Made by a program: the position numbers and the translations under genes
Shown: piece after piece, positions 1 through 64,000 of the stretch
How the letters are laid out: the number at the start of each line of letters is the position of its first letter
Position numbering within the stretch: position 1 is the stretch's first letter
Source of the DNA: Ignavibacteriales bacterium
GTDB lineage: Bacteria; Bacteroidota; Ignavibacteria; UBA10030; UBA8401
Length of the DNA: 64,000 bases
Assembly: GCA_016182545.1 (NCBI GenBank)
Contig: JACPGG010000032.1
Location: 8,816 to 72,815 of the forward strand
Direction of reading: 5' to 3'
The notes under the pieces: model-generated
Database searches by the model: none
Seen by the model: only the letters and a program-made list of their open reading frames with translations
Told to the model about the DNA's origin: nothing

Positions 1-217
1 GCCATCTGCGCCGTCGCATCCTGCATTGCAACGCGATCAGGTGCAAAATCGATGTAACTCTTTCCCCGCTCCGCGGCGGATTTCGGAGCTTCCCAAAAAT
101 GTGCGTAAAGAATTTTTTCAGTGAGTGTGAGGGGTTTCCCGACAAGTTTTCGCGCGTGTGTGACTTTCTTAGCATAGTCGGTGTATACTTTTTTTATCAT
201 TCCTAAGTCGAATATCA
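1..217 (-). CDS. acnA: Aconitate hydratase (aconitase A), N-terminal fragment running off the window edge
   Basis: Reverse-complement translation of 217..1 gives [72 protein letters not shown]. This matches the conserved aconitase N-terminus ([11 protein letters not shown]…[13 protein letters not shown]). It is absent from the ORF track because it is truncated by the window start. Confidence 0.6.
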
Positions 218-358
218 TGGTTCTTTCTTTCTATCAAAAAGGACTAATCATTCCGTTTATTGAACAAAATATATGAAGAGTTCTGTTCCTCTGCAAGGAA
301 TTGCGTATTTGCACCGCTATCCAATTTTCTGTATTTTGATTAAAATCATTCAAGATTC

Positions 359-640
359 ATGGCAGAAACACACATCCAAACCGAGGAAGAACTCCTCGAC
401 GAAATTAAGACTCAAGAGCCCGCAAAAGCGATCTTGTTCAATGACGAAGTGCATACTTTTGAAGAAGTTATTGAACAGATCATGAAGGCGACAGGCTGCG
501 ATCTTCCGACAGCGGAGGGCTTGACCTGGGAAGTTCACCACACCGGCAAAGCGATAGTGTTTACCGGAGAGTTGGTGAAATGCCTGCAAGTGACAAGCGT
601 TCTGGAAGAAATCGAATTAATGACACAGGTGGAGGTGTAA
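359..640 (+). CDS. clpS: ATP-dependent Clp protease adaptor ClpS
   Basis: 93 aa, typical ClpS length and core (…VHTFEEVIEQIMKATGCDLPTAEGLTWEVHHTGKAIVFTG…). No clpA follows. Confidence 0.75.
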   Translation: MAETHIQTEEELLDEIKTQEPAKAILFNDEVHTFEEVIEQIMKATGCDLPTAEGLTWEVHHTGKAIVFTGELVKCLQVTSVLEEIELMTQVEV

Positions 641-642
641 AT

Positions 643-933
643 ATGACTACAACCTCAGAAATTAAAAAAAAACTTCAGCAACATAAGACTGAGTTGCGGA
701 ATAATTACTCTGTAAAGTCGCTGGGAATTTTCGGTTCATTTGCGAGAAACGAACAATCCGATACAAGCGACATAGATATTTTGGTTGACTTTGAAAAACC
801 GATTGGTCTACAATTTGTCGATCTTGCTGAGTATCTCGAATCAATACTTCACGCCAAAGTCGATCTTGTCTCCAAAAATGCAGTGAAACCAAAGTTAATG
901 AAGTATATTGGTCAAGATATTCAATATGTCTAA
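643..933 (+). CDS. Nucleotidyltransferase-domain protein (MNT-type antitoxin of a HepT/MNT pair)
   Basis: GIFGSFARNEQSDTSDIDILVDF is the minimal nucleotidyltransferase motif (GS…D.D). Start chosen at the internal ATG (MTTTSEIKK) to avoid overlap with clpS. Confidence 0.7.
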   Translation: MTTTSEIKKKLQQHKTELRNNYSVKSLGIFGSFARNEQSDTSDIDILVDFEKPIGLQFVDLAEYLESILHAKVDLVSKNAVKPKLMKYIGQDIQYV

Positions 934-1267
934 ACGGGATATAGCATTACTGCTTGAGGACATACTGGAGAGTATAGAAAAGATTGAAGATTACACGAAG
1001 AATATCTCGTTCGATGATTTCAAGGAAAATGGATTAGTCTTTGATGCTGCAGTCAGAAATCTTGAAATTATCGGTGAAGCCTCCAACAAAGTTTCAGAAG
1101 AATCAAAGAACGCAATGACGTCAATACCATGGAAGCAAATTCGTGGTTTGCGAAACCGGATCATCCATGAATACTTCGGCGTCGATATCAATATTGTCTG
1201 GTTCATTATTAAAAATGAATTGCCCAAGTTAAAAATAGAAATAGAGAGAGCGATCAAATCAAAATGA
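926..1267 (+). CDS. HepT-like (DUF86) toxin, partner of the preceding nucleotidyltransferase
   Basis: RNRIIHEYFGVDINIVW matches the DUF86/HepT Rx4HxY motif. It overlaps the upstream gene by a few nt, as is typical of TA pairs. Confidence 0.7.
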   Translation: MSKRDIALLLEDILESIEKIEDYTKNISFDDFKENGLVFDAAVRNLEIIGEASNKVSEESKNAMTSIPWKQIRGLRNRIIHEYFGVDINIVWFIIKNELPKLKIEIERAIKSK

Positions 1268-4104
1268 CATCACGCGAAGTCCGACAATCATTTCTAGATT
1301 TTTTCAAATCGAAACAACATACCATCGTTCCCAGTGCCCCGGTCATTCCCCACGGTGATCCGACACTGCTCTTCACGAATGCGGGGATGAATCAGTTCAA
1401 AGAGATTTTTCTCGGTACCGGAAAGCGAGATTATACACGCGCCGCCGATACGCAAAAATGCATCCGTGTGAGCGGCAAGCATAATGACCTCGAGGAGGTC
1501 GGACGTGACACGTACCACCATACGTTGTTCGAGATGCTCGGCAACTGGTCGTTCGGAGACTACTATAAAAAAGAAGCGATCGAATGGGCGTGGGAATTAT
1601 TGACCGAAGTGTGGAAAATGCCGAAGTCCCGATTGTGGGTAACCGTCTATAAAACAGACGAAGAGGCTGCAAAACTATGGGAGCGTTTCGTCGATCCATC
1701 CCGCATTCTTCGGTTCGGCGAGAAAGAAAATTTCTGGGAAATGGGAGATACGGGTCCGTGCGGTCCTTGTTCCGAAATCCATATCGACCTGACTCAAAGA
1801 GGCGATGCGCCCGAAGCGCTCGTCAACGCAGGTTCGCCGGAATTGATCGAGATCTGGAATCTCGTCTTCATCCAGTACAACCGGGAAGCGGATGGCACAT
1901 TAAAAGAACTTCCGGCGAAACATGTCGACACGGGAATGGGATTTGAACGAGTGTGTGCCGTCATGGAATCGATGAAGAGCGATTTCAAAAAATTCCCGTC
2001 GAACTACGATTCCGACGTCTTCACGCCGCTCATTTCAAAAATTTCCTCGCTCTCCGGCAAAGAGTACAAAGCGGGACATTCGGATTCCGATGTCGCAATA
2101 CGCGTTGTGGCAGACCACATTCGTGCACTGACATTTGCAATCGGTGACGGGGCATCTCCCTCGAACGAAGGTCGCGGGTATGTTCTGCGGAGAATACTCC
2201 GCCGCGCTTCCCGCTGGGGACGCAAACTCGACCTGAGAGAGCCGTTCATGTATCAACTGGTGCAGACACTTGTTGATACAATGGGAGATGTATTCCCTGA
2301 GATCGTATCGAACCAAAAGCATATCGAACGTGTTGTGAAGAGTGAAGAGGAAAGTTTCAACCAAACACTCGACCGGGGATTGGAAATTTTCGAGCAGGCA
2401 GTGATCGGATTGAAGCAGTCGAAAATATTCCCCGGCGAAGTGGCATTCAAACTGTACGATACATTCGGCTTTCCCCTCGATCTTACTCAACTGCTCTGCT
2501 CAGAGCGCGGTTTACAAGTTGATGTTGCAACATTCATGCAGTTGATGGAAGAGCAGCGGGAGCGATCACGCAAATCGACGAAAACAACAATTTATGATTT
2601 CCCGGAAAGCGATATAGAGGAACTTTCAAAAAAATTAATCAAAACAGATTTTGACTATGATGCATTTGAAACAGAGATCAAGAATATTGAGGAAACGTTT
2701 TTTATAAGATTACGTTCATCAGATAAATCAAACTCAAATTACTTCTTTCTGAGAAAGCCAACACCCTTTTATGCCGAATCTGGCGGACAGATCGGCGACA
2801 AAGGGGAAATACTTTTTGACGACGATATAATTCCTATTGTTGATACACGGAAGGAGGCCGGATTCATTGCACACTTTGTTCAAGATTCTACGCATTTACA
2901 AAAAGCGATTAATAATTTTGGAAGTGGCAAAAAAGCGAAAATAAGAATTGATATTGCGCGCCGATATTCTATCATGCGCAACCACACCGCAACGCATTTA
3001 ATGCATGCGGCTTTGCGTCAAGTGCTCGGCACACATGTCCATCAGGCAGGATCACTTGTCGCGCGCGAGCATCTCCGCTTCGACTTCGCACATTTTGCGA
3101 AAGTGAGCGACCAGGAAATATCCGAGATTGAAAATATTGTCAACGAAAAGATAAAAGAGAATATCACGCTGCAGCACCATCGCAATATTCCGTTTGATCA
3201 AGCGAAGAAGATGGGCGCGCTGATGTTCTTCGGCGATAAGTACGGCGACAAGGTGAACGTCGTGCAGTTCGGCGAGTTCAGCAAAGAGTTCTGCGGCGGC
3301 ACGCATATTAAGAACACACAGGAGATCGGATTTTTCAAGATCCGCACGGAAAGCAGCAGCGCCAGCGGCGTCCGTCGTATCGAAGCGCTGACGTACGACT
3401 ATGCCCTGGAATATTTGAATCTTCAAAACAAGACATACAAAGAGCGGATCGAGTATGCGTATGACATTATAGATTCGATCCAGACGGTACATAATGAACT
3501 TAATGGAAAGTCTCCGTTCACAAACGAAGAGGTGCTCGGACTTGATACAAATCTGAGAAAGTTGGAGGATATTCCCGATCTTCCGGCATCTATCGTTACC
3601 GAAGAATTGAAGAAAGAATTCACAGACCAACTTGTACGCTTCCAGATATTGGAAAATTATATTCTTGATCTTAGCGACAAGAAAAGAGCGATCGAAAAAG
3701 AGAAGGCAAAAGAAGCGGTTCAATCGGCGAGCGGGAATTTGGATGCGCTGATACAATCCGCGCAGGCGTTGAACGGGGTGAAAGTGATCAGTTCAAGAAT
3801 TTCCGCAAATGATATGGATTCGTTGAAAACATTGGGAGACAATCTCCGTTTGAAGATCGGCAGCGGCGTCGGGCTGCTCGCTTCCGTGATCGATGAAAAA
3901 GTGGCGCTCGTTTGCGTGGTGAGTGACGACCTGATCAAATCGAAGAATTTGCAGGCGGGAAAAATTGTCGGTGTAGTTGCCAAACAACTCAACGGCGGCG
4001 GCGGCGGCAAACCGCATCTTGCAACTGCCGGCGGCAAAGATATTGCCAAACTTGATGACGTACTGAAAGGCTTTTCCGATGTTGTCAAAGGAATGATGAA
4101 CTAA
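1264..4104 (+). CDS. alaS: Alanine--tRNA ligase
   Basis: 946 aa with the full AlaS architecture: catalytic core (FTNAGMNQFK, HHTFFEMLGNWSFGDYYK), editing domain (HTATHLMHAALRQVLG…CGGTH) and C-Ala domain with a GGGGGK loop. Confidence 0.95.
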   Translation: MTSREVRQSFLDFFKSKQHTIVPSAPVIPHGDPTLLFTNAGMNQFKEIFLGTGKRDYTRAADTQKCIRVSGKHNDLEEVGRDTYHHTLFEMLGNWSFGDYYKKEAIEWAWELLTEVWKMPKSRLWVTVYKTDEEAAKLWERFVDPSRILRFGEKENFWEMGDTGPCGPCSEIHIDLTQRGDAPEALVNAGSPELIEIWNLVFIQYNREADGTLKELPAKHVDTGMGFERVCAVMESMKSDFKKFPSNYDSDVFTPLISKISSLSGKEYKAGHSDSDVAIRVVADHIRALTFAIGDGASPSNEGRGYVLRRILRRASRWGRKLDLREPFMYQLVQTLVDTMGDVFPEIVSNQKHIERVVKSEEESFNQTLDRGLEIFEQAVIGLKQSKIFPGEVAFKLYDTFGFPLDLTQLLCSERGLQVDVATFMQLMEEQRERSRKSTKTTIYDFPESDIEELSKKLIKTDFDYDAFETEIKNIEETFFIRLRSSDKSNSNYFFLRKPTPFYAESGGQIGDKGEILFDDDIIPIVDTRKEAGFIAHFVQDSTHLQKAINNFGSGKKAKIRIDIARRYSIMRNHTATHLMHAALRQVLGTHVHQAGSLVAREHLRFDFAHFAKVSDQEISEIENIVNEKIKENITLQHHRNIPFDQAKKMGALMFFGDKYGDKVNVVQFGEFSKEFCGGTHIKNTQEIGFFKIRTESSSASGVRRIEALTYDYALEYLNLQNKTYKERIEYAYDIIDSIQTVHNELNGKSPFTNEEVLGLDTNLRKLEDIPDLPASIVTEELKKEFTDQLVRFQILENYILDLSDKKRAIEKEKAKEAVQSASGNLDALIQSAQALNGVKVISSRISANDMDSLKTLGDNLRLKIGSGVGLLASVIDEKVALVCVVSDDLIKSKNLQAGKIVGVVAKQLNGGGGGKPHLATAGGKDIAKLDDVLKGFSDVVKGMMN

Positions 4105-4847
4105 TGAATATCTACCAATCATTACTTGCTACCTCAAAAACAAAAGGCGCTGCGTATCTCGTTCTTGTCGATCCGGATAAGATCGCACTGGAGAAACTCC
4201 CGACTTTCATCCAACAGGCGACCACAGCCGGCGCGGACGCATTTCTTGTCGGCGGAAGCCTCATCACGGACGATTCGTTCGAACGATGCGTCGTATCGAT
4301 CAAACAGAGCAGCAATATTCCTGTTGTGATTTTCCCCGGCGGTGTAACACAGATCTCAGCGAAAGCGGATGCGATCTTATTCCTCTCTCTGCTCAGTGGA
4401 CGAAATCCGGAACATCTGATCGGTGATCAGGTGCTCGCGGCACCGATCGTCAAGAAGATCGGGCTTGAGGCGATTTCAACGGCGTACATGCTGGTCGAAT
4501 CGGGAAAGACAACGTCTGCTGAGTTTATGAGCAACACCCGCCCCCTCCCACGACACAAGCCGGATATCGCTCTTGCTCATGCGTTGGCGGCAGAAATCCT
4601 CGGATTTAAAATGATCTATCTCGAAGCAGGAAGCGGCGCGGATCAATCGGTCCCGGAAGAGATGATTGGCGGGATTGCAAAATATTGCACTGTTCCACTC
4701 ATTGTCGGCGGTGGAATCAAGACTCCCGAAGAAGCGAGAAAGAAAGTCATTGCCGGAGCGAGCTTCATCGTGACCGGAACTGTTTTTGAAAAGAACGGCG
4801 ATGCAGGATTAATGAAAGATTTTGCCGCGGCAATACACACCAAATAA
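4104..4847 (+). CDS. Geranylgeranylglyceryl/heptaprenylglyceryl phosphate synthase family protein (PcrB/GGGPS-like)
   Basis: 247 aa TIM-barrel prenyltransferase signature: LVDPDK…GGS…IVGGGIKTPEEARK…ASFIVTGT. Confidence 0.65.
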   Translation: MNIYQSLLATSKTKGAAYLVLVDPDKIALEKLPTFIQQATTAGADAFLVGGSLITDDSFERCVVSIKQSSNIPVVIFPGGVTQISAKADAILFLSLLSGRNPEHLIGDQVLAAPIVKKIGLEAISTAYMLVESGKTTSAEFMSNTRPLPRHKPDIALAHALAAEILGFKMIYLEAGSGADQSVPEEMIGGIAKYCTVPLIVGGGIKTPEEARKKVIAGASFIVTGTVFEKNGDAGLMKDFAAAIHTK

Positions 4848-4883
4848 TTTTCAATTTTGAATTTGTAATTTTTAACTGTTTCT

Positions 4884-5489
4884 ATGGCACATTTACCTCT
4901 CACACTTGTCTATCGTCAATCGTTCATTCAGGATTCGCTGAAAGCGAGCGCGGCAATCAAACAGAGGATCGCCGAGCAATGCACCGGCGATATTTCGAAA
5001 GCGATCGATTTCATCATCCGTGCTTTCAATAACAAAAAGAAAGTGATGCTTTGCGGCAACGGCGGCAGCGCTGCCGATGCCCAGCATCTTGCGACGGAGT
5101 TCGTCATCCGCTTAAGCCCCAAGATCAAGCGCCCCGGTTTGCCGGCAATCGCATTGACAACCGATGCGTCCAATCTTACCGCCGGCGCAAACGACATCGG
5201 ATACGACAATGTCTTCGCCCGTTCGATTGAAGCACTTGGACAGGAGGGTGATATTTTGATCGGAATCTCCACAAGCGGAAATTCCCCAAGCGTCAACAAT
5301 GCCTTCGCGAAAGCGCGGGAAATGAAGATCAACACTATCGGTTTTCTCGGCAAGGACGGCGGCAAAGCGAAAGATTTATGCGACATTGCCATCGTTGTGC
5401 CGTCCGATGATACGCAGCGAATTCAAGAGGGACACATCACGATCGGGCATATCATTTTTCAAGAAGTCGAACAGGAAATGTTCGGGTAA
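4884..5489 (+). CDS. gmhA: SIS-domain phosphoheptose isomerase (GmhA/DiaA family)
   Basis: CGNGGSAADAQHLATEF…GISTSGNSPSV…KDGGK… conserved along the full length of GmhA. Confidence 0.75.
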   Translation: MAHLPLTLVYRQSFIQDSLKASAAIKQRIAEQCTGDISKAIDFIIRAFNNKKKVMLCGNGGSAADAQHLATEFVIRLSPKIKRPGLPAIALTTDASNLTAGANDIGYDNVFARSIEALGQEGDILIGISTSGNSPSVNNAFAKAREMKINTIGFLGKDGGKAKDLCDIAIVVPSDDTQRIQEGHITIGHIIFQEVEQEMFG

Positions 5490-5518
5490 TAACTCATGGT
5501 ACGCAGAATAAGAAAAAC

Positions 5519-5632
5519 GGTCATGGTGAGCAAGGCGCAGACTAAATTAATGAAGTCATCCTTCGACGCATCCTTCAAAAAACGAAGGATTTGCTCTGGA
5601 TGACCATCGTTTCTGCGCCGCGTCGAACCACT
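5519..5632. repeat. Structured intergenic palindromic repeat (GTCATCC…GGATGAC with CGTCGAAGGAT core), related to the GTCATTGCGAG family
   Basis: Nested inverted repeats: ggcgcaga/tctgcgcc outer and gtcatcc/ggatgac inner. Shares the gtcat-N-gagc and cgtcgaa motifs with the copies at 12.9, 28.3, 32.0, 46.1 and 50.5 kb. Confidence 0.5.
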
Positions 5633-5714
5633 TTTCCATTATTGAGTAACATCAGTTAATAAAGAATAGATTTTCCACATCTTGAAGATTTGGAAAATCT
5701 AAAAAAGGATTCCA

Positions 5715-6059
5715 ATGAAAATTCCGGGATTAGGCGACCTTCAGGAGGTCATGAAGAAAGCGCAGGAGATGCAGCAGCAAATGGGGAAGGTGCAGGAAGA
5801 ACTTGCGAATAAAAGCGTCTCCGCAGAAAGCGGCGGCGGGATGGTGAAAGTGACCGCGAACGGAAAGCAGCAGATACTCCAGATCAAAATCGAAAAAGAG
5901 GTCATTGATCCCGCGGATGCAGAAATATTGGAGGACTTGATCGTCGCCGGAGTGAACAAAGCGCTCGACGCTTCGCAAAAATTGGCACAGGAAGAGATGA
6001 AAAAAGTGACCAGCGGGATGCTCCCGAATATTCCGGGACTGAATTTACCAAATCTATAA
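5715..6059 (+). CDS. ybaB: Nucleoid-associated protein YbaB/EbfC
   Basis: 114 aa; MMKKAQEMQQQM…GGGMVKVTANGKQQILQIKIEKEVIDPADAEILEDLIVAGVNKAL is the canonical YbaB core. Confidence 0.85.
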   Translation: MKIPGLGDLQEVMKKAQEMQQQMGKVQEELANKSVSAESGGGMVKVTANGKQQILQIKIEKEVIDPADAEILEDLIVAGVNKALDASQKLAQEEMKKVTSGMLPNIPGLNLPNL

Positions 6060-6119
6060 CCACAAATGCACAAAGACACCAAATGGACTGTATTCGTGAT
6101 TTTGTGTCTTTGTGGTTGA
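6057..6119 (+). terminator. Imperfect hairpin (aaccacaaa…caaagacac / gtgtctttgtggtt) between ybaB and recR
   Basis: Inverted repeat seen directly in the sequence. There is no clear U-tract, so it may be an attenuator or RNA structure rather than a strict terminator. Confidence 0.35.
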
Positions 6120-6720
6120 CACCATGATATATACTTCAGAAACGATCGAACAACTTATCGAAGAATTCGCACAACTGCCGAGCATTGGACGAAAGACAGC
6201 TCAGCGGCTTGCGATGCATCTGTTGAAAATGCCGCGCGAAGAGGTTGTGAAGTTTGCCAAAGCGATGGTCGATGTGAAGGATAAAGTGAGATATTGTTCT
6301 GTCTGCTTCAACATCACCGAAAGCGATCCGTGCTCGATCTGTTCGAGCCAGAAGAGAAACCGAAAAACGATCTGTGTCGTGGAAGAACCGAACGATGTCA
6401 TCGCCGTCGAGAAGACTCATGAATTCAATGGACTGTATCACGTGTTGGGCGGTGCTCTCTCCCCGCTCGACGGCATCGGTCCGGAAGATCTGAAAGTAAA
6501 GGAATTGCTGAGCCGATTGAACGACGATATCGATGAGATCATCCTTGCGCTGAACCCGAATGTCGAAGGGGAAACAACGACGTTATACCTTGCAAAGTTA
6601 TTGAAACCATTGTCGATCAAAACCACACGCATCGCACGTGGACTGCCGATCGGCAGCGATCTTGAGTTTGCCGATGAAGCGACACTCACGCGAGCATTGG
6701 AGGGACGCGTTGCGTTGTAG
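6112..6720 (+). CDS. recR: Recombination protein RecR
   Basis: C4 zinc finger [17 protein letters not shown] followed by a Toprim domain. ybaB-recR synteny is classical. Confidence 0.9.
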
Positions 6721-7303
6721 TATACAATACATCGCAAGTACCGTTCTCGCTCTTTTCGTCATCTCGTGCAATTTGTTCGACACCCGGGATCCTGAAAATC
6801 CTGTTACAGACAATCAAACACTCCCTCCCCCGCTGACCAAAGAGGCGCTCTACAGCAATTTCCAAAATTCATTACAGCAAAAAAATCTTGCGGAATACGA
6901 AAAATTGTTCGCAGATTCGGCGACACATAAACAGCAGTTCCTCTTCATTCCGAACCAGTCTGCAGCAGTGCGGTACTCGTCAATATTTCCGACATGGAAT
7001 AAGACATCGGAGGTCGATTACTTCAGAAATATCATAACATCTATCGGCGCTTCATCAATTCAATTTACAACGACATCTTCTCCACAAATCATAACGTATC
7101 AGTCGGATTCGGCTTTGTACACGATCCAATATTCTCTTTTCGTGCCCCACAATCGACCCGGAACGACGACGCAGTTTGAAGGACGAAGTGAATTGTACAT
7201 GTCGCCGAATAAGAACAATATCTGGGTGATCTATCGTTGGATCGATTTTGAAACAAAGAAGGATTCGAGTTGGAGCGAGTTAAAGGGACAGTTTGCGAAA
7301 TGA
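6710..7303 (+). CDS. Hypothetical lipoprotein (paralog A of a tandem pair)
   Basis: Signal/lipobox [14 protein letters not shown]. The probable start is the TTG at 6710, overlapping the recR stop; the ORF track starts it at 6638. It ends …[16 protein letters not shown]. Confidence 0.45.
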
Positions 7304-7809
7304 AGTCTCTATCAATTGTCATTGCCATCGTTATTATCGGCGGATGCGATAATCCGTTTGCACCGGCATTGGATACATCACCGTCGGGTTCAGGATCGAT
7401 CCTCGGCGACCAGACGCAGATTGAGGGAGTATTCCAGAATTTCAAACAAGCGTACGCCTTCCGCGATTCAACGATCTACGGCGAATTGCTTGCACCCAAC
7501 TTTATTTTTATCTATCGTGATTATGAAAGAGGGGCAGATGTCTTTTGGGGACGCGACGATGATATCCGGACGACATACGGATTGTTCCAAAACGTGCAGC
7601 GGCTTGATCTGGTGTGGAATACGATAATCTCATCCAATGTCGAATCGGACAGCCTCCGTGCCACGATACTTCGGAATTTCAATTTAACTGTCACATTCAG
7701 TGCCAGCGATGTTGTCCGCGTGGACGGCTATGCCAATTGGACACTGGAACGGCAGAACATCGGCGACGTCTGGAAGATCACCCGGTGGCGCGACGAATCT
7801 AATTTTTGA
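7300..7809 (+). CDS. Hypothetical lipoprotein (paralog B of a tandem pair)
   Basis: [20 protein letters not shown] lipoprotein signal. The C-terminus DVWKITRWRDESNF parallels the upstream gene's [11 protein letters not shown]. Confidence 0.45.
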   Translation: MKSLSIVIAIVIIGGCDNPFAPALDTSPSGSGSILGDQTQIEGVFQNFKQAYAFRDSTIYGELLAPNFIFIYRDYERGADVFWGRDDDIRTTYGLFQNVQRLDLVWNTIISSNVESDSLRATILRNFNLTVTFSASDVVRVDGYANWTLERQNIGDVWKITRWRDESNF

Positions 7810-8643
7810 ATGAAAAAAATCACGGTCTCATTCCAGGGTGAATACGGCGCTTTCAGCGAGAAAGCGGCGTTGTCATATTTCGGCAGCAACTGTACACCGG
7901 TTCCGCGGCAAAATTTCAGAGACGTCTTTGACGATGTACAAAAAAGACGATCTTTGTTCGGCGTTATACCGATAGAAAATTCAGTCTTCGGAAGCATCGC
8001 ACAGAATTACGATCTGCTCCTCGAATACCCCCTGTCCGTCGTCGGTGAATTGAAACTCCGCATCCATCACTGTTTGATGGCAATGCCCGGAACATCGATC
8101 GCCGGTGTGCGGCATATCTATTCACATCCTCAGGCACTCGGTCAATGCGAGGTATTTCTTCAAACAATGAAACAAAGTACCATCCATCAGTACTACGATA
8201 CCGCAGGTGCGGCAAAAATGATAGCGGAGGAACGCCGCAGCGATGCAGCTGCGATTGCAAGCGAACAAGCGGCTCGGCATTATGGTTTGAAGATCATCCG
8301 CAAAAACATCGAAACGGACCATCGTAACTTCACGCGATTTCTCATTCTGTCTAAAAAACCGACCGGTATCATCCGTCACGGAAAGACTTCGATCATTTTT
8401 GCTACGAAGCATCAGCCGGGATCGCTCGTCCATTGTCTTTCAGCATTCGCCGACAGGAAGATCAACCTGCTGAAAATTGAATCCCGACCACTGATCGGCA
8501 AGCCGTGGGAATATATTTTCTTCGTTGATGTTGATTCTGACAAAAGAAATAAGGAATTTCTAAAGGCACTGCGTGAGCTGTCGGATCATGCGACATTCGT
8601 GAAAATCCTGGGCTCATACAAATTCGGGAAAGTGATACAATAA
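7810..8643 (+). CDS. pheA: Prephenate dehydratase
   Basis: PDT domain (VSFQGEYGAFSE…ENSVFGSI…) plus a C-terminal ACT domain (IIFATKHQPGSLVHCLSAFADRKINLLKIESRP). Confidence 0.85.
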   Translation: MKKITVSFQGEYGAFSEKAALSYFGSNCTPVPRQNFRDVFDDVQKRRSLFGVIPIENSVFGSIAQNYDLLLEYPLSVVGELKLRIHHCLMAMPGTSIAGVRHIYSHPQALGQCEVFLQTMKQSTIHQYYDTAGAAKMIAEERRSDAAAIASEQAARHYGLKIIRKNIETDHRNFTRFLILSKKPTGIIRHGKTSIIFATKHQPGSLVHCLSAFADRKINLLKIESRPLIGKPWEYIFFVDVDSDKRNKEFLKALRELSDHATFVKILGSYKFGKVIQ

Positions 8644-8644
8644 C

Positions 8645-9349
8645 ATGGCACTACTGTACACCGTCAAAGAAGGTTTTTTGGGATTCAAACGGGCGCGCCT
8701 CTCATCGGTCATCACCATCTTTACGATGACGATCTCGCTGCTGCTGCTCGGACTCTTCGCGATCATTTACCGGAATACGAATCAGATCATCCAGTCGTTC
8801 CGCGATAAAGTTGAGATGGAGGTCTTCTTGTCCGTGGAACTTGATTCCGCGGAGACACAGAACGTGAAGAGCGACCTGATGAAGGTCCCCGGCATTGCAA
8901 GCGCGATATATATTTCAAAGGACGAAGCGGCAAGGATATTTAAAAAAGAATTCGGAGAAGATATCAATGCCGTGCTTGACTTTAATCCGCTGCCGGCATC
9001 ATTTAAATTGCGGTTGACGCCTGAATATAAAAATTCGGACAGTGCGAAGATCGTTTACGGAGCGTTGACAACGGTACCCGGTGTTGACGACGTGGTGTAC
9101 AGAAAAGCGCTGCTGGAGATCCTGGACAGAAGAGTGAAGATCTTCATCGGCGCCAGTGCCGCGATCGGATTGACGTTGCTTATTGCAACGATCTTCCTCA
9201 TCTCCAATACGATCCGTTTGACGATCTACGCCAAGGATTGCTCGGCAGCGGGTGGTCGGTCAAGCGGTTCATTTCGGAAAACATCGTCATGCAATAAAAA
9301 AGGTGCCACTCACTTCAAAAGTGAGCGGCACCTTCAATTCACATCTTAA
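8645..9349 (+). pseudogene. ftsX: FtsX-like cell-division permease, C-terminally truncated (TM3/TM4 missing)
   Basis: Clear FtsX N-terminus, TM1, periplasmic domain and TM2 (…ISNTIRLTIYAKD). The conserved RREIEIMKLVGAT… continuation is absent in all three frames. The ORF instead runs into the convergent sdhB terminator hairpin. No ftsE is adjacent. Confidence 0.55.
9295..9333 (-). terminator. Rho-independent terminator of sdhB (GGTGCCACTCAC-loop-GTGAGCGGCACC plus a T-tract on the minus strand)
   Basis: Perfect-stem hairpin flanked by an A-run on the plus strand and a T-run on the minus strand. Confidence 0.7.
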
Positions 9350-10083
9350 AACTGCGCTGCGATAAATTCCCTGTTCAATCGAGCAATATGTGTGACGGAA
9401 ATCTGCTTCGGACATTCCGCTTCGCACGCATATGTGTTGGAACAGGCGCCGAATTTCTCCTCATCCATCTGAGCGATCATCCGCTGCACACGTGTCGTCC
9501 GTTCTGCTTGTCCCTGCGGCAGCAAAGCAAGTTGCGAGACTTTTGCGGATACAAAGAGCATCGCCGATGAATTCGGGCATGCCGCAACGCACGCGCCGCA
9601 GCCGATACAGGCGGCGGCATCGAACGCCTCATCCGCAACAGGTTTAGGAATCAGAATTGCATTGCCATCGGGTATTCCCCCTGTTTTTGCCGATGTATAT
9701 CCTCCTGCCTGCATAATGCGGTCAAACGAAGTACGGTCGATCATAAGATCCTTCAGCACCGGAAACGCGGCAGCACGCCACGGTTCGATCACCACGGAAT
9801 CACCATCCTGAAAACTCCGCATATGCAACTGGCACGTGGCAATACCGCGCCCGGGACCGTGCGCACGTCCGTTGATCATCATACCGCAACTGCCGCAGAT
9901 TCCTTCGCGGCAATCGTGGTCGAATGCGATAGGGGTCTCCCCTTTCTTTACCAGATCGATATTGACGATATCGAGCATTTCGAGAAACGACATGTCGGGC
10001 GAGACGTTGCTTGCCGTGTAGTCGACGAATCGTCCGCCGTCATTCTGATCTTTTTGCCGCCATACTTTAAGATGGATTTTCAT
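9346..10083 (-). CDS. sdhB: Succinate dehydrogenase / fumarate reductase iron-sulfur subunit
   Basis: 2Fe-2S ([16 protein letters not shown]) and 4Fe-4S/3Fe-4S cysteine clusters ([13 protein letters not shown]…[13 protein letters not shown]). Confidence 0.9.
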
Positions 10084-10156
10084 TCTTTCTCCGAACTAGT
10101 AACCACAAAGTCACGAAAACACAAAATTTCGTGAATTTGTGTTTTGGTGGTTAAAC

Positions 10157-12041
10157 TTACTTGTAACTTCGCTGTGTCGGTTTTACGTATTCAAAATCGA
10201 GATCTTCTTTATGCAATACCTGTTTTTTCCCGGGACCCTTGTATTCCCACGCTGCTACATATGAGAACTTCTTGTCGTTCCGTTTGGCTTCTCCCTCTTC
10301 GGTCTGGAATTCTTCGCGGAAGTGTCCTCCGCATGATTCCTCGCGGTTCATCGCATCCATCGCTATCAACTCTCCCAACTCCATAAAATCGGCGACACGC
10401 TGCGCTTTTTCCAGTTCCATGTTGATCTCGTGCGCATTACCTGTGATCTTCACATTCTTCCAGAACTCTGCACGGATCTTCGGGAGAAGGGTCAGTGCCT
10501 TTTTCAATCCTTCTTTATTCCGCGCCATGCCGACATAATCCCACATCACTTTCCCGAACTCGCGGTGATATTCATCCACCGTTTTCTTCCCGTCGATCCC
10601 CATCAGTTTGTTGATCGTTGCGGTGACGGAATTTTCAGCATCTTTGAATTCCTTGGCATCGGTCGAGACTGCATTGAACTTGTTGCTCGCCAGATAATCA
10701 CTGACGGTGTACGGAGCGATGAAATATCCATCAGCTAATCCTTGCATCAATGCGCTCGCACCCAGCCGGTTCGCACCGTGGTCGGAGAAGTTCGCTTCGC
10801 CGAGGACGAACATACCCGGGATGGTGCTCATCAAATTGTAATCAACCCACAATCCGCCCATCGTGTAGTGCACGGCGGGATAAATGCGCATCGGCGTTGT
10901 GTACGGATCTTCGCCGGTGATCTGTTTGTACATGTCAAGCAGGTTACCGTATTTTTGGAAGACCGCTTCTTTCCCCAACCGTTTTATTGCATCGGCAAAG
11001 TCGAGATAGACCGCCATCTTCGATGCGCCGACACCGAATCCGTTGTCGCACATTTCTTTGGCTCGGCGTGAAGCGACATCGCGCGGCACAAGATTTCCGA
11101 ATGACGGGTACTGGCGCTCAAGATAATAATCGCGTTCACTTTCCGGAATATCTTTCGGGTTGCGCGTGTCCCCTTTCTTTTTCGGTACCCACACCCGCCC
11201 GTCGTTGCGCAAACTTTCACTCATCAATGTCAGTTTGGATTGGTGATCACCGGTGACAGGAATGCATGTCGGATGGATCTGCGTATAACACGGATTGCCG
11301 AAGTGCTGTTGCGTTACTCGCTTTTGCGTTGGTGGAAAGATAGAAGACATTGCCGTATCCACCTGTTGCAAGAATGACGGCGTCGGCAGAGTACGATTCC
11401 AATTTTCCGTTGAGCAGATTCCGTGCGACGATGCCGCGCGCTTTTCCGTCGACCACGACGAGATCGAGCATTTCACGCCGTTCATAAAATTTTACCGAAC
11501 CTGCATCCATCTGCCGGATGAGTGCGGAGTAGGCACCGAGCAGCAATTGCTGTCCGGTCTGTCCGCGGGCATAAAATGTCCGTGCGACCTGTGCACCGCC
11601 GAACGAACGATTGTCCAGATATCCGGCATAATCACGCGCAAACGGAACACCTTGCGCAACGCACTGGTCGATGATACTGCCGCTTACTTCTGCCAATCTA
11701 TACACATTCGCTTCGCGGGCTCGATAATCGCCCCCCTTCAACGTATCATAGAACAAGCGATAGACACTGTCGCCGTCGTTAGAATAATTCTTCGGAGCGT
11801 TGATCCCGCCCTGTGCAGCAATGCTATGCGCACGGCGGGGTGATTCATGGTACGAGAAGGCGAGGACGTTGTAGCCGAGTTCGCCGAGGGAGGCGGCGAC
11901 GGACGATCCTGCAAGTCCGGTACCGACCACGATGATCTTGTACTTCCGTCTGTTGGCGGGATTCACAAGTTTCATGTGAAATTTGTGTTCGAACCATTTC
12001 TTTTCTATCGGACCATCGGGAATTTTCGAATCGAGTGTCAT
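10157..12041 (-). pseudogene. sdhA: Succinate dehydrogenase / fumarate reductase flavoprotein subunit, split into two out-of-frame ORFs (frameshift with small deletion near 11,303)
   Basis: The N-terminal ORF 11247..12041 (FAD-binding GTGLAGS…[20 protein letters not shown]) and the C-terminal ORF 10157..11485 ([15 protein letters not shown]…[11 protein letters not shown]…) overlap in different frames. NATA abuts FGNPC directly, with a +1 shift. The conserved segment of about 10 aa (AWKAHKRGAF in B. subtilis-type enzymes) between them is missing. Confidence 0.8.
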
Positions 12042-12107
12042 AGCAATCTCAAAGTTAAAATTTGTTTCAAAGTTCTTGCTTCAGGTTATATCGCTCACCG
12101 GAACTTT

Positions 12108-12782
12108 CTACCTCATCATTGCCACCGCGCTGCCGCCGTAAAAATAAATGTAGAGAGGAATGATCGCGAAGCCGATCGGGATCACAAGCCAAAAGAGGAC
12201 GGCGATGAATTCGATCAACCCGCCGTACCGCTTCGTTTTCCATCCCAATGTCTGGAAAGCCGATTGGAATCCGTGCCGCAGATGATAACTGAGTACGACA
12301 AGGGCAACAAGATAGAAGACGACAAAAAAAGTCTGGCGGAACGTCGCATAGACAAGAGAGGAGAGATTCTGTTCACCTAAAATTCTTGCCGGAACCCAGA
12401 ACTTTGCAAGATGAACGACCAGAAATACAAATACCAGCGAAGCAGAAACTGCCATCATTCGCGATTGAAATGTCGTATTCTCCTCCAACTTGTATGACGC
12501 ATATCTCTTATCCCGCGCGCGACGATTAGAAAACCAAATGAATGTTCCGTTGATAATATGGATGAGTATAATTGCAAACAGACCAATTTCAAGCGTCCTG
12601 ACTATTGGATTGCCACCCATAAAATGTGCGTATGCATCGAACGCTTCGCCACCGTCCTTCTTCAGTAAAAGAAGATTGCCCGCAAGATGTTCGACAAGGA
12701 ATGTGCAAAGGAAGATACCGGTCAAACTCATGAGGATCTTTTTGCCGACCGATGAATTGATGAAAGCGAAAAAGGCATTCAT
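12108..12782 (-). CDS. sdhC: Succinate dehydrogenase / fumarate reductase cytochrome b subunit (Bacillus/Bacteroides type, 5 TM)
   Basis: About 225 aa multi-TM protein immediately upstream of sdhA/sdhB on the same strand. Start chosen at the internal MNAFFAFINSSVGKKILMSLTGIF. Confidence 0.75.
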   Translation of the reverse strand: MNAFFAFINSSVGKKILMSLTGIFLCTFLVEHLAGNLLLLKKDGGEAFDAYAHFMGGNPIVRTLEIGLFAIILIHIINGTFIWFSNRRARDKRYASYKLEENTTFQSRMMAVSASLVFVFLVVHLAKFWVPARILGEQNLSSLVYATFRQTFFVVFYLVALVVLSYHLRHGFQSAFQTLGWKTKRYGGLIEFIAVLFWLVIPIGFAIIPLYIYFYGGSAVAMMR

Positions 12783-12939
12783 AGAAGTGCTGCGTTTGTG
12801 AAGAGAGCAAAAAATTAACTGCGGGCAAAGTATTAAAGAAATGGCAGAAATGCAATGAAGAGCGAAAATAAAAAGCAGAGCCTGCTGGTTATCTCGTTCC
12901 CAAACTCTCAGTGTGTGTGAAAACCAACTATTGAGTAAA

Positions 12940-13002
12940 GTCATTCTGAACGAAGTGAAGAATCCAGAATAATTCTGGATGTTTCGCTGCGCTCAACATG
13001 AC
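12940..13002. repeat. GTCATTCTGAACGAAGTGAAGAATC…GATGTTTCGCTGCGCTCAACATGAC palindromic intergenic repeat (GTCATTGCGAG family)
   Basis: gtcat…atgac outer arms and gaagaatccagaataattctggatgtttc inner palindrome. Located between the sdhC start and the cyclase gene end. Confidence 0.5.
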
Positions 13003-13045
13003 AATGCCTGACTTTTCACACAGTTTGCGACGTTGCGAACAAGAG

Positions 13046-13089
13046 AAAAAAAAAGATACAGGTGCGACTCACTTTCAAGGTGAGTCGCA
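13046..13089 (-). terminator. Rho-independent terminator of the CHASE2 cyclase gene (GGTGCGACTCAC-loop-GTGAGTCGCAC)
   Basis: Hairpin with an A-run upstream on the plus strand (T-run on the minus strand). The stem sequence is near-identical to the sdhB terminator stem at 9302. Confidence 0.65.
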
Positions 13090-13096
13090 CGATCAT

Positions 13097-15250
13097 TCAT
13101 TTCTTTGTCATCACGAACACGCCGTTCCAATCGTCCGGCGGCGGGTTGTCCACAAAAAGCATCGCACGCTGGATGTAGAGATTGGAAACGATGTCGTCCT
13201 TGCGGATAACGAGCGCCTGCTGGAACTGGTCGATGGCGCTCTTCCATGCCCGTTTCTTGTACGCTTCCAACCCGTTGTGGTAGGATTCGAGGAATTTTTT
13301 CGTCGCGTCGGTCTGCACTTCGTCTGCAAGCGCGATCAGTTCATAAATACGCACAGGTTCGGTCTTCCCCACAACGACGACAACATCCATCTCGCGCGAG
13401 AGGACTTTGTCATGCACTTTGCGATAGGTGTAATCGCTCATCAAGAGACGGGTGCCGTATTCTTTGTTCACTCCTTCAAGGCGCGATGCAAGGTTCACCG
13501 CATCGCCGATGGCGGTATAATTTAGCCGCGCTTCGGCACCCATATTGCCGACAACTGCTTTTCCCGTGTTGATGCCGATACGCTGATTCACAACCGGACG
13601 TCCGTAGTGGATCCATTTCGTATGCAATGCGAGCAGTTTGCGCTGCATTTTTAATGCGGCGCTGCAAGTATGGAACGCATGGTCGGCATCATCCAGCGGT
13701 GCGCCCCAAAATGCCATGATCGCATCACCGATGTACTTATCGATCGTGCCGTATTCCTCGATCATGATGTTTGTCATCTCAGTCAGATACGAGTTAAGCA
13801 TCGCCACGGTATTTTGCGGTCCCATCTTTTCCGCCATGCTTGTGAATCCTTCAATGTCGGCAAACATTGTAGTGATCTCACGCTCTTCACCCCCAAGTTT
13901 TACCAGTTCCGGATTATCGAGGATCTGCTTCACAACCGCTTTGTCGACGTACCGTTCGAACATCCCTTTGATCTGCGCTTTTTGACGTCCCTCGGTCGCT
14001 GCTGTATAACTCATTGCAGAGGCATAACAGAAGAAGAGTGCGAAGAGCGGCTCAATAAGATAATAGACCTCACCGTTATTCGTGAACGTGGAGAAGGCAA
14101 ACCATAGATACCCTGCGGTCACAAGAACTCCGATCGGGGCGCTCCAGCGGAGTTTCAGCAAGATCGCCGCGATGCTGACGATCAACGCCATGATGATGAG
14201 GACAAGCATCTGCGTTGCAAATGGAGCATGTGTAATATATTTCCCCATCATGATCTGGTCGTACACGTTGGCGTGGACAAAACAGTTCGGCGAAATTTCA
14301 GTGATCGGCGTTGCATTATGATCGCCGATGGATCGCGCCGTGGGACCTATGATCACGACTGCATCCTTGAACATCGACAATACTTCTTTATCCTGTTTTA
14401 CGAATGCATCGAGCACTTCCTGCAGCGATACCTGCTTGAAGACATCGTTCGAACCGGCATAATCGATCTGAGGATCGCCGTTCGATGAAAGCGGGATTTC
14501 CAACTGACCGGCGCGGACAAGCAATCCTGTTTCTGTCTCTTCTACCTTTACCGTTTGAAGATCGACCTGTGCGGCCGCAAATGCGAGCGCGGCGCCGAAT
14601 GTCGGATAATAATCCCCAGCAAATTCTACAAAGAACGGAACAGCGCGGATAATTCCGTCGATCGGATCCGGATGCAATAATACGTGTCCGATACCTGCCG
14701 CCAGACTTGCAAGCGAATCGAACGGGCGTTCATCAATGTACGTTGCACGAGGAAATCCGAATTGCGCACCGTGAGTCGGGATGGAGAGCGGGTGCAGAAA
14801 TTGATATGCTTCATTGTCGGTCGCCCTCGGTTCTCCCGGATTATCCTCCGAAGGGATGAACGGACCGATGGCATGATAGACATTCGGCGCATAATTGTGG
14901 AAAAGAAGGAATTGATCGTTCTGCGCCTGCGAGATGCTGTCCTGCCTTGTCGTCGGAAAAAGATCGTCGACTCCGATCACAGTGGCACCGCTTTGCGCAA
15001 GGATCGCCAGCAACGTGCCGTACTTGTCGCGTGGAACGGGATAATCCAGTTCCTTCATTGTGTATTCGTCGATCTTGACGATCACAACGTTGCTGGTGTG
15101 TTCACGTTCGCCGCGCGCATCGAGCATCGCATCGTACGCCTTGAGTTCGAGCGACTGAAAGAATTCGAAACGGAACAACCACGTGGCAAGCGCCACGGAA
15201 ACAACGGCAAACAAAATACCGAAGAGAGTCTTGAGGAGTTTTTTGTTCAT
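13097..15250 (-). CDS. CHASE2 sensor-domain adenylate/guanylate cyclase with C-terminal TPR-like region
   Basis: N-terminal signal/TM, periplasmic CHASE2-like region and 3 TM helices. Class III cyclase catalytic domain (ITTMFADIEGFTSMAEKMGP…IGDAIMAFWGAP…GINTGKAVVGNMG). Confidence 0.8.
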   Translation of the reverse strand: MNKKLLKTLFGILFAVVSVALATWLFRFEFFQSLELKAYDAMLDARGEREHTSNVVIVKIDEYTMKELDYPVPRDKYGTLLAILAQSGATVIGVDDLFPTTRQDSISQAQNDQFLLFHNYAPNVYHAIGPFIPSEDNPGEPRATDNEAYQFLHPLSIPTHGAQFGFPRATYIDERPFDSLASLAAGIGHVLLHPDPIDGIIRAVPFFVEFAGDYYPTFGAALAFAAAQVDLQTVKVEETETGLLVRAGQLEIPLSSNGDPQIDYAGSNDVFKQVSLQEVLDAFVKQDKEVLSMFKDAVVIIGPTARSIGDHNATPITEISPNCFVHANVYDQIMMGKYITHAPFATQMLVLIIMALIVSIAAILLKLRWSAPIGVLVTAGYLWFAFSTFTNNGEVYYLIEPLFALFFCYASAMSYTAATEGRQKAQIKGMFERYVDKAVVKQILDNPELVKLGGEEREITTMFADIEGFTSMAEKMGPQNTVAMLNSYLTEMTNIMIEEYGTIDKYIGDAIMAFWGAPLDDADHAFHTCSAALKMQRKLLALHTKWIHYGRPVVNQRIGINTGKAVVGNMGAEARLNYTAIGDAVNLASRLEGVNKEYGTRLLMSDYTYRKVHDKVLSREMDVVVVVGKTEPVRIYELIALADEVQTDATKKFLESYHNGLEAYKKRAWKSAIDQFQQALVIRKDDIVSNLYIQRAMLFVDNPPPDDWNGVFVMTKK

Positions 15251-15320
15251 GACAATTCCGTTTGGTGATAAGAGAAGGGAGGATTTTGCGCCATTGACGC
15301 ATGAGCCGGAGGCTCAAAAA

Positions 15321-15351
15321 CAAGTTACCCTCCAATTTGGAGGGTAACTTG
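15321..15351 (-). terminator. Rho-independent terminator (CAAGTTACCCTCC-loop-GGAGGGTAACTTG) after the 837-aa gene
   Basis: Perfect 13-bp stem followed by TTTTTG on the minus strand. Confidence 0.65.
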
Positions 15352-15375
15352 CTAAAAATTATTCAATTTATCCAA

Positions 15376-17889
15376 CTATATTTTCCAGTAGAGGAAATCC
15401 TTGATATTTGCCAACGCGGTCGGATCGATACCGCGTCTGCCCCCGAAGATGAATTTATTTTCACCGCGGCGGACTTGACGGCTGGTGGCACGTGCTTCTT
15501 TCCGCGCCTGCAGGTCTTGCAATGCGCTGAAGAGAAGGCTCTGCAATTCGCCCTTATCAATGACAACGTTCCGTTCAGCGGCGCGCGTCTGTCCCATTTC
15601 GGCGACGATATTTTCGATACCAAGTTCGGCATACGCCTGTTCCTGCGACGGGAATTTTGACACGGCGGTTGCGAACGACTCAACGGTGCCGTCATGATCG
15701 CCGCCGAGATATTTCAACAATCCCAGGTTGAGATGGATACCGCCATCTTTCTCATCCGATTTAACGGCGGCGGTGTAACTCTTGTAGGCATTCAACGAGT
15801 CACCTTTCAGCAGATAAACATTGCCGAGATTGTTCTGAGTGGATGCAGACTTGTACGCCTTGATCACGGCGATGGCATCGTCGTATTTGCCGGCGTTTGC
15901 CAACAAAACAGCCGCTTCATTTGCAGACTGTTCATTGTTCTGACCCTTGAGGTATGCAACCTTTTGATTGAGCATCTCTGTATTGCCTGCTGTCAGGCTT
16001 TGTGCATCGGCACTCAATAATTTTTCGATCTCTTCGGCAGAAGGAGTCGCCGCGACTTTTTCATCGCTGGCAAGATTGCTCGGCGGTGACATCTCCCACG
16101 ATTTGCGGACGTCGATCACGTCGAGTTTTCCATTGGCATCGACAGTCTTATAATATCCATCGGCGCCCATCTTCCATGCATCCGAGAACGGCTTGTTGAT
16201 GATCGTCGTTTCCAGCGGGATCCAAACCGTGTTGTCGGCGACAATATAATCACGCTCGTTCAAACTGACGCGCGACGCATTCTTCTTATTCACGCCGGTA
16301 TCGAACATGATGAAGATATGGTCGGATGTCCCGATCAGCTTTGTTCGAATGCCGAGGTTCTCCAAACACGATGCAATGAGAATCGAGCTGTCATCGCAGT
16401 CACCCGCTTTTTTTGCCAGTGTCTGGCGCGGAAATTGGATCTCGTCCAGCACATCTCCCTCAGCAACCACCCACGGATCGGAGACATAATTGATCGAGAA
16501 TGCGCGCACTGCGTCCCAGATCTTCATCGCATTGATCATATTGCGTGACGCATTCGGATATGAATTGGGATCGAACTTCACATTCCCGACAACATTACGG
16601 GAAAAATTCTCGACCGCCGCATCCTTGTAGGTAACGAATGCACCGACATGCGACGGACGGTTCCAGCTGATGGAATTTTTGCTGTAGATCGTCACCGGTT
16701 TTGTGATGCTGCGAACTTTTTCTTCACCTCCCTGATTGTATGCAATTTCAGTTTTGATCTGAGCAACGGTATTCTCGCTCACCGTCTGCAATTTATCTTT
16801 ATCGAGCGTAGCGGAAACATCGAACGCTTTTTTCTCGCCCGCTTTTAACAACGGGATCGTTTGTTCTGATGCCAGCGACATGTAGTTCGGAATGAAGATC
16901 TTCGCTTTGATATTCTTGATATCGGTCTTGCCGGTATTTTCCAATGTTACGGCGCCGATCGGATTCTTCGAATAGTACACGAACTGCGCGGGAAAGATAT
17001 TCTCCGCTTTGAATTCGGAGATCTCGAGCGCGCTCGACATGATCATACTTGCTTTTTTCACACCGCTCGTCTTGGTCGAGACATCCAACCGATTGCCCGA
17101 GGCACCGACGACCGAATATTCCTGCATCGCGGAGAATACTCTGCGGAGATCGTCAAGAGTCCCCTTCATCTTCACGTCGTACGAAGCGGCATCCCCTTCC
17201 ATATAACGCAGTTTCATACTCTGGATCATGGAGACCTTCTGAGGAAGTTCAGATTCGATCTTCACTAGCGTAGCATCGTTGACTCCTTGCAGAATAAGCT
17301 CGACGATGATCGGCTTCTCTTTCATCTCCTTCATTTTTGAGTCGAGCTGTGTCATAAGTTCCGCTGCGATCATGTCCCCTACCTCTTCAAGAGATTTGGA
17401 GGCGGCTTGCGCTTTTCCTTGAGCCGCTTTTTTGGACGAAGCACTTGCGACGGCAAGGATCTCGCCCGTATCGGTAATGATCAGTTTGACTTCGCCATCG
17501 GCGGTAAATTCGTTCGTTTTGATCCCGTACGTTTCACGTTCGCCGCCGAACATGGTCTGTGCACCGCCGGCGATGATCAATTCAGCGCCGTACCGTCTGC
17601 CGAGTTCCTTCGCTTTAGTGGGATTCAGATCGCCCATCGCAAGATCGCGACCACGGACCTGTTCGAATTGTTTCGAATCGACAATGCGGTACCCTTTTTC
17701 AAGCAGCGCTTTTTCGATCTTGCCTGCAACTTTACGAGCCGTTGCATCTTTATCATCAATTTTTTCATCGACAGCCACCATAACGCGCGGCATATCCTGT
17801 GCGAAAAGCAGCATCGGCTGGATTGCTCCGACAAGCAGCGAACAGACACAGAGTAACGAAAGAATGCGTTTCATATTTCTTCTCCTCAT
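15376..17889 (-). CDS. Secreted multidomain protein: N-terminal CsgG-like domain, central transglutaminase-like cysteine-protease domain, C-terminal TPR repeats
   Basis: Signal peptide. …KAKELGRRYGAELIIAGGAQ… resembles the CsgG/LpoB-type fold. AGDCDDSSILIASCLENLGIRTKLIGTSDHIFIMFD matches the transglutaminase-like Cys…His…Asp core. The C-terminus has TPR-like repeats. Confidence 0.55.
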   Translation of the reverse strand: MRRRNMKRILSLLCVCSLLVGAIQPMLLFAQDMPRVMVAVDEKIDDKDATARKVAGKIEKALLEKGYRIVDSKQFEQVRGRDLAMGDLNPTKAKELGRRYGAELIIAGGAQTMFGGERETYGIKTNEFTADGEVKLIITDTGEILAVASASSKKAAQGKAQAASKSLEEVGDMIAAELMTQLDSKMKEMKEKPIIVELILQGVNDATLVKIESELPQKVSMIQSMKLRYMEGDAASYDVKMKGTLDDLRRVFSAMQEYSVVGASGNRLDVSTKTSGVKKASMIMSSALEISEFKAENIFPAQFVYYSKNPIGAVTLENTGKTDIKNIKAKIFIPNYMSLASEQTIPLLKAGEKKAFDVSATLDKDKLQTVSENTVAQIKTEIAYNQGGEEKVRSITKPVTIYSKNSISWNRPSHVGAFVTYKDAAVENFSRNVVGNVKFDPNSYPNASRNMINAMKIWDAVRAFSINYVSDPWVVAEGDVLDEIQFPRQTLAKKAGDCDDSSILIASCLENLGIRTKLIGTSDHIFIMFDTGVNKKNASRVSLNERDYIVADNTVWIPLETTIINKPFSDAWKMGADGYYKTVDANGKLDVIDVRKSWEMSPPSNLASDEKVAATPSAEEIEKLLSADAQSLTAGNTEMLNQKVAYLKGQNNEQSANEAAVLLANAGKYDDAIAVIKAYKSASTQNNLGNVYLLKGDSLNAYKSYTAAVKSDEKDGGIHLNLGLLKYLGGDHDGTVESFATAVSKFPSQEQAYAELGIENIVAEMGQTRAAERNVVIDKGELQSLLFSALQDLQARKEARATSRQVRRGENKFIFGGRRGIDPTALANIKDFLYWKI

Positions 17890-17899
17890 TTTATTTTTA

Positions 17900-18664
17900 T
17901 TATTTCAATTTCGTAATCAATGCTGCCATCTCGTCAACCTTTTGCTTGGCAGGTTCGTATCCGTCGGATTCATCCCATGCTTTTTGATATGTGGATTTTG
18001 CATTTTCAAATGCGGCTTTCGCTTCGGGTCTTTTCCCTTGCTTTTCCAATTTCTTCCCTTGATCCTCAAAATCGAGTGCTTGCGCGTACGTAACGTATCC
18101 GTTAAAATTGCCGTCTTTCGTCGCTTCAAGCCGATCTTCATCTTCGGACGAGAGTTTCACTTCAAGATCGCCAGCAATTTTCTTTACAAGCGATTGCAGC
18201 ATCGTGAGGAATTCATCCAATTCGCCGGTCTCCTCTTCCGCTTTCACTGTTTCACCGGTCTCCGTACGCACGATGCGCACATCGATACGAAGTTTGTCGT
18301 TGAAAAGGTTGGAAAAACCGCCGAACAGCATCACCTGGGCGCCGAGTAATTTGCCCATATTCTGCGTGGTCGCTTTGTCCACCATTTCGGTTTCATTGAG
18401 ATTCAATTCTTCGATGATCGACTGGATACGCTGGCGTTCTACGACCTTGATCCCCTTTACTTTGGACATCTCGGTGATCATCATATCGGCGAGCCCTTTT
18501 TTTAACGGATCGAGTTTATCCTTGTCGACAACGCTGTTATTCTCAAAATACAACACCGCGATTGTTTTCGGATTGCTGGCAAGTGTCGGCTGCACAAAAA
18601 CGATGCTGCATGCAAGAACGACACTCAATGCAACGGCACCAAACGTGGTATGATTGTACTTCAT
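17900..18664 (-). CDS. CsgG-family (curli-secretion-channel-like) lipoprotein
   Basis: Lipoprotein signal LACS. KTIAVLYFENNS…LKKGLADMMITEMSKVKGIKVVERQRIQSIIEELNL…LLGAQVMLFGG…RIDVRIVRTETGE is the CsgG-domain pattern. Confidence 0.6.
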   Translation of the reverse strand: MKYNHTTFGAVALSVVLACSIVFVQPTLASNPKTIAVLYFENNSVVDKDKLDPLKKGLADMMITEMSKVKGIKVVERQRIQSIIEELNLNETEMVDKATTQNMGKLLGAQVMLFGGFSNLFNDKLRIDVRIVRTETGETVKAEEETGELDEFLTMLQSLVKKIAGDLEVKLSSEDEDRLEATKDGNFNGYVTYAQALDFEDQGKKLEKQGKRPEAKAAFENAKSTYQKAWDESDGYEPAKQKVDEMAALITKLK

Positions 18665-18708
18665 ACTGTTATCCTTCCGGAAATTATAATGAATAATGTG
18701 AAATATTT

Positions 18709-19878
18709 TCAAAACGAAATTTTCAATCCCATGCCGATCTCAAACCCGCTGATCTCGTAGAATGAATCGTCGATCGTGATATTGCCGAATGAATACCGGA
18801 TGTTCAACGTCGGGAACAAAATGTCCGAAACGATGAACACAAAGTCCGCACCTGCCGAACCGATCTCTGCATTCCCCGATTCGACCAGTTGACCGCCTAA
18901 TTGAAATTGATCGGGTGTATAATATTTTGCCTCCAGGACCGCACTCCCGACCAACCACTCGTTCAATTGGTGCGTCAATGAGTATTGCCCTTCTGCCTGC
19001 AATCCGGCGTCAAATTTTGTTGATACCGAGTCAGTGATGGATGTATTCTGCAACCGATATCGAACGCGCGAACTCAACTGATGATTGTATGCCCCGGTCT
19101 TCAAGGAGTAGACAGCGAACATGATAGCACGCGGTCCTGATTGAAATATTTTTTTTCCGTCCAATTTATCTTCCAGAAAGTATGTACCCGAAACATCGAA
19201 TGAGAATCGCGCCTCTTTTGAAAATGTGATAAAATCAAGCCCGACATTAACCGATACTTCGTCTCCCGCATCATATGTAATGCTTGCTGCCTCAATCGGT
19301 TCATAGGAGCCTTTATATGCAAATGAAGTCCCGACGCCAAAGACGAGGCGACGTGTAAACGCTGTTGCATAGGCAATCCCAACATTGCCCCCAAATCCTT
19401 GACCGAATACCGGTACCTTCATTCCGAGTGCCGCCTGAGAAATTATTGTCGATGTTTTCAATTCTGTATTTGATAATTTTGTTTTCCCTGTCGGGATACT
19501 TGCACCGGCTGCGATCCAAAATTTCTCTCCGGGGAGTACGTACGATAAAGAAATTCTCGTATCCGCTATTCCCTGTAATTCAGATGTATCTGCAGTCGTC
19601 ATCCCGGCTGAATTTGCAACTGCCAATAACATCCGATTCGAAATCGGAACTGCAATTGACAGCGGTGCTGACTGTTGGGACACGGTGCCGTAGCCCGACA
19701 ACGTATATTGCTGCTGGACTGCACCGGTCGTAACCCCTGTTGCCCCACGAAAAAGCATTTTATCGTCGTATCCCGGTTTGGCTATTTGGGCGTAGAGCGA
19801 ATTCAAGAGAAGAATCCCTGGTAAAAGAACAGCCCAAATATGGAGAGAGCGGAGTTTGAAAGATGTAATAATCATCAC
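18709..19878 (-). CDS. Outer-membrane beta-barrel protein (uncharacterised)
   Basis: Signal peptide, alternating amphipathic beta-strand pattern and a C-terminal …GLKISF with terminal Phe typical of OMPs. Confidence 0.5.
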   Translation of the reverse strand: MMIITSFKLRSLHIWAVLLPGILLLNSLYAQIAKPGYDDKMLFRGATGVTTGAVQQQYTLSGYGTVSQQSAPLSIAVPISNRMLLAVANSAGMTTADTSELQGIADTRISLSYVLPGEKFWIAAGASIPTGKTKLSNTELKTSTIISQAALGMKVPVFGQGFGGNVGIAYATAFTRRLVFGVGTSFAYKGSYEPIEAASITYDAGDEVSVNVGLDFITFSKEARFSFDVSGTYFLEDKLDGKKIFQSGPRAIMFAVYSLKTGAYNHQLSSRVRYRLQNTSITDSVSTKFDAGLQAEGQYSLTHQLNEWLVGSAVLEAKYYTPDQFQLGGQLVESGNAEIGSAGADFVFIVSDILFPTLNIRYSFGNITIDDSFYEISGFEIGMGLKISF

Positions 19879-19887
19879 ATTTAATGG

Positions 19888-22800
19888 TTATTTGATGAGC
19901 GTCATCTTCTTAACGTTTGTGTAATTATTTGCCTGTAATCTATAGTAATAAACACCACTTGCAACAGCTTTTTTGCCATCATCAGTACCATTCCAGGCGA
20001 CAACATACGTGCCAATCGGCTGGAATTCCTGAACAAGTGATTTTACTCTTTGCCCTAACGTATTGAAAATCTCCAACTTAACATGAGAACTGTTTGAGAG
20101 TGAATACCGTATCGAGGTCGCCGGATTGAACGGGTTGGGAAAATTTTGCGCAAGAGAGTATTCGAGGGGAATGATCGGGATGCCGTTTGTATTCGATTCT
20201 ACAAATTGTTGATTCCCGACCAGGATCCGAATTTCCTTTGATTGTTCCTTCTTGTCAAACGTCAATACATGAGAAAGAGATTGAGTGACTTCATGCACCC
20301 GTTCTTTCGATACATGAAGTATAAAAATTTTAAAATCGGAAGGGAGGGTACCGATCTTATTCAAAACGATAGTAACAGGGATCCCGGAGGTACTCGATGA
20401 TACATTGATATCCCAATATTGTCCTTCACGGGAGAGCGGTTTATAATCTGCCGCGAGCCGATCGCCATTATTTCTGATCGAAAGGGAGAGATAATCTGTC
20501 GGCGCGGTCGGCGGTTCGGAAAAATCTTCATCATCAATGCCGTCAACCGAATTGTTCAACATACCGATATAGTTCAGTTCATCGGATCCTCTCTTCGACA
20601 GTGCAGAAATTTGAAGTTTCCATTCTTGCGGTTCGAGATTTCTCTCCGGATCACTTTTCGGCAACGAAGATGTGGATGTCAATTGCGTAGAACTGATCTT
20701 GATCGTTTTTGCAGTCTTTCCTCTGTTCTTGATGAAATATCCTTTGAACGGTTTCATCACCGACGATGTCGTGTCGAACTCCTTGTCGAAGAACCATAAC
20801 ACGCGCTCAACACTATCCGCTTTGAAAGAATTTGTCCAGCTGACCTCATACGGAAACGGATTGCCGATCATATTGTAACCCGGCTGCAGCAGGATCTCGA
20901 AATCCTCTTCCGTTCCTTGTACTTCCGTCGTACCGAAATTGACTTCGATGGATTGTTTCGTGATCAACCAGTATCCCTCTCCTCGCCGGATCGATTTGAA
21001 GTCTTCCGGAAATTCCGCGTACGCCCCTCTTTTGTCGTTCCATTTCCCAAACATTCTCCATACAAGATCGTTCGGCGGTCCGAGATCTTTAAAAAGCGCA
21101 AGTACGGAAGAGTCTGTAAAATTGTACGGGATGCTGATAAGTTTGTACGCTTCCTGCGGTGTCGGCTCCGGAAGTTGAGCGAGTAGATTGTCCACCAGTC
21201 CGAATATATTGAATGCAAACCGAAGGTTATTCCCGCCGAAAATTCCGTACGGTTTCGTCGTATCATCCAGATCTCCGTTCCACCAGATATCATAGTCCGA
21301 TATGACGATGATCTTCCCCTTCCCGACTTGCGAATATGCGGCAATGGGAGCAAATAAAATAGGCGTTACGGAAGAATCAAGAGAGTTGACCGAGACGAGG
21401 TCCGGCGATCGTGCGGCAAGAAGAGGAATGACATTGTTCACGGTCGTGTCAATCTTCAAACTTCCGGGAGCGAATAAGACGACGCTGTCGATTCCGTACG
21501 TGAGAACATTCTTGGTGACAGGATATGCAGCAACATAACCGGCTAGAGAGGAATCTTTCAATGATATATCTGCGATAAGATCCGTATTGAATTGAATCCC
21601 TATTTTCACGTTGTGCTTTTTCCACGTCGTGTCGTGCAGGAACAGATTAAATGTCGAGGCTGATTGTATTCCAAAGTCTCCCAATGCAACAATCGTTCCT
21701 CCGTTGAGGACAAATTTCTGGAGCGAGTCTATGTCCTTACTCTGGGGGGGACCTTCAGGCTGAACATAAACCGCTGCGTTGTAATTGGAAAATGGAATCA
21801 ACTGAGTCGTATCGACTTTGATATCGGCGCGCTCCAGACTCAATTTCAAAAGATTAAAGTATTCAAACTGCCGCGAACTGTCATGTGCAACGAAACCTAC
21901 GTCATCGAACAACACTCGACGAGTTTTAAAATTCCGCGCCACTCCTGTTCCCTGGAAACGCAACTTCACTCCGGGAAATCTTGGATCGGTGGTCGTGAAA
22001 ACCATGTATGTCTGCTTTACGCCGGTCGACGCAGGAGTAAAACGGACGGGAAGCAACACAGATTGTCCGGTATCGATAACAACCGCTGCGCCTCCTTCGT
22101 ACTTGAACGATGCCGTATCCGAATTGCCGATGTAGTTCAATGTAATTGCTTTCAATCCAAACAGGTTATCCACTTCGAATTCAACGACTGAATCTTTCCC
22201 AACGGTCACAGAACCGAAATCGTACGTGAATTTCTCCAGCGAGTACCGCTCAAATGAATGACCGCGCAGAATGAATTGTAAGGAATCGAGAACGTCATCT
22301 GTCGTTCGAAATCGCAATACCGCCGTTTTGTTCCCAGCGAGCTTCGGAGAGAATTGTACTTGAAACGAAACAAACGAACCTTTTGGTATATCAAAATTAT
22401 CGGGACCAAGAATATGAAATGCGTTGGTGTCCGTTAATCCCGTAAATTGTACGATCACATTGCGTGCCCCCAGTGTGTTGCGCATGAAGACATTCAATGT
22501 CGTGTCCTTCCCTACTTGGATACTTCCAAAATTATATTCCGTTGTATCGACCGTCAGTTTAGATCTATCATTCAGTTCGATCTTATATCCCCCTTGTTCA
22601 CTCCCGACAAAATAAATATTGGCATCTTCGGCATGTGAACCGAGCAGATAGAACGGTTCTTGAGGTTGGGGATTCACGAGAATTTTCCATGTTGTGCCGC
22701 CGTCCGAGGTGGCAAAAATTCCTCCCGGTCCTGAAGCAATGACTCGCTTTGGATCAAACCTGTCATACTGCACATCATACACAGGGAGCGGTTGATTCAA

Positions 22801-24684
22801 TGAATCCCACGAACCACCACCGTTCGTCGTTCTGAATAATCTGAATGGTTGTCCTTGCGCTTCACCGTATACGGTGGAAAGAAAAATCTCTTTATTGTTT
22901 TGCGGATTCACAGTCGGGCTGAGCATTTCTATCGCAACCGGACCGCCAAGTGCGTTTGGGACCCCCTGCTTAGGCAGATTTGATGAAATATTAAAATCCC
23001 ACGTCAGCCCCAGATTTGTCGATTTATAAATGCCGTTGCCAGTAAAATATACAGTGAGTGAATCGATCGGATCGAATTCAATATTCTCCGGAATATGAAC
23101 TGTATCAAAACCGGGTGGTGATTGTCTATATGTCCATGTTTGTCCGCCATTGGTGCTGACATTGAGACCATAGGCACCGGCGTAGAACATGATCAAATCC
23201 GGATTTTTGGGTGAGATACGTATCGTCATATCGTTCTCACGTGTCGAATACTTATTCCATTTGACGATCTTTGTCGAATCGGGCACATACAGCGCCTGCC
23301 ACGATACACCGGCATTTGTTGAGCGATAAATCGTATAGGCAGATCCTGCATATACCATATTTCGTTTATCATCAGTAACAACGGCAGTAACGTAAGGATT
23401 TGTCAATCCAATGTTTGCCGATTGCCAATTCACCCCATCATCGGTTGACCGTTGAACACCACCGCCGAAGACGCCAGCGAAAATCAACGGCGTGCTGTTG
23501 GCAGTTGTCAGTGATGCAATATTTCTGATGATACGATTTCTAATGCCGCCATTCTTCTCCAGCCAGTTTTGCCCATCGTCTGTGCTGATAAAAACCCCAT
23601 TTGTAGTTCCAATGTAGATCTTTTGCCGATTCACACTCTTGGTTGGAATAAAAATCGATGTAATATCTCCCGTAAGCTGAGGAAATTTATTTTGAATGAT
23701 GCTGAAATTTGAAATTGTTCCGAAGTTGGAGCTTATCTTGAAAATACCATTGCTCGACCCCGATTGTTTTGGCGGTCCATCATAATCCGAAGCATTGGAT
23801 GCGATGTACAGATCGAATATATGTTTCAAAGAAAGGGTATCGAATCTTTCATACCGCAATTTCCCCGATGTCACGACTCCGCGAATCGGAAAATTGACAT
23901 CACTCCGTTTGATAGATTGCCATGTCGCGCCGAATTGATCTGTTTGAAGTCCATACACTCCGTCTGCAGTACCGATGAGGATACGGTAATCGGTTTTCCC
24001 CAGACCTGTTGAATCAATTTCAATAGTATAAATTTTTCTTGCGTCACCTTTTGGTAAACCGGGTATAAAAGGATTCCATGTCGTACCGCCGTTTGCAGTG
24101 AAGAATACTCCAATTGTATCTTCAAATCCCGTTGTAGCAGCGACACGCATGGTTGATAGGATATTGTCGCCCGGGTGGATCGAGATTCTAAAAATCGGTC
24201 TATTGCCGAAATATGCACCATCTTTCATCGGCTGCCAGGTATTTCCTCCGTCTGTAGAACGTAACACCCCGCCATCATCGGAACCGAACAACACAGAAGG
24301 AAGACTTGGCGCATACTGGACGGAATATTTTGGAGTCGGGGATCCTTGCACGGCAATCCAACTCAAACCTTTGTCGGCGCTGCGATATAGTCCAAACGAT
24401 GTAGGGAGAAGGATGGTATCTGAGGATAAGGGATGAAACGTCAGATCATGTATGACAGCTTGATTCGATTGAATTGCAGGTATATCAATTTTCGTCCATG
24501 AATCTCCTCCGTCTGATGATCGATAGAGATCTCGCTCACGCACGATCGCAATGACAACATCATCGGTCAAAGATCCTTGAAGATGGGAAATGACTCCCCC
24601 TTCGGGACCCAATGGAGAAATACTCGCTGTTTGAGAATAGAGAATGCTGCTCAACAGCATGACAAACGGAACGAATGTTTTCAT
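19888..24684 (-). CDS. Giant secreted BNR/Asp-box beta-propeller protein (sortilin/Ycf48-like repeats) with Ig-like domains and a T9SS C-terminal sorting domain
   Basis: 1598 aa with a signal peptide. It carries many S-x-D-x-G-x-T/S-W Asp-box motifs (SSDGGDSW, STDGGNTWQ, TANGGTTWNPF, STDDGQNW, STNGGQTW, TSDGGTTW…) and two ASH/choice-of-anchor-like Ig-fold repeats. The terminal ~80 aa are a T9SS-type CTD (…VKLEIFNTLGQRV…GVYYYRLQANNYTNVKKMTLIK). Confidence 0.75.
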   Translation of the reverse strand: MKTFVPFVMLLSSILYSQTASISPLGPEGGVISHLQGSLTDDVVIAIVRERDLYRSSDGGDSWTKIDIPAIQSNQAVIHDLTFHPLSSDTILLPTSFGLYRSADKGLSWIAVQGSPTPKYSVQYAPSLPSVLFGSDDGGVLRSTDGGNTWQPMKDGAYFGNRPIFRISIHPGDNILSTMRVAATTGFEDTIGVFFTANGGTTWNPFIPGLPKGDARKIYTIEIDSTGLGKTDYRILIGTADGVYGLQTDQFGATWQSIKRSDVNFPIRGVVTSGKLRYERFDTLSLKHIFDLYIASNASDYDGPPKQSGSSNGIFKISSNFGTISNFSIIQNKFPQLTGDITSIFIPTKSVNRQKIYIGTTNGVFISTDDGQNWLEKNGGIRNRIIRNIASLTTANSTPLIFAGVFGGGVQRSTDDGVNWQSANIGLTNPYVTAVVTDDKRNMVYAGSAYTIYRSTNAGVSWQALYVPDSTKIVKWNKYSTRENDMTIRISPKNPDLIMFYAGAYGLNVSTNGGQTWTYRQSPPGFDTVHIPENIEFDPIDSLTVYFTGNGIYKSTNLGLTWDFNISSNLPKQGVPNALGGPVAIEMLSPTVNPQNNKEIFLSTVYGEAQGQPFRLFRTTNGGGSWDSLNQPLPVYDVQYDRFDPKRVIASGPGGIFATSDGGTTWKILVNPQPQEPFYLLGSHAEDANIYFVGSEQGGYKIELNDRSKLTVDTTEYNFGSIQVGKDTTLNVFMRNTLGARNVIVQFTGLTDTNAFHILGPDNFDIPKGSFVSFQVQFSPKLAGNKTAVLRFRTTDDVLDSLQFILRGHSFERYSLEKFTYDFGSVTVGKDSVVEFEVDNLFGLKAITLNYIGNSDTASFKYEGGAAVVIDTGQSVLLPVRFTPASTGVKQTYMVFTTTDPRFPGVKLRFQGTGVARNFKTRRVLFDDVGFVAHDSSRQFEYFNLLKLSLERADIKVDTTQLIPFSNYNAAVYVQPEGPPQSKDIDSLQKFVLNGGTIVALGDFGIQSASTFNLFLHDTTWKKHNVKIGIQFNTDLIADISLKDSSLAGYVAAYPVTKNVLTYGIDSVVLFAPGSLKIDTTVNNVIPLLAARSPDLVSVNSLDSSVTPILFAPIAAYSQVGKGKIIVISDYDIWWNGDLDDTTKPYGIFGGNNLRFAFNIFGLVDNLLAQLPEPTPQEAYKLISIPYNFTDSSVLALFKDLGPPNDLVWRMFGKWNDKRGAYAEFPEDFKSIRRGEGYWLITKQSIEVNFGTTEVQGTEEDFEILLQPGYNMIGNPFPYEVSWTNSFKADSVERVLWFFDKEFDTTSSVMKPFKGYFIKNRGKTAKTIKISSTQLTSTSSLPKSDPERNLEPQEWKLQISALSKRGSDELNYIGMLNNSVDGIDDEDFSEPPTAPTDYLSLSIRNNGDRLAADYKPLSREGQYWDINVSSSTSGIPVTIVLNKIGTLPSDFKIFILHVSKERVHEVTQSLSHVLTFDKKEQSKEIRILVGNQQFVESNTNGIPIIPLEYSLAQNFPNPFNPATSIRYSLSNSSHVKLEIFNTLGQRVKSLVQEFQPIGTYVVAWNGTDDGKKAVASGVYYYRLQANNYTNVKKMTLIK

Positions 24685-24687
24685 GAA

Positions 24688-26085
24688 TTAATTTACCGGC
24701 GGCTTCGGCGGTTCGGGGAGCGGTCGCGAAATAACCGGCGGCGGTTGGTTCTGGTTGCCGGTACCCGGATTCAAATTATTATTGATGTTGCCGATCAAGT
24801 TATTGAGCCTGTCACCAATGCTCCCTCCCCCGGGGCGATTGATCGGATTGCTGGATGGTACCAATGTCGGAGGTGATAAGCTCAATGGAGAACTTGAGGT
24901 TGACGTACTGCTTGTTGATACTGTATTGGGTTGCTGATTGTTTTCAGATTGTTGTTGGCTGCCGGATTGTTCCGTCGTTGGTCCGACAATTTGTTCGGAT
25001 TTCTTAGCGGATGATGCGCTGGTTTTTGCCTGAGAAAAATTCGGATCTGTTATCGCCGCCTGGGAATACGCTTCATACGCCTGTGTGTACATACCTCTGT
25101 CTTCATAATCCAAGCCGCGCGAATATTGAAGGAATGCAAAAAAGTTCTCTGTTGGGATTTCAAGAATCGCTTCACGTTCTTCATCGGTGAGTTTGATCTT
25201 CATTTCTTCGATGAGTTTGAAGACGAGATCTTTTTCAAGACGGAAGAAATCTTTGATGTTGCCCGAAATATTCGTTGTTACATCCAATTGACCTGTCTTC
25301 GTCTGTGCCACAAATGCATCGATGTTGACCTTGTCATCCTTAAGTTCAAAATATGAACCTTTCACCAAACGATATGCCCCAAGCAAGTTACCAAGCCGCG
25401 GAGCGGTCTTTTGATCCACAAGATCGGTTTCTCCGAGGTTCATTTCCTGTATCAGTTGTTGAAGCCGTATCCGCTCTATCACTTTTAAAGACCTTACCTT
25501 TGAAAGATCGGTGATGATCATCTCTGCCAGTCCTTTTTGCAACGGATTCAGTTCAGCCTTTTGTCCTTTATTTTCAAAATAGAGTATTGCAACGGTGTTG
25601 GAAGGAATTTTCGAGACATCAAGTTGCTTCTCCATTTGAAGTGCGCGTTGCGCTTCAATCTCCATTTGTTGACGGTACAATAATTTTATCCTGGACTCGA
25701 CCAGTTCTCTATACTCCCCGAAGAAGGTCAATTCGTTGTACAAACGGTAATTCTGTATCGCCTTGTTGTAGTCTTTGCTTGCTTCATAACTTGCAGCCAA
25801 ATAATACGCTGCCTGATCGTCTTCATCATCCATCTTCAAAACTTTGTCAAATGTCTTTATCGCTTCAGCATATTGCTTTTTGTTATAGAGGGCAATCCCC
25901 ATGAGCCGATGATATTCTGCCTCATTGGGTTCCAGAACAACGGCACGCCGCATGCGGGCAAGAGCTTCGTCGTTGCGACCTTGTTCAATAAGTGATGTGG
26001 TGATATCTGTTAGAGAGGGACCGCAGGAAACCAGAAAAAATGCCGTGAAAAGAGATGGAAATGCAAGGCGTGTTATGCTATTCAT
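24688..26085 (-). CDS. TPR + CsgG-like domain lipoprotein with Q/N/S/T/P-rich low-complexity C-terminal tail
   Basis: Lipobox LVSCG and TPR repeats. The CsgG-like core (NTVAILYFENKGQKAELNPLQKGLAEMIITDLSKVRSLKVIERIRLQQLIQEMNLGETDL…LLGAYRLVKGSY) is paralogous to 17900..18664. It ends in a tail of about 90 aa rich in Q/N/S/T/P. Confidence 0.6.
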   Translation of the reverse strand: MNSITRLAFPSLFTAFFLVSCGPSLTDITTSLIEQGRNDEALARMRRAVVLEPNEAEYHRLMGIALYNKKQYAEAIKTFDKVLKMDDEDDQAAYYLAASYEASKDYNKAIQNYRLYNELTFFGEYRELVESRIKLLYRQQMEIEAQRALQMEKQLDVSKIPSNTVAILYFENKGQKAELNPLQKGLAEMIITDLSKVRSLKVIERIRLQQLIQEMNLGETDLVDQKTAPRLGNLLGAYRLVKGSYFELKDDKVNIDAFVAQTKTGQLDVTTNISGNIKDFFRLEKDLVFKLIEEMKIKLTDEEREAILEIPTENFFAFLQYSRGLDYEDRGMYTQAYEAYSQAAITDPNFSQAKTSASSAKKSEQIVGPTTEQSGSQQQSENNQQPNTVSTSSTSTSSSPLSLSPPTLVPSSNPINRPGGGSIGDRLNNLIGNINNNLNPGTGNQNQPPPVISRPLPEPPKPPVN

Positions 26086-26273
26086 GGATAAACTCCAGAT
26101 TCTCACACGAATATTGTAAAATTTGCAGCAGTAGTCAACAAATCTCATAGAGTCTCACTATTTTAAAGAGTTTTAGCGGGGTAATCGATGAATACTGTGC
26201 ACAACAAACAGTACTTTGCACTCTAATGCCGTACGGAATATCACAGGTTCCCCTTTATTGTGATATACAGCGA

Positions 26274-26756
26274 TTATTCTTCCTCGCCGCCCCCCATAAG
26301 TTCTTCAGCAGCAGATTGAGCCCATGCGGCAAGCGTATCACGCTCAGCATCAGTGAGATCTGCTTCGGGATGAAGGGGTATATATTTGGGGAGAGGCATC
26401 TCCTTTTCTTTCACCGCACTGTTGATACCTCCCAAAATACTCGCCTTCTTTGACATGCGGTATTTTCCCCACTCGGACATATTGAAATGTTTTCGTCCTT
26501 CCGAAACATCGTACGAAACAAGCCACGAAGCAGGTGCAACATAAGCATAGAATGGCCAACGGGTTTCATTGGAATGACAATCATAGCAGCCGCGATCGAG
26601 CAATGAAACTATGTTCGCCGGCACATTCAATTCCGCCTGCATTGTCATTGCAGGATCAAATTGCGGGTTGTCCCTATTCGGTTGAATGAACTGGATCAAA
26701 ACAAAGATAACACAGGTAACAACGAAAAATACCTTCACAATGTGCTTGTACTTCAT
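26274..26756 (-). CDS. Haem-binding domain protein (CxxCH, membrane-anchored)
   Basis: N-terminal TM, then CYDCHSNETRWPFYAYVAPASW, the haem-binding-domain family signature. Confidence 0.6.
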   Translation of the reverse strand: MKYKHIVKVFFVVTCVIFVLIQFIQPNRDNPQFDPAMTMQAELNVPANIVSLLDRGCYDCHSNETRWPFYAYVAPASWLVSYDVSEGRKHFNMSEWGKYRMSKKASILGGINSAVKEKEMPLPKYIPLHPEADLTDAERDTLAAWAQSAAEELMGGGEEE

Positions 26757-26894
26757 GACTGACCTTTGAGTGGTTTGGGTTGGCTGAGAGAATATGAACA
26801 AACTCGAATAAAATTGCAAACTCTTACATCACACTTCCTTGCCTCTACGGTTATCCTTTCTTATTATTGACTATCATTAACATTGGAGTTATGA

Positions 26895-28259
26895 ATGTCT
26901 TTAATGGTCAGCATTTCGGGAATTCGTGGTATTGTTGGAGAGTCGCTCACACCCGAAATCGTGATAAAATACGGCTCCGCATTTGCAGAATACTCAAATC
27001 ATGGTACGATTATTATCGGACGTGACGGACGAAGTACCGGACATTCGATCGCCAATCTTGTCTCTTCCACTCTGCTTCAAAAAGGATGCAATGTCGTTGA
27101 TTTGGGAATCTGCCCGACGCCCACTGTGGGTTTAGCGGTCGAGCGAATGAAAGCAGCAGGCGGCATTGCAATTACAGCAAGCCACAATCCAATGATATGG
27201 AACGGCATGAAGTTCATCGCCGCTACCGGTATGTTCCTGAATGCAAATGAGAACAGAAAATTTTGGTCTCTCGCCGAGCATGGAAACTTCAAGTACTCAG
27301 CTTGGGACAAACAAGGCGACCTGCAGATCAAGACAGAATTCATCAACGAACATATACAAGCGATCCTTTCACTCCCCTATATCGACAAAAAGAAAATCGC
27401 TGCGCGGAAATTCAAAGTGGTCGTCGATTGCGTCAACGCTTCGGGCGGGATCATTGTTCCAAAGTTGCTGCGTGAGTTCGGATGTGATGTGATCGAACTT
27501 CATTGCGATGTGAGGGGCATCTTTGCTCATACACCCGAACCGATCCCGGAAAATCTCACTGAGTTATCTTCTCGTGTCGTACAAGAAAAAGCAGATCTCG
27601 GAATTGCAATTGATCCTGATTCCGACCGGCTCGTATTGATCACGGACAGAGGGATTCCGTTCGTAGAAGAATACACCGTTGTCTCCGCTACAAAATTCGT
27701 CCTCCATGCCGAAAAGAAACTCGGAAAGAACAATCATTCGGTCGTTGTCAATCTTTCTACAACACGCGCTGTAGAAGATGTTGCTGCAGAATACGGGGCA
27801 ACGGTGCTCCGTACACCTGTCGGCGAGATCAATGTCGCATCAAAGATGAAAGAACTCGGTTCGGTCATCGGCGGCGAAGGGAGCGGCGGCGTCATTCTTC
27901 CGCAAGTCCATCTCAGCCGCGACGCTATTGTTGGAGTTGGCTTGTTTTTACAGTTACTGACCGAATTCGGCGGAACCGCATCGGAACTGAAAGCGAGTCT
28001 GCCGCAATATGAGATCGTCAAGAACAAGATCGAACTCGGCTCGATGAAGCCCGACGCAATCCTTGCGAAACTACACGAGAAGTATTCCAAGTCAGAAAGG
28101 ACGAACAACGACGACGGTTTAAAGATTGATTTCGCATCGTCGTGGGTCCACTTGCGCAAATCGAATACTGAACCGATCATCCGCATCATCGCCGAAGCGA
28201 AGACAAAAGATGAAGCGGGAAAATTAGTGGAGCGGTTTCAAAAAGAAATTTTAAATTGA
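26895..28259 (+). CDS. glmM: Phosphoglucosamine mutase / phosphomannomutase family (alpha-D-phosphohexomutase)
   Basis: SGIRGIVGE…active-site TASHNP…four-domain architecture and length (454 aa). Confidence 0.8.
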   Translation: MSLMVSISGIRGIVGESLTPEIVIKYGSAFAEYSNHGTIIIGRDGRSTGHSIANLVSSTLLQKGCNVVDLGICPTPTVGLAVERMKAAGGIAITASHNPMIWNGMKFIAATGMFLNANENRKFWSLAEHGNFKYSAWDKQGDLQIKTEFINEHIQAILSLPYIDKKKIAARKFKVVVDCVNASGGIIVPKLLREFGCDVIELHCDVRGIFAHTPEPIPENLTELSSRVVQEKADLGIAIDPDSDRLVLITDRGIPFVEEYTVVSATKFVLHAEKKLGKNNHSVVVNLSTTRAVEDVAAEYGATVLRTPVGEINVASKMKELGSVIGGEGSGGVILPQVHLSRDAIVGVGLFLQLLTEFGGTASELKASLPQYEIVKNKIELGSMKPDAILAKLHEKYSKSERTNNDDGLKIDFASSWVHLRKSNTEPIIRIIAEAKTKDEAGKLVERFQKEILN

Positions 28260-28283
28260 TAAGAAGCGGATGGAAAAAATTCT

Positions 28284-28433
28284 GTGTCATTCTGAGTCCC
28301 GTTTGTCATGGTGAGCGAAGTCGAACCATGACGGGACGAAGAATCTGATCTCTGGCGGGTATGCATTCCAACACACCGGCAGATTCTTCGGTCGTCCCGA
28401 TTGAATTGCATCGGGACTCCCTCTGAATGACAC
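28284..28433. repeat. About 150-bp nested-palindrome structured repeat (GTGTCATTCTGAGTCCCG … CGGGACTCCCTCTGAATGACAC)
   Basis: Outer arms are complementary. Inner palindromes gtcatggt…accatgac and gggacgaagaatctg…cagattcttcggtcgtccc lie inside. It shares gtcattctgag with the other family copies. Confidence 0.55.
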
Positions 28434-28460
28434 TTCATGGTTGTTTAATTTGAATATACG

Positions 28461-28730
28461 ATGACACTCTGCAAAGTAACCGGTTCCGTTGTCTCCACAC
28501 AAAAAAATCAGACCTTGAAGGAATACAAACTCCTCATCGTTCAGCCGATCGATCTGGACGGCACGCATATCGGCAAAGATATTCTCTCGCTTGATACTGT
28601 CGATGCGGGAGTCGGCGATACGGTGCTGATCATCCAGGAAGGAGCCGGTGCACAGCAGGTGCTGAAACGGAAAGATGTTCCTGTTCATACTGTCATCATC
28701 GCAGTGGTGGACGGGTTTGACGTTGTATAA
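28461..28730 (+). CDS. EutN/CcmL/PduN-family bacterial-microcompartment vertex (pentamer) protein homolog
   Basis: 89 aa: CKVTGSVVSTQK…KLLIVQPID…LSLDTVDAGVGDTVLIIQEGAGAQQVL…VHTVIIAVVDG aligns along the whole length with EutN/CcmL (GTVVSTQK…AVDSVGAGVGEWVLVSRGSAARQ…AAVVAIID). Confidence 0.7.
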   Translation: MTLCKVTGSVVSTQKNQTLKEYKLLIVQPIDLDGTHIGKDILSLDTVDAGVGDTVLIIQEGAGAQQVLKRKDVPVHTVIIAVVDGFDVV

Positions 28731-28738
28731 AAAGAACG

Positions 28739-29845
28739 ATGCCTTCCCATCTCAACATTCACGACCTTCTCCATCTCGCGTCGATCCCGAAGATCGGTAA
28801 TAACCGCCTTCGTGCGCTTATCACTCACTTCAAAACTCCTTCAGCGGTTCTCTCCGCCTCTCCGAAAGAATTGGCACGCATCGAAGGGATCGACAAAACG
28901 ATCGCGTCGTCCATCGCTCATTCCATATTGAACGAAGAGTTCATCGAAGACCAACTCTCCCGCCTAAACAAGGTTGACGGAAGAATTATTACGCTGTGGG
29001 ATAGTGAATATCCTTCCCTGCTGAAAAAAATTTACGACCCACCTGTCTTTCTGTTCGTGCGCGGAAAATTCGTGAAGGAGGATCAATATTCGATCGCGAT
29101 CGTCGGCACACGCAGCCCCTCTCCGTACGGCAAATTGATGGCGGAGCGGTTCGCAAAAGAATTATCCGGACTCGGCATCACGATCGTCAGCGGACTTGCA
29201 CGGGGCATCGACACGATCGCGCATACTGCAACCGTGCACGCGCAAGGAAGAACAGTCGCAGTGATGGGAAGCGCGCTCGATCATATGTATCCTGCCGAGA
29301 ATAAAAAACTTGCCGATCAAATAGAAGAAAACGGCGTCGTTGTTTCGGAATTTTATATGGGAACAAAAACAGCCCCCGGAAACTTTCCCCGCCGCAACAG
29401 GATCATCAGCGGATTGTCACTCGGAACGATCATCATCGAATCAGACGAGGATGGCGGCGCAATGATCACAGCAACGACCGCACTCGACCAGAACCGCGAG
29501 CTCTTCTGCATTCCCGGACACATCACCGAAAAGAAAAGCATCGGTCCCAACAAACTGATCAAACTCGGTCAGGCAAAATTGATACAGTCAACTGAGGATG
29601 TCATTGAAGAATTAAGTGCAGCGTTGCGTCCGATCTTGAAAGTGCCGACACAGAAATCCGAGCCCCCTCAACTCAACGTGTTCGAACAAAAGATCTACGA
29701 TGTATTACCTTCCGAACCGTTGCATATCGATACGATCTCGGAATTATCCAATCTCTCTCCTTCCGACACATTGGTCAACCTGTTAAGTTTGGAATTTAAG
29801 GGCATTGTGAAGCAAATGGCGGGAAAAATGTTTGTGAGGATGTAA
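28739..29845 (+). CDS. dprA: DNA-processing protein DprA (Smf)
   Basis: SAM-like N-terminus plus a Rossmann DprA core (IAIVGTRSPSPYG…GLARGIDTIAH…AVMGSALD) and a C-terminal winged-helix domain. Confidence 0.85.
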   Translation: MPSHLNIHDLLHLASIPKIGNNRLRALITHFKTPSAVLSASPKELARIEGIDKTIASSIAHSILNEEFIEDQLSRLNKVDGRIITLWDSEYPSLLKKIYDPPVFLFVRGKFVKEDQYSIAIVGTRSPSPYGKLMAERFAKELSGLGITIVSGLARGIDTIAHTATVHAQGRTVAVMGSALDHMYPAENKKLADQIEENGVVVSEFYMGTKTAPGNFPRRNRIISGLSLGTIIIESDEDGGAMITATTALDQNRELFCIPGHITEKKSIGPNKLIKLGQAKLIQSTEDVIEELSAALRPILKVPTQKSEPPQLNVFEQKIYDVLPSEPLHIDTISELSNLSPSDTLVNLLSLEFKGIVKQMAGKMFVRM

Positions 29846-29944
29846 TTCCTCTTGACACTGTTCCCTTAGAAAACTTTAATTCCCTTCAAAACCTTTTCAC
29901 TTCCTTAAAATATTCGTATCTTTTTTCAGGCACGATGTTTGTAA

Positions 29945-30499
29945 ATGATCGTAATTGATGAAATATCGGTTGATGATTCCGTGATGGAAACCAGGTTTGC
30001 ATGCGACCTTCATGCATGCAAGGGTGCCTGCTGCACTTTTGCCGGCGGACGAGGGGCTCTGGTGCGCGACGATGAAGTTGCAGAGATCGAACGATCGTAT
30101 CCCGTTGTAAAATCCCTTTTGCCGCCGGAACATATCCGGGTGATCGAACAGTACGGACTGATCGACGGCGCGGCGGGAAATTACGCCACTCAATGCGTGG
30201 ACGGGAAGGCATGCGTCTTTGTCTATTACGACGACGGCATCGCCAAGTGTTCGTTCGAGCGTGCGTACTTCGAAAAGAAACTTTCTTGGCGGAAACCGAT
30301 CTCGTGCCATCTCTTCCCCATCCGCATCGGCAGGGACGGAAAAGAGATCCATTATGAATATTTCAAGGAGTGTGATCCGGCAATAAGTCGCGGCATACTC
30401 GAAAATATTCCCGTCGCGGCATTCGCATCCGACTCGCTCCGGCGCGCGTTCGGAGATAATTGGACGGACGATCTTTTGAAACAAACGGAACAACGGTAA
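29945..30499 (+). CDS. DUF3109 family protein (Cys-rich, Bacteroidota-typical)
   Basis: CDLHACKGACCT…KCSFERAYFEKK…KPISCHLFPIRIG matches the DUF3109 pattern. The opposing minus-strand ORF (29897..30502) has no recognisable features. Confidence 0.65.
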   Translation: MIVIDEISVDDSVMETRFACDLHACKGACCTFAGGRGALVRDDEVAEIERSYPVVKSLLPPEHIRVIEQYGLIDGAAGNYATQCVDGKACVFVYYDDGIAKCSFERAYFEKKLSWRKPISCHLFPIRIGRDGKEIHYEYFKECDPAISRGILENIPVAAFASDSLRRAFGDNWTDDLLKQTEQR

Positions 30500-30500
30500 C

Positions 30501-31940
30501 ATGCTTCACCTTTCCCAACAAATGCGGCTCCTCCAGAAACTGACGCCGCAGCAGATTCAGTACCTGAAACTGCTGCAGCTCCCCACCCTTGCGCTTGAAC
30601 AGAACATCAAGATGGAACTCGAGGCGAACCCGCTGCTGGAAGAAGGGGTAGAAGACGAGATCGAGGCGGAACAAAGCGATGACGACACGCCGGCATCGAC
30701 CGAAGAAGAAAAGGCGGCGGAAGAAAAGAAGGATGACGATTTCACATTTGAAGATTATCTCAACGATGAAGAGACGTACACACCGAAGCGGGAACAGCGC
30801 AATACCGATGATGAGGATAAAGATGATTACCCGATTGCTGCGCCGACCCCCCTCACCGAGAAATTATTGGACCAACTCCATCTTGCCGACGTTACCGATA
30901 TGGGAATGCTCGTCGCCGAGGAAATCATCGGCAATATCGACGAGGATGGATATTTGCACAGAGATCTCGCATCGATCGTCAGCGATATCAATCTGACCCA
31001 CAAACTGCACTTGACGATGGCGCAGGTGGAAGAGGTCCTGAAGATCATTCAGCGGCTCGACCCCCCCGGCATTGGCTCACGTTCTTTGCAGGAATGCCTC
31101 CTGATCCAGCTCGAATTTTCAAAGGCAGACCCGCATCTGGTCGAGCTCGCGCGCAAGCTGCTGACCGGTCACTTCGATGAATTCACGAAGAAACATTACG
31201 AACAGATATCGAAACTACTGCTGATCCCCCTTGACGAGGTCAAAAAAATCCTGGCGATGATCTCCCACCTCAACCCGAAGCCGGGCGAAGGGACGATCAC
31301 CGCCCAGGAAAATTATCTGATTCCCGATTTCATCGTCACCAAAGACGAAAATAATTTCGTCATTCAATTGAACGACAAGAACGTTCCCCCGCTCCGTATC
31401 AACCGCAATTACCGGGAATTGATGTCGAAACGGAATAAAGCGACCACCACCGAAACAAAACAGTTCCTCAAACAGAAATTCGATTCTGCAAAATGGTTCA
31501 TCGCCTCCATCTACCAGCGGCGCGAAACGATGCTGAAGGTGATGCACGCGATCGTCGACCGGCAGCGCGATTTTTTTGAAACGGGAGAAGGGTTGAAGCC
31601 GCTGATCTACAAGGATATCGCCGAGACGATCCGCATGGACATATCGACGATCAGCCGCGTTGTGAACGGCAAGTACGTGCAGACCGATTTCGGTGTGTTC
31701 GAACTCCGGCACTTCTTCAGCGAGGGGATCAGCACGCAGAGCGGCGAGGATGTTTCCAATAAGGAAGTGAAGGAGCGGATCAAAGAAATTCTTTTATCGG
31801 AAGACAAATCGAAGCCGCTGAGCGATGAAGAGATCGCTTCGATCCTGAAAGAAAAAGGATTCAACATCGCACGGCGCACCGTGGCAAAGTACCGCGAATC
31901 GATGATGATCCCCGTTGCACGGCTGCGGAGATCCATATAA
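30501..31940 (+). CDS. rpoN: RNA polymerase sigma-54 factor
   Basis: Region I (LQLPTLALEQNIKMELEANPLLEE), acidic region II, region III HTH and the RpoN box (ARRTVAKYR). Confidence 0.9.
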   Translation: MLHLSQQMRLLQKLTPQQIQYLKLLQLPTLALEQNIKMELEANPLLEEGVEDEIEAEQSDDDTPASTEEEKAAEEKKDDDFTFEDYLNDEETYTPKREQRNTDDEDKDDYPIAAPTPLTEKLLDQLHLADVTDMGMLVAEEIIGNIDEDGYLHRDLASIVSDINLTHKLHLTMAQVEEVLKIIQRLDPPGIGSRSLQECLLIQLEFSKADPHLVELARKLLTGHFDEFTKKHYEQISKLLLIPLDEVKKILAMISHLNPKPGEGTITAQENYLIPDFIVTKDENNFVIQLNDKNVPPLRINRNYRELMSKRNKATTTETKQFLKQKFDSAKWFIASIYQRRETMLKVMHAIVDRQRDFFETGEGLKPLIYKDIAETIRMDISTISRVVNGKYVQTDFGVFELRHFFSEGISTQSGEDVSNKEVKERIKEILLSEDKSKPLSDEEIASILKEKGFNIARRTVAKYRESMMIPVARLRRSI

Positions 31941-31971
31941 CATTGAGTTGTTGCCGAGCGTCAAAGAAATC

Positions 31972-32095
31972 GTCATGATGAGCAACGAACAAACATGAAG
32001 AAGTCATCCTGAGCAAATGACGACGTTTTTTGTCGGAATGCGTCGAAGGATGATGCTTTCATCAATTTGCGCCGCGTCGAAGCATGACTTCATCG
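31972..32095. repeat. Degenerate structured intergenic repeat (GTCATCCTGAGC…CGTCGAAGGATG…CGTCGAAGCATGAC)
   Basis: Shares gtcatcctgagc and cgtcgaagga motifs with the 5.5 kb and 28.3 kb copies. Located between rpoN and hslV. Confidence 0.45.
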
Positions 32096-32135
32096 AACAA
32101 AATTTTCTGCTGTTTGCACTAAACTGATCACAACC

Positions 32136-32675
32136 ATGAAAACACAACAATTCCACTCCACCACCATCATCGGCTTGAAACGGGACGGCGCATGCGCCAT
32201 GGGAAGCGACGGGCAGGTGACGCTCGGTTCCACCGTGATGAAACAGAATACCAAAAAAGTCCACATCCTGCACAACAACTCAGTTCTCGTCGGATTTGCC
32301 GGCGCATCTGCCGATGCATTTGCATTGATGGAACGGTTCGAAGAAAAACTGCAGATGTATCAGGGGAATGTGGAACGCTCCGCGCTCGCACTGGCAAAGG
32401 ACTGGCGCACCGACAAATACCTGCGGCGACTGGAGGCGATGATCGGCGTGCTGAGTAAAGAGAGCACATTTGTTATTTCCGGAACGGGCGACGTCGTTGT
32501 GCCTGATGACGGCATTATTGCGATCGGTTCCGGAGGGAGTTATGCCCTTGCTGCTGCGCGTATGTTGATAAAACACACCAAACTGCCGGCAAAAGAGATA
32601 GTCAATGAAAGTTTGAAGACTGCCGCCGATATTTGCATTTACACGAATGCTCACATCACGATACTGGAACTATAA
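32136..32675 (+). CDS. hslV: ATP-dependent protease subunit HslV
   Basis: N-terminal Thr catalytic motif after Met removal ([10 protein letters not shown]…GSDGQVTLG). Confidence 0.9.
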
Positions 32676-34075
32676 TGGCAAAATCACAAAAAAAAGAAAA
32701 AGTGAACGAGCAAAACACGCTGCATGAATTGACTCCGTCGCAGATCGTGAAAGAGCTGGATAAGTTCATCATCGGACAGAACGACGCGAAAAAATCGGTC
32801 GCAATCGCATTGCGCAATCGATGGCGGCGGTTGCAGGTCCCGGAGAATCTGCGTGAAGATATCATGCCGAACAACATCATATTGATCGGACCGACCGGTG
32901 TCGGAAAAACTGAGATCGCACGTCGCCTCGCAAAGCTTGCAAACGCACCGTTCATAAAAGTGGAAGCGTCAAAATTCACTGAGGTCGGCTACGTGGGACG
33001 GGATGTGGAATCGATGATCCGCGATTTGACCGAACTCGCCGTCGCAATGGTACGGTCGGAGAAAACCGCGGAAGTTGAACAAAAAGCACACAATCAGGCG
33101 ATCGAAAGAATACTTGATATCGTCATCCCCCCCGTTCGAAAAACAAAAGTGACTGAGGAATCAACCGGATCGGACGATGAATTGAACGAAAAGACCCGCG
33201 AACGGTTCAGGGAAAAGATCTCTGCGGGGGACCTGGATGAGCGCGTGATCGAGATCGAGATAACAACCGACAATCTTCCTGCCGTGCAGGTGATGGGACC
33301 GTTCAACTTTGAGGAGATGGGAGTGAACATCCAGGAGATGCTCGGCGGCATCCTTCCGAAGAAGCAAAAAAAGAGAAAAGTAACGATCGGCGATGCGAAA
33401 AAAATATTGACACAGGAAGAGGCGCAGAAATTGATCGATCAGGATGCTGTTGTGAAAAATGCGATCCGCCGCGTTGAAAATTCGGGCATCGTGTTCATCG
33501 ATGAAGTTGACAAGATCGCCGGCAGCCGTTCGGGACCCTCCGGCGGACCGGATGTTTCGCGTGAAGGAGTACAGCGGGACCTGCTGCCGATCGTCGAAGG
33601 GTCGACCGTCTCTACGAAATATGGTGCTGTCAAGACCGACCATGTATTGTTCATCGCGTCAGGGGCGTTTCATGTTGCCAAACCGTCCGATCTGATCCCG
33701 GAATTGCAGGGGCGCTTTCCGATCCGCGTTGAACTGAAAAGTTTGACCGAAGATGATTTTGTGAAGATATTAACGCTTCCGCAAAATGCTTTGTTGAAGC
33801 AGTACACCGAGTTGCTGAAAACCGACGGCGTTGAAATTTCATTTGCCGACGATGCCATCAAAGCGATCGCACGGATCGCATCGCAAGTGAATGACGAAGT
33901 GGAGAACATCGGCGCGAGACGGCTGCATACGATATTGACGACGCTCCTCGATGACATCCTGTACAATTCTCCCGATAATATCGAGAGCAAAAAAATATCC
34001 ATTACCCAGGTGATGGTGGAATCGAAACTCTCGACCATTGCAAAGAACAGAGATCTGAGCCGCTACATTCTTTAA
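32675..34075 (+). CDS. hslU: ATP-dependent protease ATPase subunit HslU
   Basis: Walker A ([15 protein letters not shown]), I-domain, sensor motifs. The start ATG overlaps the hslV stop (TAATG). Confidence 0.9.
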
Positions 34076-34082
34076 AATCAAA

Positions 34083-34113
34083 AATCCCCGGAGCCTTTAA
34101 GACTTCGGGGATT
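34083..34113. terminator. Bidirectional terminator hairpin (AAATCCCCG…CGGGGATTT) between hslU and the convergent OMP gene
   Basis: 9-bp GC-rich stem with flanking A/T runs on both strands. Confidence 0.6.
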
Positions 34114-34138
34114 TATCTTTCCTTCAACGCCTAACTTT

Positions 34139-35566
34139 TCAGAATCTCAACCGCATACCCATTGTAAACGATCCGGTCCGGAATCCGTCAGGATTCGTCA
34201 AGATCGCGATACTCTGCGTAGCAAAATCCAGATCGAACGTATTTGCCAGATGGATCCCGAATCCTGCCGCCCATGAGAACCGGTCACGTCCGCCGAGCAA
34301 AATACCGGTGCGCAGCGGCAGCCAGCCGGCAAGCGGATCAAGTTCAGTGCCGATCGCAAACTGCGCAAGTTTAGTGTTACCTGCAACCTCGTTCAATCCA
34401 AGATGCATGTCCACAGCCACTGTCCAGCGGAACGGAATCACCTCGACCACTTCGTCGACACGCATTTCAGCGCCGAAGTGGAATGCTGTCGGGAGGTCGA
34501 ATTCAAATGCAGAGGTATCTTTTGTCGTTCCCTTGAATGCTTGCGATATTGTATCCTGACCTGCCTGTGTGGCTGCATTCTTCAGTGAAAAACTGGATGC
34601 CCCCACAATTGCTTTGGTATATTTATCCCATTTTATCGAACCGATGTCTGTAACACTGACGCCGACCCGTACTGCATCAAAAAGCAGCGCACTGGCACCG
34701 ATATCAAATCCCATCCCGCTGCCGACCGGCTGGTAGTCGGTACTGTCCACGGCAACATACTGGAGGAATTCAAAATCACCGCGGATATCTTCTGCGACAA
34801 AATCCTGATATTGGTTTCCGTACTTATCCTGGTACGTTTTTGTTTCTCCCACAATTTCGATTGATGCGTTATAATGGTCAGTAGCAATAAAAGCGAGCCC
34901 TTGCAGGTATTTGATGCCGATACCGACCGAAATTTCACTGACGTTGGGCAGGTCCATCGGAAGCATGTACCCGATCGACGTATTTACTTCGGCAACTGCC
35001 GATGCATTCAAGGCAGTACCATTAAATGAATATTTCTTTTCGACCTCGGTCCCCATCAGAGGAAATTTTAAATACCCTTCCGACAGGTCAAGATTGACAG
35101 CGGTTTGGATCGATGGAACAATTGCAAACCCAAAATTCCCGATTTGAACCGAGACACCGATCGGCGCAGTCTCAAATTTCATCTGAGTGCGGGCGATGCC
35201 TTCAGGGAACAAGCCGAGAATTTCATTTTTGTCAGCGTCATTCAACGGTTTACCGATTCTATTGTTCGGATCGTTGGGATCGGGAATTCCGGTAAAGTAG
35301 TCGTTATATATCTTGTAATTGAAGAGGTCGCTGCCGACCTGAAAACCTATCGGCACAAGATTGATCGTCACCGTAGCATCCCTGTCACTCAAAGCAAGAT
35401 TTGCAGGATTCGTTCCGACGGCATCTAATCCTCTCGACAAAGCGGTGAACGACCGCCCCATACCAACGAGGCGGGGAGAGAATTTATCCCCTCCCGCAAT
35501 CAGTGAAGTAGAGCAGATCACACTGAGGAGGATTGTGGCGACTGTACTTCTATAGAGATTTTTCAT
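34139..35566 (-). CDS. Outer-membrane beta-barrel, FadL/PorV-like family
   Basis: Signal peptide. GMGRSFTALSRGLDAVGTNPANLA resembles the FadL/PorV N-terminal motif, and the protein ends …MGMRLRF. It is related to the PorV-like gene at 53074..54120. Confidence 0.5.
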   Translation of the reverse strand: MKNLYRSTVATILLSVICSTSLIAGGDKFSPRLVGMGRSFTALSRGLDAVGTNPANLALSDRDATVTINLVPIGFQVGSDLFNYKIYNDYFTGIPDPNDPNNRIGKPLNDADKNEILGLFPEGIARTQMKFETAPIGVSVQIGNFGFAIVPSIQTAVNLDLSEGYLKFPLMGTEVEKKYSFNGTALNASAVAEVNTSIGYMLPMDLPNVSEISVGIGIKYLQGLAFIATDHYNASIEIVGETKTYQDKYGNQYQDFVAEDIRGDFEFLQYVAVDSTDYQPVGSGMGFDIGASALLFDAVRVGVSVTDIGSIKWDKYTKAIVGASSFSLKNAATQAGQDTISQAFKGTTKDTSAFEFDLPTAFHFGAEMRVDEVVEVIPFRWTVAVDMHLGLNEVAGNTKLAQFAIGTELDPLAGWLPLRTGILLGGRDRFSWAAGFGIHLANTFDLDFATQSIAILTNPDGFRTGSFTMGMRLRF

Positions 35567-35592
35567 AGCTCGTATCCTTTTTTCAGTGTGAA

Positions 35593-38184
35593 TTATTTTA
35601 GTCTGTCCAGATCGACATTGAATCGAATATTCGCGGATGATCGTAACACCAGGCTGTCTGTTCTATTGAACACGACGGGAACAGTGCCGTTATTTATCGT
35701 TGTGGCAAAATTCAAATCAATTGCCGTGAACGAAGCTTGATTCAGTTTTGCAGCTTCTTCGCCCGACAACGACATAAATGTAAACGAATTCTTGTTCGTA
35801 TGATCCACGCTTCCGTCCACAGAGAGAGTATCAAGAACCAATACCGGTGGGTCGGTCAAACTCGCTTTTGTCGAATCAGAAGGATCTGCTTTCAATAATT
35901 TTGTGCGTACCTCGATAGCCAATGGGAAAGTACTGGTAAGGTCGAAGAACACTCTCCCCTCCTCGATCAAATTGATCTGCGATGTGTCAGGAACATTCGC
36001 CGATATCGATACCGTATCTTTCAACACGGCATTCTGAATTCCGATTGCAATCGGAATAGCATAATCCATATTCACAAAGACGCTGTCTTCCTGAACAACA
36101 CGACCAATACCGGCAGTGGCAGTCGTCGTATCATTATATATATCCAACGGGCTCACCATCACAAACCCCCGAAGGTTGAATTTCGAAGGGAGTTCCTGGC
36201 TCGTCGCAAGAAAACTATTCATCAGCGAGTTGACCTGAGAACTGTCGATCGCGATCACAGACGGGTCACCCGGGTTGATGCGCCGCGTTATGTTGACCGG
36301 TGTCCCTTCGATGCCGTTCTTGTTCGCGGGGTAGATGTCAAGGTTCACGTCCGTCGGGAATAAACCTGTACTTAACACGTTCACGGCAAGGCTGATCGCA
36401 CTTCGGAAACCATCAAGGGAAAGATTGTTGCCAATATCACCGATCCCGGCGTCGAATGATTGCGTAATGTCGATCTTTCGTGGAGGGATCTTCCCCTGCA
36501 CCTCATCCAGCACGAACGATCCTGTCGGCTGCACGTCGGCAATGACATTGTCCGTCTTACTTACCAATGCATATTCCTGTGCATTTGCCTGCAACGTCTT
36601 TATTTCCAGCTTGAAATGAAGGAACCGCGTAACGACAGTATCGGAACCCTGGCGATCGCGGGATACAAACGTGACATCCTTCATTTGTATCAGTTCGTTT
36701 GTGGAATCTTTCCCATTGATCGTGAGGATGCCGGTGACGGGATTGGTCCCCTGCAGTCGGAATTCTTCGCCGTTGTTCTTGTTATCCCGTAGCTCTGAGA
36801 TGCTGAATTTGACGCTCAGCTTCACTGCATTGTTATTGACGATCCGTATCCGGACAGCGCCGCTGTCGAACCTCGCAAGTTTTACCTTGATCGAATCGTC
36901 GAGCTTCACCGATGAGTCCGGCACTTCCAGCACGTTGGTCGGATTAAAGTTCAGTGTGTTGACCAATGCCGATTGTAGTTTGCCGTTCGTAAGATTCACC
37001 GTCGCGGTGATGTTGTCGGTCCCGCTCACCGTCTTTCCGAAGTAATTACTGATGACGACAGTCCCTTTGAGTTTGAGGATCGCGTCCATTTGAACGTCGG
37101 TCAACGATGCAGTGCTGGAGGTTGCGGATGTATTTGGATTGATGCTGCCCGGGAAATTGAACGTCGCTACTGTTTGAGTCGTATCTTTCTTGTTGACCAA
37201 CTGAAGGGCGTTTCCGGCAAATGTTATTGTGAACGGAAAGTTATTCGTTATTGTCATCGACATCTGCCCTGTCTCAAATACTATATAGAGGAAGTTTGTC
37301 GAATCGCCGAAGATCTGATTGAGAGCGAAGGGCGGCGCCGGATCGGGCACCATTGATTGGATCTGGGTTGATGCGAACGACACTTGCGCCGCAAGTGTAT
37401 TGCTGCTCTGCAGCGTTTGGCCGGTAGCGCCCGATGTCGACATGGTCCCTTTCAACTTCTGGATGCCGTCCATTTTCACGCCGGCAAGCGGTACGGGAGC
37501 GGATGTTGCGGTGGAATTGGATGCAATTTGTCCGGTGAAATTGAATTGAGCCACTGTTTGCGATGTTTCGGCAGCAGTGTTGAAGTTCACCAACCAGAGC
37601 TGGTTTCCGGCAAACTGTATCGCAAAGGGAAAATTATTTGTGATCTGCAGGCTGATCGTACCATTGGCGAAGACGAGATATGTAAATTCCGTCGTGTCGC
37701 CGAAATCCTGATCGATCGGGATCGACGGGATATCGGCAGGCAGTGGAACTCCGGTCGGCATACCCAGCTGCGCCGGTGTCAGTGTTGCACTTTGCGGTGG
37801 AAAGCTTGGATTGAAATTTGCCGAGTTGATGCCAAGATCGCTCGACGTAAGATTGAATGAGGGCGGTACACCGATATCCACGGGGATAGCGCCGATCTGC
37901 TGGTCGATCGTGTTGCCGCGGGGCGAAGCCATTTTAAATACTTCCGGCGGCAGACCTTTCCTGTATCCCAGCCCTTCGGTGATCGGTCTGTAGAGAATTG
38001 TTGCCCCTGTCGTATCGAACTTTGAATCTTTCCTGATCACGTCGGCGAAATAAAATGTCTTGTCAACCAACGGTATCGTCAATTGCGTCTTCCACGAAGG
38101 CGCTTTCGGTTCCAGCGGCGACTTGACACAATTGAATGAAAAAGGAAGAAGCGCAAGGAGCATGAGAAATGATGTCATCCTCAT
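35593..38184 (-). CDS. Large lipoprotein with internal tandem ~100-aa repeats (uncharacterised; probable surface protein partnered with the downstream FadL/PorV-like barrel)
   Basis: Lipoprotein signal MRMTSFLMLLALLPFSFNC. Two near-identical repeat units (FGDTTEFTYLVFANGTISLQITNNFPFAIQFAGNQLWLVNF… and FGDSTNFLYIVFETGQMSMTITNNFPFTITFAGNALQLVNK…). Confidence 0.5.
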   Translation of the reverse strand: MRMTSFLMLLALLPFSFNCVKSPLEPKAPSWKTQLTIPLVDKTFYFADVIRKDSKFDTTGATILYRPITEGLGYRKGLPPEVFKMASPRGNTIDQQIGAIPVDIGVPPSFNLTSSDLGINSANFNPSFPPQSATLTPAQLGMPTGVPLPADIPSIPIDQDFGDTTEFTYLVFANGTISLQITNNFPFAIQFAGNQLWLVNFNTAAETSQTVAQFNFTGQIASNSTATSAPVPLAGVKMDGIQKLKGTMSTSGATGQTLQSSNTLAAQVSFASTQIQSMVPDPAPPFALNQIFGDSTNFLYIVFETGQMSMTITNNFPFTITFAGNALQLVNKKDTTQTVATFNFPGSINPNTSATSSTASLTDVQMDAILKLKGTVVISNYFGKTVSGTDNITATVNLTNGKLQSALVNTLNFNPTNVLEVPDSSVKLDDSIKVKLARFDSGAVRIRIVNNNAVKLSVKFSISELRDNKNNGEEFRLQGTNPVTGILTINGKDSTNELIQMKDVTFVSRDRQGSDTVVTRFLHFKLEIKTLQANAQEYALVSKTDNVIADVQPTGSFVLDEVQGKIPPRKIDITQSFDAGIGDIGNNLSLDGFRSAISLAVNVLSTGLFPTDVNLDIYPANKNGIEGTPVNITRRINPGDPSVIAIDSSQVNSLMNSFLATSQELPSKFNLRGFVMVSPLDIYNDTTTATAGIGRVVQEDSVFVNMDYAIPIAIGIQNAVLKDTVSISANVPDTSQINLIEEGRVFFDLTSTFPLAIEVRTKLLKADPSDSTKASLTDPPVLVLDTLSVDGSVDHTNKNSFTFMSLSGEEAAKLNQASFTAIDLNFATTINNGTVPVVFNRTDSLVLRSSANIRFNVDLDRLK

Positions 38185-38368
38185 GCCGACGCTTCGAAGG
38201 ATATGTTGCATAAAAAACCCCCAACTGAAGAATGGTATATGAATATAAATTCTATCAACGAAAGTACAATCGCATCGTACCAAACGCAATTGTACAGCGC
38301 ACTGTTAAAAAAATCTAATGGTGAGAAGTACGACAAAAAGGGGTGCAATGCGTTGCACCCCGTCACAC

Positions 38369-38701
38369 TTAATGGATCTTCTCTTCTTTGGTGGGTATTT
38401 GGAATCCGAATGACGGATTTGGCAGATCTTCCCCCAAAATTTTTATTTCCCCGAATTTCTCTTCGTACTTATGGATATTATCCTTCAACGCGTTCAGCAG
38501 CAGTTTCGTGTGCTGCGGCGTCATCACGATCCGTGCGTGCACTTTTGCTTTCGGCACACCCGGCAGTATGCGCGTAAAATCCACGACGAACTCTGCCGGC
38601 GAATGCGTGATGATCGCAAGATTGGAATAGATCCCCTCGGCTTCCTTCTCGTTCAATTCGATGTTGATCTGCTGCCCCTGTGGCGGTTGTTGGTTGCTCA
38701 T
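38369..38701 (-). CDS. DUF3467 family protein
   Basis: 110 aa; IYSNLAIITHSPAEFVVDFTRILPG pattern characteristic of DUF3467. Confidence 0.55.
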   Translation of the reverse strand: MSNQQPPQGQQINIELNEKEAEGIYSNLAIITHSPAEFVVDFTRILPGVPKAKVHARIVMTPQHTKLLLNALKDNIHKYEEKFGEIKILGEDLPNPSFGFQIPTKEEKIH

Positions 38702-38764
38702 GTCTTATCCCTGCAATAAAAAATGCCGCAAGCGGATGAATATCCGCTGCGGCATGTGTGCTGA

Positions 38765-40162
38765 TTAATTCTTTCCCTGTCTGATGGCGTCCGCTTTGTC
38801 GTACGCTGCTTTCGCTTTTTCCGCTTCACCGAGATTTGCATACACCTGTCCCAGCAATTCCAGTATTTGCACATCGTTCGGTTTCTCGATCGTCACCTTC
38901 TCCAGATGCGGGATCGCCTCTTTATATTTCGCTTGATACGATTTGTCGTCATCTTTTCCTTCCTTCTTCAAGCGCGCCTGCTCGGCAACCCCCCAGTTGA
39001 CATAGGTTGCTGCCAGGTTATACGTCGCTGAACTGAATTCCGGGTCGATACGGAGGACCTCTTTGAATGCTTTCACTGCACCTTCAAATTTTTCATCCTT
39101 CAAGAGGAAGACACCGAGATTGTATTGGTCGTACTTGCTGTCGGGATATTTTCTCACCCGTTCATCGAGCAGCGCGCGCGCTTCAACATTGCGCTCCGAT
39201 CCGATGAAGGCATTCATCAAATTCTCCGAGATCTCCGGATCATCGGGAAACATGACGCTCCCTTTCTTCAATACGTCGATCGCTTTCGTGTATTCGGCAC
39301 GTGCTTCGAATATTTTCGAAGAATCGATCTTCGGCACGAACGGAGATGTATATTTCACGCTGCTCACAAGGTCGCCTTCAATAACAATCACCAGATTGTA
39401 CGGTGCATACATCCACTCTTCTTTTACAACGATCGCATTTTTTCCTTTTCCTTTTGTCTCTTGTTTGGTGGATGTCGGCTGCCCGATATAGTACTTTACA
39501 TCAGCCGCTTTTATCTTTTCACGCACCAGGTCAAGATTCTTTTTCAATTCGATCGCATCCCGGTTCGCTTCAGTGAATGCAGATTTTGCTCTGTCGGCAG
39601 CCATCATATAAATACCGACCAAAATCTTCAACGCTGTTTCAGATTTACCTTGTTCGAAAGCGACAGTCAACGGTTCAATCGCCGATTGATAGTCTCCTTT
39701 ACGGTAGTACGCAAAACCAAGGCTTTGCTGGTTCATCAAGCTTTCCGGCATCACATACGAAGCCATCGTGAATGTTTCGATCGCTTTGTCAAAATCGGAC
39801 GGTTCTTTTGCATTGTTGATCTCCTCAACACCCCTGTTGTACAGATCTCCCCAGATTTTGAGTTTTGCCAGTTGGGCTTCTTTTTTGAATTTGAGACCGA
39901 GTTTTTCGGCTTCGTCAAACGCGTCTTTTGCTTCCTTCAGTTTTTTTAATTCATACCGCATTCTGCCGAGCATATACCATGCTTCTTCATTCTTCGGATT
40001 CTTCGAGAGCTCTTTCAACAATTGATCTTCGGCATTCTGGTATTCTTTCCGTTGTTCGTACAGTTTCGCGCTGGTCATTTCAGCAGAGGAACATTGAAAA
40101 CCCATCAGTGCAAGCGATGCAGCACCGATGATCAACATTCCCCAAATAATGAGTCTTTTCAT
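38765..40162 (-). CDS. Tetratricopeptide-repeat protein (secreted)
   Basis: Signal peptide plus multiple TPR-like 34-aa repeats (A..Y..G…Y..A.). Confidence 0.65.
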   Translation of the reverse strand: MKRLIIWGMLIIGAASLALMGFQCSSAEMTSAKLYEQRKEYQNAEDQLLKELSKNPKNEEAWYMLGRMRYELKKLKEAKDAFDEAEKLGLKFKKEAQLAKLKIWGDLYNRGVEEINNAKEPSDFDKAIETFTMASYVMPESLMNQQSLGFAYYRKGDYQSAIEPLTVAFEQGKSETALKILVGIYMMAADRAKSAFTEANRDAIELKKNLDLVREKIKAADVKYYIGQPTSTKQETKGKGKNAIVVKEEWMYAPYNLVIVIEGDLVSSVKYTSPFVPKIDSSKIFEARAEYTKAIDVLKKGSVMFPDDPEISENLMNAFIGSERNVEARALLDERVRKYPDSKYDQYNLGVFLLKDEKFEGAVKAFKEVLRIDPEFSSATYNLAATYVNWGVAEQARLKKEGKDDDKSYQAKYKEAIPHLEKVTIEKPNDVQILELLGQVYANLGEAEKAKAAYDKADAIRQGKN

Positions 40163-40292
40163 ACGTACCTCAAATAATATGGTGGGATGATGTCATGATT
40201 TTTTTGGTGAAGAAATATAGAGATTTTTCCCTTTAAATTCTCCACTTCTTTTTCTACTTTTTTACCTCAGTCATCCATATATTGGAACATCC

Positions 40293-40706
40293 ATGAGCAC
40301 ACTATTCACAAAGATCATTAATAGAGAAATTCCCGCGGAAATTCTGTACGAATCCGACAGTGTTATCTCCATTATCGATATCATGCCGATCCACTACGGA
40401 CACGCCTTGATCATTCCGAAAAAAGAATACAAGAATTTCCTTGAAGTCCCCCCTTCCGAGTTGGGCGAACTGATGATGGTGACACAAAAGATCGCTAAGG
40501 CGCTGGTTACGGCGTTCAATCTGGAAGGATTCAATTTCTTCGCGAATAACGGAGAGATCGCCGGGCAATCTATATTCCATTTCCACATCCACGTAACACC
40601 GCGATACAAAGATGACGGCATTTCATTCCATCGGAATTTGAAGAAATACGACGATCCGCAGAAGATGAAAGAAGTCGCCGATAAAATCAGAGCAAACATT
40701 TCGTAA
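40293..40706 (+). CDS. HIT-family (histidine triad) nucleotide hydrolase
   Basis: HIT motif FHFHIHVTP (HxHxHxx) and the N-terminal [17 protein letters not shown]. Confidence 0.8.
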
Positions 40707-40765
40707 TTTACTCACGCAGAACCCATCATAATGGTGGACTTCATTTTTATAACAAAGGAAAAACA

Positions 40766-41901
40766 ATGGCTGAAAAAATCACCAATCTCAACGGAAAACT
40801 CAACGTTCCCGACAATCCGATCATTCCATTCATTGAAGGAGACGGCACAGGACCCGACATCTGGCGCGCATCGGTGCGGGTGATGAATGCGGCGGTCGAG
40901 AAAGCATACGGCGGAAAAAGAAAAATAGAATGGAAAGAAGTCCTCGCCGGACAAAAATCGTTCGACAAATTGAACACCTGGCTCCCCGACGAAACGGTTG
41001 ACGCCTTCAAAGATTATCTTGTCGGCATCAAGGGACCGCTCACCACTCCCGTCGGCGGCGGGATCCGCTCGCTCAATGTTGCATTGCGGCAAATGCTCGA
41101 CCTGTATGTCTGTCTCCGTCCCGTGCAATGGTTCACCGGTGTTCCCTCTCCCGTCAAACATCCGGAAAAGATCGACGTGGTGATCTTCCGCGAGAACACG
41201 GAGGATATTTACGCAGGGATCGAATACAAGGGAGGCTCGCCGGAAGCACAGAAGATTCTCGATTTTATCGCAAAGGAATTCCCGAAAGATTTCGGGAAGA
41301 TCCGTTTCAGCACAAAACAGAAAGCAGAAGATTTCTGGAAGCTCGTCGGCGCGCAGAATTTTCCGAGCGATGTCAATGTCGGGATCGGCATCAAGCCGGT
41401 CAGTTATTCCGGAAGCGTCCGGCTGGTGCACAGCGCGATCAGTTACGCTATTAAATTTAAAAGAAAGAGCGTGACGCTGGTGCATAAAGGAAATATCATG
41501 AAGTTCACCGAAGGTGGATTCCGCGACTGGGGCTACCAGACTGCAAAAGAATATTTCGGCGCGGTGGAAATGGATGGCGGACCGTGGTGCAAAATTCCCG
41601 ACGGCAAACCGGGTGCCGGACTGATCATTAAAGATGCGATCGCCGATATTACATTGCAGCAAGTCCTCACCCGCCCCGAAGATTTTGACGTCGTCGCAAC
41701 ATTGAATCTGAACGGTGACTACCTCTCCGACGCACTCGGCTGCGATATTTGGGATGGGTCGAGGCAGCAGACTTGATCCTGAAAGGATTGAACGGAGCGA
41801 TCGCTGCAAAGACAGTCACATACGACTTTGCACGATTGATGGAAGGTGCGAAGGAAGTGAAATGTTCGCAGTTCGGCGATGCAGTGATTGCGAAGATGTA
41901 A
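40766..41901 (+). pseudogene. icd: NADP-dependent isocitrate dehydrogenase with out-of-frame internal deletion (~49 aa missing)
   Basis: The ORF 40766..41776 matches E. coli-type Icd up to …[11 protein letters not shown], then stops. The +2 frame continues with [53 protein letters not shown] (stop at 41901), which matches the Icd C-terminus. The conserved block between them (…GIAPGANIG…GTAPKYAG…NPGSIILS…), which includes NADP-binding residues, is absent. Confidence 0.8.
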
Positions 41902-41912
41902 GACAATAACAC

Positions 41913-41938
41913 GGTAGGACAGACATTCCTGTCTGTCC
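41913..41938. repeat. Short hairpin repeat GGTAGGACAGACATTCCTGTCTGTCC (family also at 49.08–49.14 kb)
   Basis: Palindromic GGACAGACA…TGTCTGTCC. Near-identical copies occur at 49078–49103 and, reverse-complemented, at 49113–49140. Confidence 0.5.
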
Positions 41939-41944
41939 ATTAAA

Positions 41945-41976
41945 CAAAAAATCCGGGAGCAATCCCGGATTTTTTG
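41945..41976. terminator. Bidirectional rho-independent terminator (AAAAAATCCGGGAGCAATCCCGGATTTTTT) between icd and the convergent cupin gene
   Basis: GC stem ATCCGGGA…TCCCGGAT flanked by an A6 run and a T6 run. Confidence 0.7.
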
Positions 41977-42008
41977 TTGTGTGTACTATGTTCGATTGAA
42001 AGGACTAC

Positions 42009-42419
42009 TTATTCAATATACCGCCAGGGCTTCCCTTTCGTGTGGACTCGAAAGACAAGAATCTTTGCTCCCTTATCGCCGGATATTGCCTGATGTTTCT
42101 TTTTGAAAGGGACATGACCAACTTCGCCGGGCTTACCAACAATGGGTGGTTCACCTTCGATCTTGATTTCAACCTCTCCTTCCATATAGTAATGGAATTC
42201 CTCCCCGGGATGCCAATGACGATCCAACGTTGTATTGGGCGGAATCTCCACCAGATCCATTAATACCTCCCGATCTTTCGTGAACTCCTCCGAGAGCGAC
42301 GCCGTTATCAGATTCTTAAACGAAGGCATCGCCTGACTGTTCGATTCAGCAGGTGTTTTGCTCGAAACCAGTATGAGTGCAAGAATGGTGATCGATCCCA
42401 TGACAAACAGATATCTCAT
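42009..42419 (-). CDS. Cupin-domain protein (secreted)
   Basis: Signal peptide plus cupin motifs HWHPGEEFHYYMEGEV…GEVGHVP. Confidence 0.65.
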   Translation of the reverse strand: MRYLFVMGSITILALILVSSKTPAESNSQAMPSFKNLITASLSEEFTKDREVLMDLVEIPPNTTLDRHWHPGEEFHYYMEGEVEIKIEGEPPIVGKPGEVGHVPFKKKHQAISGDKGAKILVFRVHTKGKPWRYIE

Positions 42420-42595
42420 AACTACCTCCTCTGGTTAATTAGAATGTACTACTAAACGGATCGGACTCCGCCAAATGTGGGCAAGTGTTTGGGAACGTTT
42501 ATTTTTACGAAACCCTGATTCGTGACATGCGAAGTAGAACTTCGATCATTGCCGTCCTCAACTAGATTGTCCGACAGGGCTATATGTAAGCTGGC

Positions 42596-43471
42596 TTATT
42601 TGTTTAATATTTCTAAAATATTTTTTAAGTCATCTCTCTTAAGTTTCAGTTTGTCCGACTCTTCTCTGAAATAATTTCCCATTAAATCTAGTAGGTGTTC
42701 TCTATTTGAATACGCCTGATTAGCTTCGATTATCCGAGGCAGTAATACATTGGTTCTTTCATCAGAAGGGTTTGCTAAACAAAGAGCCTTTAACGGTTTT
42801 AAAAAATGCTCTAAAAGAGTTTGAATATCAGTCCTATTTTGAATTTTAGCCCAATTATGAATGATTAGATTAAACTCTTTAAGAAATGGATCTTTACCAG
42901 GAGATATCTTATTTCGTTTTGCAAAACTTAGTAGATAATCGTGATAACGAACTATTGCATTTGTGTGCTCATTCCAAATATCAATGTATGATTTATGTCT
43001 ACCAATAAACTCGATAAATTGATCTTTAGTAATTTGACTTTGTCTTCCAAAGAACGCTAAAGTCTTTAGAAATAAATTGTACGCCTTAATTCTTTCAGAT
43101 TTATATTTTTTCGAACCATAAACGAAGGATTTATAAATATCTACTGAAGGCAAATTTGTTAAATATCCAGTGTGGTAATTTCCTTCCTGATAAACATAAT
43201 CTTGATACTTTTTTGAAATAATAGAGTCACTCAATTCCTTAAAAGCAATACTTTGTTTTTCTATAGGCTCCAATAGTGTATTTAACTGGACGATTATTAA
43301 CTCTCGTAATTCTTTTTTACTCCTAACTTCTTTTCGATATTCGATAAATCTATTTATTATATATCCAAAAATAAATATCGATATAGTAACTACCGTCGTA
43401 AATATTGCATCATATGATACTCCATAAAATGTTAAATTATCTAGCGGTTGCGTAATAATATTCATTTGCAA
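42596..43471 (-). CDS. Hypothetical single-pass membrane protein in the AT-rich islet (candidate effector/partner of the TIR protein)
   Basis: 291 aa with one N-terminal TM helix (AIFTTVVTISIFIFGYIINRFI) followed by a Lys/Glu-rich helical domain. I recognise no known family. Low G+C like the adjacent TIR gene. Confidence 0.45.
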   Translation of the reverse strand: MQMNIITQPLDNLTFYGVSYDAIFTTVVTISIFIFGYIINRFIEYRKEVRSKKELRELIIVQLNTLLEPIEKQSIAFKELSDSIISKKYQDYVYQEGNYHTGYLTNLPSVDIYKSFVYGSKKYKSERIKAYNLFLKTLAFFGRQSQITKDQFIEFIGRHKSYIDIWNEHTNAIVRYHDYLLSFAKRNKISPGKDPFLKEFNLIIHNWAKIQNRTDIQTLLEHFLKPLKALCLANPSDERTNVLLPRIIEANQAYSNREHLLDLMGNYFREESDKLKLKRDDLKNILEILNK

Positions 43472-43516
43472 TTGACTTATTCTACTTCTCAGTGTATCGT
43501 TGGGAACGATGTAAAA

Positions 43517-44608
43517 TTAAAGTTTTTTCAATATTAGTTCCACAAATTCTTCAGGTGTTGTCTTCCTAAGATCAATATATGATACAGTGCTTGGTAAACC
43601 TGGTACTTCAGAATCATCAAATTTGGCTGGAAGGATATAAACGTCGTTAGTAACTAAAGCCCTTGCTTGTGCGTGTTGTCGTTCGTGAGTAGGCCAAGCT
43701 TTTTTAATGTAATGTTCTGAGACAAACATAACTACAAATCGAGATCTATTACTATAAATATCAGCAAGGTGATCTACAAGATTCTTACCCCATAATGATG
43801 CTTTTTCAAATGAATCATAAAATACTTTTATTCCTTTTGTTTTTAGTATATCTGCACATCGTTCAACATAATCACGATTCTCTCCAGCAAATGAAAAGGA
43901 TACATCATAGTATTCCTTAGTAACATTTTTTTTAGAAATTGTTTTTGGACTTTGAACCTTCGGAGGTACAGATATTACTGAAGATGTTTGTCGATTACGA
44001 ATTGGGATCCCTAACTCTGCTACACTCTTTTCAGTATCTTTAATTTGCTTAATTCTATTATTCAATTGTTCGTCAATAAACCCAACTAGAGTCGTATTGA
44101 ATGATACTATAGAGCCTTGTTGCCAACCAAGATATTCTTTTATTCCAGCAACCTGTTTTTCAAAGTAAGATTTGGTTGCGGTCGCATCTGTTCCTAATAC
44201 GGTTGTTGATATTAGAATCTCATTATCTGATATATCAGCATGCGGAGGATTATAATTAAATTGGCTTGGTTTAGCAAAAAAAAGGTCCTTATCTCCCATG
44301 AATGGTACAAAGTATGTGACCCTTATTCCTGGCAAATAGAATGGTCTTGAACGATCACGTATATATCTGTCTGTATCACCACTAACATCAACCTTCGCTT
44401 CTTCTACAGATGCGCTAACTGCACCTTCAATAAGCTCGATTGGATTTATAGCATACTCGTTGTAAATCTGTTCCGCTATTTGAGCAATTGATTCTGATGA
44501 AACATCCTTTGAGGATAACTTTGCAATTCTTTTCGATACCTTTTCGAATTGAAAATTGATTGCAGAATCTAAGTTGTATTTATGGAAAAGGAAATTATCT
44601 TTTGACAT
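43517..44608 (-). CDS. TIR-domain protein with ~210-aa uncharacterised N-terminal domain (candidate anti-phage defence sensor/NADase)
   Basis: The C-terminal ~150 aa read YDVSFSFAGENRDYVERCADILKTKGIKVFYD…SRFVVMFVSEHYIKKAWPTHERQHA…ILPAKFDD. This is the bacterial TIR pattern (YDVF[IL]S[FY]A…D…flavodoxin-like betaA/alphaA and a WC/WP…E motif). The N-terminal domain is not recognisable. Confidence 0.7.
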   Translation of the reverse strand: MSKDNFLFHKYNLDSAINFQFEKVSKRIAKLSSKDVSSESIAQIAEQIYNEYAINPIELIEGAVSASVEEAKVDVSGDTDRYIRDRSRPFYLPGIRVTYFVPFMGDKDLFFAKPSQFNYNPPHADISDNEILISTTVLGTDATATKSYFEKQVAGIKEYLGWQQGSIVSFNTTLVGFIDEQLNNRIKQIKDTEKSVAELGIPIRNRQTSSVISVPPKVQSPKTISKKNVTKEYYDVSFSFAGENRDYVERCADILKTKGIKVFYDSFEKASLWGKNLVDHLADIYSNRSRFVVMFVSEHYIKKAWPTHERQHAQARALVTNDVYILPAKFDDSEVPGLPSTVSYIDLRKTTPEEFVELILKKL

Positions 44609-44672
44609 TGTATTTTCGGTGAATTACAGATCGTCTAACGATCTGGTACTAAATTGCGGGCAATGTTTATTA

Positions 44673-46010
44673 TCATCTGTAATTCTCAAACGCCGTTACG
44701 CCGTTCTTATCGACAACAGAAATGATGAGAGGCGATGAGGCTGGTTTTGCAGCGCCGACGGAAAATGCATTGGCAACGCGCTGCGCTGTTTTGGCAAGGA
44801 TCTCTTTGTTGTCAGTAAAGATCTCGGCGATCGGCTCTCCCTGTTTCACAGCATCGCCCGCTTTCTTCTTCAGCAGGATCCCCGCTTTCGGATCGATCAC
44901 GTCGTCCACTTTCGTCCGTCCTGCGCCGAGCATGATGCCGGAGAATCCCAACTCCAGCGAATCGATAGAGGTAACAAATCCGGATGCCGGTGCGGTGATT
45001 GTTTCGGAATACTTGGAGCGGGGATACTTTTCAACGTTCTCGAGAAACGAAATATCTCCCCCCTGTCGCTTCACAAGTTCCAAAAATTTCACGTACGCTT
45101 TCCCGTTCTTCACCGCTTCTTTGCAACGTTCGATCCCTTCGGCAAGCGACCCCGCTTTCTTCCCCAGCATCACCATCGCACCGCCGAGCACGCAGGTCAG
45201 TTCCATCACGTCAGGCACACTTCGTCCACGCAAACATTCTACCGATTCGACAACTTCATTCCAATTGCCAATGGCATTGCCGAGCGGTTGATTCATATCG
45301 GTAATAAACCCGACCGTCTCTTTGCCGAACGACGTGCCGATACCGACCAGTGCCTGCGCAAGTTCCACCGATTGTTCGTGCGTCTGCATGAATGCGCCGC
45401 GTCCCGTTTTCACATCCAGCACCAGCGCGTCGATCCCTTCCGCAAGTTTCTTGCTCATAATGCTGCCGGCGATGAGCGGGATGCATTCCACGGTCGATGT
45501 CACATCCCGCAGCGCGTACATTTTCTTGTCGGCGGGGGCGATCTCTTTCGTCTGCCCGATCATCACCAGTCCGAGCTCGGCAATCACGTTCTTGTATTCA
45601 TCGATGGTAAGATTCGTGCGGAATCCGGGGATCGATTCGAGTTTGTCCAACGTGCCGCCGGTATGCCCGAGTCCGCGCCCGCTGATCATCGGCACCGGTA
45701 CGCCGCACGCCGCAACGATCGGCGCAAGCGGCAGCGAAATTTTATCGCCGACCCCCCCGGTGGAATGCTTGTCCACTTTGACGCCGGGGATATGCGAGAG
45801 ATCAATGATATCGCCGGAGTGAAGCATCAGCCGGGTGAATTCTGCGGTCTCTTCCTTGTTCATTCCGCGGAAGAATGTCGCCATGAAAAACGACGAGACC
45901 TGATAGTCGGGGACGGTACCCTCCACATAGCCGTTGATGATGAACTTCATTTCATCGGATGTAAGCGGATGCCCGTCTCTTTTTTTTCGTATGATCTCGT
46001 TTGCGGTCAT
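44673..46010 (-). CDS. pdp: Pyrimidine-nucleoside (thymidine) phosphorylase
   Basis: HSTGGVGDK…SGRGLGHTGGTLDKLE…conserved over the full length; 445 aa. Confidence 0.85.
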   Translation of the reverse strand: MTANEIIRKKRDGHPLTSDEMKFIINGYVEGTVPDYQVSSFFMATFFRGMNKEETAEFTRLMLHSGDIIDLSHIPGVKVDKHSTGGVGDKISLPLAPIVAACGVPVPMISGRGLGHTGGTLDKLESIPGFRTNLTIDEYKNVIAELGLVMIGQTKEIAPADKKMYALRDVTSTVECIPLIAGSIMSKKLAEGIDALVLDVKTGRGAFMQTHEQSVELAQALVGIGTSFGKETVGFITDMNQPLGNAIGNWNEVVESVECLRGRSVPDVMELTCVLGGAMVMLGKKAGSLAEGIERCKEAVKNGKAYVKFLELVKRQGGDISFLENVEKYPRSKYSETITAPASGFVTSIDSLELGFSGIMLGAGRTKVDDVIDPKAGILLKKKAGDAVKQGEPIAEIFTDNKEILAKTAQRVANAFSVGAAKPASSPLIISVVDKNGVTAFENYR

Positions 46011-46082
46011 TGAGTTTCGAGGTTTGAGATTCCCGGTTCGTGTTTCAGATTTCTGGATTCTTCGGTCGTCACCAAAAACGTT

Positions 46083-46207
46083 CCTCCCTCAGAATGACAA
46101 ACTAGAACTCATCTCAAAAATGGATGGTCATTGCGAGGGAGCGTAGCGACCGAAGCAATCCCCGCAGTTTCAGGAGATTGCTTCGCCAAAAAACGGCTCG
46201 CTATGAC
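46083..46207. repeat. GTCATTGCGAGGGAGCGTAGCGACCGAAGCAATCC … GGAGATTGCTTCG…CTCGCTATGAC structured palindromic repeat
   Basis: The two halves are reverse complements (gtcattgcgagg/ctcgctatgac; cgaagcaatcc/ggagattgcttcg). An upstream cctccctcagaatgac is the rc of the gtcattctgagggagg variant. Confidence 0.6.
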
Positions 46208-46235
46208 AATTTTTCATTTTTGAGACCACTTCTAT

Positions 46236-46772
46236 TTATTTTTGCCTTCCCGCACTCATCAAAATCCCCACGATCGTCTTTCCGTCGACGATCTCCTGCC
46301 GTTCGATCATGGCGAGGGCATCGTTCATCGGCACGCGCATCAATTGAATCGATGCTTCTCCTTCTTCCAGCGCCTGCCCTTTACCGGACTGTTGAATATT
46401 CTTTGCTTCAAAGATATGGAGCACTTCGTTGCAAAATCCGGGCGTTGTGTAGATCGCGGTCAATTTCTTCCACTCTGTTGATGCGTACCCTGTCTCTTCC
46501 TGCAACTCACGCTGCGCGCAATGGAGCGGATCCTCCCCTTTGTCCAGTTTTCCGGCGGGAAGTTCGATCACTTCCTTTGCGAACGGATGGCGGTACTGCC
46601 TCACCAGCAGCAGGTCGTTATTCTCAAAGAGAGCAACAACAACCGCGCCGCCGGGATGCTCAATGATCTCGCGGATCGTTTCCGTACCGGAAGGATACTT
46701 CAAACGGTCGACAATCAGGTCGACGATCTTACCGTGATATTTTTTTTCTCGTGCGAGAAGTTCGAAGTGCAT
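46236..46772 (-). CDS. NUDIX hydrolase, ADP-ribose pyrophosphatase-like
   Basis: Nudix box GKLDKGEDPLHCAQRELQEETGY (GX5EX7REUXEEXGU). Confidence 0.75.
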   Translation of the reverse strand: MHFELLAREKKYHGKIVDLIVDRLKYPSGTETIREIIEHPGGAVVVALFENNDLLLVRQYRHPFAKEVIELPAGKLDKGEDPLHCAQRELQEETGYASTEWKKLTAIYTTPGFCNEVLHIFEAKNIQQSGKGQALEEGEASIQLMRVPMNDALAMIERQEIVDGKTIVGILMSAGRQK

Positions 46773-47877
46773 TCTTCGTTTCGAATTTGTGGTGGACTAC
46801 CTGCTGCGGGAACGGGATCTCGATCTTTGCTTTAACCAACTCGTTATAGATGGCGATCCGGAGCGCTTCGGCGGTCACGAACTGCACCTTGAAATCCGGA
46901 ACACGGCAGAAGAGGGAGAAATTCATCGACGAGTCGGCAAGTTTCATCAGGTATGCCTCCGGTGCTGGAGTTCGCAACACATGTGCGTTCGCGCTCGCAG
47001 CGGAGAGCATGATGTGTTTTACCTTTTCGATATCGGAGCCGTAGGCAACGGAGACTTCCACCACCACACGAATTTCGCCGTGCGGGTAGCCGTAGTTGAC
47101 GATGCGTGTCTTCACTAGATCGTTATTCGGAACGATGAGCAGGTTATTGTCGAAGTCGAGTATCTTCGTGCTGCGCAATCCGATCTCGTACACATCTCCA
47201 ATCTCACCTGTCGGTATCTTCACCCTGTCTCCCACGCGGAACGGGCGGTCGATCATGATCACGAAACCGGAGATCATGTTGGAGATCGTATCCTGTGCGG
47301 CAAGTCCCAAAGCAAGCGAGCCGGCACCGAGAATGGTGAGAATGCTGGAGATATTCTGACCGAATTTGTCGAGTACAACGATCGCTGCCACGGCAATGAT
47401 GACGAATGTGGCAACACGGTTCAGCAGCAGCGGCAATGTCTGCCCGAGTTCGTCCTCATTATTCCGTCGTGCTGTTCTGCGGACCGTTTCGGTGATGATC
47501 GTGCGGGTGATCTTCACTACGATCGTTGTAAGGAGGATCGCAGTGATGATATAAAGGACAATGTTGCTGTAATCGATGAAGGAGAGAATACCATCGTTCG
47601 TGGTTCTCAAGCCGAGGCGCAGTTCTTTCATTCCGAGATACAAGCCGAGGATGCCCGAGAGGGCAACGATCCGTTCAAGGAGAATGTCGAGGATGCGGTC
47701 GTCGATCTTATTTGTTGTTTTGGAAATGACCTTTCGTCCTACGGTATTCAGAAGGAACTTGAACAGTTTCCCCGCAAAGAGAGTCGCAATGCCGACCGCA
47801 AGACCAAGCACTGCATGGTACGGCAGTCTGTTGCCGCCGAAGAGTTTCAGTACTTGATCGAAGAATGAGTCGAGCAT
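46729..47877 (-). CDS. mscS: Small-conductance mechanosensitive channel (MscS family)
   Basis: TM helices followed by the MscS beta-domain (GDRVKIPTGEIGDVYEIGLRSTKILDFDNNLLIVPNNDLV). Confidence 0.8.
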   Translation of the reverse strand: MLDSFFDQVLKLFGGNRLPYHAVLGLAVGIATLFAGKLFKFLLNTVGRKVISKTTNKIDDRILDILLERIVALSGILGLYLGMKELRLGLRTTNDGILSFIDYSNIVLYIITAILLTTIVVKITRTIITETVRRTARRNNEDELGQTLPLLLNRVATFVIIAVAAIVVLDKFGQNISSILTILGAGSLALGLAAQDTISNMISGFVIMIDRPFRVGDRVKIPTGEIGDVYEIGLRSTKILDFDNNLLIVPNNDLVKTRIVNYGYPHGEIRVVVEVSVAYGSDIEKVKHIMLSAASANAHVLRTPAPEAYLMKLADSSMNFSLFCRVPDFKVQFVTAEALRIAIYNELVKAKIEIPFPQQVVHHKFETKNALRTSRTRKKISR

Positions 47878-48034
47878 ACGCAATACCAATGAGTGAATTA
47901 CAAATTCCAAGCAACAAAAAATCAAATAACAATTACATCACAATAGCCAATACTCAAACGGCATGTATGATTTTCTCGGATTAAAAATTGGAATATATTT
48001 GTGATTTGGAATTTGGTTCTTGGAATTTCTTCGA

Positions 48035-48619
48035 TTATCCCTGCAATCCCCTGCTTCCCGGTTTGGAGATCTCGATCGCCGCAAGCCATTCCGGAACAGC
48101 GTCGGCAGCGAATGTTTGCACATCCATTTCCATCACGGAATAGAATTTCGAATCGAACTTCGCCTTGCCGTTGCTCCTGTCCACAATACAGCCGACACCG
48201 ACAAGTTTCGCTTCCGCTGCCAGCACCAGTTTGCAGATCTCGTCGACGGAGCCGCCGGTGGTGACAACATCTTCAACAACCAGCACGCGTTCCCCTTTTT
48301 TGATCTCGAACCCGCGCCGCATCTTCATCGCACCGTTTTCTCGTTCGCCGAAGATCGTCCGCGCACCGAGCACCCTGCCGACTTCCGTACCGACAACGAT
48401 CCCGCCGATTGCCGGAGAGATGACCAGTTCCACTTCGCTGTATTCATAATGCTTCGCTATATCGCCCGCGAGCAGATGGAGATACTTCGGATACTGCAGC
48501 ACCTTTGCGCACTGGAAGTAGTGCGGGCTGTGCAATCCCGAGGTGAGGACGAAATGACCTTCCAGCAGTGCGTGAGTCTCCTTGAAGATCTCGAGTATCT
48601 GTTCTTTGGGTAGTTTCAT
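48035..48619 (-). CDS. pyrE: Orotate phosphoribosyltransferase
   Basis: PRPP-binding motif VLVVEDVVTTGGS; 194 aa. Confidence 0.9.
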   Translation of the reverse strand: MKLPKEQILEIFKETHALLEGHFVLTSGLHSPHYFQCAKVLQYPKYLHLLAGDIAKHYEYSEVELVISPAIGGIVVGTEVGRVLGARTIFGERENGAMKMRRGFEIKKGERVLVVEDVVTTGGSVDEICKLVLAAEAKLVGVGCIVDRSNGKAKFDSKFYSVMEMDVQTFAADAVPEWLAAIEISKPGSRGLQG

Positions 48620-48726
48620 TAAAGCATCCTTAAATTGTGAAAAACATTTGGCTCGTTTCAGGCTTCAAGTTTCATTTCCCTATTTTCCTGAGACCTGAAA
48701 CTTGAAACCTTATTATCCCGAAGAAC

Positions 48727-49053
48727 TCACCATTCATCCTCAAGTTCTTCCAGTTCCTCGCGCATCTCTTTCCCTTCCTTGTCTTCGCCGAGTTCCTGCG
48801 CAAGGTCGATCCCGGCACGATAGATCTTTTTCGCTTCCTGCGTGCGGTTCAGCCTGCCGTAGATCTGTCCGAGTTGATGATACGCCGCGAGATATTTCGG
48901 GTCGGTTGAAATCAATGTTTCAAGTTCTTCAATTGCAGTCTGCAGATCGCTCATGCCCATGTATTCGAGCGCGAGCGCGTACCGGGAAAAAGAATCGTTC
49001 GGATCCTTTTCCAGCAGTTCTTTCAATTTCTGGATGCGTTGTTCGCTTGCCAT
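48727..49053 (-). CDS. Small TPR-like repeat protein with acidic C-terminus
   Basis: Two to three TPR-like helices (ALALEYMGMSDLQTAIEELETLISTDPKYLAAYHQLGQIY…). Confidence 0.5.
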   Translation of the reverse strand: MASEQRIQKLKELLEKDPNDSFSRYALALEYMGMSDLQTAIEELETLISTDPKYLAAYHQLGQIYGRLNRTQEAKKIYRAGIDLAQELGEDKEGKEMREELEELEDEW

Positions 49054-49077
49054 ACGTACCTTTGTTGTTGCGGTAGG

Positions 49078-49140
49078 TCAGACATTCTTATCTGACATTG
49101 TTGCATCATTGACAGGCAGGAATGCCTGTCCTACCATGGT
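49078..49140. repeat. Two adjacent copies of the GGTAGG(A/T)CAGACATTC… hairpin repeat (one direct, one inverted)
   Basis: ggtaggtcagacattcttatctgac at 49078–49103, and gacaggcaggaatgcctgtcctacc (rc ≈ ggtaggacaggcattcctgcctgtc) at 49113–49140. Compare 41913–41938. Confidence 0.5.
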
Positions 49141-49145
49141 GGATA

Positions 49146-49424
49146 TTATTTTAATGAATTGATCTGTTCGGCGAGTGCGAAATCTTTTTGTGTCAGTCCG
49201 CCTTCGCTGTGGGTGGAGAGCACCAGGGTGACGGTGTTCCACCGGATATCGATATCGGGATGATGGTCCGCTTTTTCCGCCAGCAGCGCCACGGATTGCA
49301 CGAACCCCATTGCTTCGACGAAATCTTTTTTTACTACGTTGCGATAGATCTGCGCACCGTTCCGCTTCCATCCTTTTACGGATTTCATCTTTGCCGCTAT
49401 TTGTTTTTCATTCAGCAGTGCCAT
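49146..49424 (-). CDS. phhB: Pterin-4a-carbinolamine dehydratase
   Basis: 92 aa; EKADHHPDIDIRWNTVTLVLSTHSEGGLT is the PCD/DCoH signature ([EDKH]HHP). Confidence 0.8.
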   Translation of the reverse strand: MALLNEKQIAAKMKSVKGWKRNGAQIYRNVVKKDFVEAMGFVQSVALLAEKADHHPDIDIRWNTVTLVLSTHSEGGLTQKDFALAEQINSLK

Positions 49425-49440
49425 ACGCCCTCCAAATATA

Positions 49441-50472
49441 CTAATAACTCATCGAATCCAAACGAACTTTTCCGCGGAAAATCCAATAAATACTGATCGT
49501 ATACGCCAAAACAAAAGGTATTCCGATGATCGCAACGGTCAGCATGACAGCCAGCGTTTTTTGGGATGACGATGCGTTATAAATTGTCAAATGATAGTCA
49601 GGAGATATGGATGACATGACGACATTGGGAAACATACCGATGGCAAACAACGCCATCAATGCAGCGATGCTGGCACAGGAAGAAAGGAAAGCGAGGAACT
49701 CTCGCTTGTGATGGATCTCCCGCGGAATGTTGGCGATGGCAAGCATACCGGCAAGTGCGACAAAGAACATCTCCGGATGAAGTTTGAACGGCTGCGCCAT
49801 GTGCGGCATATAGAGAAGTGTTGCCATCGTCGTGGTGATGTAGCAGATGACGAAGAAGATGATCGAATTGTTGATCCATCCGCGTATCTTCTCCTGCATC
49901 GCCCCTTCGGTCTTCATCACCACATAGATCGCGCCGTGCATCATAAAAAGCGCAACAGTGGTGATACCGACAAGCACCGCGTACGGATTCAGCATATCGA
50001 GAAATGAAATTGTGAACTCTCCCGTCTTGTCGATCGGAAGTCCGACGATGATATTGCCCAGTGTAATTCCCATCAACAGCGCAATGAGGATGCTCGAAAG
50101 ACTGAATGCAATGTCCCACGTCTTTCTCCACAACAGCATCGTCTGTTTGCTGCGGAACTCTATCGCCACGGCACGGAAGATGAGCATCGCGAGTAAGAGC
50201 ATGAATGCGGAGTAGAATCCGGAAAAGACCGTTGCGTATACTTCGGGGAACGCCGCAAAAAGTGCGCCGCCGCCGGTCACCAGCCACACTTCGTTTCCAT
50301 CCCACACGGGACCGATGGCGTTTATCATGACGCGCCGTTCGTCATCCGTCTTCGTCAACAAATGAAGCGCGCCGACGCCGAGATCGAATCCGTCGAGAAT
50401 AGCGTAGCCCGTCAACAGCACGGCGATGAGGATGTACCATGTAAGATTAAGATCGAGTCCGGTGAATTCCAT
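49441..50472 (-). CDS. cydB: Cytochrome bd ubiquinol oxidase subunit II
   Basis: Multi-TM; N-terminal WYILIAVLLTGYAILDGFDLGVG typical of CydB. Start chosen at MEFTGL. Confidence 0.85.
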   Translation of the reverse strand: MEFTGLDLNLTWYILIAVLLTGYAILDGFDLGVGALHLLTKTDDERRVMINAIGPVWDGNEVWLVTGGGALFAAFPEVYATVFSGFYSAFMLLLAMLIFRAVAIEFRSKQTMLLWRKTWDIAFSLSSILIALLMGITLGNIIVGLPIDKTGEFTISFLDMLNPYAVLVGITTVALFMMHGAIYVVMKTEGAMQEKIRGWINNSIIFFVICYITTTMATLLYMPHMAQPFKLHPEMFFVALAGMLAIANIPREIHHKREFLAFLSSCASIAALMALFAIGMFPNVVMSSISPDYHLTIYNASSSQKTLAVMLTVAIIGIPFVLAYTISIYWIFRGKVRLDSMSY

Positions 50473-50484
50473 ATTCCTTGGTAT

Positions 50485-50581
50485 GGGAGATTGCTTCGGC
50501 AAATAACGCCTCGCAATGACATTATACTTTAATATCCATTGTCATTGCGAGCGAGTGTTTCTTACGAGCGTGGCAATCTCC
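50485..50581. repeat. GGAGATTGCTTCGG…CCTCGCAATGAC / GTCATTGCGAGCGAG…GGCAATCTCC palindromic repeat inserted between cydA and cydB
   Basis: Two complementary halves of the same consensus as the 46.1 kb copy. It occupies the 126-bp cydA–cydB spacer. Confidence 0.6.
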
Positions 50582-50598
50582 GTTTTCGATAATAATTA

Positions 50599-51969
50599 TT
50601 ACTTTGCAAACAATTGCTTCTGATGTTCGTACTCGGACGGAATTTCCGTCGTGTCGTCCGGTCCGTGCTTGATCTTCTGATCCAATAAAAAGATAAAGAG
50701 CGCAAAGAGCAATGCGTAGATGAAACCAAACAAGATCAGTGAAAATAGAATCTGATCCTCTTTCACATTCTTTGAGAGCCCTTCGGATGTCCTGAGCAAT
50801 CCATAGACTATCCACGGTTGGCGTCCGATCTCCGCTGCGAACCACCCGACCTGATTGCCGATCTGCGGCAGCAGCACCGATACGACAGAAATTTTCAGTA
50901 TCAACGGATAGTCGAATAATTTCTTCTTCCACCAGAGGAATATCAACACAACACTCAGCGCTATCAATGTCATACCCACGGCAATCATCAAATGATAGAA
51001 TTGGAATACGACGTTGACCGGAGGACGATCCTCTTTTTTGAATGCATGAAGCCCTGTCACGGGAGTCGTAAAATCGCCGTGGATGAGGAAGGTGAGCATT
51101 TTCGGCACTTCGATACCGAACTGCACCCGCTCCTCTTTTTCATTCACCCAACCGAACAGGTAGAACGGCGCAACAGCGGACGAGTCATAATGCGCTTCGA
51201 ACGCCGCCATCTTTGCCGGCTGGTTCCTGCTCACGCCAACCGCACTACGATGACCGGTGAATAATTGAAAGAAGGAAGCGAATGCAAGCAGCACGATCGC
51301 AATTTTCATCGACGATTTTGCAATGTCCAAATGGCGTTGCTTTAAAATATAATACGCACTCACGCTCAACACCAATGTAGCCCCCGCAAGCCACGCACCT
51401 CCCATTACGTGTGCCAGCCGTTCAATGGATGACGGGTTGAAGACCATCGCCCAAAAATCGGTGATCTCAGCGCGCGCTTCCAACCCTTCTCCGACAATGT
51501 GGTATCCTGCCGGTGTCTGCATCCATGCATTGGCAACAACGATCCACACCGCACTCAACATTGAACCCAGCGATACCATGCATGTGGAAAAGAAATGCAT
51601 CTTCGGTCCTACCTTGTTCCAGCCGAACACGAGCACGGCGAGGAATCCCGATTCAAGGAAGAATGCGAAGATACCCTCCGCTGCGAGTGCACTGCCGAAC
51701 ACATCGCCGACATACCGTGAATATGTCGCCCAATTCGTACCGAACTCGAATTCCATCACAATGCCGGTTGCGACACCCATGGCAAATGTCAACGCAAAGA
51801 CCTTCACCCAGAACTTGGTCATCCGCTCGTACATTCTGTTTTTCGTCTTCAGGTACATTCCTTCCATGATCACCAGCAGCACGCCGAGACCGATACTGAG
51901 CGGCGGGTAGATGTAATGGAATGCAATGGTGAAAGCAAATTGTAATCGTGCGAGGATTTCTACGGACAT
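50599..51969 (-). CDS. cydA: Cytochrome bd ubiquinol oxidase subunit I
   Basis: [24 protein letters not shown]… N-terminus, Q-loop, 456 aa. Confidence 0.9.
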
Positions 51970-52144
51970 TTTTTTCTGCGCTGAGTATTAGTGTTTCAAG
52001 TTTCACGATTCACATTCCATGTTCAGTCTGAACTCCGACACCGACAATCAGAAGTACGGAACATGGGGCGATTGTGAATTTGCGAATGTCTTAAATATAA
52101 CGAAGAATTGATCCGGATTCCAGAAGAAGAACGGCGTTGGAAAA

Positions 52145-52993
52145 TCAACGGACGACTGTGCAATAGTACAATGCGGTCGTTGTCAGCAGGGTGAAATGAT
52201 CCCCTTGCAGAACGGCATCAACGAATGATTCTCCGGATGAGACGCCGATGATCGACGAACGGGTGATGGTGGTTTGTACATCAGAATCGAAATACTGTAT
52301 AATGATCCGATCGGATGCAGTGACAGTGAGTGCGGTGCTTGAAACCTGAATATTCTTCCACTCTGCAGCCGGGAGTGTGATTGTCCTGAGATAATTGCCG
52401 AAGAGGTCGTACGTGATGATCTTTGACCGATCGAGAACATAGATCTCATCTGCAGATGAGATGGCAATATCGGTCGGCTCGGTCAGGGCACCGGCACCGT
52501 CGTTGAATGTTCCGAATTCCCCCACAAGCCTGCTGCGCTTGTCCAGTTTCACTATCCGCTTCCCGTCAAGTTCCACCACAAAGAGATCACCCCGGGATGA
52601 AAAAGCAGAGGCACGCGGCTGAAATCTGCCGATCTCCGGGGGCAATGTATGTTCGTCGTACGTTTGCACATAGTTCAAATTTTTATCGTACCGCTGGATC
52701 CGCCTGTTGTTGAAATCGGTAACGTACACATCCAGCAGGAATGAGGAAGAAACGTCGGTCGGATTATCGAATTCATAATTGCCCAAACCTTGACCGCCGA
52801 TGGACCTGGTTGCACTATGACCAGAATGGTACAATTCCAAAATATTTTTTGATTGTACGATAACAAATAATTGGCCAGATGCCGCCACAGAAAAAGCAGT
52901 TGGCTGGTTCGTCACTTCTTTTTTCCAGCAATCCACAAAATCAGCTCCGTTGATTTGCAGAAAAAAGAAAATTAGGAAAGATAGTGTTGTCAT
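52145..52993 (-). CDS. Hypothetical secreted beta-propeller-like (NHL-type repeat) protein
   Basis: Signal peptide and repetitive …DV(Y)V(T/L)D… strands. Weak assignment. Confidence 0.35.
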   Translation of the reverse strand: MTTLSFLIFFFLQINGADFVDCWKKEVTNQPTAFSVAASGQLFVIVQSKNILELYHSGHSATRSIGGQGLGNYEFDNPTDVSSSFLLDVYVTDFNNRRIQRYDKNLNYVQTYDEHTLPPEIGRFQPRASAFSSRGDLFVVELDGKRIVKLDKRSRLVGEFGTFNDGAGALTEPTDIAISSADEIYVLDRSKIITYDLFGNYLRTITLPAAEWKNIQVSSTALTVTASDRIIIQYFDSDVQTTITRSSIIGVSSGESFVDAVLQGDHFTLLTTTALYYCTVVR

Positions 52994-53073
52994 CGCATTA
53001 TTAAAATAAAAAAGCAGACAATGAAGATACTAACCTTCATAGCCTGCTTAATGAATTTTTACAGCAGACGCCG

Positions 53074-54120
53074 TTAAAATTTCAAACGTACTCCAACCCG
53101 GTTTGCTGAGCCCAAAATGCCAAGATCCGCGTATGCATAGTCAAATGATCCTTTGAATGATTCGGTATCGAAGTTGATACCACCACCCAATGTCAGCCCT
53201 AATTCATTGTAACGCATTTGATAGCCGCCGCGCAGTGCGAGTAAGTTGTTCCAAACGTATTCGGTACCAAGATTAAATTTCTCAGGATTATCATTCAGAT
53301 GGATAAAGTCTCCAGCCAAGATCAGACTTTGTTCTTCGGAACCTGCAAAAAGATTATACGAGATACCTGCTCTAAATGACAAAGGCAGCGAGTATGGAGT
53401 ATTATTCAGTTGTGCATCGAGAGGTCGTGCGTTAATACCTGCTTCCCGCTCGCTCTCATTGTATACAAGAACAGAAAGCGATTGACCTTCGAAATTAGAT
53501 TCTCCACCTAGATTGGACATCGAAAAACCGATTTTTAATCCTTTAATGCCACCTTCGTATACAGTGCCCGCATCAAAAGCAAATGTCCGGGCGGTTAGAT
53601 CAAAAATGGTGTTCTCAATATATTTCAGCGTGAATCCGAAAGAGAATTGATCCGTAATATTACCGGCTAAAGTAAAACCTAGCGCAAGGTCTGATACATT
53701 ATATGTGGAACCTGTTCCCTCCGGCTGCTCAATCGTCGTGATCTCAATACTTCCGGCATCAAGCAGGATCAAACTCAATCCGAATGTATAGTCAGAGGAA
53801 ATAGGAAAGGACAAAGCGGCGTAACTGTGCTGAAGGTCGGCAAACCAACTGTTGTACTCGACACCAAGGTTTGTACCTTCCAATTTTGCAATACCAGCAG
53901 GATTGTAATATAGGCAAGTAATATCATCGCCAATACCTCCGAAAGCACCTCCCATAGCCATTGCCCTTGCTCCTACACCAATTTTTAAAAATTGCGATCC
54001 GGTGCTTCCAGCTTTCTGAAATCCCCTATCTGTCGTTCCAGTTTGCGAATACCCCACTGTTACGCCGATCAGAATAAAAACCATTACTAGTGTACTGTTC
54101 TTAAAGATATAATTTTTCAT
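53074..54120 (-). CDS. porV: T9SS outer-membrane protein PorV (LptO) family
   Basis: LKIGVGARAMAMGGAFGGIGDDITCLYYNPAGIA is the conserved PorV N-terminal motif. 348 aa beta-barrel ending …RLKF. Confidence 0.7.
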   Translation of the reverse strand: MKNYIFKNSTLVMVFILIGVTVGYSQTGTTDRGFQKAGSTGSQFLKIGVGARAMAMGGAFGGIGDDITCLYYNPAGIAKLEGTNLGVEYNSWFADLQHSYAALSFPISSDYTFGLSLILLDAGSIEITTIEQPEGTGSTYNVSDLALGFTLAGNITDQFSFGFTLKYIENTIFDLTARTFAFDAGTVYEGGIKGLKIGFSMSNLGGESNFEGQSLSVLVYNESEREAGINARPLDAQLNNTPYSLPLSFRAGISYNLFAGSEEQSLILAGDFIHLNDNPEKFNLGTEYVWNNLLALRGGYQMRYNELGLTLGGGINFDTESFKGSFDYAYADLGILGSANRVGVRLKF

Positions 54121-54146
54121 TTCATGCCTCCATAGTTTATGCTAAC

Positions 54147-57100
54147 TTAATCAGCAATTGTTCTGAAACCACCGACTATCACAGCGAATTTCTTTAACGT
54201 TGAGGTACCATCAGGAGCCTCAATATGTGCAATGAGCAATTGGCTTGCTACTTTTTGTCTGCCATCGCTCAATAAGTCCCACACTTCCTGTGAGGTACCG
54301 TTATTATGATCGATTGTTCGGATCAAATCACCTGCGACATTAAAGATTCTGATTTTGCAACTCGGAGGCAGATGGTTAAAATAAAGTTTTGGAACATCGG
54401 TAGTAACCTGACTAATATGGCTAATAATGTAAGGATTGGGGACAATCTTTACTTGATCAAGAATCTCCTTTGTGTATTTTGTTATTTGTCCGCTGGTAAA
54501 TGTTGATTGCAATTTTGCACCCGGTGATGGCAGAGCCGAAGCATTATTCGTCCCGGCAATGCCTCCTACAAATCTTGCAGTTACTTGGTCTCCAACCTCA
54601 AAATCTACTACGGTAGGTCGGATAGGAACCCGCTGCCAACTGTATGATGTTGTTATGAAACTTTTTACAAAACCCGAAGTGCTGTACGGATCAAACGCAA
54701 TTGTTTGCCCGTTGATATTTAATTTGTGAGCAAAGAATGATGTATCAATATTGTTTGGATACACTTTTGTCAAATAATATCTATTTGACCATTTTCGTTC
54801 AACGACCGAGCTTCGCACACCATTTGTTGATTTATACACCAACGTATTCACAAAAAACTTGCCATAGGGTGCCTCACCAGATCCAGAATCTGGCGTCCAT
54901 ATTTCTCCCGTTGTCGTGTTAGTAATTCTCATATTCAAATAAGGCACATCTTGCGAATCGGTTGCTGCTGTTCCGGTTTTAATTCTCTCCACACCGCCTG
55001 GAGTAAAATTAATTGCGAATGTCGCTTCACCAAGATTGATCGAACTGTTGATCGCCAGCGGAGCAACGGAATCAATATTGGTTTTTGTTGATCCAAGACG
55101 CATTAAAGCAACGTTGGCATCGCCGATAGTAATCGTTGCTGTGTCATATCGGAATGGATACTTTCGTTGCACAAATGAATAGTCAAACACAAGTTTGAAA
55201 CTATAAAAATATTCCGGACTGCGCGTTACACCGACAATTGAAGAATCATTGAAAAAGAACCCTTCCTTGGGATTCACTTCCAATCCAGGTGCAAATGTAT
55301 ATGTCGTAGAATACCTGCCTACAGTATCTTTGATAGTGAAATTAATCGTATAGGTATTATTGGGTGCAGTTCCTGTATTCACCGGATTTGCGGTAATAAC
55401 CAAGGGGTGTCCCGCCAGTAACTGGTTCATTCTTTGCTGATCGGTCACTTGAATGCGAACATTTTTAATAGAACCAAGATTATCGGAGGTAGTAAACGGA
55501 TTTGCGCTAACAGGTGGTCCACCTATAGCTCCGAGTGGTTGAACCTTCACAGTGTTTACATTGGGCACCGACGGAGTTTCAAGAGCGGGGATATTCTGAA
55601 CAACATCACCTTCATCATATGTTGAAACATAGTAATAGTAATCGACATTATTAATGAGCCCGGTCGATGTGTCCGCACCAACATCAATATACTGTCGTGC
55701 AAATGTAGCAGAGTTTTTAGGTATATCAATCAACAATTTCCATGGACCGCCCTGCGTGCGGCTTCGGTACACACGATATCCAAGAAAATCAGCACCCCCT
55801 GAAAGAGTATCAACGGATGCTTCAGCAGTAGAATCCCACGTGACAACAACACCACGATTAATTCCATAGGCTTTTGCATTTGCTGCATCCGGTGGTTTTG
55901 GGGCATTAAAATTGTTGTCATACACTCCCTGTGCAAAAATATCCAGTGAGATAAGAGAATCCAAATAGCCGTTTGTTTGAACATCTCCTGTGATCGGATT
56001 TCCTCTCCCAGGAGCAATCAATGCACATACAACAACTCTTGCTGTATCAAAGGGCGCCATGGTGAATGGCCCGGTTGCCATCAGTAAACGCTTATCACCT
56101 GGTCCATTATCACCATCACGTACTCCTGCCGCCATAAAATCATACCGAGCTGGACCATTCGGGGGATCATTTTCGATAACCCAATTACGGAAAGTCGTGA
56201 GGCCAATTTGTTCTCCAACTCTCCGCGTAACGCCTGTCTTCTGAAAGATTAATAATGAATCAGCGGCTGTCTTAACAATCGGACTCTCCAAAAAGTCGAA
56301 ACCGAGAACACCTGAATAGCCGGTTTCATTTTCTGTAAATTGAAATGCTAAGTTCAGACTGTCCGCTCTGCTGTAAAATGCATTGTGGTCATTTGTGGCG
56401 TTTCCGATATCGGAATCCCCCGCCGGTGCGAGGTAGCACTCCCGTAATGTATCACCACTTTTATTTATGACATTGTAAACGAAGAAAACAAAATCTTTAT
56501 ACGGACCAAATCCCCATGAATACACAGTTTGTTGAAATTCCAATCCAATTGGGTATCCCAAACCCGGTTTGTACTCTGGATTACGTTTGACATCGGTATC
56601 CTTATAGATACAAAACATATCCTCTTGCGAGATGAATACTGGTTGATAGGAATTCCTTTCAGCCGGATCGGAGATGTATTCACCAAAGTAACCATTTTTA
56701 CCTGGCTGCCGTGTTAAATCTTTCCATCGCACGGGCCAATCTGCAAGGGACGGATCTTTTACATTCTTTCCCTTCGATGAAAAATCAATTCCCATATACA
56801 TGTAATATTTGGCAGCCCGCGGATCCGATTCTTCAAGTGTCGCCAAACCATCATCGACTGAACCAGGCGCAAACCACCCGGCGCCGCTATTGGGATTATA
56901 TCCGACTGAAACTAGCTTTAATGTGTCTGAACCAACTTTCTTTTTCGTTCCAAACCAAATTGACTGTCCATAAATATACGCACGTGCCGATTGTCTGGGC
57001 CAATACCATCCGGCACCTCCAGATTCTACATTATGACCATACATACCGTAATTTGTAAGGTAAAACTCATTGTTGCTTGCCTGACTTAATCGCTGTTGAA

Positions 57101-57224
57101 ATACCGCAGCTGTTTTTTTGAATACAGGGCTTTTCTTTTCTTTTGTGCCGGCTAACGACATAGATACCGACAACGAGGTAAGCATCAACAAGAGCACAAA
57201 AAATCTGTTTCGTGGGGTATTCAT
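54147..57224 (-). CDS. Large secreted protein with T9SS C-terminal sorting domain (function unknown)
   Basis: 1025 aa, signal peptide. The terminal ~90 aa, …KIVPNPY…KIRIFNVAGDLIRTID…, are CTD-like. Confidence 0.55.
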   Translation of the reverse strand: MNTPRNRFFVLLLMLTSLSVSMSLAGTKEKKSPVFKKTAAVFQQRLSQASNNEFYLTNYGMYGHNVESGGAGWYWPRQSARAYIYGQSIWFGTKKKVGSDTLKLVSVGYNPNSGAGWFAPGSVDDGLATLEESDPRAAKYYMYMGIDFSSKGKNVKDPSLADWPVRWKDLTRQPGKNGYFGEYISDPAERNSYQPVFISQEDMFCIYKDTDVKRNPEYKPGLGYPIGLEFQQTVYSWGFGPYKDFVFFVYNVINKSGDTLRECYLAPAGDSDIGNATNDHNAFYSRADSLNLAFQFTENETGYSGVLGFDFLESPIVKTAADSLLIFQKTGVTRRVGEQIGLTTFRNWVIENDPPNGPARYDFMAAGVRDGDNGPGDKRLLMATGPFTMAPFDTARVVVCALIAPGRGNPITGDVQTNGYLDSLISLDIFAQGVYDNNFNAPKPPDAANAKAYGINRGVVVTWDSTAEASVDTLSGGADFLGYRVYRSRTQGGPWKLLIDIPKNSATFARQYIDVGADTSTGLINNVDYYYYVSTYDEGDVVQNIPALETPSVPNVNTVKVQPLGAIGGPPVSANPFTTSDNLGSIKNVRIQVTDQQRMNQLLAGHPLVITANPVNTGTAPNNTYTINFTIKDTVGRYSTTYTFAPGLEVNPKEGFFFNDSSIVGVTRSPEYFYSFKLVFDYSFVQRKYPFRYDTATITIGDANVALMRLGSTKTNIDSVAPLAINSSINLGEATFAINFTPGGVERIKTGTAATDSQDVPYLNMRITNTTTGEIWTPDSGSGEAPYGKFFVNTLVYKSTNGVRSSVVERKWSNRYYLTKVYPNNIDTSFFAHKLNINGQTIAFDPYSTSGFVKSFITTSYSWQRVPIRPTVVDFEVGDQVTARFVGGIAGTNNASALPSPGAKLQSTFTSGQITKYTKEILDQVKIVPNPYIISHISQVTTDVPKLYFNHLPPSCKIRIFNVAGDLIRTIDHNNGTSQEVWDLLSDGRQKVASQLLIAHIEAPDGTSTLKKFAVIVGGFRTIAD

Positions 57225-57281
57225 TTAAACTTCTCCTATTTTAAAACTATTGTGGTAACTTCAAATTTTTGTCCGTTTCAA

Positions 57282-60185
57282 TTAAAATCTGATAATAGCT
57301 CCGACCCATACACGTCGTGCTAACTGATAATTACCATTGATACGACTGTCGAAGTAATCCTGACGCAATTTATTAATACCGTATAATTTCTCTGATTGAT
57401 CTACGAGACCGTTTTTATCAAGGTCAATATTTTGGTTATATAATGGAAAACCTGCTGCGTCAACGCTTTTCGAATCTCCTTTTACCCACGGAGTAGCACT
57501 CGGTGTACTGACGACAAATCCATCATTATCGGCAACACCTGTTATAGCATATAAATCAACAGGTTTAACCCTGTTAAAGAGATTCGTAACATCGGCGAAG
57601 AATGTCAAAGTCAAATTCTTGAAGCTGGCACCAAATATCGACGACAAAGGAATATCTCGGCTTAACCGCATATCGGTTTGCATAAATGAAGGACGGCGAG
57701 ATCCGTTGAACTCACCGACTTGACGCCCATAATAATCAATCCTTGTATAAGGTGTTCCTGTTTGAAATACTGTTGTAAAATTAACATTCAAGTTTTGCAA
57801 GAAATGCACACCGCCGATAGTCGGTCCTTCTCCATCCCGAAACACAAAATCAAAAATAAAATTCACAACATGACGCCGATCGAAATCCAAGTAGTAATCA
57901 GTCAAAGGATAGACGCGCGATTGGCCAGTATAAGGATCCGGGGGACCGTTGGTCACCAACTGGTAGTTTGTCGTGACGCTTGAAGCCGTTCCTTTTGCAA
58001 TTGAATAGGCATAAGAAATTTGAGCACGCCAATAATTTGCCAATTGCTTTCGTAGCGACAATTCAATGCCACGAGAGTTGCCATACTCACTGGTAGAATA
58101 CAATGTGAAAGAACTTGGAACCGCTGGAACAAATGTAACACCATCAATATTATAGAGATCTTTGTAATATGCCGTGACATCGATTGCCAGCATATCTGTA
58201 AATTGATTCGCATAACCAATTTCAAATGCCTTAGTTTTTTGCGGATCAAGATCAGGATTACCAAAAATCTGATTTCCACGCGATAAATCATACGTTGTAA
58301 TCGATTCATACAAGCGTGTCAACACTGGTTCCTGCATATACCATCCGTAATTCAAAGAAAACTTTGATCGCTCCGTCAATGGAAATGATACGCCGAACCG
58401 CGGACTCACCTGGTTTTTTACGGTTGCATCAATTGTTGCCGGCGGATTACCAGGATTTAAAAGGTTTGCTATCCGTTTAGCATTCGGATCAAGATAATCA
58501 AAACGCACTCCTGCGTTCACAATAATGCCTTGATACTCAATCTTGTCTTGCACATATGCATATATCTGAATTGGTTTATACCGATAACTGTCATCAAATG
58601 GATTAGCATCCCACGGTAAGCTGTTATATTCTCGGAAAACCTCGTGAAGTTTAATTTCTGCACCGGTTTTAATCAAGTTGTTATTATCAACCTGGCTAGA
58701 TACACTGCCACCCAATGACATATATTTGGCATCTCTATTTTGAAGAGTGCGATCATTACCAAACATAACAAACGATATTACATTTGCAGAGCTTCCTACT
58801 ACACCATATGGATTTTGATTGCCTTGTGTAAATGCAGGACCTTCTCTATGTCCCGTCGTCGGGTTTATTCCGTATCCACTTGTGCCTGTCGGCGTATAAC
58901 GATCAATAATACCATCGCCGTTACGATCATCGATGCCAAAAATATCAAATGCATCGAACAAAAAGTTATAATCAGTCGCCTCATTCTTTTTGCCGCTACG
59001 GAATTCTTGTGAAAAATACGCGCCTGTAAGTTCGTAAAATGTTGCATTGCTCAATGTATGCGTTACGCGTGCAAAATACTGACTATTAAACAATGTAAAA
59101 CTCGGCTGCTGCGTATAATCGCCGTACAGCCACGTCCATGAGGAATTCTCCCATAACGCGCCTCCATTAAATCCGCTAATCGATAACTTAATATTATCGG
59201 TCGGGTTCGAAGTAATCTTCAGATTTAATGTCCTCTCAGCGAATCGGTCATGTGGGCGCTTCCCGATATTTTTACCTAATAAGTCTTTGAACGCATAACT
59301 ATTTGAACGATATTTTTGGTAATCAAATTTTCCCGCCATGTTAAACCGCGTCCTCGCTCCAACCGGTATTCCACCACCGAAACTAAATTCGAAAAAATTT
59401 TGATCAAGACCATTGAGTTTATACCCCTTGTCAGATACCCCATTTAAATCCTCAACATCGCGCTTGTATCTGAATGTACCTTCGTAAATTTCTGTACTCC
59501 CCTCCTTTGTAATGGTGTTGATAACACCCCCTTGGGCATTGCCGTACTCGGCGGTAAATCCACCGGTGATAACCTGAACCTCTTCAACAGCGAGATTACT
59601 TACGGTCGGAAAAATGCCACCTGTAAATCCTGTTTGAGGATCATTAACCTGTAATCCATCAACCTGTAATACATTATCGGTGGTTCTGCTTCCCCTGAAA
59701 TTTACTCCATTAACAACACCAACAGTCAAGGCAACCAAACCCTGGATATTTTCGCGGGGTAACGAACGAATCTCTTGTGCCGTTTGACGACGTATGGTCG
59801 AGGTTACTGATTTTTCAACCAACGGTCGTTCTGCTTGTACGATAACCTCCTTGACCTCGACCGCAGATGACGCCAATTCAACATCTAAACGTGTAGTAGC
59901 GTCGGCACTTATTTGCACATTCCGATACGTTGCGGTTTGATACCCAATCGCTGAGATCCGTACTGTGTATGTTCCCGAAGGAATATTCAAAATATAAAAT
60001 TCTCCCTGAACATCCGCAGCGGCACCGAAAGTCGTGCCCTGGATAACGACGCTTGCACCTATCAATGGCTCGCGATTCTCTTTGTCAGTTACTTTTCCTG
60101 CCAGCTTACCTGTGATACCTCCGTAGGTAATAGATACCAAAATTGCCAGACTGAATGCTGCAATCAAAAAACTATTTCTTTTCAT
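57282..60185 (-). CDS. TonB-dependent outer-membrane receptor with N-terminal carboxypeptidase-regulatory-like domain
   Basis: CarbopepD_reg-like (GKVTDKENREPLIGASVVIQGT…YTVRISAIGYQ), plug domain, 22-strand barrel, terminal …IIRF. Confidence 0.85.
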   Translation of the reverse strand: MKRNSFLIAAFSLAILVSITYGGITGKLAGKVTDKENREPLIGASVVIQGTTFGAAADVQGEFYILNIPSGTYTVRISAIGYQTATYRNVQISADATTRLDVELASSAVEVKEVIVQAERPLVEKSVTSTIRRQTAQEIRSLPRENIQGLVALTVGVVNGVNFRGSRTTDNVLQVDGLQVNDPQTGFTGGIFPTVSNLAVEEVQVITGGFTAEYGNAQGGVINTITKEGSTEIYEGTFRYKRDVEDLNGVSDKGYKLNGLDQNFFEFSFGGGIPVGARTRFNMAGKFDYQKYRSNSYAFKDLLGKNIGKRPHDRFAERTLNLKITSNPTDNIKLSISGFNGGALWENSSWTWLYGDYTQQPSFTLFNSQYFARVTHTLSNATFYELTGAYFSQEFRSGKKNEATDYNFLFDAFDIFGIDDRNGDGIIDRYTPTGTSGYGINPTTGHREGPAFTQGNQNPYGVVGSSANVISFVMFGNDRTLQNRDAKYMSLGGSVSSQVDNNNLIKTGAEIKLHEVFREYNSLPWDANPFDDSYRYKPIQIYAYVQDKIEYQGIIVNAGVRFDYLDPNAKRIANLLNPGNPPATIDATVKNQVSPRFGVSFPLTERSKFSLNYGWYMQEPVLTRLYESITTYDLSRGNQIFGNPDLDPQKTKAFEIGYANQFTDMLAIDVTAYYKDLYNIDGVTFVPAVPSSFTLYSTSEYGNSRGIELSLRKQLANYWRAQISYAYSIAKGTASSVTTNYQLVTNGPPDPYTGQSRVYPLTDYYLDFDRRHVVNFIFDFVFRDGEGPTIGGVHFLQNLNVNFTTVFQTGTPYTRIDYYGRQVGEFNGSRRPSFMQTDMRLSRDIPLSSIFGASFKNLTLTFFADVTNLFNRVKPVDLYAITGVADNDGFVVSTPSATPWVKGDSKSVDAAGFPLYNQNIDLDKNGLVDQSEKLYGINKLRQDYFDSRINGNYQLARRVWVGAIIRF

Positions 60186-60284
60186 GGCAAAACCTTTAGT
60201 TTATTGAGTGGGGATGTGTTGAAAATTAAAGTATGTAGCCGTTGGACATTCAGCAAAGAATGTCCAACGTAAAAACACTATTGG

Positions 60285-62051
60285 TTACTTCACCAATAAC
60301 ATCTTCTTTGTCTCAACAAAAGAACCTGATTGCAATTTATAGAGATATATACCCGATGCCAATTTTGAAGCATCGAAATCTACAAAATACAAACCAGCAT
60401 TCTGATATTCATTTATCAAAGTTGCAACTTCCTGACCAATCATATTGTACACTTTCAAAGTTGTTTGTGCACCCTTTGGAAGCGTAAACGATATGGTTGT
60501 TGAAGGGTTGAATGGATTTGGATAATTTTGGCTTAATTCAAATGTACCCACAACCACTCCGTCATCTTTACGAACACCGGTGATGACGTCGTTTGAATAA
60601 TCAACCTTTGTAACGTGCACATCCATACCGGCTACGTTACCGCTAGTGGTCACTGATTGATTGCGCATGAGATGTGCTTTACCGTCATCGCCCATTATTG
60701 GAGCAATGTGCGTAATTTGATCGTTGATTGTCGGTGTGCTTGTTCTATTGGACGGTGTAGACCAACCAGAACCCGCTTTCCATGTTGATGTCCACACATC
60801 TGCAATGGGAAGCGAATCTGAGTAAGTTGCACCCCTGCTATCTTCAATCCATTTCGCTGCAACAATTTGACCATTTTTCGACACGCTCAATTGGTTTTCT
60901 GTTAAGGTCTGAGGAAGATCGCCGTATCCCCAATTTTCATGCGTGGGCAAATCTTTGATCTTAGTTGCGGTCCAGCTACCGCCACTTGCTTTGTACAAAT
61001 GGTATAAACTCCAAAGATCCGGGTTTGCCGTGGTATCAACACCAACTGTCAACCAATGATATCCTCCGGCACCATCAACTGTAAAATCGTTCGCGAAAAT
61101 GTTGTATGCATAATTCGCTGGAACAAGAGCTTTCCACGGAACAATTTCATACTCTGACCACGTTACACCCTTATCGGTCGATTTGGAAATACCCAGCGTA
61201 TAGCTTCCTGTGTCGGATGTTGGCGCCGCGGCAAATTGAGCTCGTACACCAACATAGTAATTACCACCTTGATACACGATGCCAGCAACATCATCAATGA
61301 GTCCATTATGTAGTTTTGCCGTACCAAGCTGTGCAGGATTCGATCCGGTAAACGTAACTCCATCAGCAGCACGGAAAATAGAGATATGACCGTCATCCGA
61401 GTAATTCGGAGCTGCAAACACATACTCAGCTGCACCTAACACAGTCGGTGACGCCATGCTGGAACTCCAAGGAACACCAGCACTATCAATAGTAGCCAAC
61501 GGGCTGTTTGCACCTACACCGGGGTCCGTTCCGTAGATCATCCCACCGAATCCACCGCCAACGAGTAATGGAAATACATATTGCACCAATACGCTATCCG
61601 CCGATGCTGCTTTCGTTGGGTTGTGTAGCGCAATACTTGGATACCGACCGTTTGTGTTTCCGGCAAGTCCAGCACTCAGTGGTCCAATGCGTTTTGTCCA
61701 TGTCGCTCCGCCATCCTTTGAAAAGGCATAAAAAACACCGCCCGATCCACCTGACGCATAACTTGATTTGCTACGATGAATTATGACAAGAGAGTTAGAA
61801 TAAGGGTCGTAGGAAATAGGATTGACATACACATTTCCTGGTCCGTATGCATTAGCCATCGTATCGACCGTTGTATAGGAAAACGTGGCATTTAATTGAT
61901 GAGCTGGAACATTAAATACCACTGAGTTTGCTCGTTCAGCATCTATTACGCGTGGAGCTTTTCCTGCATACTTCAACGACTTACTTCCGGCAAACACCAC
62001 AGTAATGCCTATCATCAACATTGCCAAGGTGTAAAAAAGATTTTTCGACAT
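60285..62051 (-). CDS. Secreted BNR/Asp-box (sialidase-like beta-propeller) protein with T9SS type-A C-terminal domain
   Basis: Asp-box SKDGGATWTK. The C-terminus, …LSQNYPNPFNPSTTISFTLP…VYNMIGQEVATL…GIYLYKLQSGSFVETKKMLLVK, is the canonical T9SS CTD. Confidence 0.65.
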   Translation of the reverse strand: MSKNLFYTLAMLMIGITVVFAGSKSLKYAGKAPRVIDAERANSVVFNVPAHQLNATFSYTTVDTMANAYGPGNVYVNPISYDPYSNSLVIIHRSKSSYASGGSGGVFYAFSKDGGATWTKRIGPLSAGLAGNTNGRYPSIALHNPTKAASADSVLVQYVFPLLVGGGFGGMIYGTDPGVGANSPLATIDSAGVPWSSSMASPTVLGAAEYVFAAPNYSDDGHISIFRAADGVTFTGSNPAQLGTAKLHNGLIDDVAGIVYQGGNYYVGVRAQFAAAPTSDTGSYTLGISKSTDKGVTWSEYEIVPWKALVPANYAYNIFANDFTVDGAGGYHWLTVGVDTTANPDLWSLYHLYKASGGSWTATKIKDLPTHENWGYGDLPQTLTENQLSVSKNGQIVAAKWIEDSRGATYSDSLPIADVWTSTWKAGSGWSTPSNRTSTPTINDQITHIAPIMGDDGKAHLMRNQSVTTSGNVAGMDVHVTKVDYSNDVITGVRKDDGVVVGTFELSQNYPNPFNPSTTISFTLPKGAQTTLKVYNMIGQEVATLINEYQNAGLYFVDFDASKLASGIYLYKLQSGSFVETKKMLLVK

Positions 62052-62652
62052 TGCAACCTCCATATAAGTTTGTGAATTGGTGAAATGGACAACAACATTA
62101 TCTATTGCACGATATACGGTACTGTCACACTCCTTTCTGTGTACCATCAATTAAGTTATGGTATAATGAATTTAAAAAAAGATAGAGTACAAGTATCTGT
62201 TTGTCAAGTTGAAAGTATTTCGACTCGAAGGAATAGAATTCGGTTGGTAGATCAAACTTCATGTGGCGGGGTCCCCTCAATTTAGTTTGAACTATGTTTG
62301 GTATAATAAATAAAAATGAAGTGCATCAGTATAAAGAAAATCTTTGGGTGAGTGTAACAACAATCGATAGTTGATCTTTCATTAATTTTTAATGAATTGC
62401 TACCCAAGTGGAATATAAAGACAGTGGATGGAATTGTCAATAGATGCGACTATTTTCCTTCAAATTTGGGAATATCCCTAAGAGTGGGATTGTATACCAA
62501 ATATGCCCTTATATTTGCCTGCTTTCCTTTCATCCCGTACATCAGGATTATCATCACTTTCTCCCGCTGTTCCATCCCTTATTAATTCGTGATTGGTGTT
62601 TTGTTATTTACATTGTCTTTGTCAAAAAATATTTTTTATATAGGGAGGTAGA

Positions 62653-63012
62653 ATGAAACTCAACAAAAAAGAAGTTGCACAAAACCTGCGGCTATTTGGC
62701 TACAAGAAGTTCGGCACCATGAAAAAATTTGCCGAAGCGCTGGACATGAATCCTTCAACCTTATACTCAGGATATCTGAACGGGCGAAGTTTACCGGGAC
62801 CGGTATTGCTTGTTAAATTGATCGACCTCGGCTGCAACATCAATTGGCTGCTGACGAACAGGGAATCGCCCTTCACGAACGACGATGATCGCATAAAGAA
62901 ACTTGAAGATGAAAATCTCCGTTTGCGTTCCACTGTGCAGCGACCTACCTCACCTGCCGCTTTCGTCGAACCGAAAAAAGTGAACGGAGCATTTGCGGAG
63001 TCTCGAAGATAA
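62653..63012 (+). CDS. Phage CI-repressor-like HTH DNA-binding protein
   Basis: KKFAEALDMNPSTLYSGYLNGRSLPGPVLLVKLIDLGCNINWLLT resembles the phage_CI_repr N-terminal HTH (…WLLTG). Confidence 0.5.
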   Translation: MKLNKKEVAQNLRLFGYKKFGTMKKFAEALDMNPSTLYSGYLNGRSLPGPVLLVKLIDLGCNINWLLTNRESPFTNDDDRIKKLEDENLRLRSTVQRPTSPAAFVEPKKVNGAFAESRR

Positions 63013-63074
63013 TAGTTCTGGTGTTTTGTGAAATGATTGCTTACACTTTTGGCGATAACCTTGTACCACCGGAA

Positions 63075-64000
63075 TGATGACAACACAGTACCTGCAAAAA
63101 TACAAAACCGAACTGTTCTTCTATTTCGGCTTTCTTACCATTTTAGGAATAGCGTTTTTCCTTCAAACGATCTACATCGAACCGTTGTGGAGCAAGGAAG
63201 AAGAACCTTTTACAACGGAGATCATTCTTAATGTTTTTATCGACAGAGTGGTCGCTGCATACCTGTGGTTGTTTCTCACTCCTTTCATTATTTGGATCGC
63301 TGAGAAGATAGCAGAAAAAAAAATCTCATTCCTTAAAACGATCAGCCTGCATGTCCTTGCTGGTCTTTTTTTCACATTCACTCACATCCCGATTTACAGT
63401 GCATACGTCTTTACCATGCATGCGATGATCCCGTGGATGTACATCGGCGTCTTCGAACGGTTTCCCGACGTCTCGTTCTTTGACTATATCTTCCAATCGA
63501 TCACCCGGTTGAACCATGTGTACCGTTTGCTGTACTACAGCATCATCATCGCCATCCATTTTGCGTTCGACTATTTCAGAAAATATTCCGAACGAGAGCT
63601 GCGCGCGTCGCAATTAGAAGTACAATTGAAAGAATCGCAAATCCGCACGCTGCATCAGCAACTCCAACCCCACTTTCTTTTTAATACGCTCAACGGAATT
63701 TCTTCTCTCATGTATAAAAGCGTCGACGAAGCGGATAAGATGCTGACGTATCTCGGCGACCTGCTCCGCATTTCACTCGAACGGATGAATGTGCAGGAAG
63801 TGCCGCTGAAAGATGACATCGCCTTCATCGAACGGTATCTGTTGATCGAAAAAACCAGAATGGGAGATAGATTGATCGTCAAAACAAATTTTCATCCTGA
63901 CACGCTCGATGCACTTGTGCCGTGCATGATGGCGCAACCGATACTGGAAAATGCAATCAAACATGGCATTGCACCGAATGTAAAGCAAGGGACCATTATC
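63075..64000 (+). CDS. LytS/YehU-type sensor histidine kinase (5' part; continues beyond the window)
   Basis: Multi-TM N-terminus, then the His_kinase (PF06580-type) motif LHQQLQPHFLFNTLNGISSLM and the start of the ATPase domain (…QPILENAIKHGI). The reading frame is still open at 64000. Confidence 0.7.

Follow-up and report, generated by a model that had tools for sequence, protein, structure and literature searches.

In the Lap system of Pseudomonas and its relatives (LapA/LapG/LapD/LapE), a giant adhesin is accompanied by a periplasmic transglutaminase-like protease, LapG, an inner-membrane partner linked to cyclic nucleotides, LapD, and an outer-membrane pore (PMC3032545, PMC4359373); LapG additionally cleaves CdrA, a non-T1SS adhesin (PMC4694147). 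The locus described here lies in a 64,000-nucleotide stretch of DNA (the window) from an uncultured Ignavibacteriales bacterium and shares several features with Lap: in both, a giant surface protein goes together with an outer-membrane beta-barrel, a transglutaminase-fold cysteine enzyme (putatively periplasmic here) and an inner-membrane protein that joins a periplasmic domain to a cytoplasmic module for cyclic nucleotides (PMC3032545, PMC4359373, PMC4694147). The logic is similar, and the parts are non-orthologous. Our best explanation, held tentatively, is that five genes (g1 to g5) and a CHASE2 cyclase form a conserved six-gene cell-envelope module serving giant T9SS-exported surface proteins with Lap-like logic. 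The module would anchor, process or release these proteins, and it probably stands outside the Lap, curli and Lpo families. A sequence-only reading of the window had seen no correspondence to curli, T9SS-core or Lpo systems, and for this module we agree. The features of the locus are as follows.

13097..15250, minus strand: CHASE2 sensor with class III adenylate/guanylate cyclase (CHASE2 145 bits; Guanylate_cyc 77 bits)
15315..15352, minus strand: hairpin separating g5 from the cyclase gene, an intrinsic terminator or attenuator
15376..17889, minus strand: g5, secreted 837-aa protein (FlgT/TolB-N-like, Ig, transglutaminase-like and TPR parts)
16090..16677, minus strand: core of g5, transglutaminase-like, in which Cys498, His524 and Glu560 are invariant
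17900..18664, minus strand: g4, lipoprotein whose lipobox is VLAC and whose compact domain is CsgG-N/LpoB-like
18709..19878, minus strand: g3, outer-membrane beta-barrel
19888..24684, minus strand: g2, 1598-aa T9SS cargo with signal peptide
19891..20142, minus strand: T9SS type A C-terminal sorting domain of g2 (TIGR04183 33.5 bits, cut-off 23)
20155..21171, minus strand: g2 residues ~1172-1510, the conserved pre-CTD block (tblastn and jackhmmer)
24688..26085, minus strand: g1, lipoprotein (lipobox FLVSC) with TPR and a compact CsgG-N/TolB-N-like domain
26274..26819, minus strand: haem-binding-domain protein (PF14376, 157 bits)

All five co-directional minus-strand genes of the sequence-only reading were recovered as open reading frames. 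The tight packing that it described holds at three junctions (g1-g2, 3 nt; g2-g3, 9 nt; g4-g5, 10 nt) and fails at the fourth, where g3 and g4 are 44 nt apart if g4 starts at ATG 18664, the start used by 254-aa orthologues; a 4-nt overlap arises only with an upstream TTG as the start. The clean terminator was borne out as a strong hairpin 3' of g5 at about 15320-15352, its 16-bp stem running into UUUUU (dG -26.9 kcal/mol, z = -5.6). This hairpin is missing in two loci, L037 and L044; there the cyclase gene directly adjoins or overlaps g5, an arrangement that was counted for the module reading. On the other side, the haem-binding-domain gene recurs upstream as a conserved neighbour, and at most a candidate member, in L044 and part of clade A; no match to it was found in the divergent clade A loci L027, L031-L035, L037 and L054, and a transketolase lies upstream in one divergent clade A locus that lacks it. 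The window also holds a gene of the PorV/PorQ family and a further T9SS cargo, which were counted for a Lap-like module dealing with T9SS cargo.

Synteny in relatives had been proposed as a check that could refute the earlier reading, and it holds. The order g1-g2-g3-g4-g5-cyclase is kept in 21 species-level Ignavibacteriota genomes (all genomes compared were MAGs), across which g5 identity ranges from 95% down to 45% (L044). The genes flanking the module differ among these genomes. The retained order was counted for a six-gene module, and it supports the earlier proposal of a conserved, uncharacterised envelope module around a giant cargo. In a sister clade (g5 42-46% identity), g5 is accompanied by a giant cargo, two CsgG-N-like genes and a CHASE2 cyclase that is divergent, which was likewise counted for the module. 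Among loci whose flank can be seen, the cyclase adjoins g5 in all 36 from clade A/L044 and lies upstream in divergent orientation in all 6 from clade C; it is also found next to distant g5 relatives. The downstream CHASE2 adenylate/guanylate cyclase is the sixth member. The periplasmic and membrane parts (g4, g5 and cyclase) are ~80% identical and the surface parts (g2 and g3) ~45-50%, a difference that was counted for the module reading; g2 evolves fast, at about 45-50% identity where g5 shows ~82%. The most conserved genes of the cluster are g4 and g5, with g4 identity at 76-94% in closer clade A and down to 51-54% in L044 and in those clade A loci that diverge most.

The five genes do not, however, make up the closed unit first described: besides the membership of the cyclase, g4 homologues (64% identity) stand alone beside sdh in other genomes, g3 is restricted to clade A and L044 with no counterpart throughout the sister clade, and g2 was lost in two independent events (L007 and L038), leaving g1, g3, g4, g5 and the cyclase in place. 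The last three observations count against the cargo-serving module. The lone g4 homologues and the g2 losses would suit general envelope or peptidoglycan maintenance, in which g1 and g4, as LpoB/TolB-N-like lipoproteins, are in contact with peptidoglycan or with its synthases, the enzyme g5 has a papain fold and acts on envelope proteins or peptidoglycan, and the giant cargo gene is merely a frequent neighbour. This reading, which we consider unlikely, also draws on the match of g4 to LpoB (24.1 bits, Pfam cut-off 22.3), on g5 relatives of ~1680 aa that sit among housekeeping genes beside lpxA and fabZ, and on TPR matches that include the PBP/amidase activators LpoP and ActH, for which the TPR repeats alone are responsible. 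Yet g4 falls far under the NCBIfam LpoB equivalog threshold (26.6 bits against a cut-off of 110), and no peptidoglycan-binding or PBP gene is present within the cluster.

The structure of the cargo also counts against maintenance. As had been described, g2 is a giant propeller/Ig protein with a T9SS sorting domain: Sortilin/BNR propellers (89.8 bits) and two choice-of-anchor D Ig domains were found, together with a DUF4350/GldG-like domain marginally below the Pfam cut-off (30.1 versus 30.4 bits), and the sorting domain that passes TIGR04183 scores 21.4 bits against Pfam Por_Secre_tail, under the cut-off of 27. Immediately ahead of the sorting domain lies a block of ~330 residues that, by tblastn and jackhmmer over 70 loci, is common to every giant preceding a g5 homologue, however different their N-terminal parts. 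The proteins carrying it range from 1135 to 5329 aa and have variable heads, whereas the aligned block has invariant positions (Y, P, W-R, G-N-P, W, D..D...PP, G..W) and matches no Pfam or NCBIfam family. It co-varies with g5 over both clades, in about 45 loci. A mere neighbour would not retain one specific block, so this co-variation counts against the maintenance reading, and the presence of the block in every protein preceding g5 was counted for a module that serves giant cargo. The conserved partner of g5 is the pre-CTD block of otherwise variable giant proteins.

The sequence-only reading had placed three CsgG-like proteins at the centre of the locus, as candidate pore-like assemblies that might secrete or anchor a fibre or amyloid-like polymer. 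Two of these stand by the Pfam CsgG threshold (PF03783), and both are lipoproteins as described: g1, with three TPR repeats (TPR_2 57 bits), scores 34.8 bits (cut-off 20.8) over profile positions 11-97 of 210, and g4 scores 53.6 bits over positions 7-98 of 210; the third, g5, fails. The two are paralogues (37-39% identity over the domain). Their matches cover only the N-terminal half of the profile, without transmembrane hairpins: the domains are ~130 residues long and the last strand runs straight into a helix, leaving no space for, and showing no counterpart of, the second transmembrane hairpin of CsgG. A genuine full-length CsgG at L071 (profile 9-208) looks unlike them. We conclude that g1 and g4 carry compact TolB-N/LpoB-like lipoprotein domains, nearer the small periplasmic versions (LpoB; TolB N-terminal domain) than the CsgG channel, and are not pores. 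The tail of g4 is helical and K/E-rich. In g1, the domain is followed by a single helical hairpin and then by ~110 S/T/P/Q/N-rich residues that end in PLPEPPKPPVN, a tail that had been likened to amyloid-prone sequences; across 11 orthologues this tail is 12-20% proline, S/T-rich and variable except for a conserved terminal PLPEPPKPP-type motif. The FapC match is compositional (20 bits, cut-off 195). It is a proline-rich linker, not amyloid-like. No CsgA/B/E/F, Fap or polysaccharide synthesis genes are present here. The pore model, which still has in its favour the threshold passes of g1 and g4, a Foldseek match of the g5 N terminus to CsgG 4uv2 (E 1.4e-4) and the likeness of the g3 barrel, among many, to FapF and the PelB, PgaA and BcsC exporters, is largely refuted and very improbable.

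That g3 is a beta-barrel outer-membrane protein was supported by an AF2 model (about 16-18 strands, pLDDT 82, pTM 0.76), in which a conserved loop and helix (aa 106-165) lie inside the barrel; no Pfam or NCBIfam match was found. PorP/SprF-like proteins go with SprB-type cargo, and PorV/PorQ with the attachment complex, in Flavobacterium and Porphyromonas. As in those systems, a dedicated barrel gene adjoins a very large T9SS cargo gene, and g3 and g2 evolve quickly together; here, however, g3 gives no such family match, the g2 sorting domain is type A rather than type B, and the sister clade of the module has no barrel at all. Nor is g3 related to the window's own PorV/PorQ protein (hhalign probability 0.3%). 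The part list (TPR repeats, ~16-stranded barrel, small lipoproteins) also recalls the outer-membrane exopolysaccharide exporters PelBC/PgaA/BcsC, built from TPR repeats, a porin and a lipoprotein ring, and the best TM-score of g3 is 0.50, to the PelB barrel 9h80_M; the barrel likeness is generic, with porins and FadL scoring equally well (Foldseek E about 1e-8), and the TPR repeats here are not fused to the barrel.

The AF2 model of g5 (pLDDT 80.5) comprises two FlgT/TolB-N-like domains (residues 35-272), a CARDB-like Ig domain (288-401), the transglutaminase-like core (405-600) and TPR repeats (618-770), ending in a conserved motif, FGGRRGxDPT..FLYWK. The CsgG/LpoB-like N-domain previously assigned to it was not upheld by sequence: g5 itself has no CsgG or LpoB match at E <= 0.1, and LpoB is very weakly matched by 4 of 34 aligned relatives (best E 0.007). 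Foldseek places the modelled N-terminal domains with GNA1162, FlgT and CsgG (E 3e-5 to 1e-4), a resemblance at fold level only. Of the proposed Cys-His-Asp core, the fold and the first two residues hold, and the third is Glu. Alignments of 34, 27 and 17 sequences (24-86% identity) show no variation at Cys498, His524 or Glu560; in the model, Cys498 lies at a helix N terminus and the His and Glu on strands. Transglut_core is matched below threshold by g5 (13.9 bits, cut-off 23) and by 20 of 34 relatives. LapG/BTLCP family models gave no g5 match in the Pfam scan (E <= 0.1), and the sole PDB sequence match of the core profile was LapG 4U65_E (E 0.22), aligned over a GDC(E/D)D motif. The Ig domain and core belong to an unnamed family of >2400 clusters (2401 representatives at E <= 1e-3). 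The invariant triad, the size of this family and the LapG match were each counted for the Lap-like module.

So too was genomic context: a distant relative at L077, in a T1SS giant-adhesin operon, comes after genes for an adhesin-like protein of 4203 aa, an ABC/MFP/OEP set of a T1SS and a CHASE2 cyclase, and in the ~1680-aa subfamily a CHASE2 cyclase is directly upstream in about 12 of ~36 loci. The housekeeping setting of that subfamily counts against it, as do many distant relatives whose neighbours are neither CHASE2 nor a giant protein. Recurrence of the g5-CHASE2 cyclase pairing in three lineages would also fit outside-in sensing, whereby the outer-membrane platform and g5, the latter as scaffold or adaptor, pass the state of a giant receptor or adhesin on to the cyclase, with cyclic nucleotide rather than adhesin release as output. 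The TPR repeats and unstructured C-terminal motif of g5 suit docking, and the CHASE2 domain is extracytoplasmic; but a Cys-His-Glu strictly invariant in >2000 relatives argues for catalysis over pure scaffolding, and the cyclase neighbour is missing for many g5 relatives, so that we regard sensing as improbable, somewhat more so than maintenance.

Under the Lap-like reading, g2 would be exported by the T9SS, and its pre-CTD block would be a handle holding it at the outer membrane or presenting it for processing. The platform there would be formed by g1, g4 and g3, with g5 as the catalytic part: a putative cysteine protease or transamidase of the periplasm whose target would be the cargo handle or a platform protein. 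Through the periplasmic CHASE2 domain, g5 may also communicate with the cyclase, and this could couple surface-protein status to cAMP/cGMP. T9SS cargo is expected to end fully outside the cell, and this counts against a periplasmic enzyme acting on g2. Differences from Lap are also clear: the triad is Cys-His-Glu in g5 and Cys-His-Asp in LapG; g5 is 837 aa long and includes FlgT-like, Ig and TPR domains, where LapG has about 200 aa; a CHASE2 class III cyclase takes the place of a GGDEF-EAL c-di-GMP receptor; the substrate is T9SS cargo with a C-terminal conserved block rather than a T1SS substrate whose retention module is N-terminal; and proteolysis is known for LapG, whereas cleavage by g5 is putative.

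Taken together, the observations of the sequence-only reading were partly confirmed and its interpretation partly supported. New here are the membership of the cyclase, the pre-CTD block as partner of g5, and the unnamed g5 core family with its invariant Cys-His-Glu. The layout of the module recalls known adhesin-release systems.

The five minus-strand ORFs that a sequence-only reading had grouped as an operon (g1 to g5) are present at the positions claimed, and together with the CHASE2 cyclase gene downstream of g5 they form a real, conserved and uncharacterised module. That reading had described most of the cluster well; it over-read the CsgG label and missed both the cyclase and the cargo handle, a conserved block of approximately 330 residues located just before the T9SS type A sorting domain of g2 (the pre-CTD block). 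All of the evidence is comparative genomics of uncultured bacteria. The genes are as follows.

24688-26085, minus strand: g1, lipoprotein with TPR repeats and a CsgG-N domain
19888-24684, minus strand: g2, T9SS cargo
18709-19878, minus strand: g3, outer-membrane beta-barrel
17900-18664, minus strand: g4, lipoprotein with a CsgG-N domain
15376-17889, minus strand: g5, predicted cysteine enzyme with TPR repeats
13097-15250, minus strand: CHASE2 and class III adenylate/guanylate cyclase

With start codons supported by orthologues, the intergenic gaps are 3 nt (g1-g2), 9 nt (g2-g3), 44 nt (g3-g4), and 10 nt (g4-g5). The terminator expected after the operon was recovered as a 16-bp hairpin followed by UUUUU, 24 nt beyond the stop codon of g5 (dG -26.9 kcal/mol, z = -5.6). 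HYV29_03980 and HYV29_03975, from an Ignavibacteriales metagenome-assembled genome, match the g3 and g4 products, respectively, with 100% identity. The cluster was not found described in literature on CsgG-like/transglutaminase-like, CsgG/T9SS/TPR, and PelC/CsgG/TolB proteins. When the six proteins were run through PADLOC, only a similarity of the cyclase domain to Pycsar cyclases and one weak match to the g1 TPR repeats were returned; as these represent generic class III homology and a weak TPR match, a defence-system reading was not taken up.

A synteny scan over the species genomes of GTDB yielded 68 loci, every one from an Ignavibacteriota-type MAG, and among these a clade A (g5 59-95% identical) and a sister clade (g5 42-46% identical) were distinguished. 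The gene neighbourhood proved to be conserved, with the complete g1-g2-g3-g4-g5-cyclase order found in 20 clade A loci and also in L044 (g5 45% identical), where it includes the haem-binding gene seen upstream of g1 in the closer part of clade A. The cyclase is adjacent in 36 of 36 loci with a visible flank, and in two of them, L037 and L044, the cyclase and g5 genes are contiguous or overlapping. Identities are ~80% for g4, g5, and the cyclase, ~68% for g1, and ~45-50% for g2 and g3, values consistent with conservation in the periplasm and rapid evolution at the surface. The g2 gene is cleanly missing from loci L007 and L038 and, because these are not each other's nearest relatives, was lost twice separately; at loci L023 and L029, additional genes for T9SS cargo are found at the position of g2.

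In the sister clade, g5 is preceded by a giant protein of 1469-5329 aa with a Laminin-G, FG-GAP, fn3, or BNR head, the last ~430 residues of which align to g2 residues ~1170-1598. At locus L046, two giant cargo genes with the pre-CTD block flank g5 (494-9961 and 12756-18413). CsgG-N-like genes lie before the giant in all seven loci where the upstream side is visible (in one of them partly), two genes in five of them and a single gene in L046 and L063. They are of two types, a ~190-aa lipoprotein and a ~238-aa protein ending in a membrane helix and an LPxAPxxP tail. The CHASE2 cyclase is divergently upstream in all six sister-clade loci with the far flank visible, and g3 is absent from this clade. 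The evolutionary core of the module is g5, the cyclase, and the cargo pre-CTD block, with the lipoproteins next and the barrel clade-specific.

The succinate dehydrogenase/fumarate reductase (sdh) flavoprotein at 10157-12041 (minus strand) is divided between two overlapping ORFs.

11247-12041, minus strand: N-terminal part with FAD_binding_2
10157-11485, minus strand: remainder with Succ_DH_flav_C

The split indicates a frameshift, reflecting either an assembly error or a pseudogene; relatives carry a single 637-aa gene. An sdh neighbourhood is common to the window's cluster, to solo g4 genes, and to a distant NHL-TPR-transglutaminase-like relative of g5 (L158, 4482-8832), which is divergent to the adjoining sdh operon. 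Elsewhere in the window, GC content falls to 0.35 at 42001-44608, compared with ~0.47 in the remainder; a 363-aa ORF in this region (43517-44608) scores weakly (50.6 bits, cut-off 600) against a model for anti-phage reverse transcriptases with a TIR domain, and the region is possibly a small island that was acquired or serves defence. At 34139-38289 (minus strand), a DUF5723 protein (34139-35566; 84.5 bits) adjoins an 898-aa ORF that matched neither Pfam nor NCBIfam.

The CsgG assignments of g1 and g4 were confirmed with PF03783 (34.8 and 53.6 bits, respectively; gathering cut-off 20.8), as were the TPR repeats of g1, and lipoboxes visible in the sequence (FLVSC in g1 and VLAC in g4) agree with the proposed lipoprotein status. 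The matches extend over profile positions 11-97 (g1) and 7-98 (g4) out of 210. Alignment with orthologues and sister-clade proteins delimits a compact CsgG-N domain of ~130 residues, whose last strand leads directly into a helix; g1 and g4 are paralogues, each with this domain followed by one helical hairpin. In CsgG itself, two transmembrane beta-hairpins build a 36-strand pore, and neither g1 nor g4 has the full domain with these hairpins. The alignment of E. coli CsgG to the g1/g4 family profile in a profile-versus-PDB search was fragmentary (E 0.02). A genuine full-length CsgG (PF03783 positions 9-208) was seen in L071, a locus from an uncultured bacterium, next to a distant g5-N-like gene. 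The idea of three CsgG-fold pore proteins did not hold, as g1 and g4 match half of the profile only and g5 gave no PF03783 match at E <= 0.1. We read the g1 and g4 domains, from their sequences, as putative TolB-N/LpoB-type periplasmic lipoprotein domains rather than channels.

The glutamine/asparagine-rich tail of g1, previously suggested to be amyloid-prone, contains 12-20% proline, is S/T-rich, and varies except for a terminal ...NPGTGNQNQPPP..PLPEPPKPP motif; its proline content and variability point instead to a spacer with a docking motif, and an amyloid core is ruled out by composition. The PLPEPPKPP terminus (24688-24720) is strongly conserved and predicted to be unstructured, as is the g5 C-terminus, FGGRRGxDPT..IK.FLYWK (15376-15480), and LPxAPxxP takes the place of PLPEPPKPP in the sister-clade 238-aa protein. 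The terminal motifs of g1 and g5 are candidate docking peptides, e.g. for TPR domains. No curli subunit or accessory genes (CsgA/B/E/F or Hfa equivalents) were found among the cluster genes or flanks. A CsgG-pore/amyloid model, which has the above-threshold PF03783 scores in its favour, is very improbable and largely excluded by domain extent and tail composition.

The g4 protein scores barely above the cut-off for Pfam LpoB (24.1 against 22.3 bits) and far below that for the LpoB equivalog TIGR02722 (26.6 against 110.55 bits), and a single-sequence search of the PDB gave no match. Other genomes carry solo g4 homologues (64% identity) beside sdh. The main rival to a role in adhesin control would assign the lipoproteins and g5 a general envelope or peptidoglycan function; stand-alone g4 genes are compatible with it, the co-variation of the cargo pre-CTD block with g5 across both clades argues against it, and we consider this rival unlikely.

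The identification of g2 as T9SS cargo was upheld by TIGR04183 (33.5 bits, cut-off 23; aa 1515-1594) and an N-terminal signal peptide, its hydrophobic N-terminus MKTFVPFVMLLSSILYS/Q being visible in the sequence; A/Q or S/Q signal-peptidase sites are visible in g2, g3, and g5. The anticipated propeller and Ig content corresponds to Sortilin/BNR propellers and two choice-of-anchor D Ig domains, and a DUF4350/GldG-like domain falls just short of the Pfam cut-off. A second T9SS-related cluster of four genes lies at 53074-62150 of the 64-kb window.

53074-54120, minus strand: PorV/PorQ family barrel (174.5 bits, cut-off 90)
54147-57224, minus strand: 1025-aa protein with no family match
57282-60185, minus strand: CarboxypepD_reg and TonB-dependent-receptor-like protein
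60285-62150, minus strand: 621-aa protein with a T9SS sorting domain

The structure model of g3 (pLDDT 82) bears out an outer-membrane beta-barrel, of ~16-18 strands, in which a loop and helix at residues 106-165 are most conserved. Foldseek returned generic barrel matches (top TM-score 0.50, the PelB barrel), and no Pfam or NCBIfam family was matched, PorV/PorQ and PorP/SprF included. A PorV/PorQ identity was rejected, since hhalign gave a probability of only 0.3% when the g3 family was compared with the PorV/PorQ protein of the window.

The AF2 model of g5 (pLDDT 80.5) is divided as follows.

aa 35-190 and 194-272: two alpha/beta domains
aa 288-401: Ig sandwich
aa 405-600: alpha+beta core
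aa 618-770: TPR repeats

The TPR repeats had been correctly recognised, and only TPR families scored above threshold, with CARDB, DUF553, and Transglut_core sub-threshold (Pfam/NCBIfam); a single-sequence PDB search likewise gave TPR matches only. By Foldseek, the N-terminal part resembles GNA1162, FlgT, the LPHT ring, and pre-pore CsgG (E 3e-5 to 1e-4), so the CsgG/LpoB-like label is valid at fold level only. The FlgT matches were 3w1e (E 7.5e-5) and 8z5n, and the cluster contains no flagellar genes. A 370-aa protein similar to the N-terminal pair of domains of g5, and weakly matching FlgT_N and DUF2066, is encoded in L071 (9635-11815) and in L072 (Candidatus Auribacterota), followed by full-length CsgG fused to FlgT_C and, two genes further downstream, a Maf-like (MptE-like domain) gene; this set is possibly a flagellum-related, other pairing of the same folds.

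For the transglutaminase-like Cys-His-Asp core claimed for g5, an ordered Cys-His-acid triad was found, with Glu rather than Asp as the acid and family profiles sub-threshold. Cys498, His524, and Glu560 (GDCDDSS ... SDHIFIMF ... WIPLETT) are invariant in alignments of 34, 27, and 17 sequences (A1, A2, and A6; 24-86% identity). In the model, Cys498 is at the N-terminus of helix 498-511, and His524 and Glu560 are on neighbouring strands (525-534 and 554-559), a predicted papain/transglutaminase arrangement with Glu replacing Asp. For g5, PF01841 gave 13.9 bits against a cut-off of 23, and PF04473 gave 14.7 bits against one of 20.5; PF01841 was sub-threshold in 20 of 34 relatives (best E 0.001), and relatives P0333 and P0309 reached 22.3 and 20.0 bits against the transglutaminase-like profile. 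The single PDB match of the core profile was to Pseudomonas fluorescens LapG (4U65_E), weak at E 0.22 and spanning 66 columns over G-D-C-(E/D)-D; no LapG/BTLCP model was matched by g5 in the Pfam scan at E <= 0.1. Residues 311-623 matched NCBIfam "anti-phage ProA" (E 2.8e-18, 64.8 bits, cut-off 1500). That identity was rejected, the score being far under the cut-off and the name untraceable in the literature, and we treat the match as a common Ig plus transglutaminase-like unit only.

With this unit (323 aa) as query, 2401 cluster representatives were retrieved at E <= 1e-3, of which 1022 remained at E <= 1e-30. The proteins are ~300-1714 aa long, some truncated, and the only names they carry, in MAGs of Proteobacteria and Nitrospirota, are "TPR protein" and "beta-propeller". 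At locus L077, a 1254-aa g5 relative is encoded after a 4203-aa adhesin-like protein, the ABC transporter, membrane fusion protein, and OEP of a T1SS, and a CHASE2 cyclase, every gene being on the same strand. A metagenome scan with a 6-sequence core alignment addressed a ~1680-aa subfamily, in which a CHASE2 plus Guanylate_cyc gene is directly upstream in about 12 of ~36 loci with visible flank. The remaining neighbours in the census were housekeeping genes, so this subfamily does not independently strengthen the case for an association with giant proteins; four other distant relatives had no CHASE2 or giant-type neighbour.

The nearest functional analogy is the Lap system, in which a giant adhesin and an outer-membrane pore are combined with a periplasmic protease of transglutaminase fold and an inner-membrane partner linked to cyclic nucleotides (PMC3032545, PMC4359373, PMC4694147). 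Family membership fails on sequence, partner type, and secretion route: the LapD partner is a GGDEF-EAL receptor, whereas here it is a CHASE2 class III cyclase, and Lap cargo is an adhesin that is exported by a T1SS and bears its retention module at the N-terminus, whereas g2 is a T9SS substrate. A T1SS context as in Lap was seen only at L077, for a distant g5 relative. For this reason, Lap-like logic with non-orthologous parts is tentatively proposed as a general model, by analogy. A specific version centred on adhesin release, which we consider unlikely, would make the CHASE2 cyclase and the periplasmic Ig-transglutaminase-TPR Cys-His-Glu enzyme a device for envelope signalling and proteolysis that is widespread and so far undescribed. 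Without being orthologous to LapD/LapG, the pair would play a corresponding part, controlling whether giant adhesins are retained or released, whichever way they are exported (T9SS here, T1SS at L077). In Ignavibacteriota, TolB-N-like lipoproteins and a private beta-barrel would have been added to it, and it would recognise the ~330-residue handle. The core family spans >2400 clusters across Ignavibacteriota, Proteobacteria, and Nitrospirota.

To our knowledge, the attachment, processing, and shedding of giant T9SS surface proteins are understood in only a few Bacteroidota models, via PorU/PorZ and SprF-type partners, and we know of no signals established for CHASE2 cyclases. If the proposal is true, the cargo handle together with the periplasmic cysteine enzyme, lipoproteins, barrel, and cyclase would constitute a new regulatory layer, and Lap-type control of adhesion would reach a further secretion system and a different second messenger. 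The loci provide a first genomic context for a large unnamed Ig, transglutaminase-like, and TPR family, and CHASE2 cyclases gain a candidate periplasmic partner.

Follow-up and report, generated by a model that had tools for sequence, protein, structure and literature searches.

The AT-rich islet at positions 42420..44672 of the window (the whole 64 kb stretch of DNA that was analysed) is probably a small, horizontally acquired defence patch that carries two functionally independent single-gene modules. The first gene, ORF1, encodes a protein with a PDC-S54-type N-terminal domain, a flexible linker and a C-terminal TIR domain, and the second, ORF2, encodes a membrane-anchored all-helical protein. 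On the best reading of the data, the two genes are separate leads and do not amount to a new system, and defence is the most plausible role for each of them.

The islet is a 2.2-kb insert in an Ignavibacteriales genome, extending from the start codon of a cupin gene to the stop codon of pdp. Both flanks, proposed as such in the preliminary description, were identified through matches to PDB chains, the pyrimidine-nucleoside phosphorylase (pdp) matching 1brw with an E-value of 2.7e-131 and the cupin matching cupin-domain chains with E-values of 3e-7 to 1e-4. The two minus-strand ORFs were found as claimed, at 44608..43517 and 43471..42596. Their combined GC content is 0.319, versus 0.471 ± 0.036 in 1-kb windows over the rest of the 64 kb (z = −4.2), and the islet constitutes the GC minimum of the window. 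Analysis in 500-nt windows gave 0.28-0.37 within the islet and about 0.50 in the flanks, while GC3 was 0.214 for ORF1 and 0.219 for ORF2, compared with 0.51-0.66 for eight neighbouring genes. The reported AT-richness is thus borne out and, because the base composition deviates, horizontal acquisition, also claimed at the outset, is supported. A search for mobile-element boundaries at the islet revealed neither a tRNA nor an integrase gene, and no direct repeats that convincingly flank it. Since viral contigs contained no relatives of either ORF2 or the ORF1 N-domain, a phage-borne origin of either gene is unsupported.

ORF1 (43517..44608, minus strand) encodes a 363-aa protein from an ATG start, and its AF2 model has a pLDDT of 86.5. 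The C-terminal domain (aa 233-363; 43520..43912, minus strand) displays the flavodoxin-like TIR fold. Pfam TIR_2 (PF13676) matches residues 238-357 with 61.6 bits, for a curated gathering cut-off of 28, and an E-value of 1.3e-16, and PF01582 also exceeds its cut-off; the TIR assignment of the preliminary description therefore holds, and the peptide it quoted is present. In sequence, this domain is best matched by TcpB, PdTIR and AbTIR, which are stand-alone NADases. Glu309 (codon 43682..43684, minus strand) aligns with the W-x-x-x-E glutamate of these three proteins, is invariant across 61 members of the ORF1 family and, given what is established for TIR NADases, is presumably the NADase catalytic glutamate. 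The best PADLOC TIR match was PDC-S66 (5.4e-16, positions 110-239 of a 282-position model). Outside the matched region, the architecture of this PADLOC candidate is unlike that of ORF1, while the W-x-x-x-E glutamate is conserved with the TcpB/PdTIR/AbTIR clade of bacterial TIR NADases. The TIR subtype of ORF1, SFAGE[DN]R...NLxDHLAxIY, is found at 54-68% identity in many proteins of other architectures, where its fusion partners include AbiJ_NTD3, TPR arrays, beta-sandwich domains and a Cap4/SduA-like nuclease domain.

The N-domain (aa 1-205; 43994..44608, minus strand) consists of an alpha/beta unit and a 57-residue helix, with helices at residues 13-52, strands at 65-74, 91-104 and 130-138 and a long helix at 142-198 in the AF2 model, and ends at an LG-x-P-x-R junction. 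It is joined to the TIR domain by a Ser/Lys/Pro-rich linker (aa 206-232; 43913..43993, minus strand) modelled with low confidence, with pLDDT values under 50 for residues 211-215 and 219-226. The preliminary description held this N-domain to be unrecognisable, a view that does not stand: the PADLOC model PDC-S54, 410 positions long, matches residues 1-234 through its positions 1-233 (9.7e-45), and the domain recurs in at least three architectures. The match covers about 57% of the model; its C-terminal half (positions about 234-410) is unmatched by ORF1, which has the TIR domain at that place. Genuine PDC-S54 proteins, a PADLOC single-gene candidate, match positions 2-407 with E-values of about 1e-150. 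Their N-terminal ~200 aa are homologous to ORF1 and end at the same boundary motif, and both protein types occur in defence-island or plasmid contexts, but PDC-S54 continues for about 200 aa into an unrelated C-domain that has no Pfam match. Finally, in Bosea and Rhodopseudomonas the N-domain forms a stand-alone 201-aa protein encoded immediately 5′ of a caspase-DEAD/DEAH helicase gene, the two genes overlapping in Bosea. The N-domain is therefore a shuffled module, and both domains of ORF1 are modular. Forms with other partners are plasmid-borne, next to type I R-M, RelE/HigA, HipA, PIN and NACHT genes. Across architectures, invariance is confined to L7, F8, F103, G105 and R185; these residues are structural, and the domain appears to be non-catalytic. 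It has no Pfam match, and a search of PDB sequences with its profile found no relative, SpbK included, the single hit being a chance match to cyanovirin (E 1.5). A search of the available literature returned no mention of PDC-S54 and found PDC-S66 only in two genome surveys.

ORF1 has at least 430 homologues, of which the best 120 are all about 365 aa long with identical architecture. The 27 loci that encode full-length relatives span at least six phyla and have no conserved neighbour; adjacent genes include SPARTA, type II methyltransferases and PDC-M50A. No ThsA (SIR2, SLOG, Macro) is encoded next to ORF1 at the islet, where the neighbours are ORF2, pdp and cupin, or in any of the 27 loci. 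Likewise, PADLOC and Pfam detected no CBASS or Pycsar feature (CD-NTase, cyclase, STING or SAVED) on ORF1 or ORF2, the flanks being pdp and cupin. On this point our results agree with the preliminary description, which saw no ThsA, cyclase or STING partner adjoining the TIR gene.

The closest functional parallel is SpbK from the Bacillus subtilis ICEBs1 element, a TIR NADase that brings about abortive infection from a single gene (PMC12847820). ORF1 follows the SpbK layout: a candidate N-terminal recognition domain, a linker and a C-terminal TIR domain, as seen in the AF2 model, and no dedicated partner in the 27 loci. The N-domains differ, that of SpbK being a 94-residue four-helix bundle (PMC12847820) and that of ORF1 an alpha/beta unit of about 200 residues with its 57-residue helix. 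We propose that ORF1 acts as a one-protein sensor-effector, an SpbK-like sensor-linker-TIR NADase. The N-domain would recognise a phage-derived trigger and/or drive oligomerisation, and the flexible linker would let the C-terminal TIR domains cluster into head-to-tail assemblies that form the NADase active site. NAD+ would then be cleaved and depleted, possibly with production of cyclic ADPR isomers, and the infected cell would stop growing, in an abortive infection. NAD+ cleavage by ORF1 is predicted from the sequence; for SpbK, this NADase abortive-infection logic was shown experimentally (PMC12847820). If this proposal is right, the TIR NADase defences that consist of one protein gain, with ORF1, a domain-swap variant that is unannotated and yet widespread, with at least 430 proteins. 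The front half of PDC-S54 would then be a portable module common to a TIR domain, an uncharacterised C-domain and a caspase-helicase partner, and a good target in the search for a new phage trigger.

Alternatively, ORF1 could generate a signal in the manner of ThsB, with the effector gene at another place in the genome, as in a split or orphan Thoeris-type system. ORF1 and Thoeris have in common a bacterial TIR domain that occurs among defence genes; the PADLOC ThsB1 matches are weak (1.1e-5, 0.02 and 0.029), and in the case of SpbK any receptor of its cADPR product must likewise be encoded elsewhere in the genome (PMC12847820). Thoeris differs in its ThsA effector, of which neither the islet nor the family loci hold a copy. 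We consider this possibility unlikely, given the lack of a conserved neighbour across 27 loci and at least six phyla and the stand-alone nature of the NADases that are the best TIR relatives.

ORF2 (42596..43471, minus strand) encodes 291 aa when read from a TTG codon, the NCBI version having 289 aa from the ATG at 43465. As the preliminary description had proposed, the protein comprises a single N-terminal TM helix and a helical body, here a confidently predicted all-helical bundle. The TM helix, read from the sequence at about aa 22-42 (43346..43408, minus strand), is followed by a basic stretch, R41-R56, and both elements are retained in longer relatives. By the positive-inside rule, this arrangement implies an N-out/C-in topology that would place the helical bundle in the cytoplasm. 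ORF2, which the preliminary description had called unrecognisable, is matched by no model of Pfam or PADLOC. The all-helical bundle contains no recognisable nucleotide-binding domain of the SLOG, Macro, SAVED or STING type. The AbiGii profile was unmatched by ORF2 or by the 67 family members in Pfam and PADLOC, and Abi models gave no match for ORF2 and 66 relatives. With its single TM helix, ORF2 also falls outside the known TM effectors (PADLOC 1TM/2TM, SLATT-like), only one of 67 family members matching the 1TM model, at 0.0065. The fold resembles generic helical sensor bundles. A likeness to McpS/TorS-type sensor domains was considered and rejected as a diagnostic feature: identity was 9-12%, de novo designed bundles scored equally well, and by the positive-inside rule the bundle is cytoplasmic.

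Exhaustive HMMER searching revealed that ORF2 belongs to an uncatalogued family of ~290-aa proteins, with at least 325 clusters at 50% identity and neither a Pfam nor a PADLOC model. Word-indexed searching recovered one relative from the single-sequence query and four from a 67-sequence profile, and the 67-sequence alignment is short of conserved stretches. Scanning metagenomes with a 10-sequence alignment recovered related loci; no relatives were found on plasmids. The 16 loci, window included, share no conserved neighbour. Adjacent genes include AbiGi, DUF2971/PDC-S31-like, a PDC-S45-like trypsin, pAgo, AbiC/AbiP, GmrSD and HNH_5, together with several toxin-antitoxin pairs, and the family thus recurs in defence islands, at a handful of informative loci. 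Trypsin_2 was examined as a recurrent partner (L092 and L108/L109) and discarded: at 1e-4 the two proteases fall into separate clusters, and the other loci lack the gene. By analogy, ORF2 is most likely a stand-alone Abi-type membrane protein, an unrelated, mobile, membrane-anchored protein with a cytoplasmic helical bundle that would insert alone into defence islands, with a putative role in defence. AbiC/AbiP-like lactococcal Abi proteins are similarly small, single-gene, N-terminally membrane-anchored and located in defence islands, and the island at L095 contains both an AbiC/AbiP-like gene and a relative of ORF2. However, they have no sequence or profile similarity to ORF2, and the analogy is one of context and topology. 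If correct, this reading identifies a family that recurs in defence islands yet is missed by current defence-finder tools.

A broader scheme would make the ORF2 family a new class of membrane-anchored partners or effectors behind interchangeable defence genes (TIR, AbiGi, DUF2971, GmrSD, HNH_5), cooperating with ORF1, and would separately make the N-domain a universal, hitherto unrecognised phage-sensing or assembly module that drives the TIR domain, the PDC-S54 C-domain and the caspase-helicase. We give this scheme little credence. Its narrower version, in which ORF2-like proteins work as generic effectors, or in an immunity-like way, with any defence gene that lies upstream of them, seems improbable. 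At informative loci the ORF2-like gene is co-oriented with, and 37-197 nt 3′ of, a defence-type or unknown gene: the TIR gene in the window, AbiGi at L089, DUF2971/PDC-S31-like at L092, GmrSD at L095, HNH_5 at L112, and genes for proteins of 191 aa at L111, 183 aa at L001 and 466 aa at L090. At L089 it occupies the place expected for AbiGii, after AbiGi, but no AbiGii model matches ORF2. Moreover, the upstream genes are mutually unrelated, at five loci (L091, L093, L094, L096 and L106) no upstream gene of the same orientation lies within about 350-700 nt, and co-orientation is frequent in islands. GmrSD and HNH enzymes are, in addition, self-sufficient.

The preliminary description regarded the two genes as plausibly a new system of a TIR sensor and a membrane effector. 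In such a dedicated pair, the TIR protein would detect infection and, through a nucleotide signal of its making or by direct action, activate ORF2 as a membrane-disrupting effector. TIR-plus-effector logic is well established, as in Thoeris. The spacer between the genes (43472..43516, minus strand) measures 45 nt, or 51 nt to the ATG at 43465, and contains no terminator-like site. A weak promoter-like match (TTCCCA-16-TAGAAT, 9/12) is present just 5′ of ORF2, but matches of this kind are as common in shuffled sequence. Because of their near-equal extreme GC3, the 45-51 nt gap, the shared strand and the absence of a terminator, ORF1 and ORF2 may share both a common arrival and a common transcript. 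Their common orientation is nevertheless uninformative, since all genes from 42009 to 47925 lie on the minus strand. An ORF2-like gene occurs in none of the 27 ORF1-family loci, and a TIR or ORF1-like gene in none of the 15 other ORF2-family loci; lack of co-localisation in other genomes is what the preliminary description had itself named as counting against the pair. Neither family has a conserved neighbour, and ORF2 offers no recognisable nucleotide-binding domain of the SLOG, Macro, SAVED or STING type. A dedicated pair is accordingly improbable. As they are together at none of the other loci compared, ORF1 and ORF2 seem to be separate anti-phage candidates, and their adjacency seems to reflect co-residence in one small defence islet. 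On this reading, the case also cautions that neighbouring genes in an AT-rich islet are no evidence of a system, the claimed architecture having vanished across other genomes.

A non-defence role for one or both genes, as addiction- or toxin-like cargo or as an AT-rich housekeeping membrane protein, would suit the generic sensor-bundle fold of ORF2 and the housekeeping neighbours of its relatives at L001 and L113, but is very improbable, as both families are patchy with variable neighbours, the ORF2-like gene has a GC below that of the whole contig at the three long loci with comparable flanks (L001, L089 and L090), and both families recur beside recognised defence and toxin-antitoxin genes.

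The two genes of the AT-rich islet, carried on a 93-kb contig of an Ignavibacteriales MAG, lie exactly at the coordinates and on the strand given in the preliminary description. ORF1 (44608..43517, minus strand) encodes the 363-aa TIR protein and ORF2 (43471..42596, minus strand) a membrane-anchored helical protein of 291 aa when read from a TTG, or of 289 aa in the NCBI version starting from the ATG at 43465. The flanking genes had also been correctly named: one is the pyrimidine-nucleoside phosphorylase gene pdp (E 2.7e-131 to 1brw), the other a cupin gene. The GC content of the islet falls to 0.28–0.37 in 500-nt windows, versus about 0.50 on either side. ORF1 and ORF2 together form the lowest-GC stretch of the 64 kb (0.319 versus 0.471 ± 0.036 elsewhere in the window, z = −4.2), and their GC3 values (0.214 and 0.219, respectively) compare with 0.51–0.66 in eight neighboring genes. 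The anomaly is real and large, and the proposed horizontal acquisition is upheld. A search of the islet for a tRNA, an integrase and flanking repeats found neither of the first two and no credible repeats. A perfect 11-nt inverted repeat at 44621–44685 (GAATTACAGAT / ATCTGTAATTC, 43 nt apart), which includes a smaller hairpin (CAGATCG-TTAGA-CGATCTG), covers the stop codon of pdp together with the 5′ leader of ORF1 and could be a pdp terminator or an ORF1 regulatory element.

The assignment of a TIR domain to ORF1 proved solid. Residues 238–357 match Pfam TIR_2 with 61.6 bits for a cut-off of 28 (E 1.3e-16), and PF01582 also scores above its own cut-off. Among solved structures, the nearest by sequence are three bacterial NADases, TcpB/BtpA, PdTIR and AbTIR, whose S-x-x-F-x-x-K-x-W-P-x-x-E segment aligns with SEHYIKKAWPTHE of ORF1. 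Glu309, which we take to be the catalytic position of TIR NADases, is invariant in the aligned homologues (61/61), and we infer that ORF1 is an NADase. A genome scan with each species represented once yielded 508 relatives, about 27 of them full-length (Acidobacteriota, Gemmatimonadota, Planctomycetota, Verrucomicrobiota, Polyangiales and others); the remainder align over residues about 234–363 only, with 54–68% identity. These proteins are fusions of this TIR subtype with AbiJ_NTD3, TPR arrays, CarboxypepD_reg/MG4-like beta-sandwich domains, a Cap4/SduA-like nuclease domain or other unknown domains, and the TIR of ORF1 is, judging from sequence, a shuffled module. Its top PADLOC model is PDC-S66, a candidate. 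In one locus (L087, 7086–9359), the ORF1 TIR subtype is joined to a Cap4/SduA-like endonuclease domain (PDC-M68A, 1.5e-30) within a single 757-aa protein, a predicted nuclease-TIR double-effector architecture.

The N-terminal part of ORF1 (N-domain, aa 1–205) had been called unrecognizable. This holds for Pfam and NCBIfam, where it belongs to no recognized family, and for the PDB, where a 20-sequence profile found no relative, but not for PADLOC: residues 1–234 match positions 1–233 of the 410 of PDC-S54 (9.7e-45), a single-gene defense candidate without mention in the literature searched. The N-domain is thus a known PADLOC-candidate module and not a novel one. In the ORF1 model, an alpha/beta unit (helices 13–52; strands 65–74, 91–104 and 130–138) is followed by a 57-residue helix at 142–198, a disordered linker at about 206–232, and the TIR. 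The N-domain was also detected by tblastn in 17 plasmid records, which form two groups. The first comprises genuine PDC-S54 proteins (Thauera, Rhizobium, Nostoc and Paludisphaera; E about 1e-150), in which the N-domain is joined to an unrelated ~200-aa C-domain with no Pfam match. In the second, from Bosea and Rhodopseudomonas, the N-domain is a stand-alone 201-aa protein encoded directly upstream of a ~1035-aa Peptidase_C14 caspase-HamB-like DEAD/DEAH helicase fusion; the two genes overlap on the Bosea plasmid (L100, 4983–8700) and are separated by 5 nt on the Rhodopseudomonas plasmid (L102, 3983–7695). With small TIR genes near both, and separate caspase and metallophosphoesterase genes also adjacent in Rhodopseudomonas, these sets look like an undescribed multi-gene conflict system. 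Across the three N-domain architectures the only invariant residues are L7, F8, F103, G105 and R185, the acidic residues that the TIR subfamily conserves are lost, and in every case the domain stops at an identical LG-x-P-x-R junction. This is consistent with a module that serves binding or assembly, has no catalytic role and is swapped between effectors.

A two-gene architecture pairing the TIR protein with the membrane protein had been proposed, and co-localization of the genes in other genomes had been set along with it as a test that could refute it. When genes were called in the 27 full-length-relative loci and all neighbors within 4 kb were clustered, the TIR family itself was the only cluster present in at least three loci, and tblastn with ORF2 gave zero matches in these loci. 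The nearest ORF1 relative (60% identity) has DUF932 fragments after it. Fifteen further ORF2-family loci contained no TIR or ORF1-like gene and had only the ORF2 family itself as a common gene cluster. Since neither locus set holds the partner or any other common cluster, ORF1 and ORF2 are not a conserved unit, and the two-gene architecture is not supported. A functional link between them would suit their near-identical GC3, the spacer of only 45–51 nt and the lack of a terminator between them, but is improbable given this missing co-localization; a weak promoter-like site lies just upstream of ORF2, yet such matches are no commoner here than in shuffled sequence. Their co-orientation is uninformative, because all genes from 42009 to 47925 are on the minus strand. 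It is just as doubtful that ORF2-like genes are generic downstream partners, as might be read from eight loci where one lies 37–197 nt downstream of a co-oriented gene. We can commit only to ORF2 as an independent membrane-anchored Abi-like defense-island gene.

Both families reside among defense genes, and the likely defense role suggested for the islet is maintained. Neighbors of the ORF1 family include type II methyltransferases, PDC-M50A and, in two Pyrinomonadaceae loci, short pAgo with TIR-APAZ (SPARTA-type); on plasmids they include type I R-M, RelE/HigA, HipA, PIN and NACHT genes. In the Pyrinomonadaceae MAGs (L015, 5142–9110; L032, 4571–9559), the ORF1-family genes are immediately downstream of the pAgo, TIR-APAZ and a 137-aa gene, and the ORF1-like frame is split or followed by a second TIR-family ORF. 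ORF2-family genes neighbor a pAgo C-terminus, AbiC/AbiP-like and GmrSD genes (L095), HNH_5 (L112), or lie in an island with many ParE/Phd, Gp49/HTH and BrnT/CopG pairs (L108). A DUF2971/PDC-S31-like gene is directly upstream of the ORF2-like gene in L092, a locus that also has a PDC-S45-like trypsin and an AbiGi. Another AbiGi (PADLOC 2.3e-43) directly precedes the ORF2-family gene in L089 (4283–6076). The latter occupies the expected AbiGii place, which may be a coincidence or hint at an alternative AbiGi partner. In the long loci, the only ones judged, the ORF2-like gene had a lower GC than its contig: 0.28 versus 0.40 (L001), 0.40 versus 0.53 (L090) and 0.42 versus 0.49 (L089). A search of viral contigs yielded zero relatives of ORF1 or ORF2.

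Word-indexed searches retrieved a single ORF2 relative; exhaustive HMMER against 1.84 billion representatives retrieved 325 at E ≤ 1e-3 and 177 at E ≤ 1e-10, nearly all of about 290 aa. The basic stretch R41–R56 after the TM helix, set against an acidic N-terminus, implies an N-out/C-in topology. In longer relatives (P0166, P0225, P0232 and P0257; 425–455 aa), the conserved helical body is preceded by a signal peptide, a ~90-aa extracytoplasmic segment, a TM helix and an additional coiled coil; no enzymatic domain was found in the added parts, and this layout suggests that in some members a domain is also exposed extracellularly. No Pfam or PADLOC model matched any of 67 members, and the family is an uncatalogued defense-island family.

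By analogy, the best-supported model is that ORF1 would act as SpbK does. [quoted passage not shown] Both proteins have a sensor-linker-TIR layout, in which the N-domain of ORF1 would be the sensor. Its long helix could mediate oligomerization, and head-to-tail TIR assembly would then form the NADase site and lead to abortive infection. ORF1 keeps the catalytic-position Glu intact and is without a partner gene. The islet thus leaves two useful leads: ORF1, a domain-swap variant that is new among single-protein TIR defenses, and the ORF2 family.

Two other low-GC patches were observed in the window. At 580–1267 (plus strand, 1-kb GC 0.39), just upstream of alaS, two small overlapping ORFs look like an MNT-HEPN toxin-antitoxin pair: the 117-aa product matches a minimal nucleotidyltransferase (PDB 1wot, 8.7e-7) and the 119-aa product carries an R-x4-H motif (RNRIIHEY), typical of HEPN/DUF86. 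The third patch (61750–63012, 1-kb GC 0.37–0.40) covers the 5′ end of a gene for a 621-aa secreted protein and DNA upstream of it; the adjoining 119-aa ORF (62653–63012) resembles a helix-turn-helix regulator on inspection by eye only.
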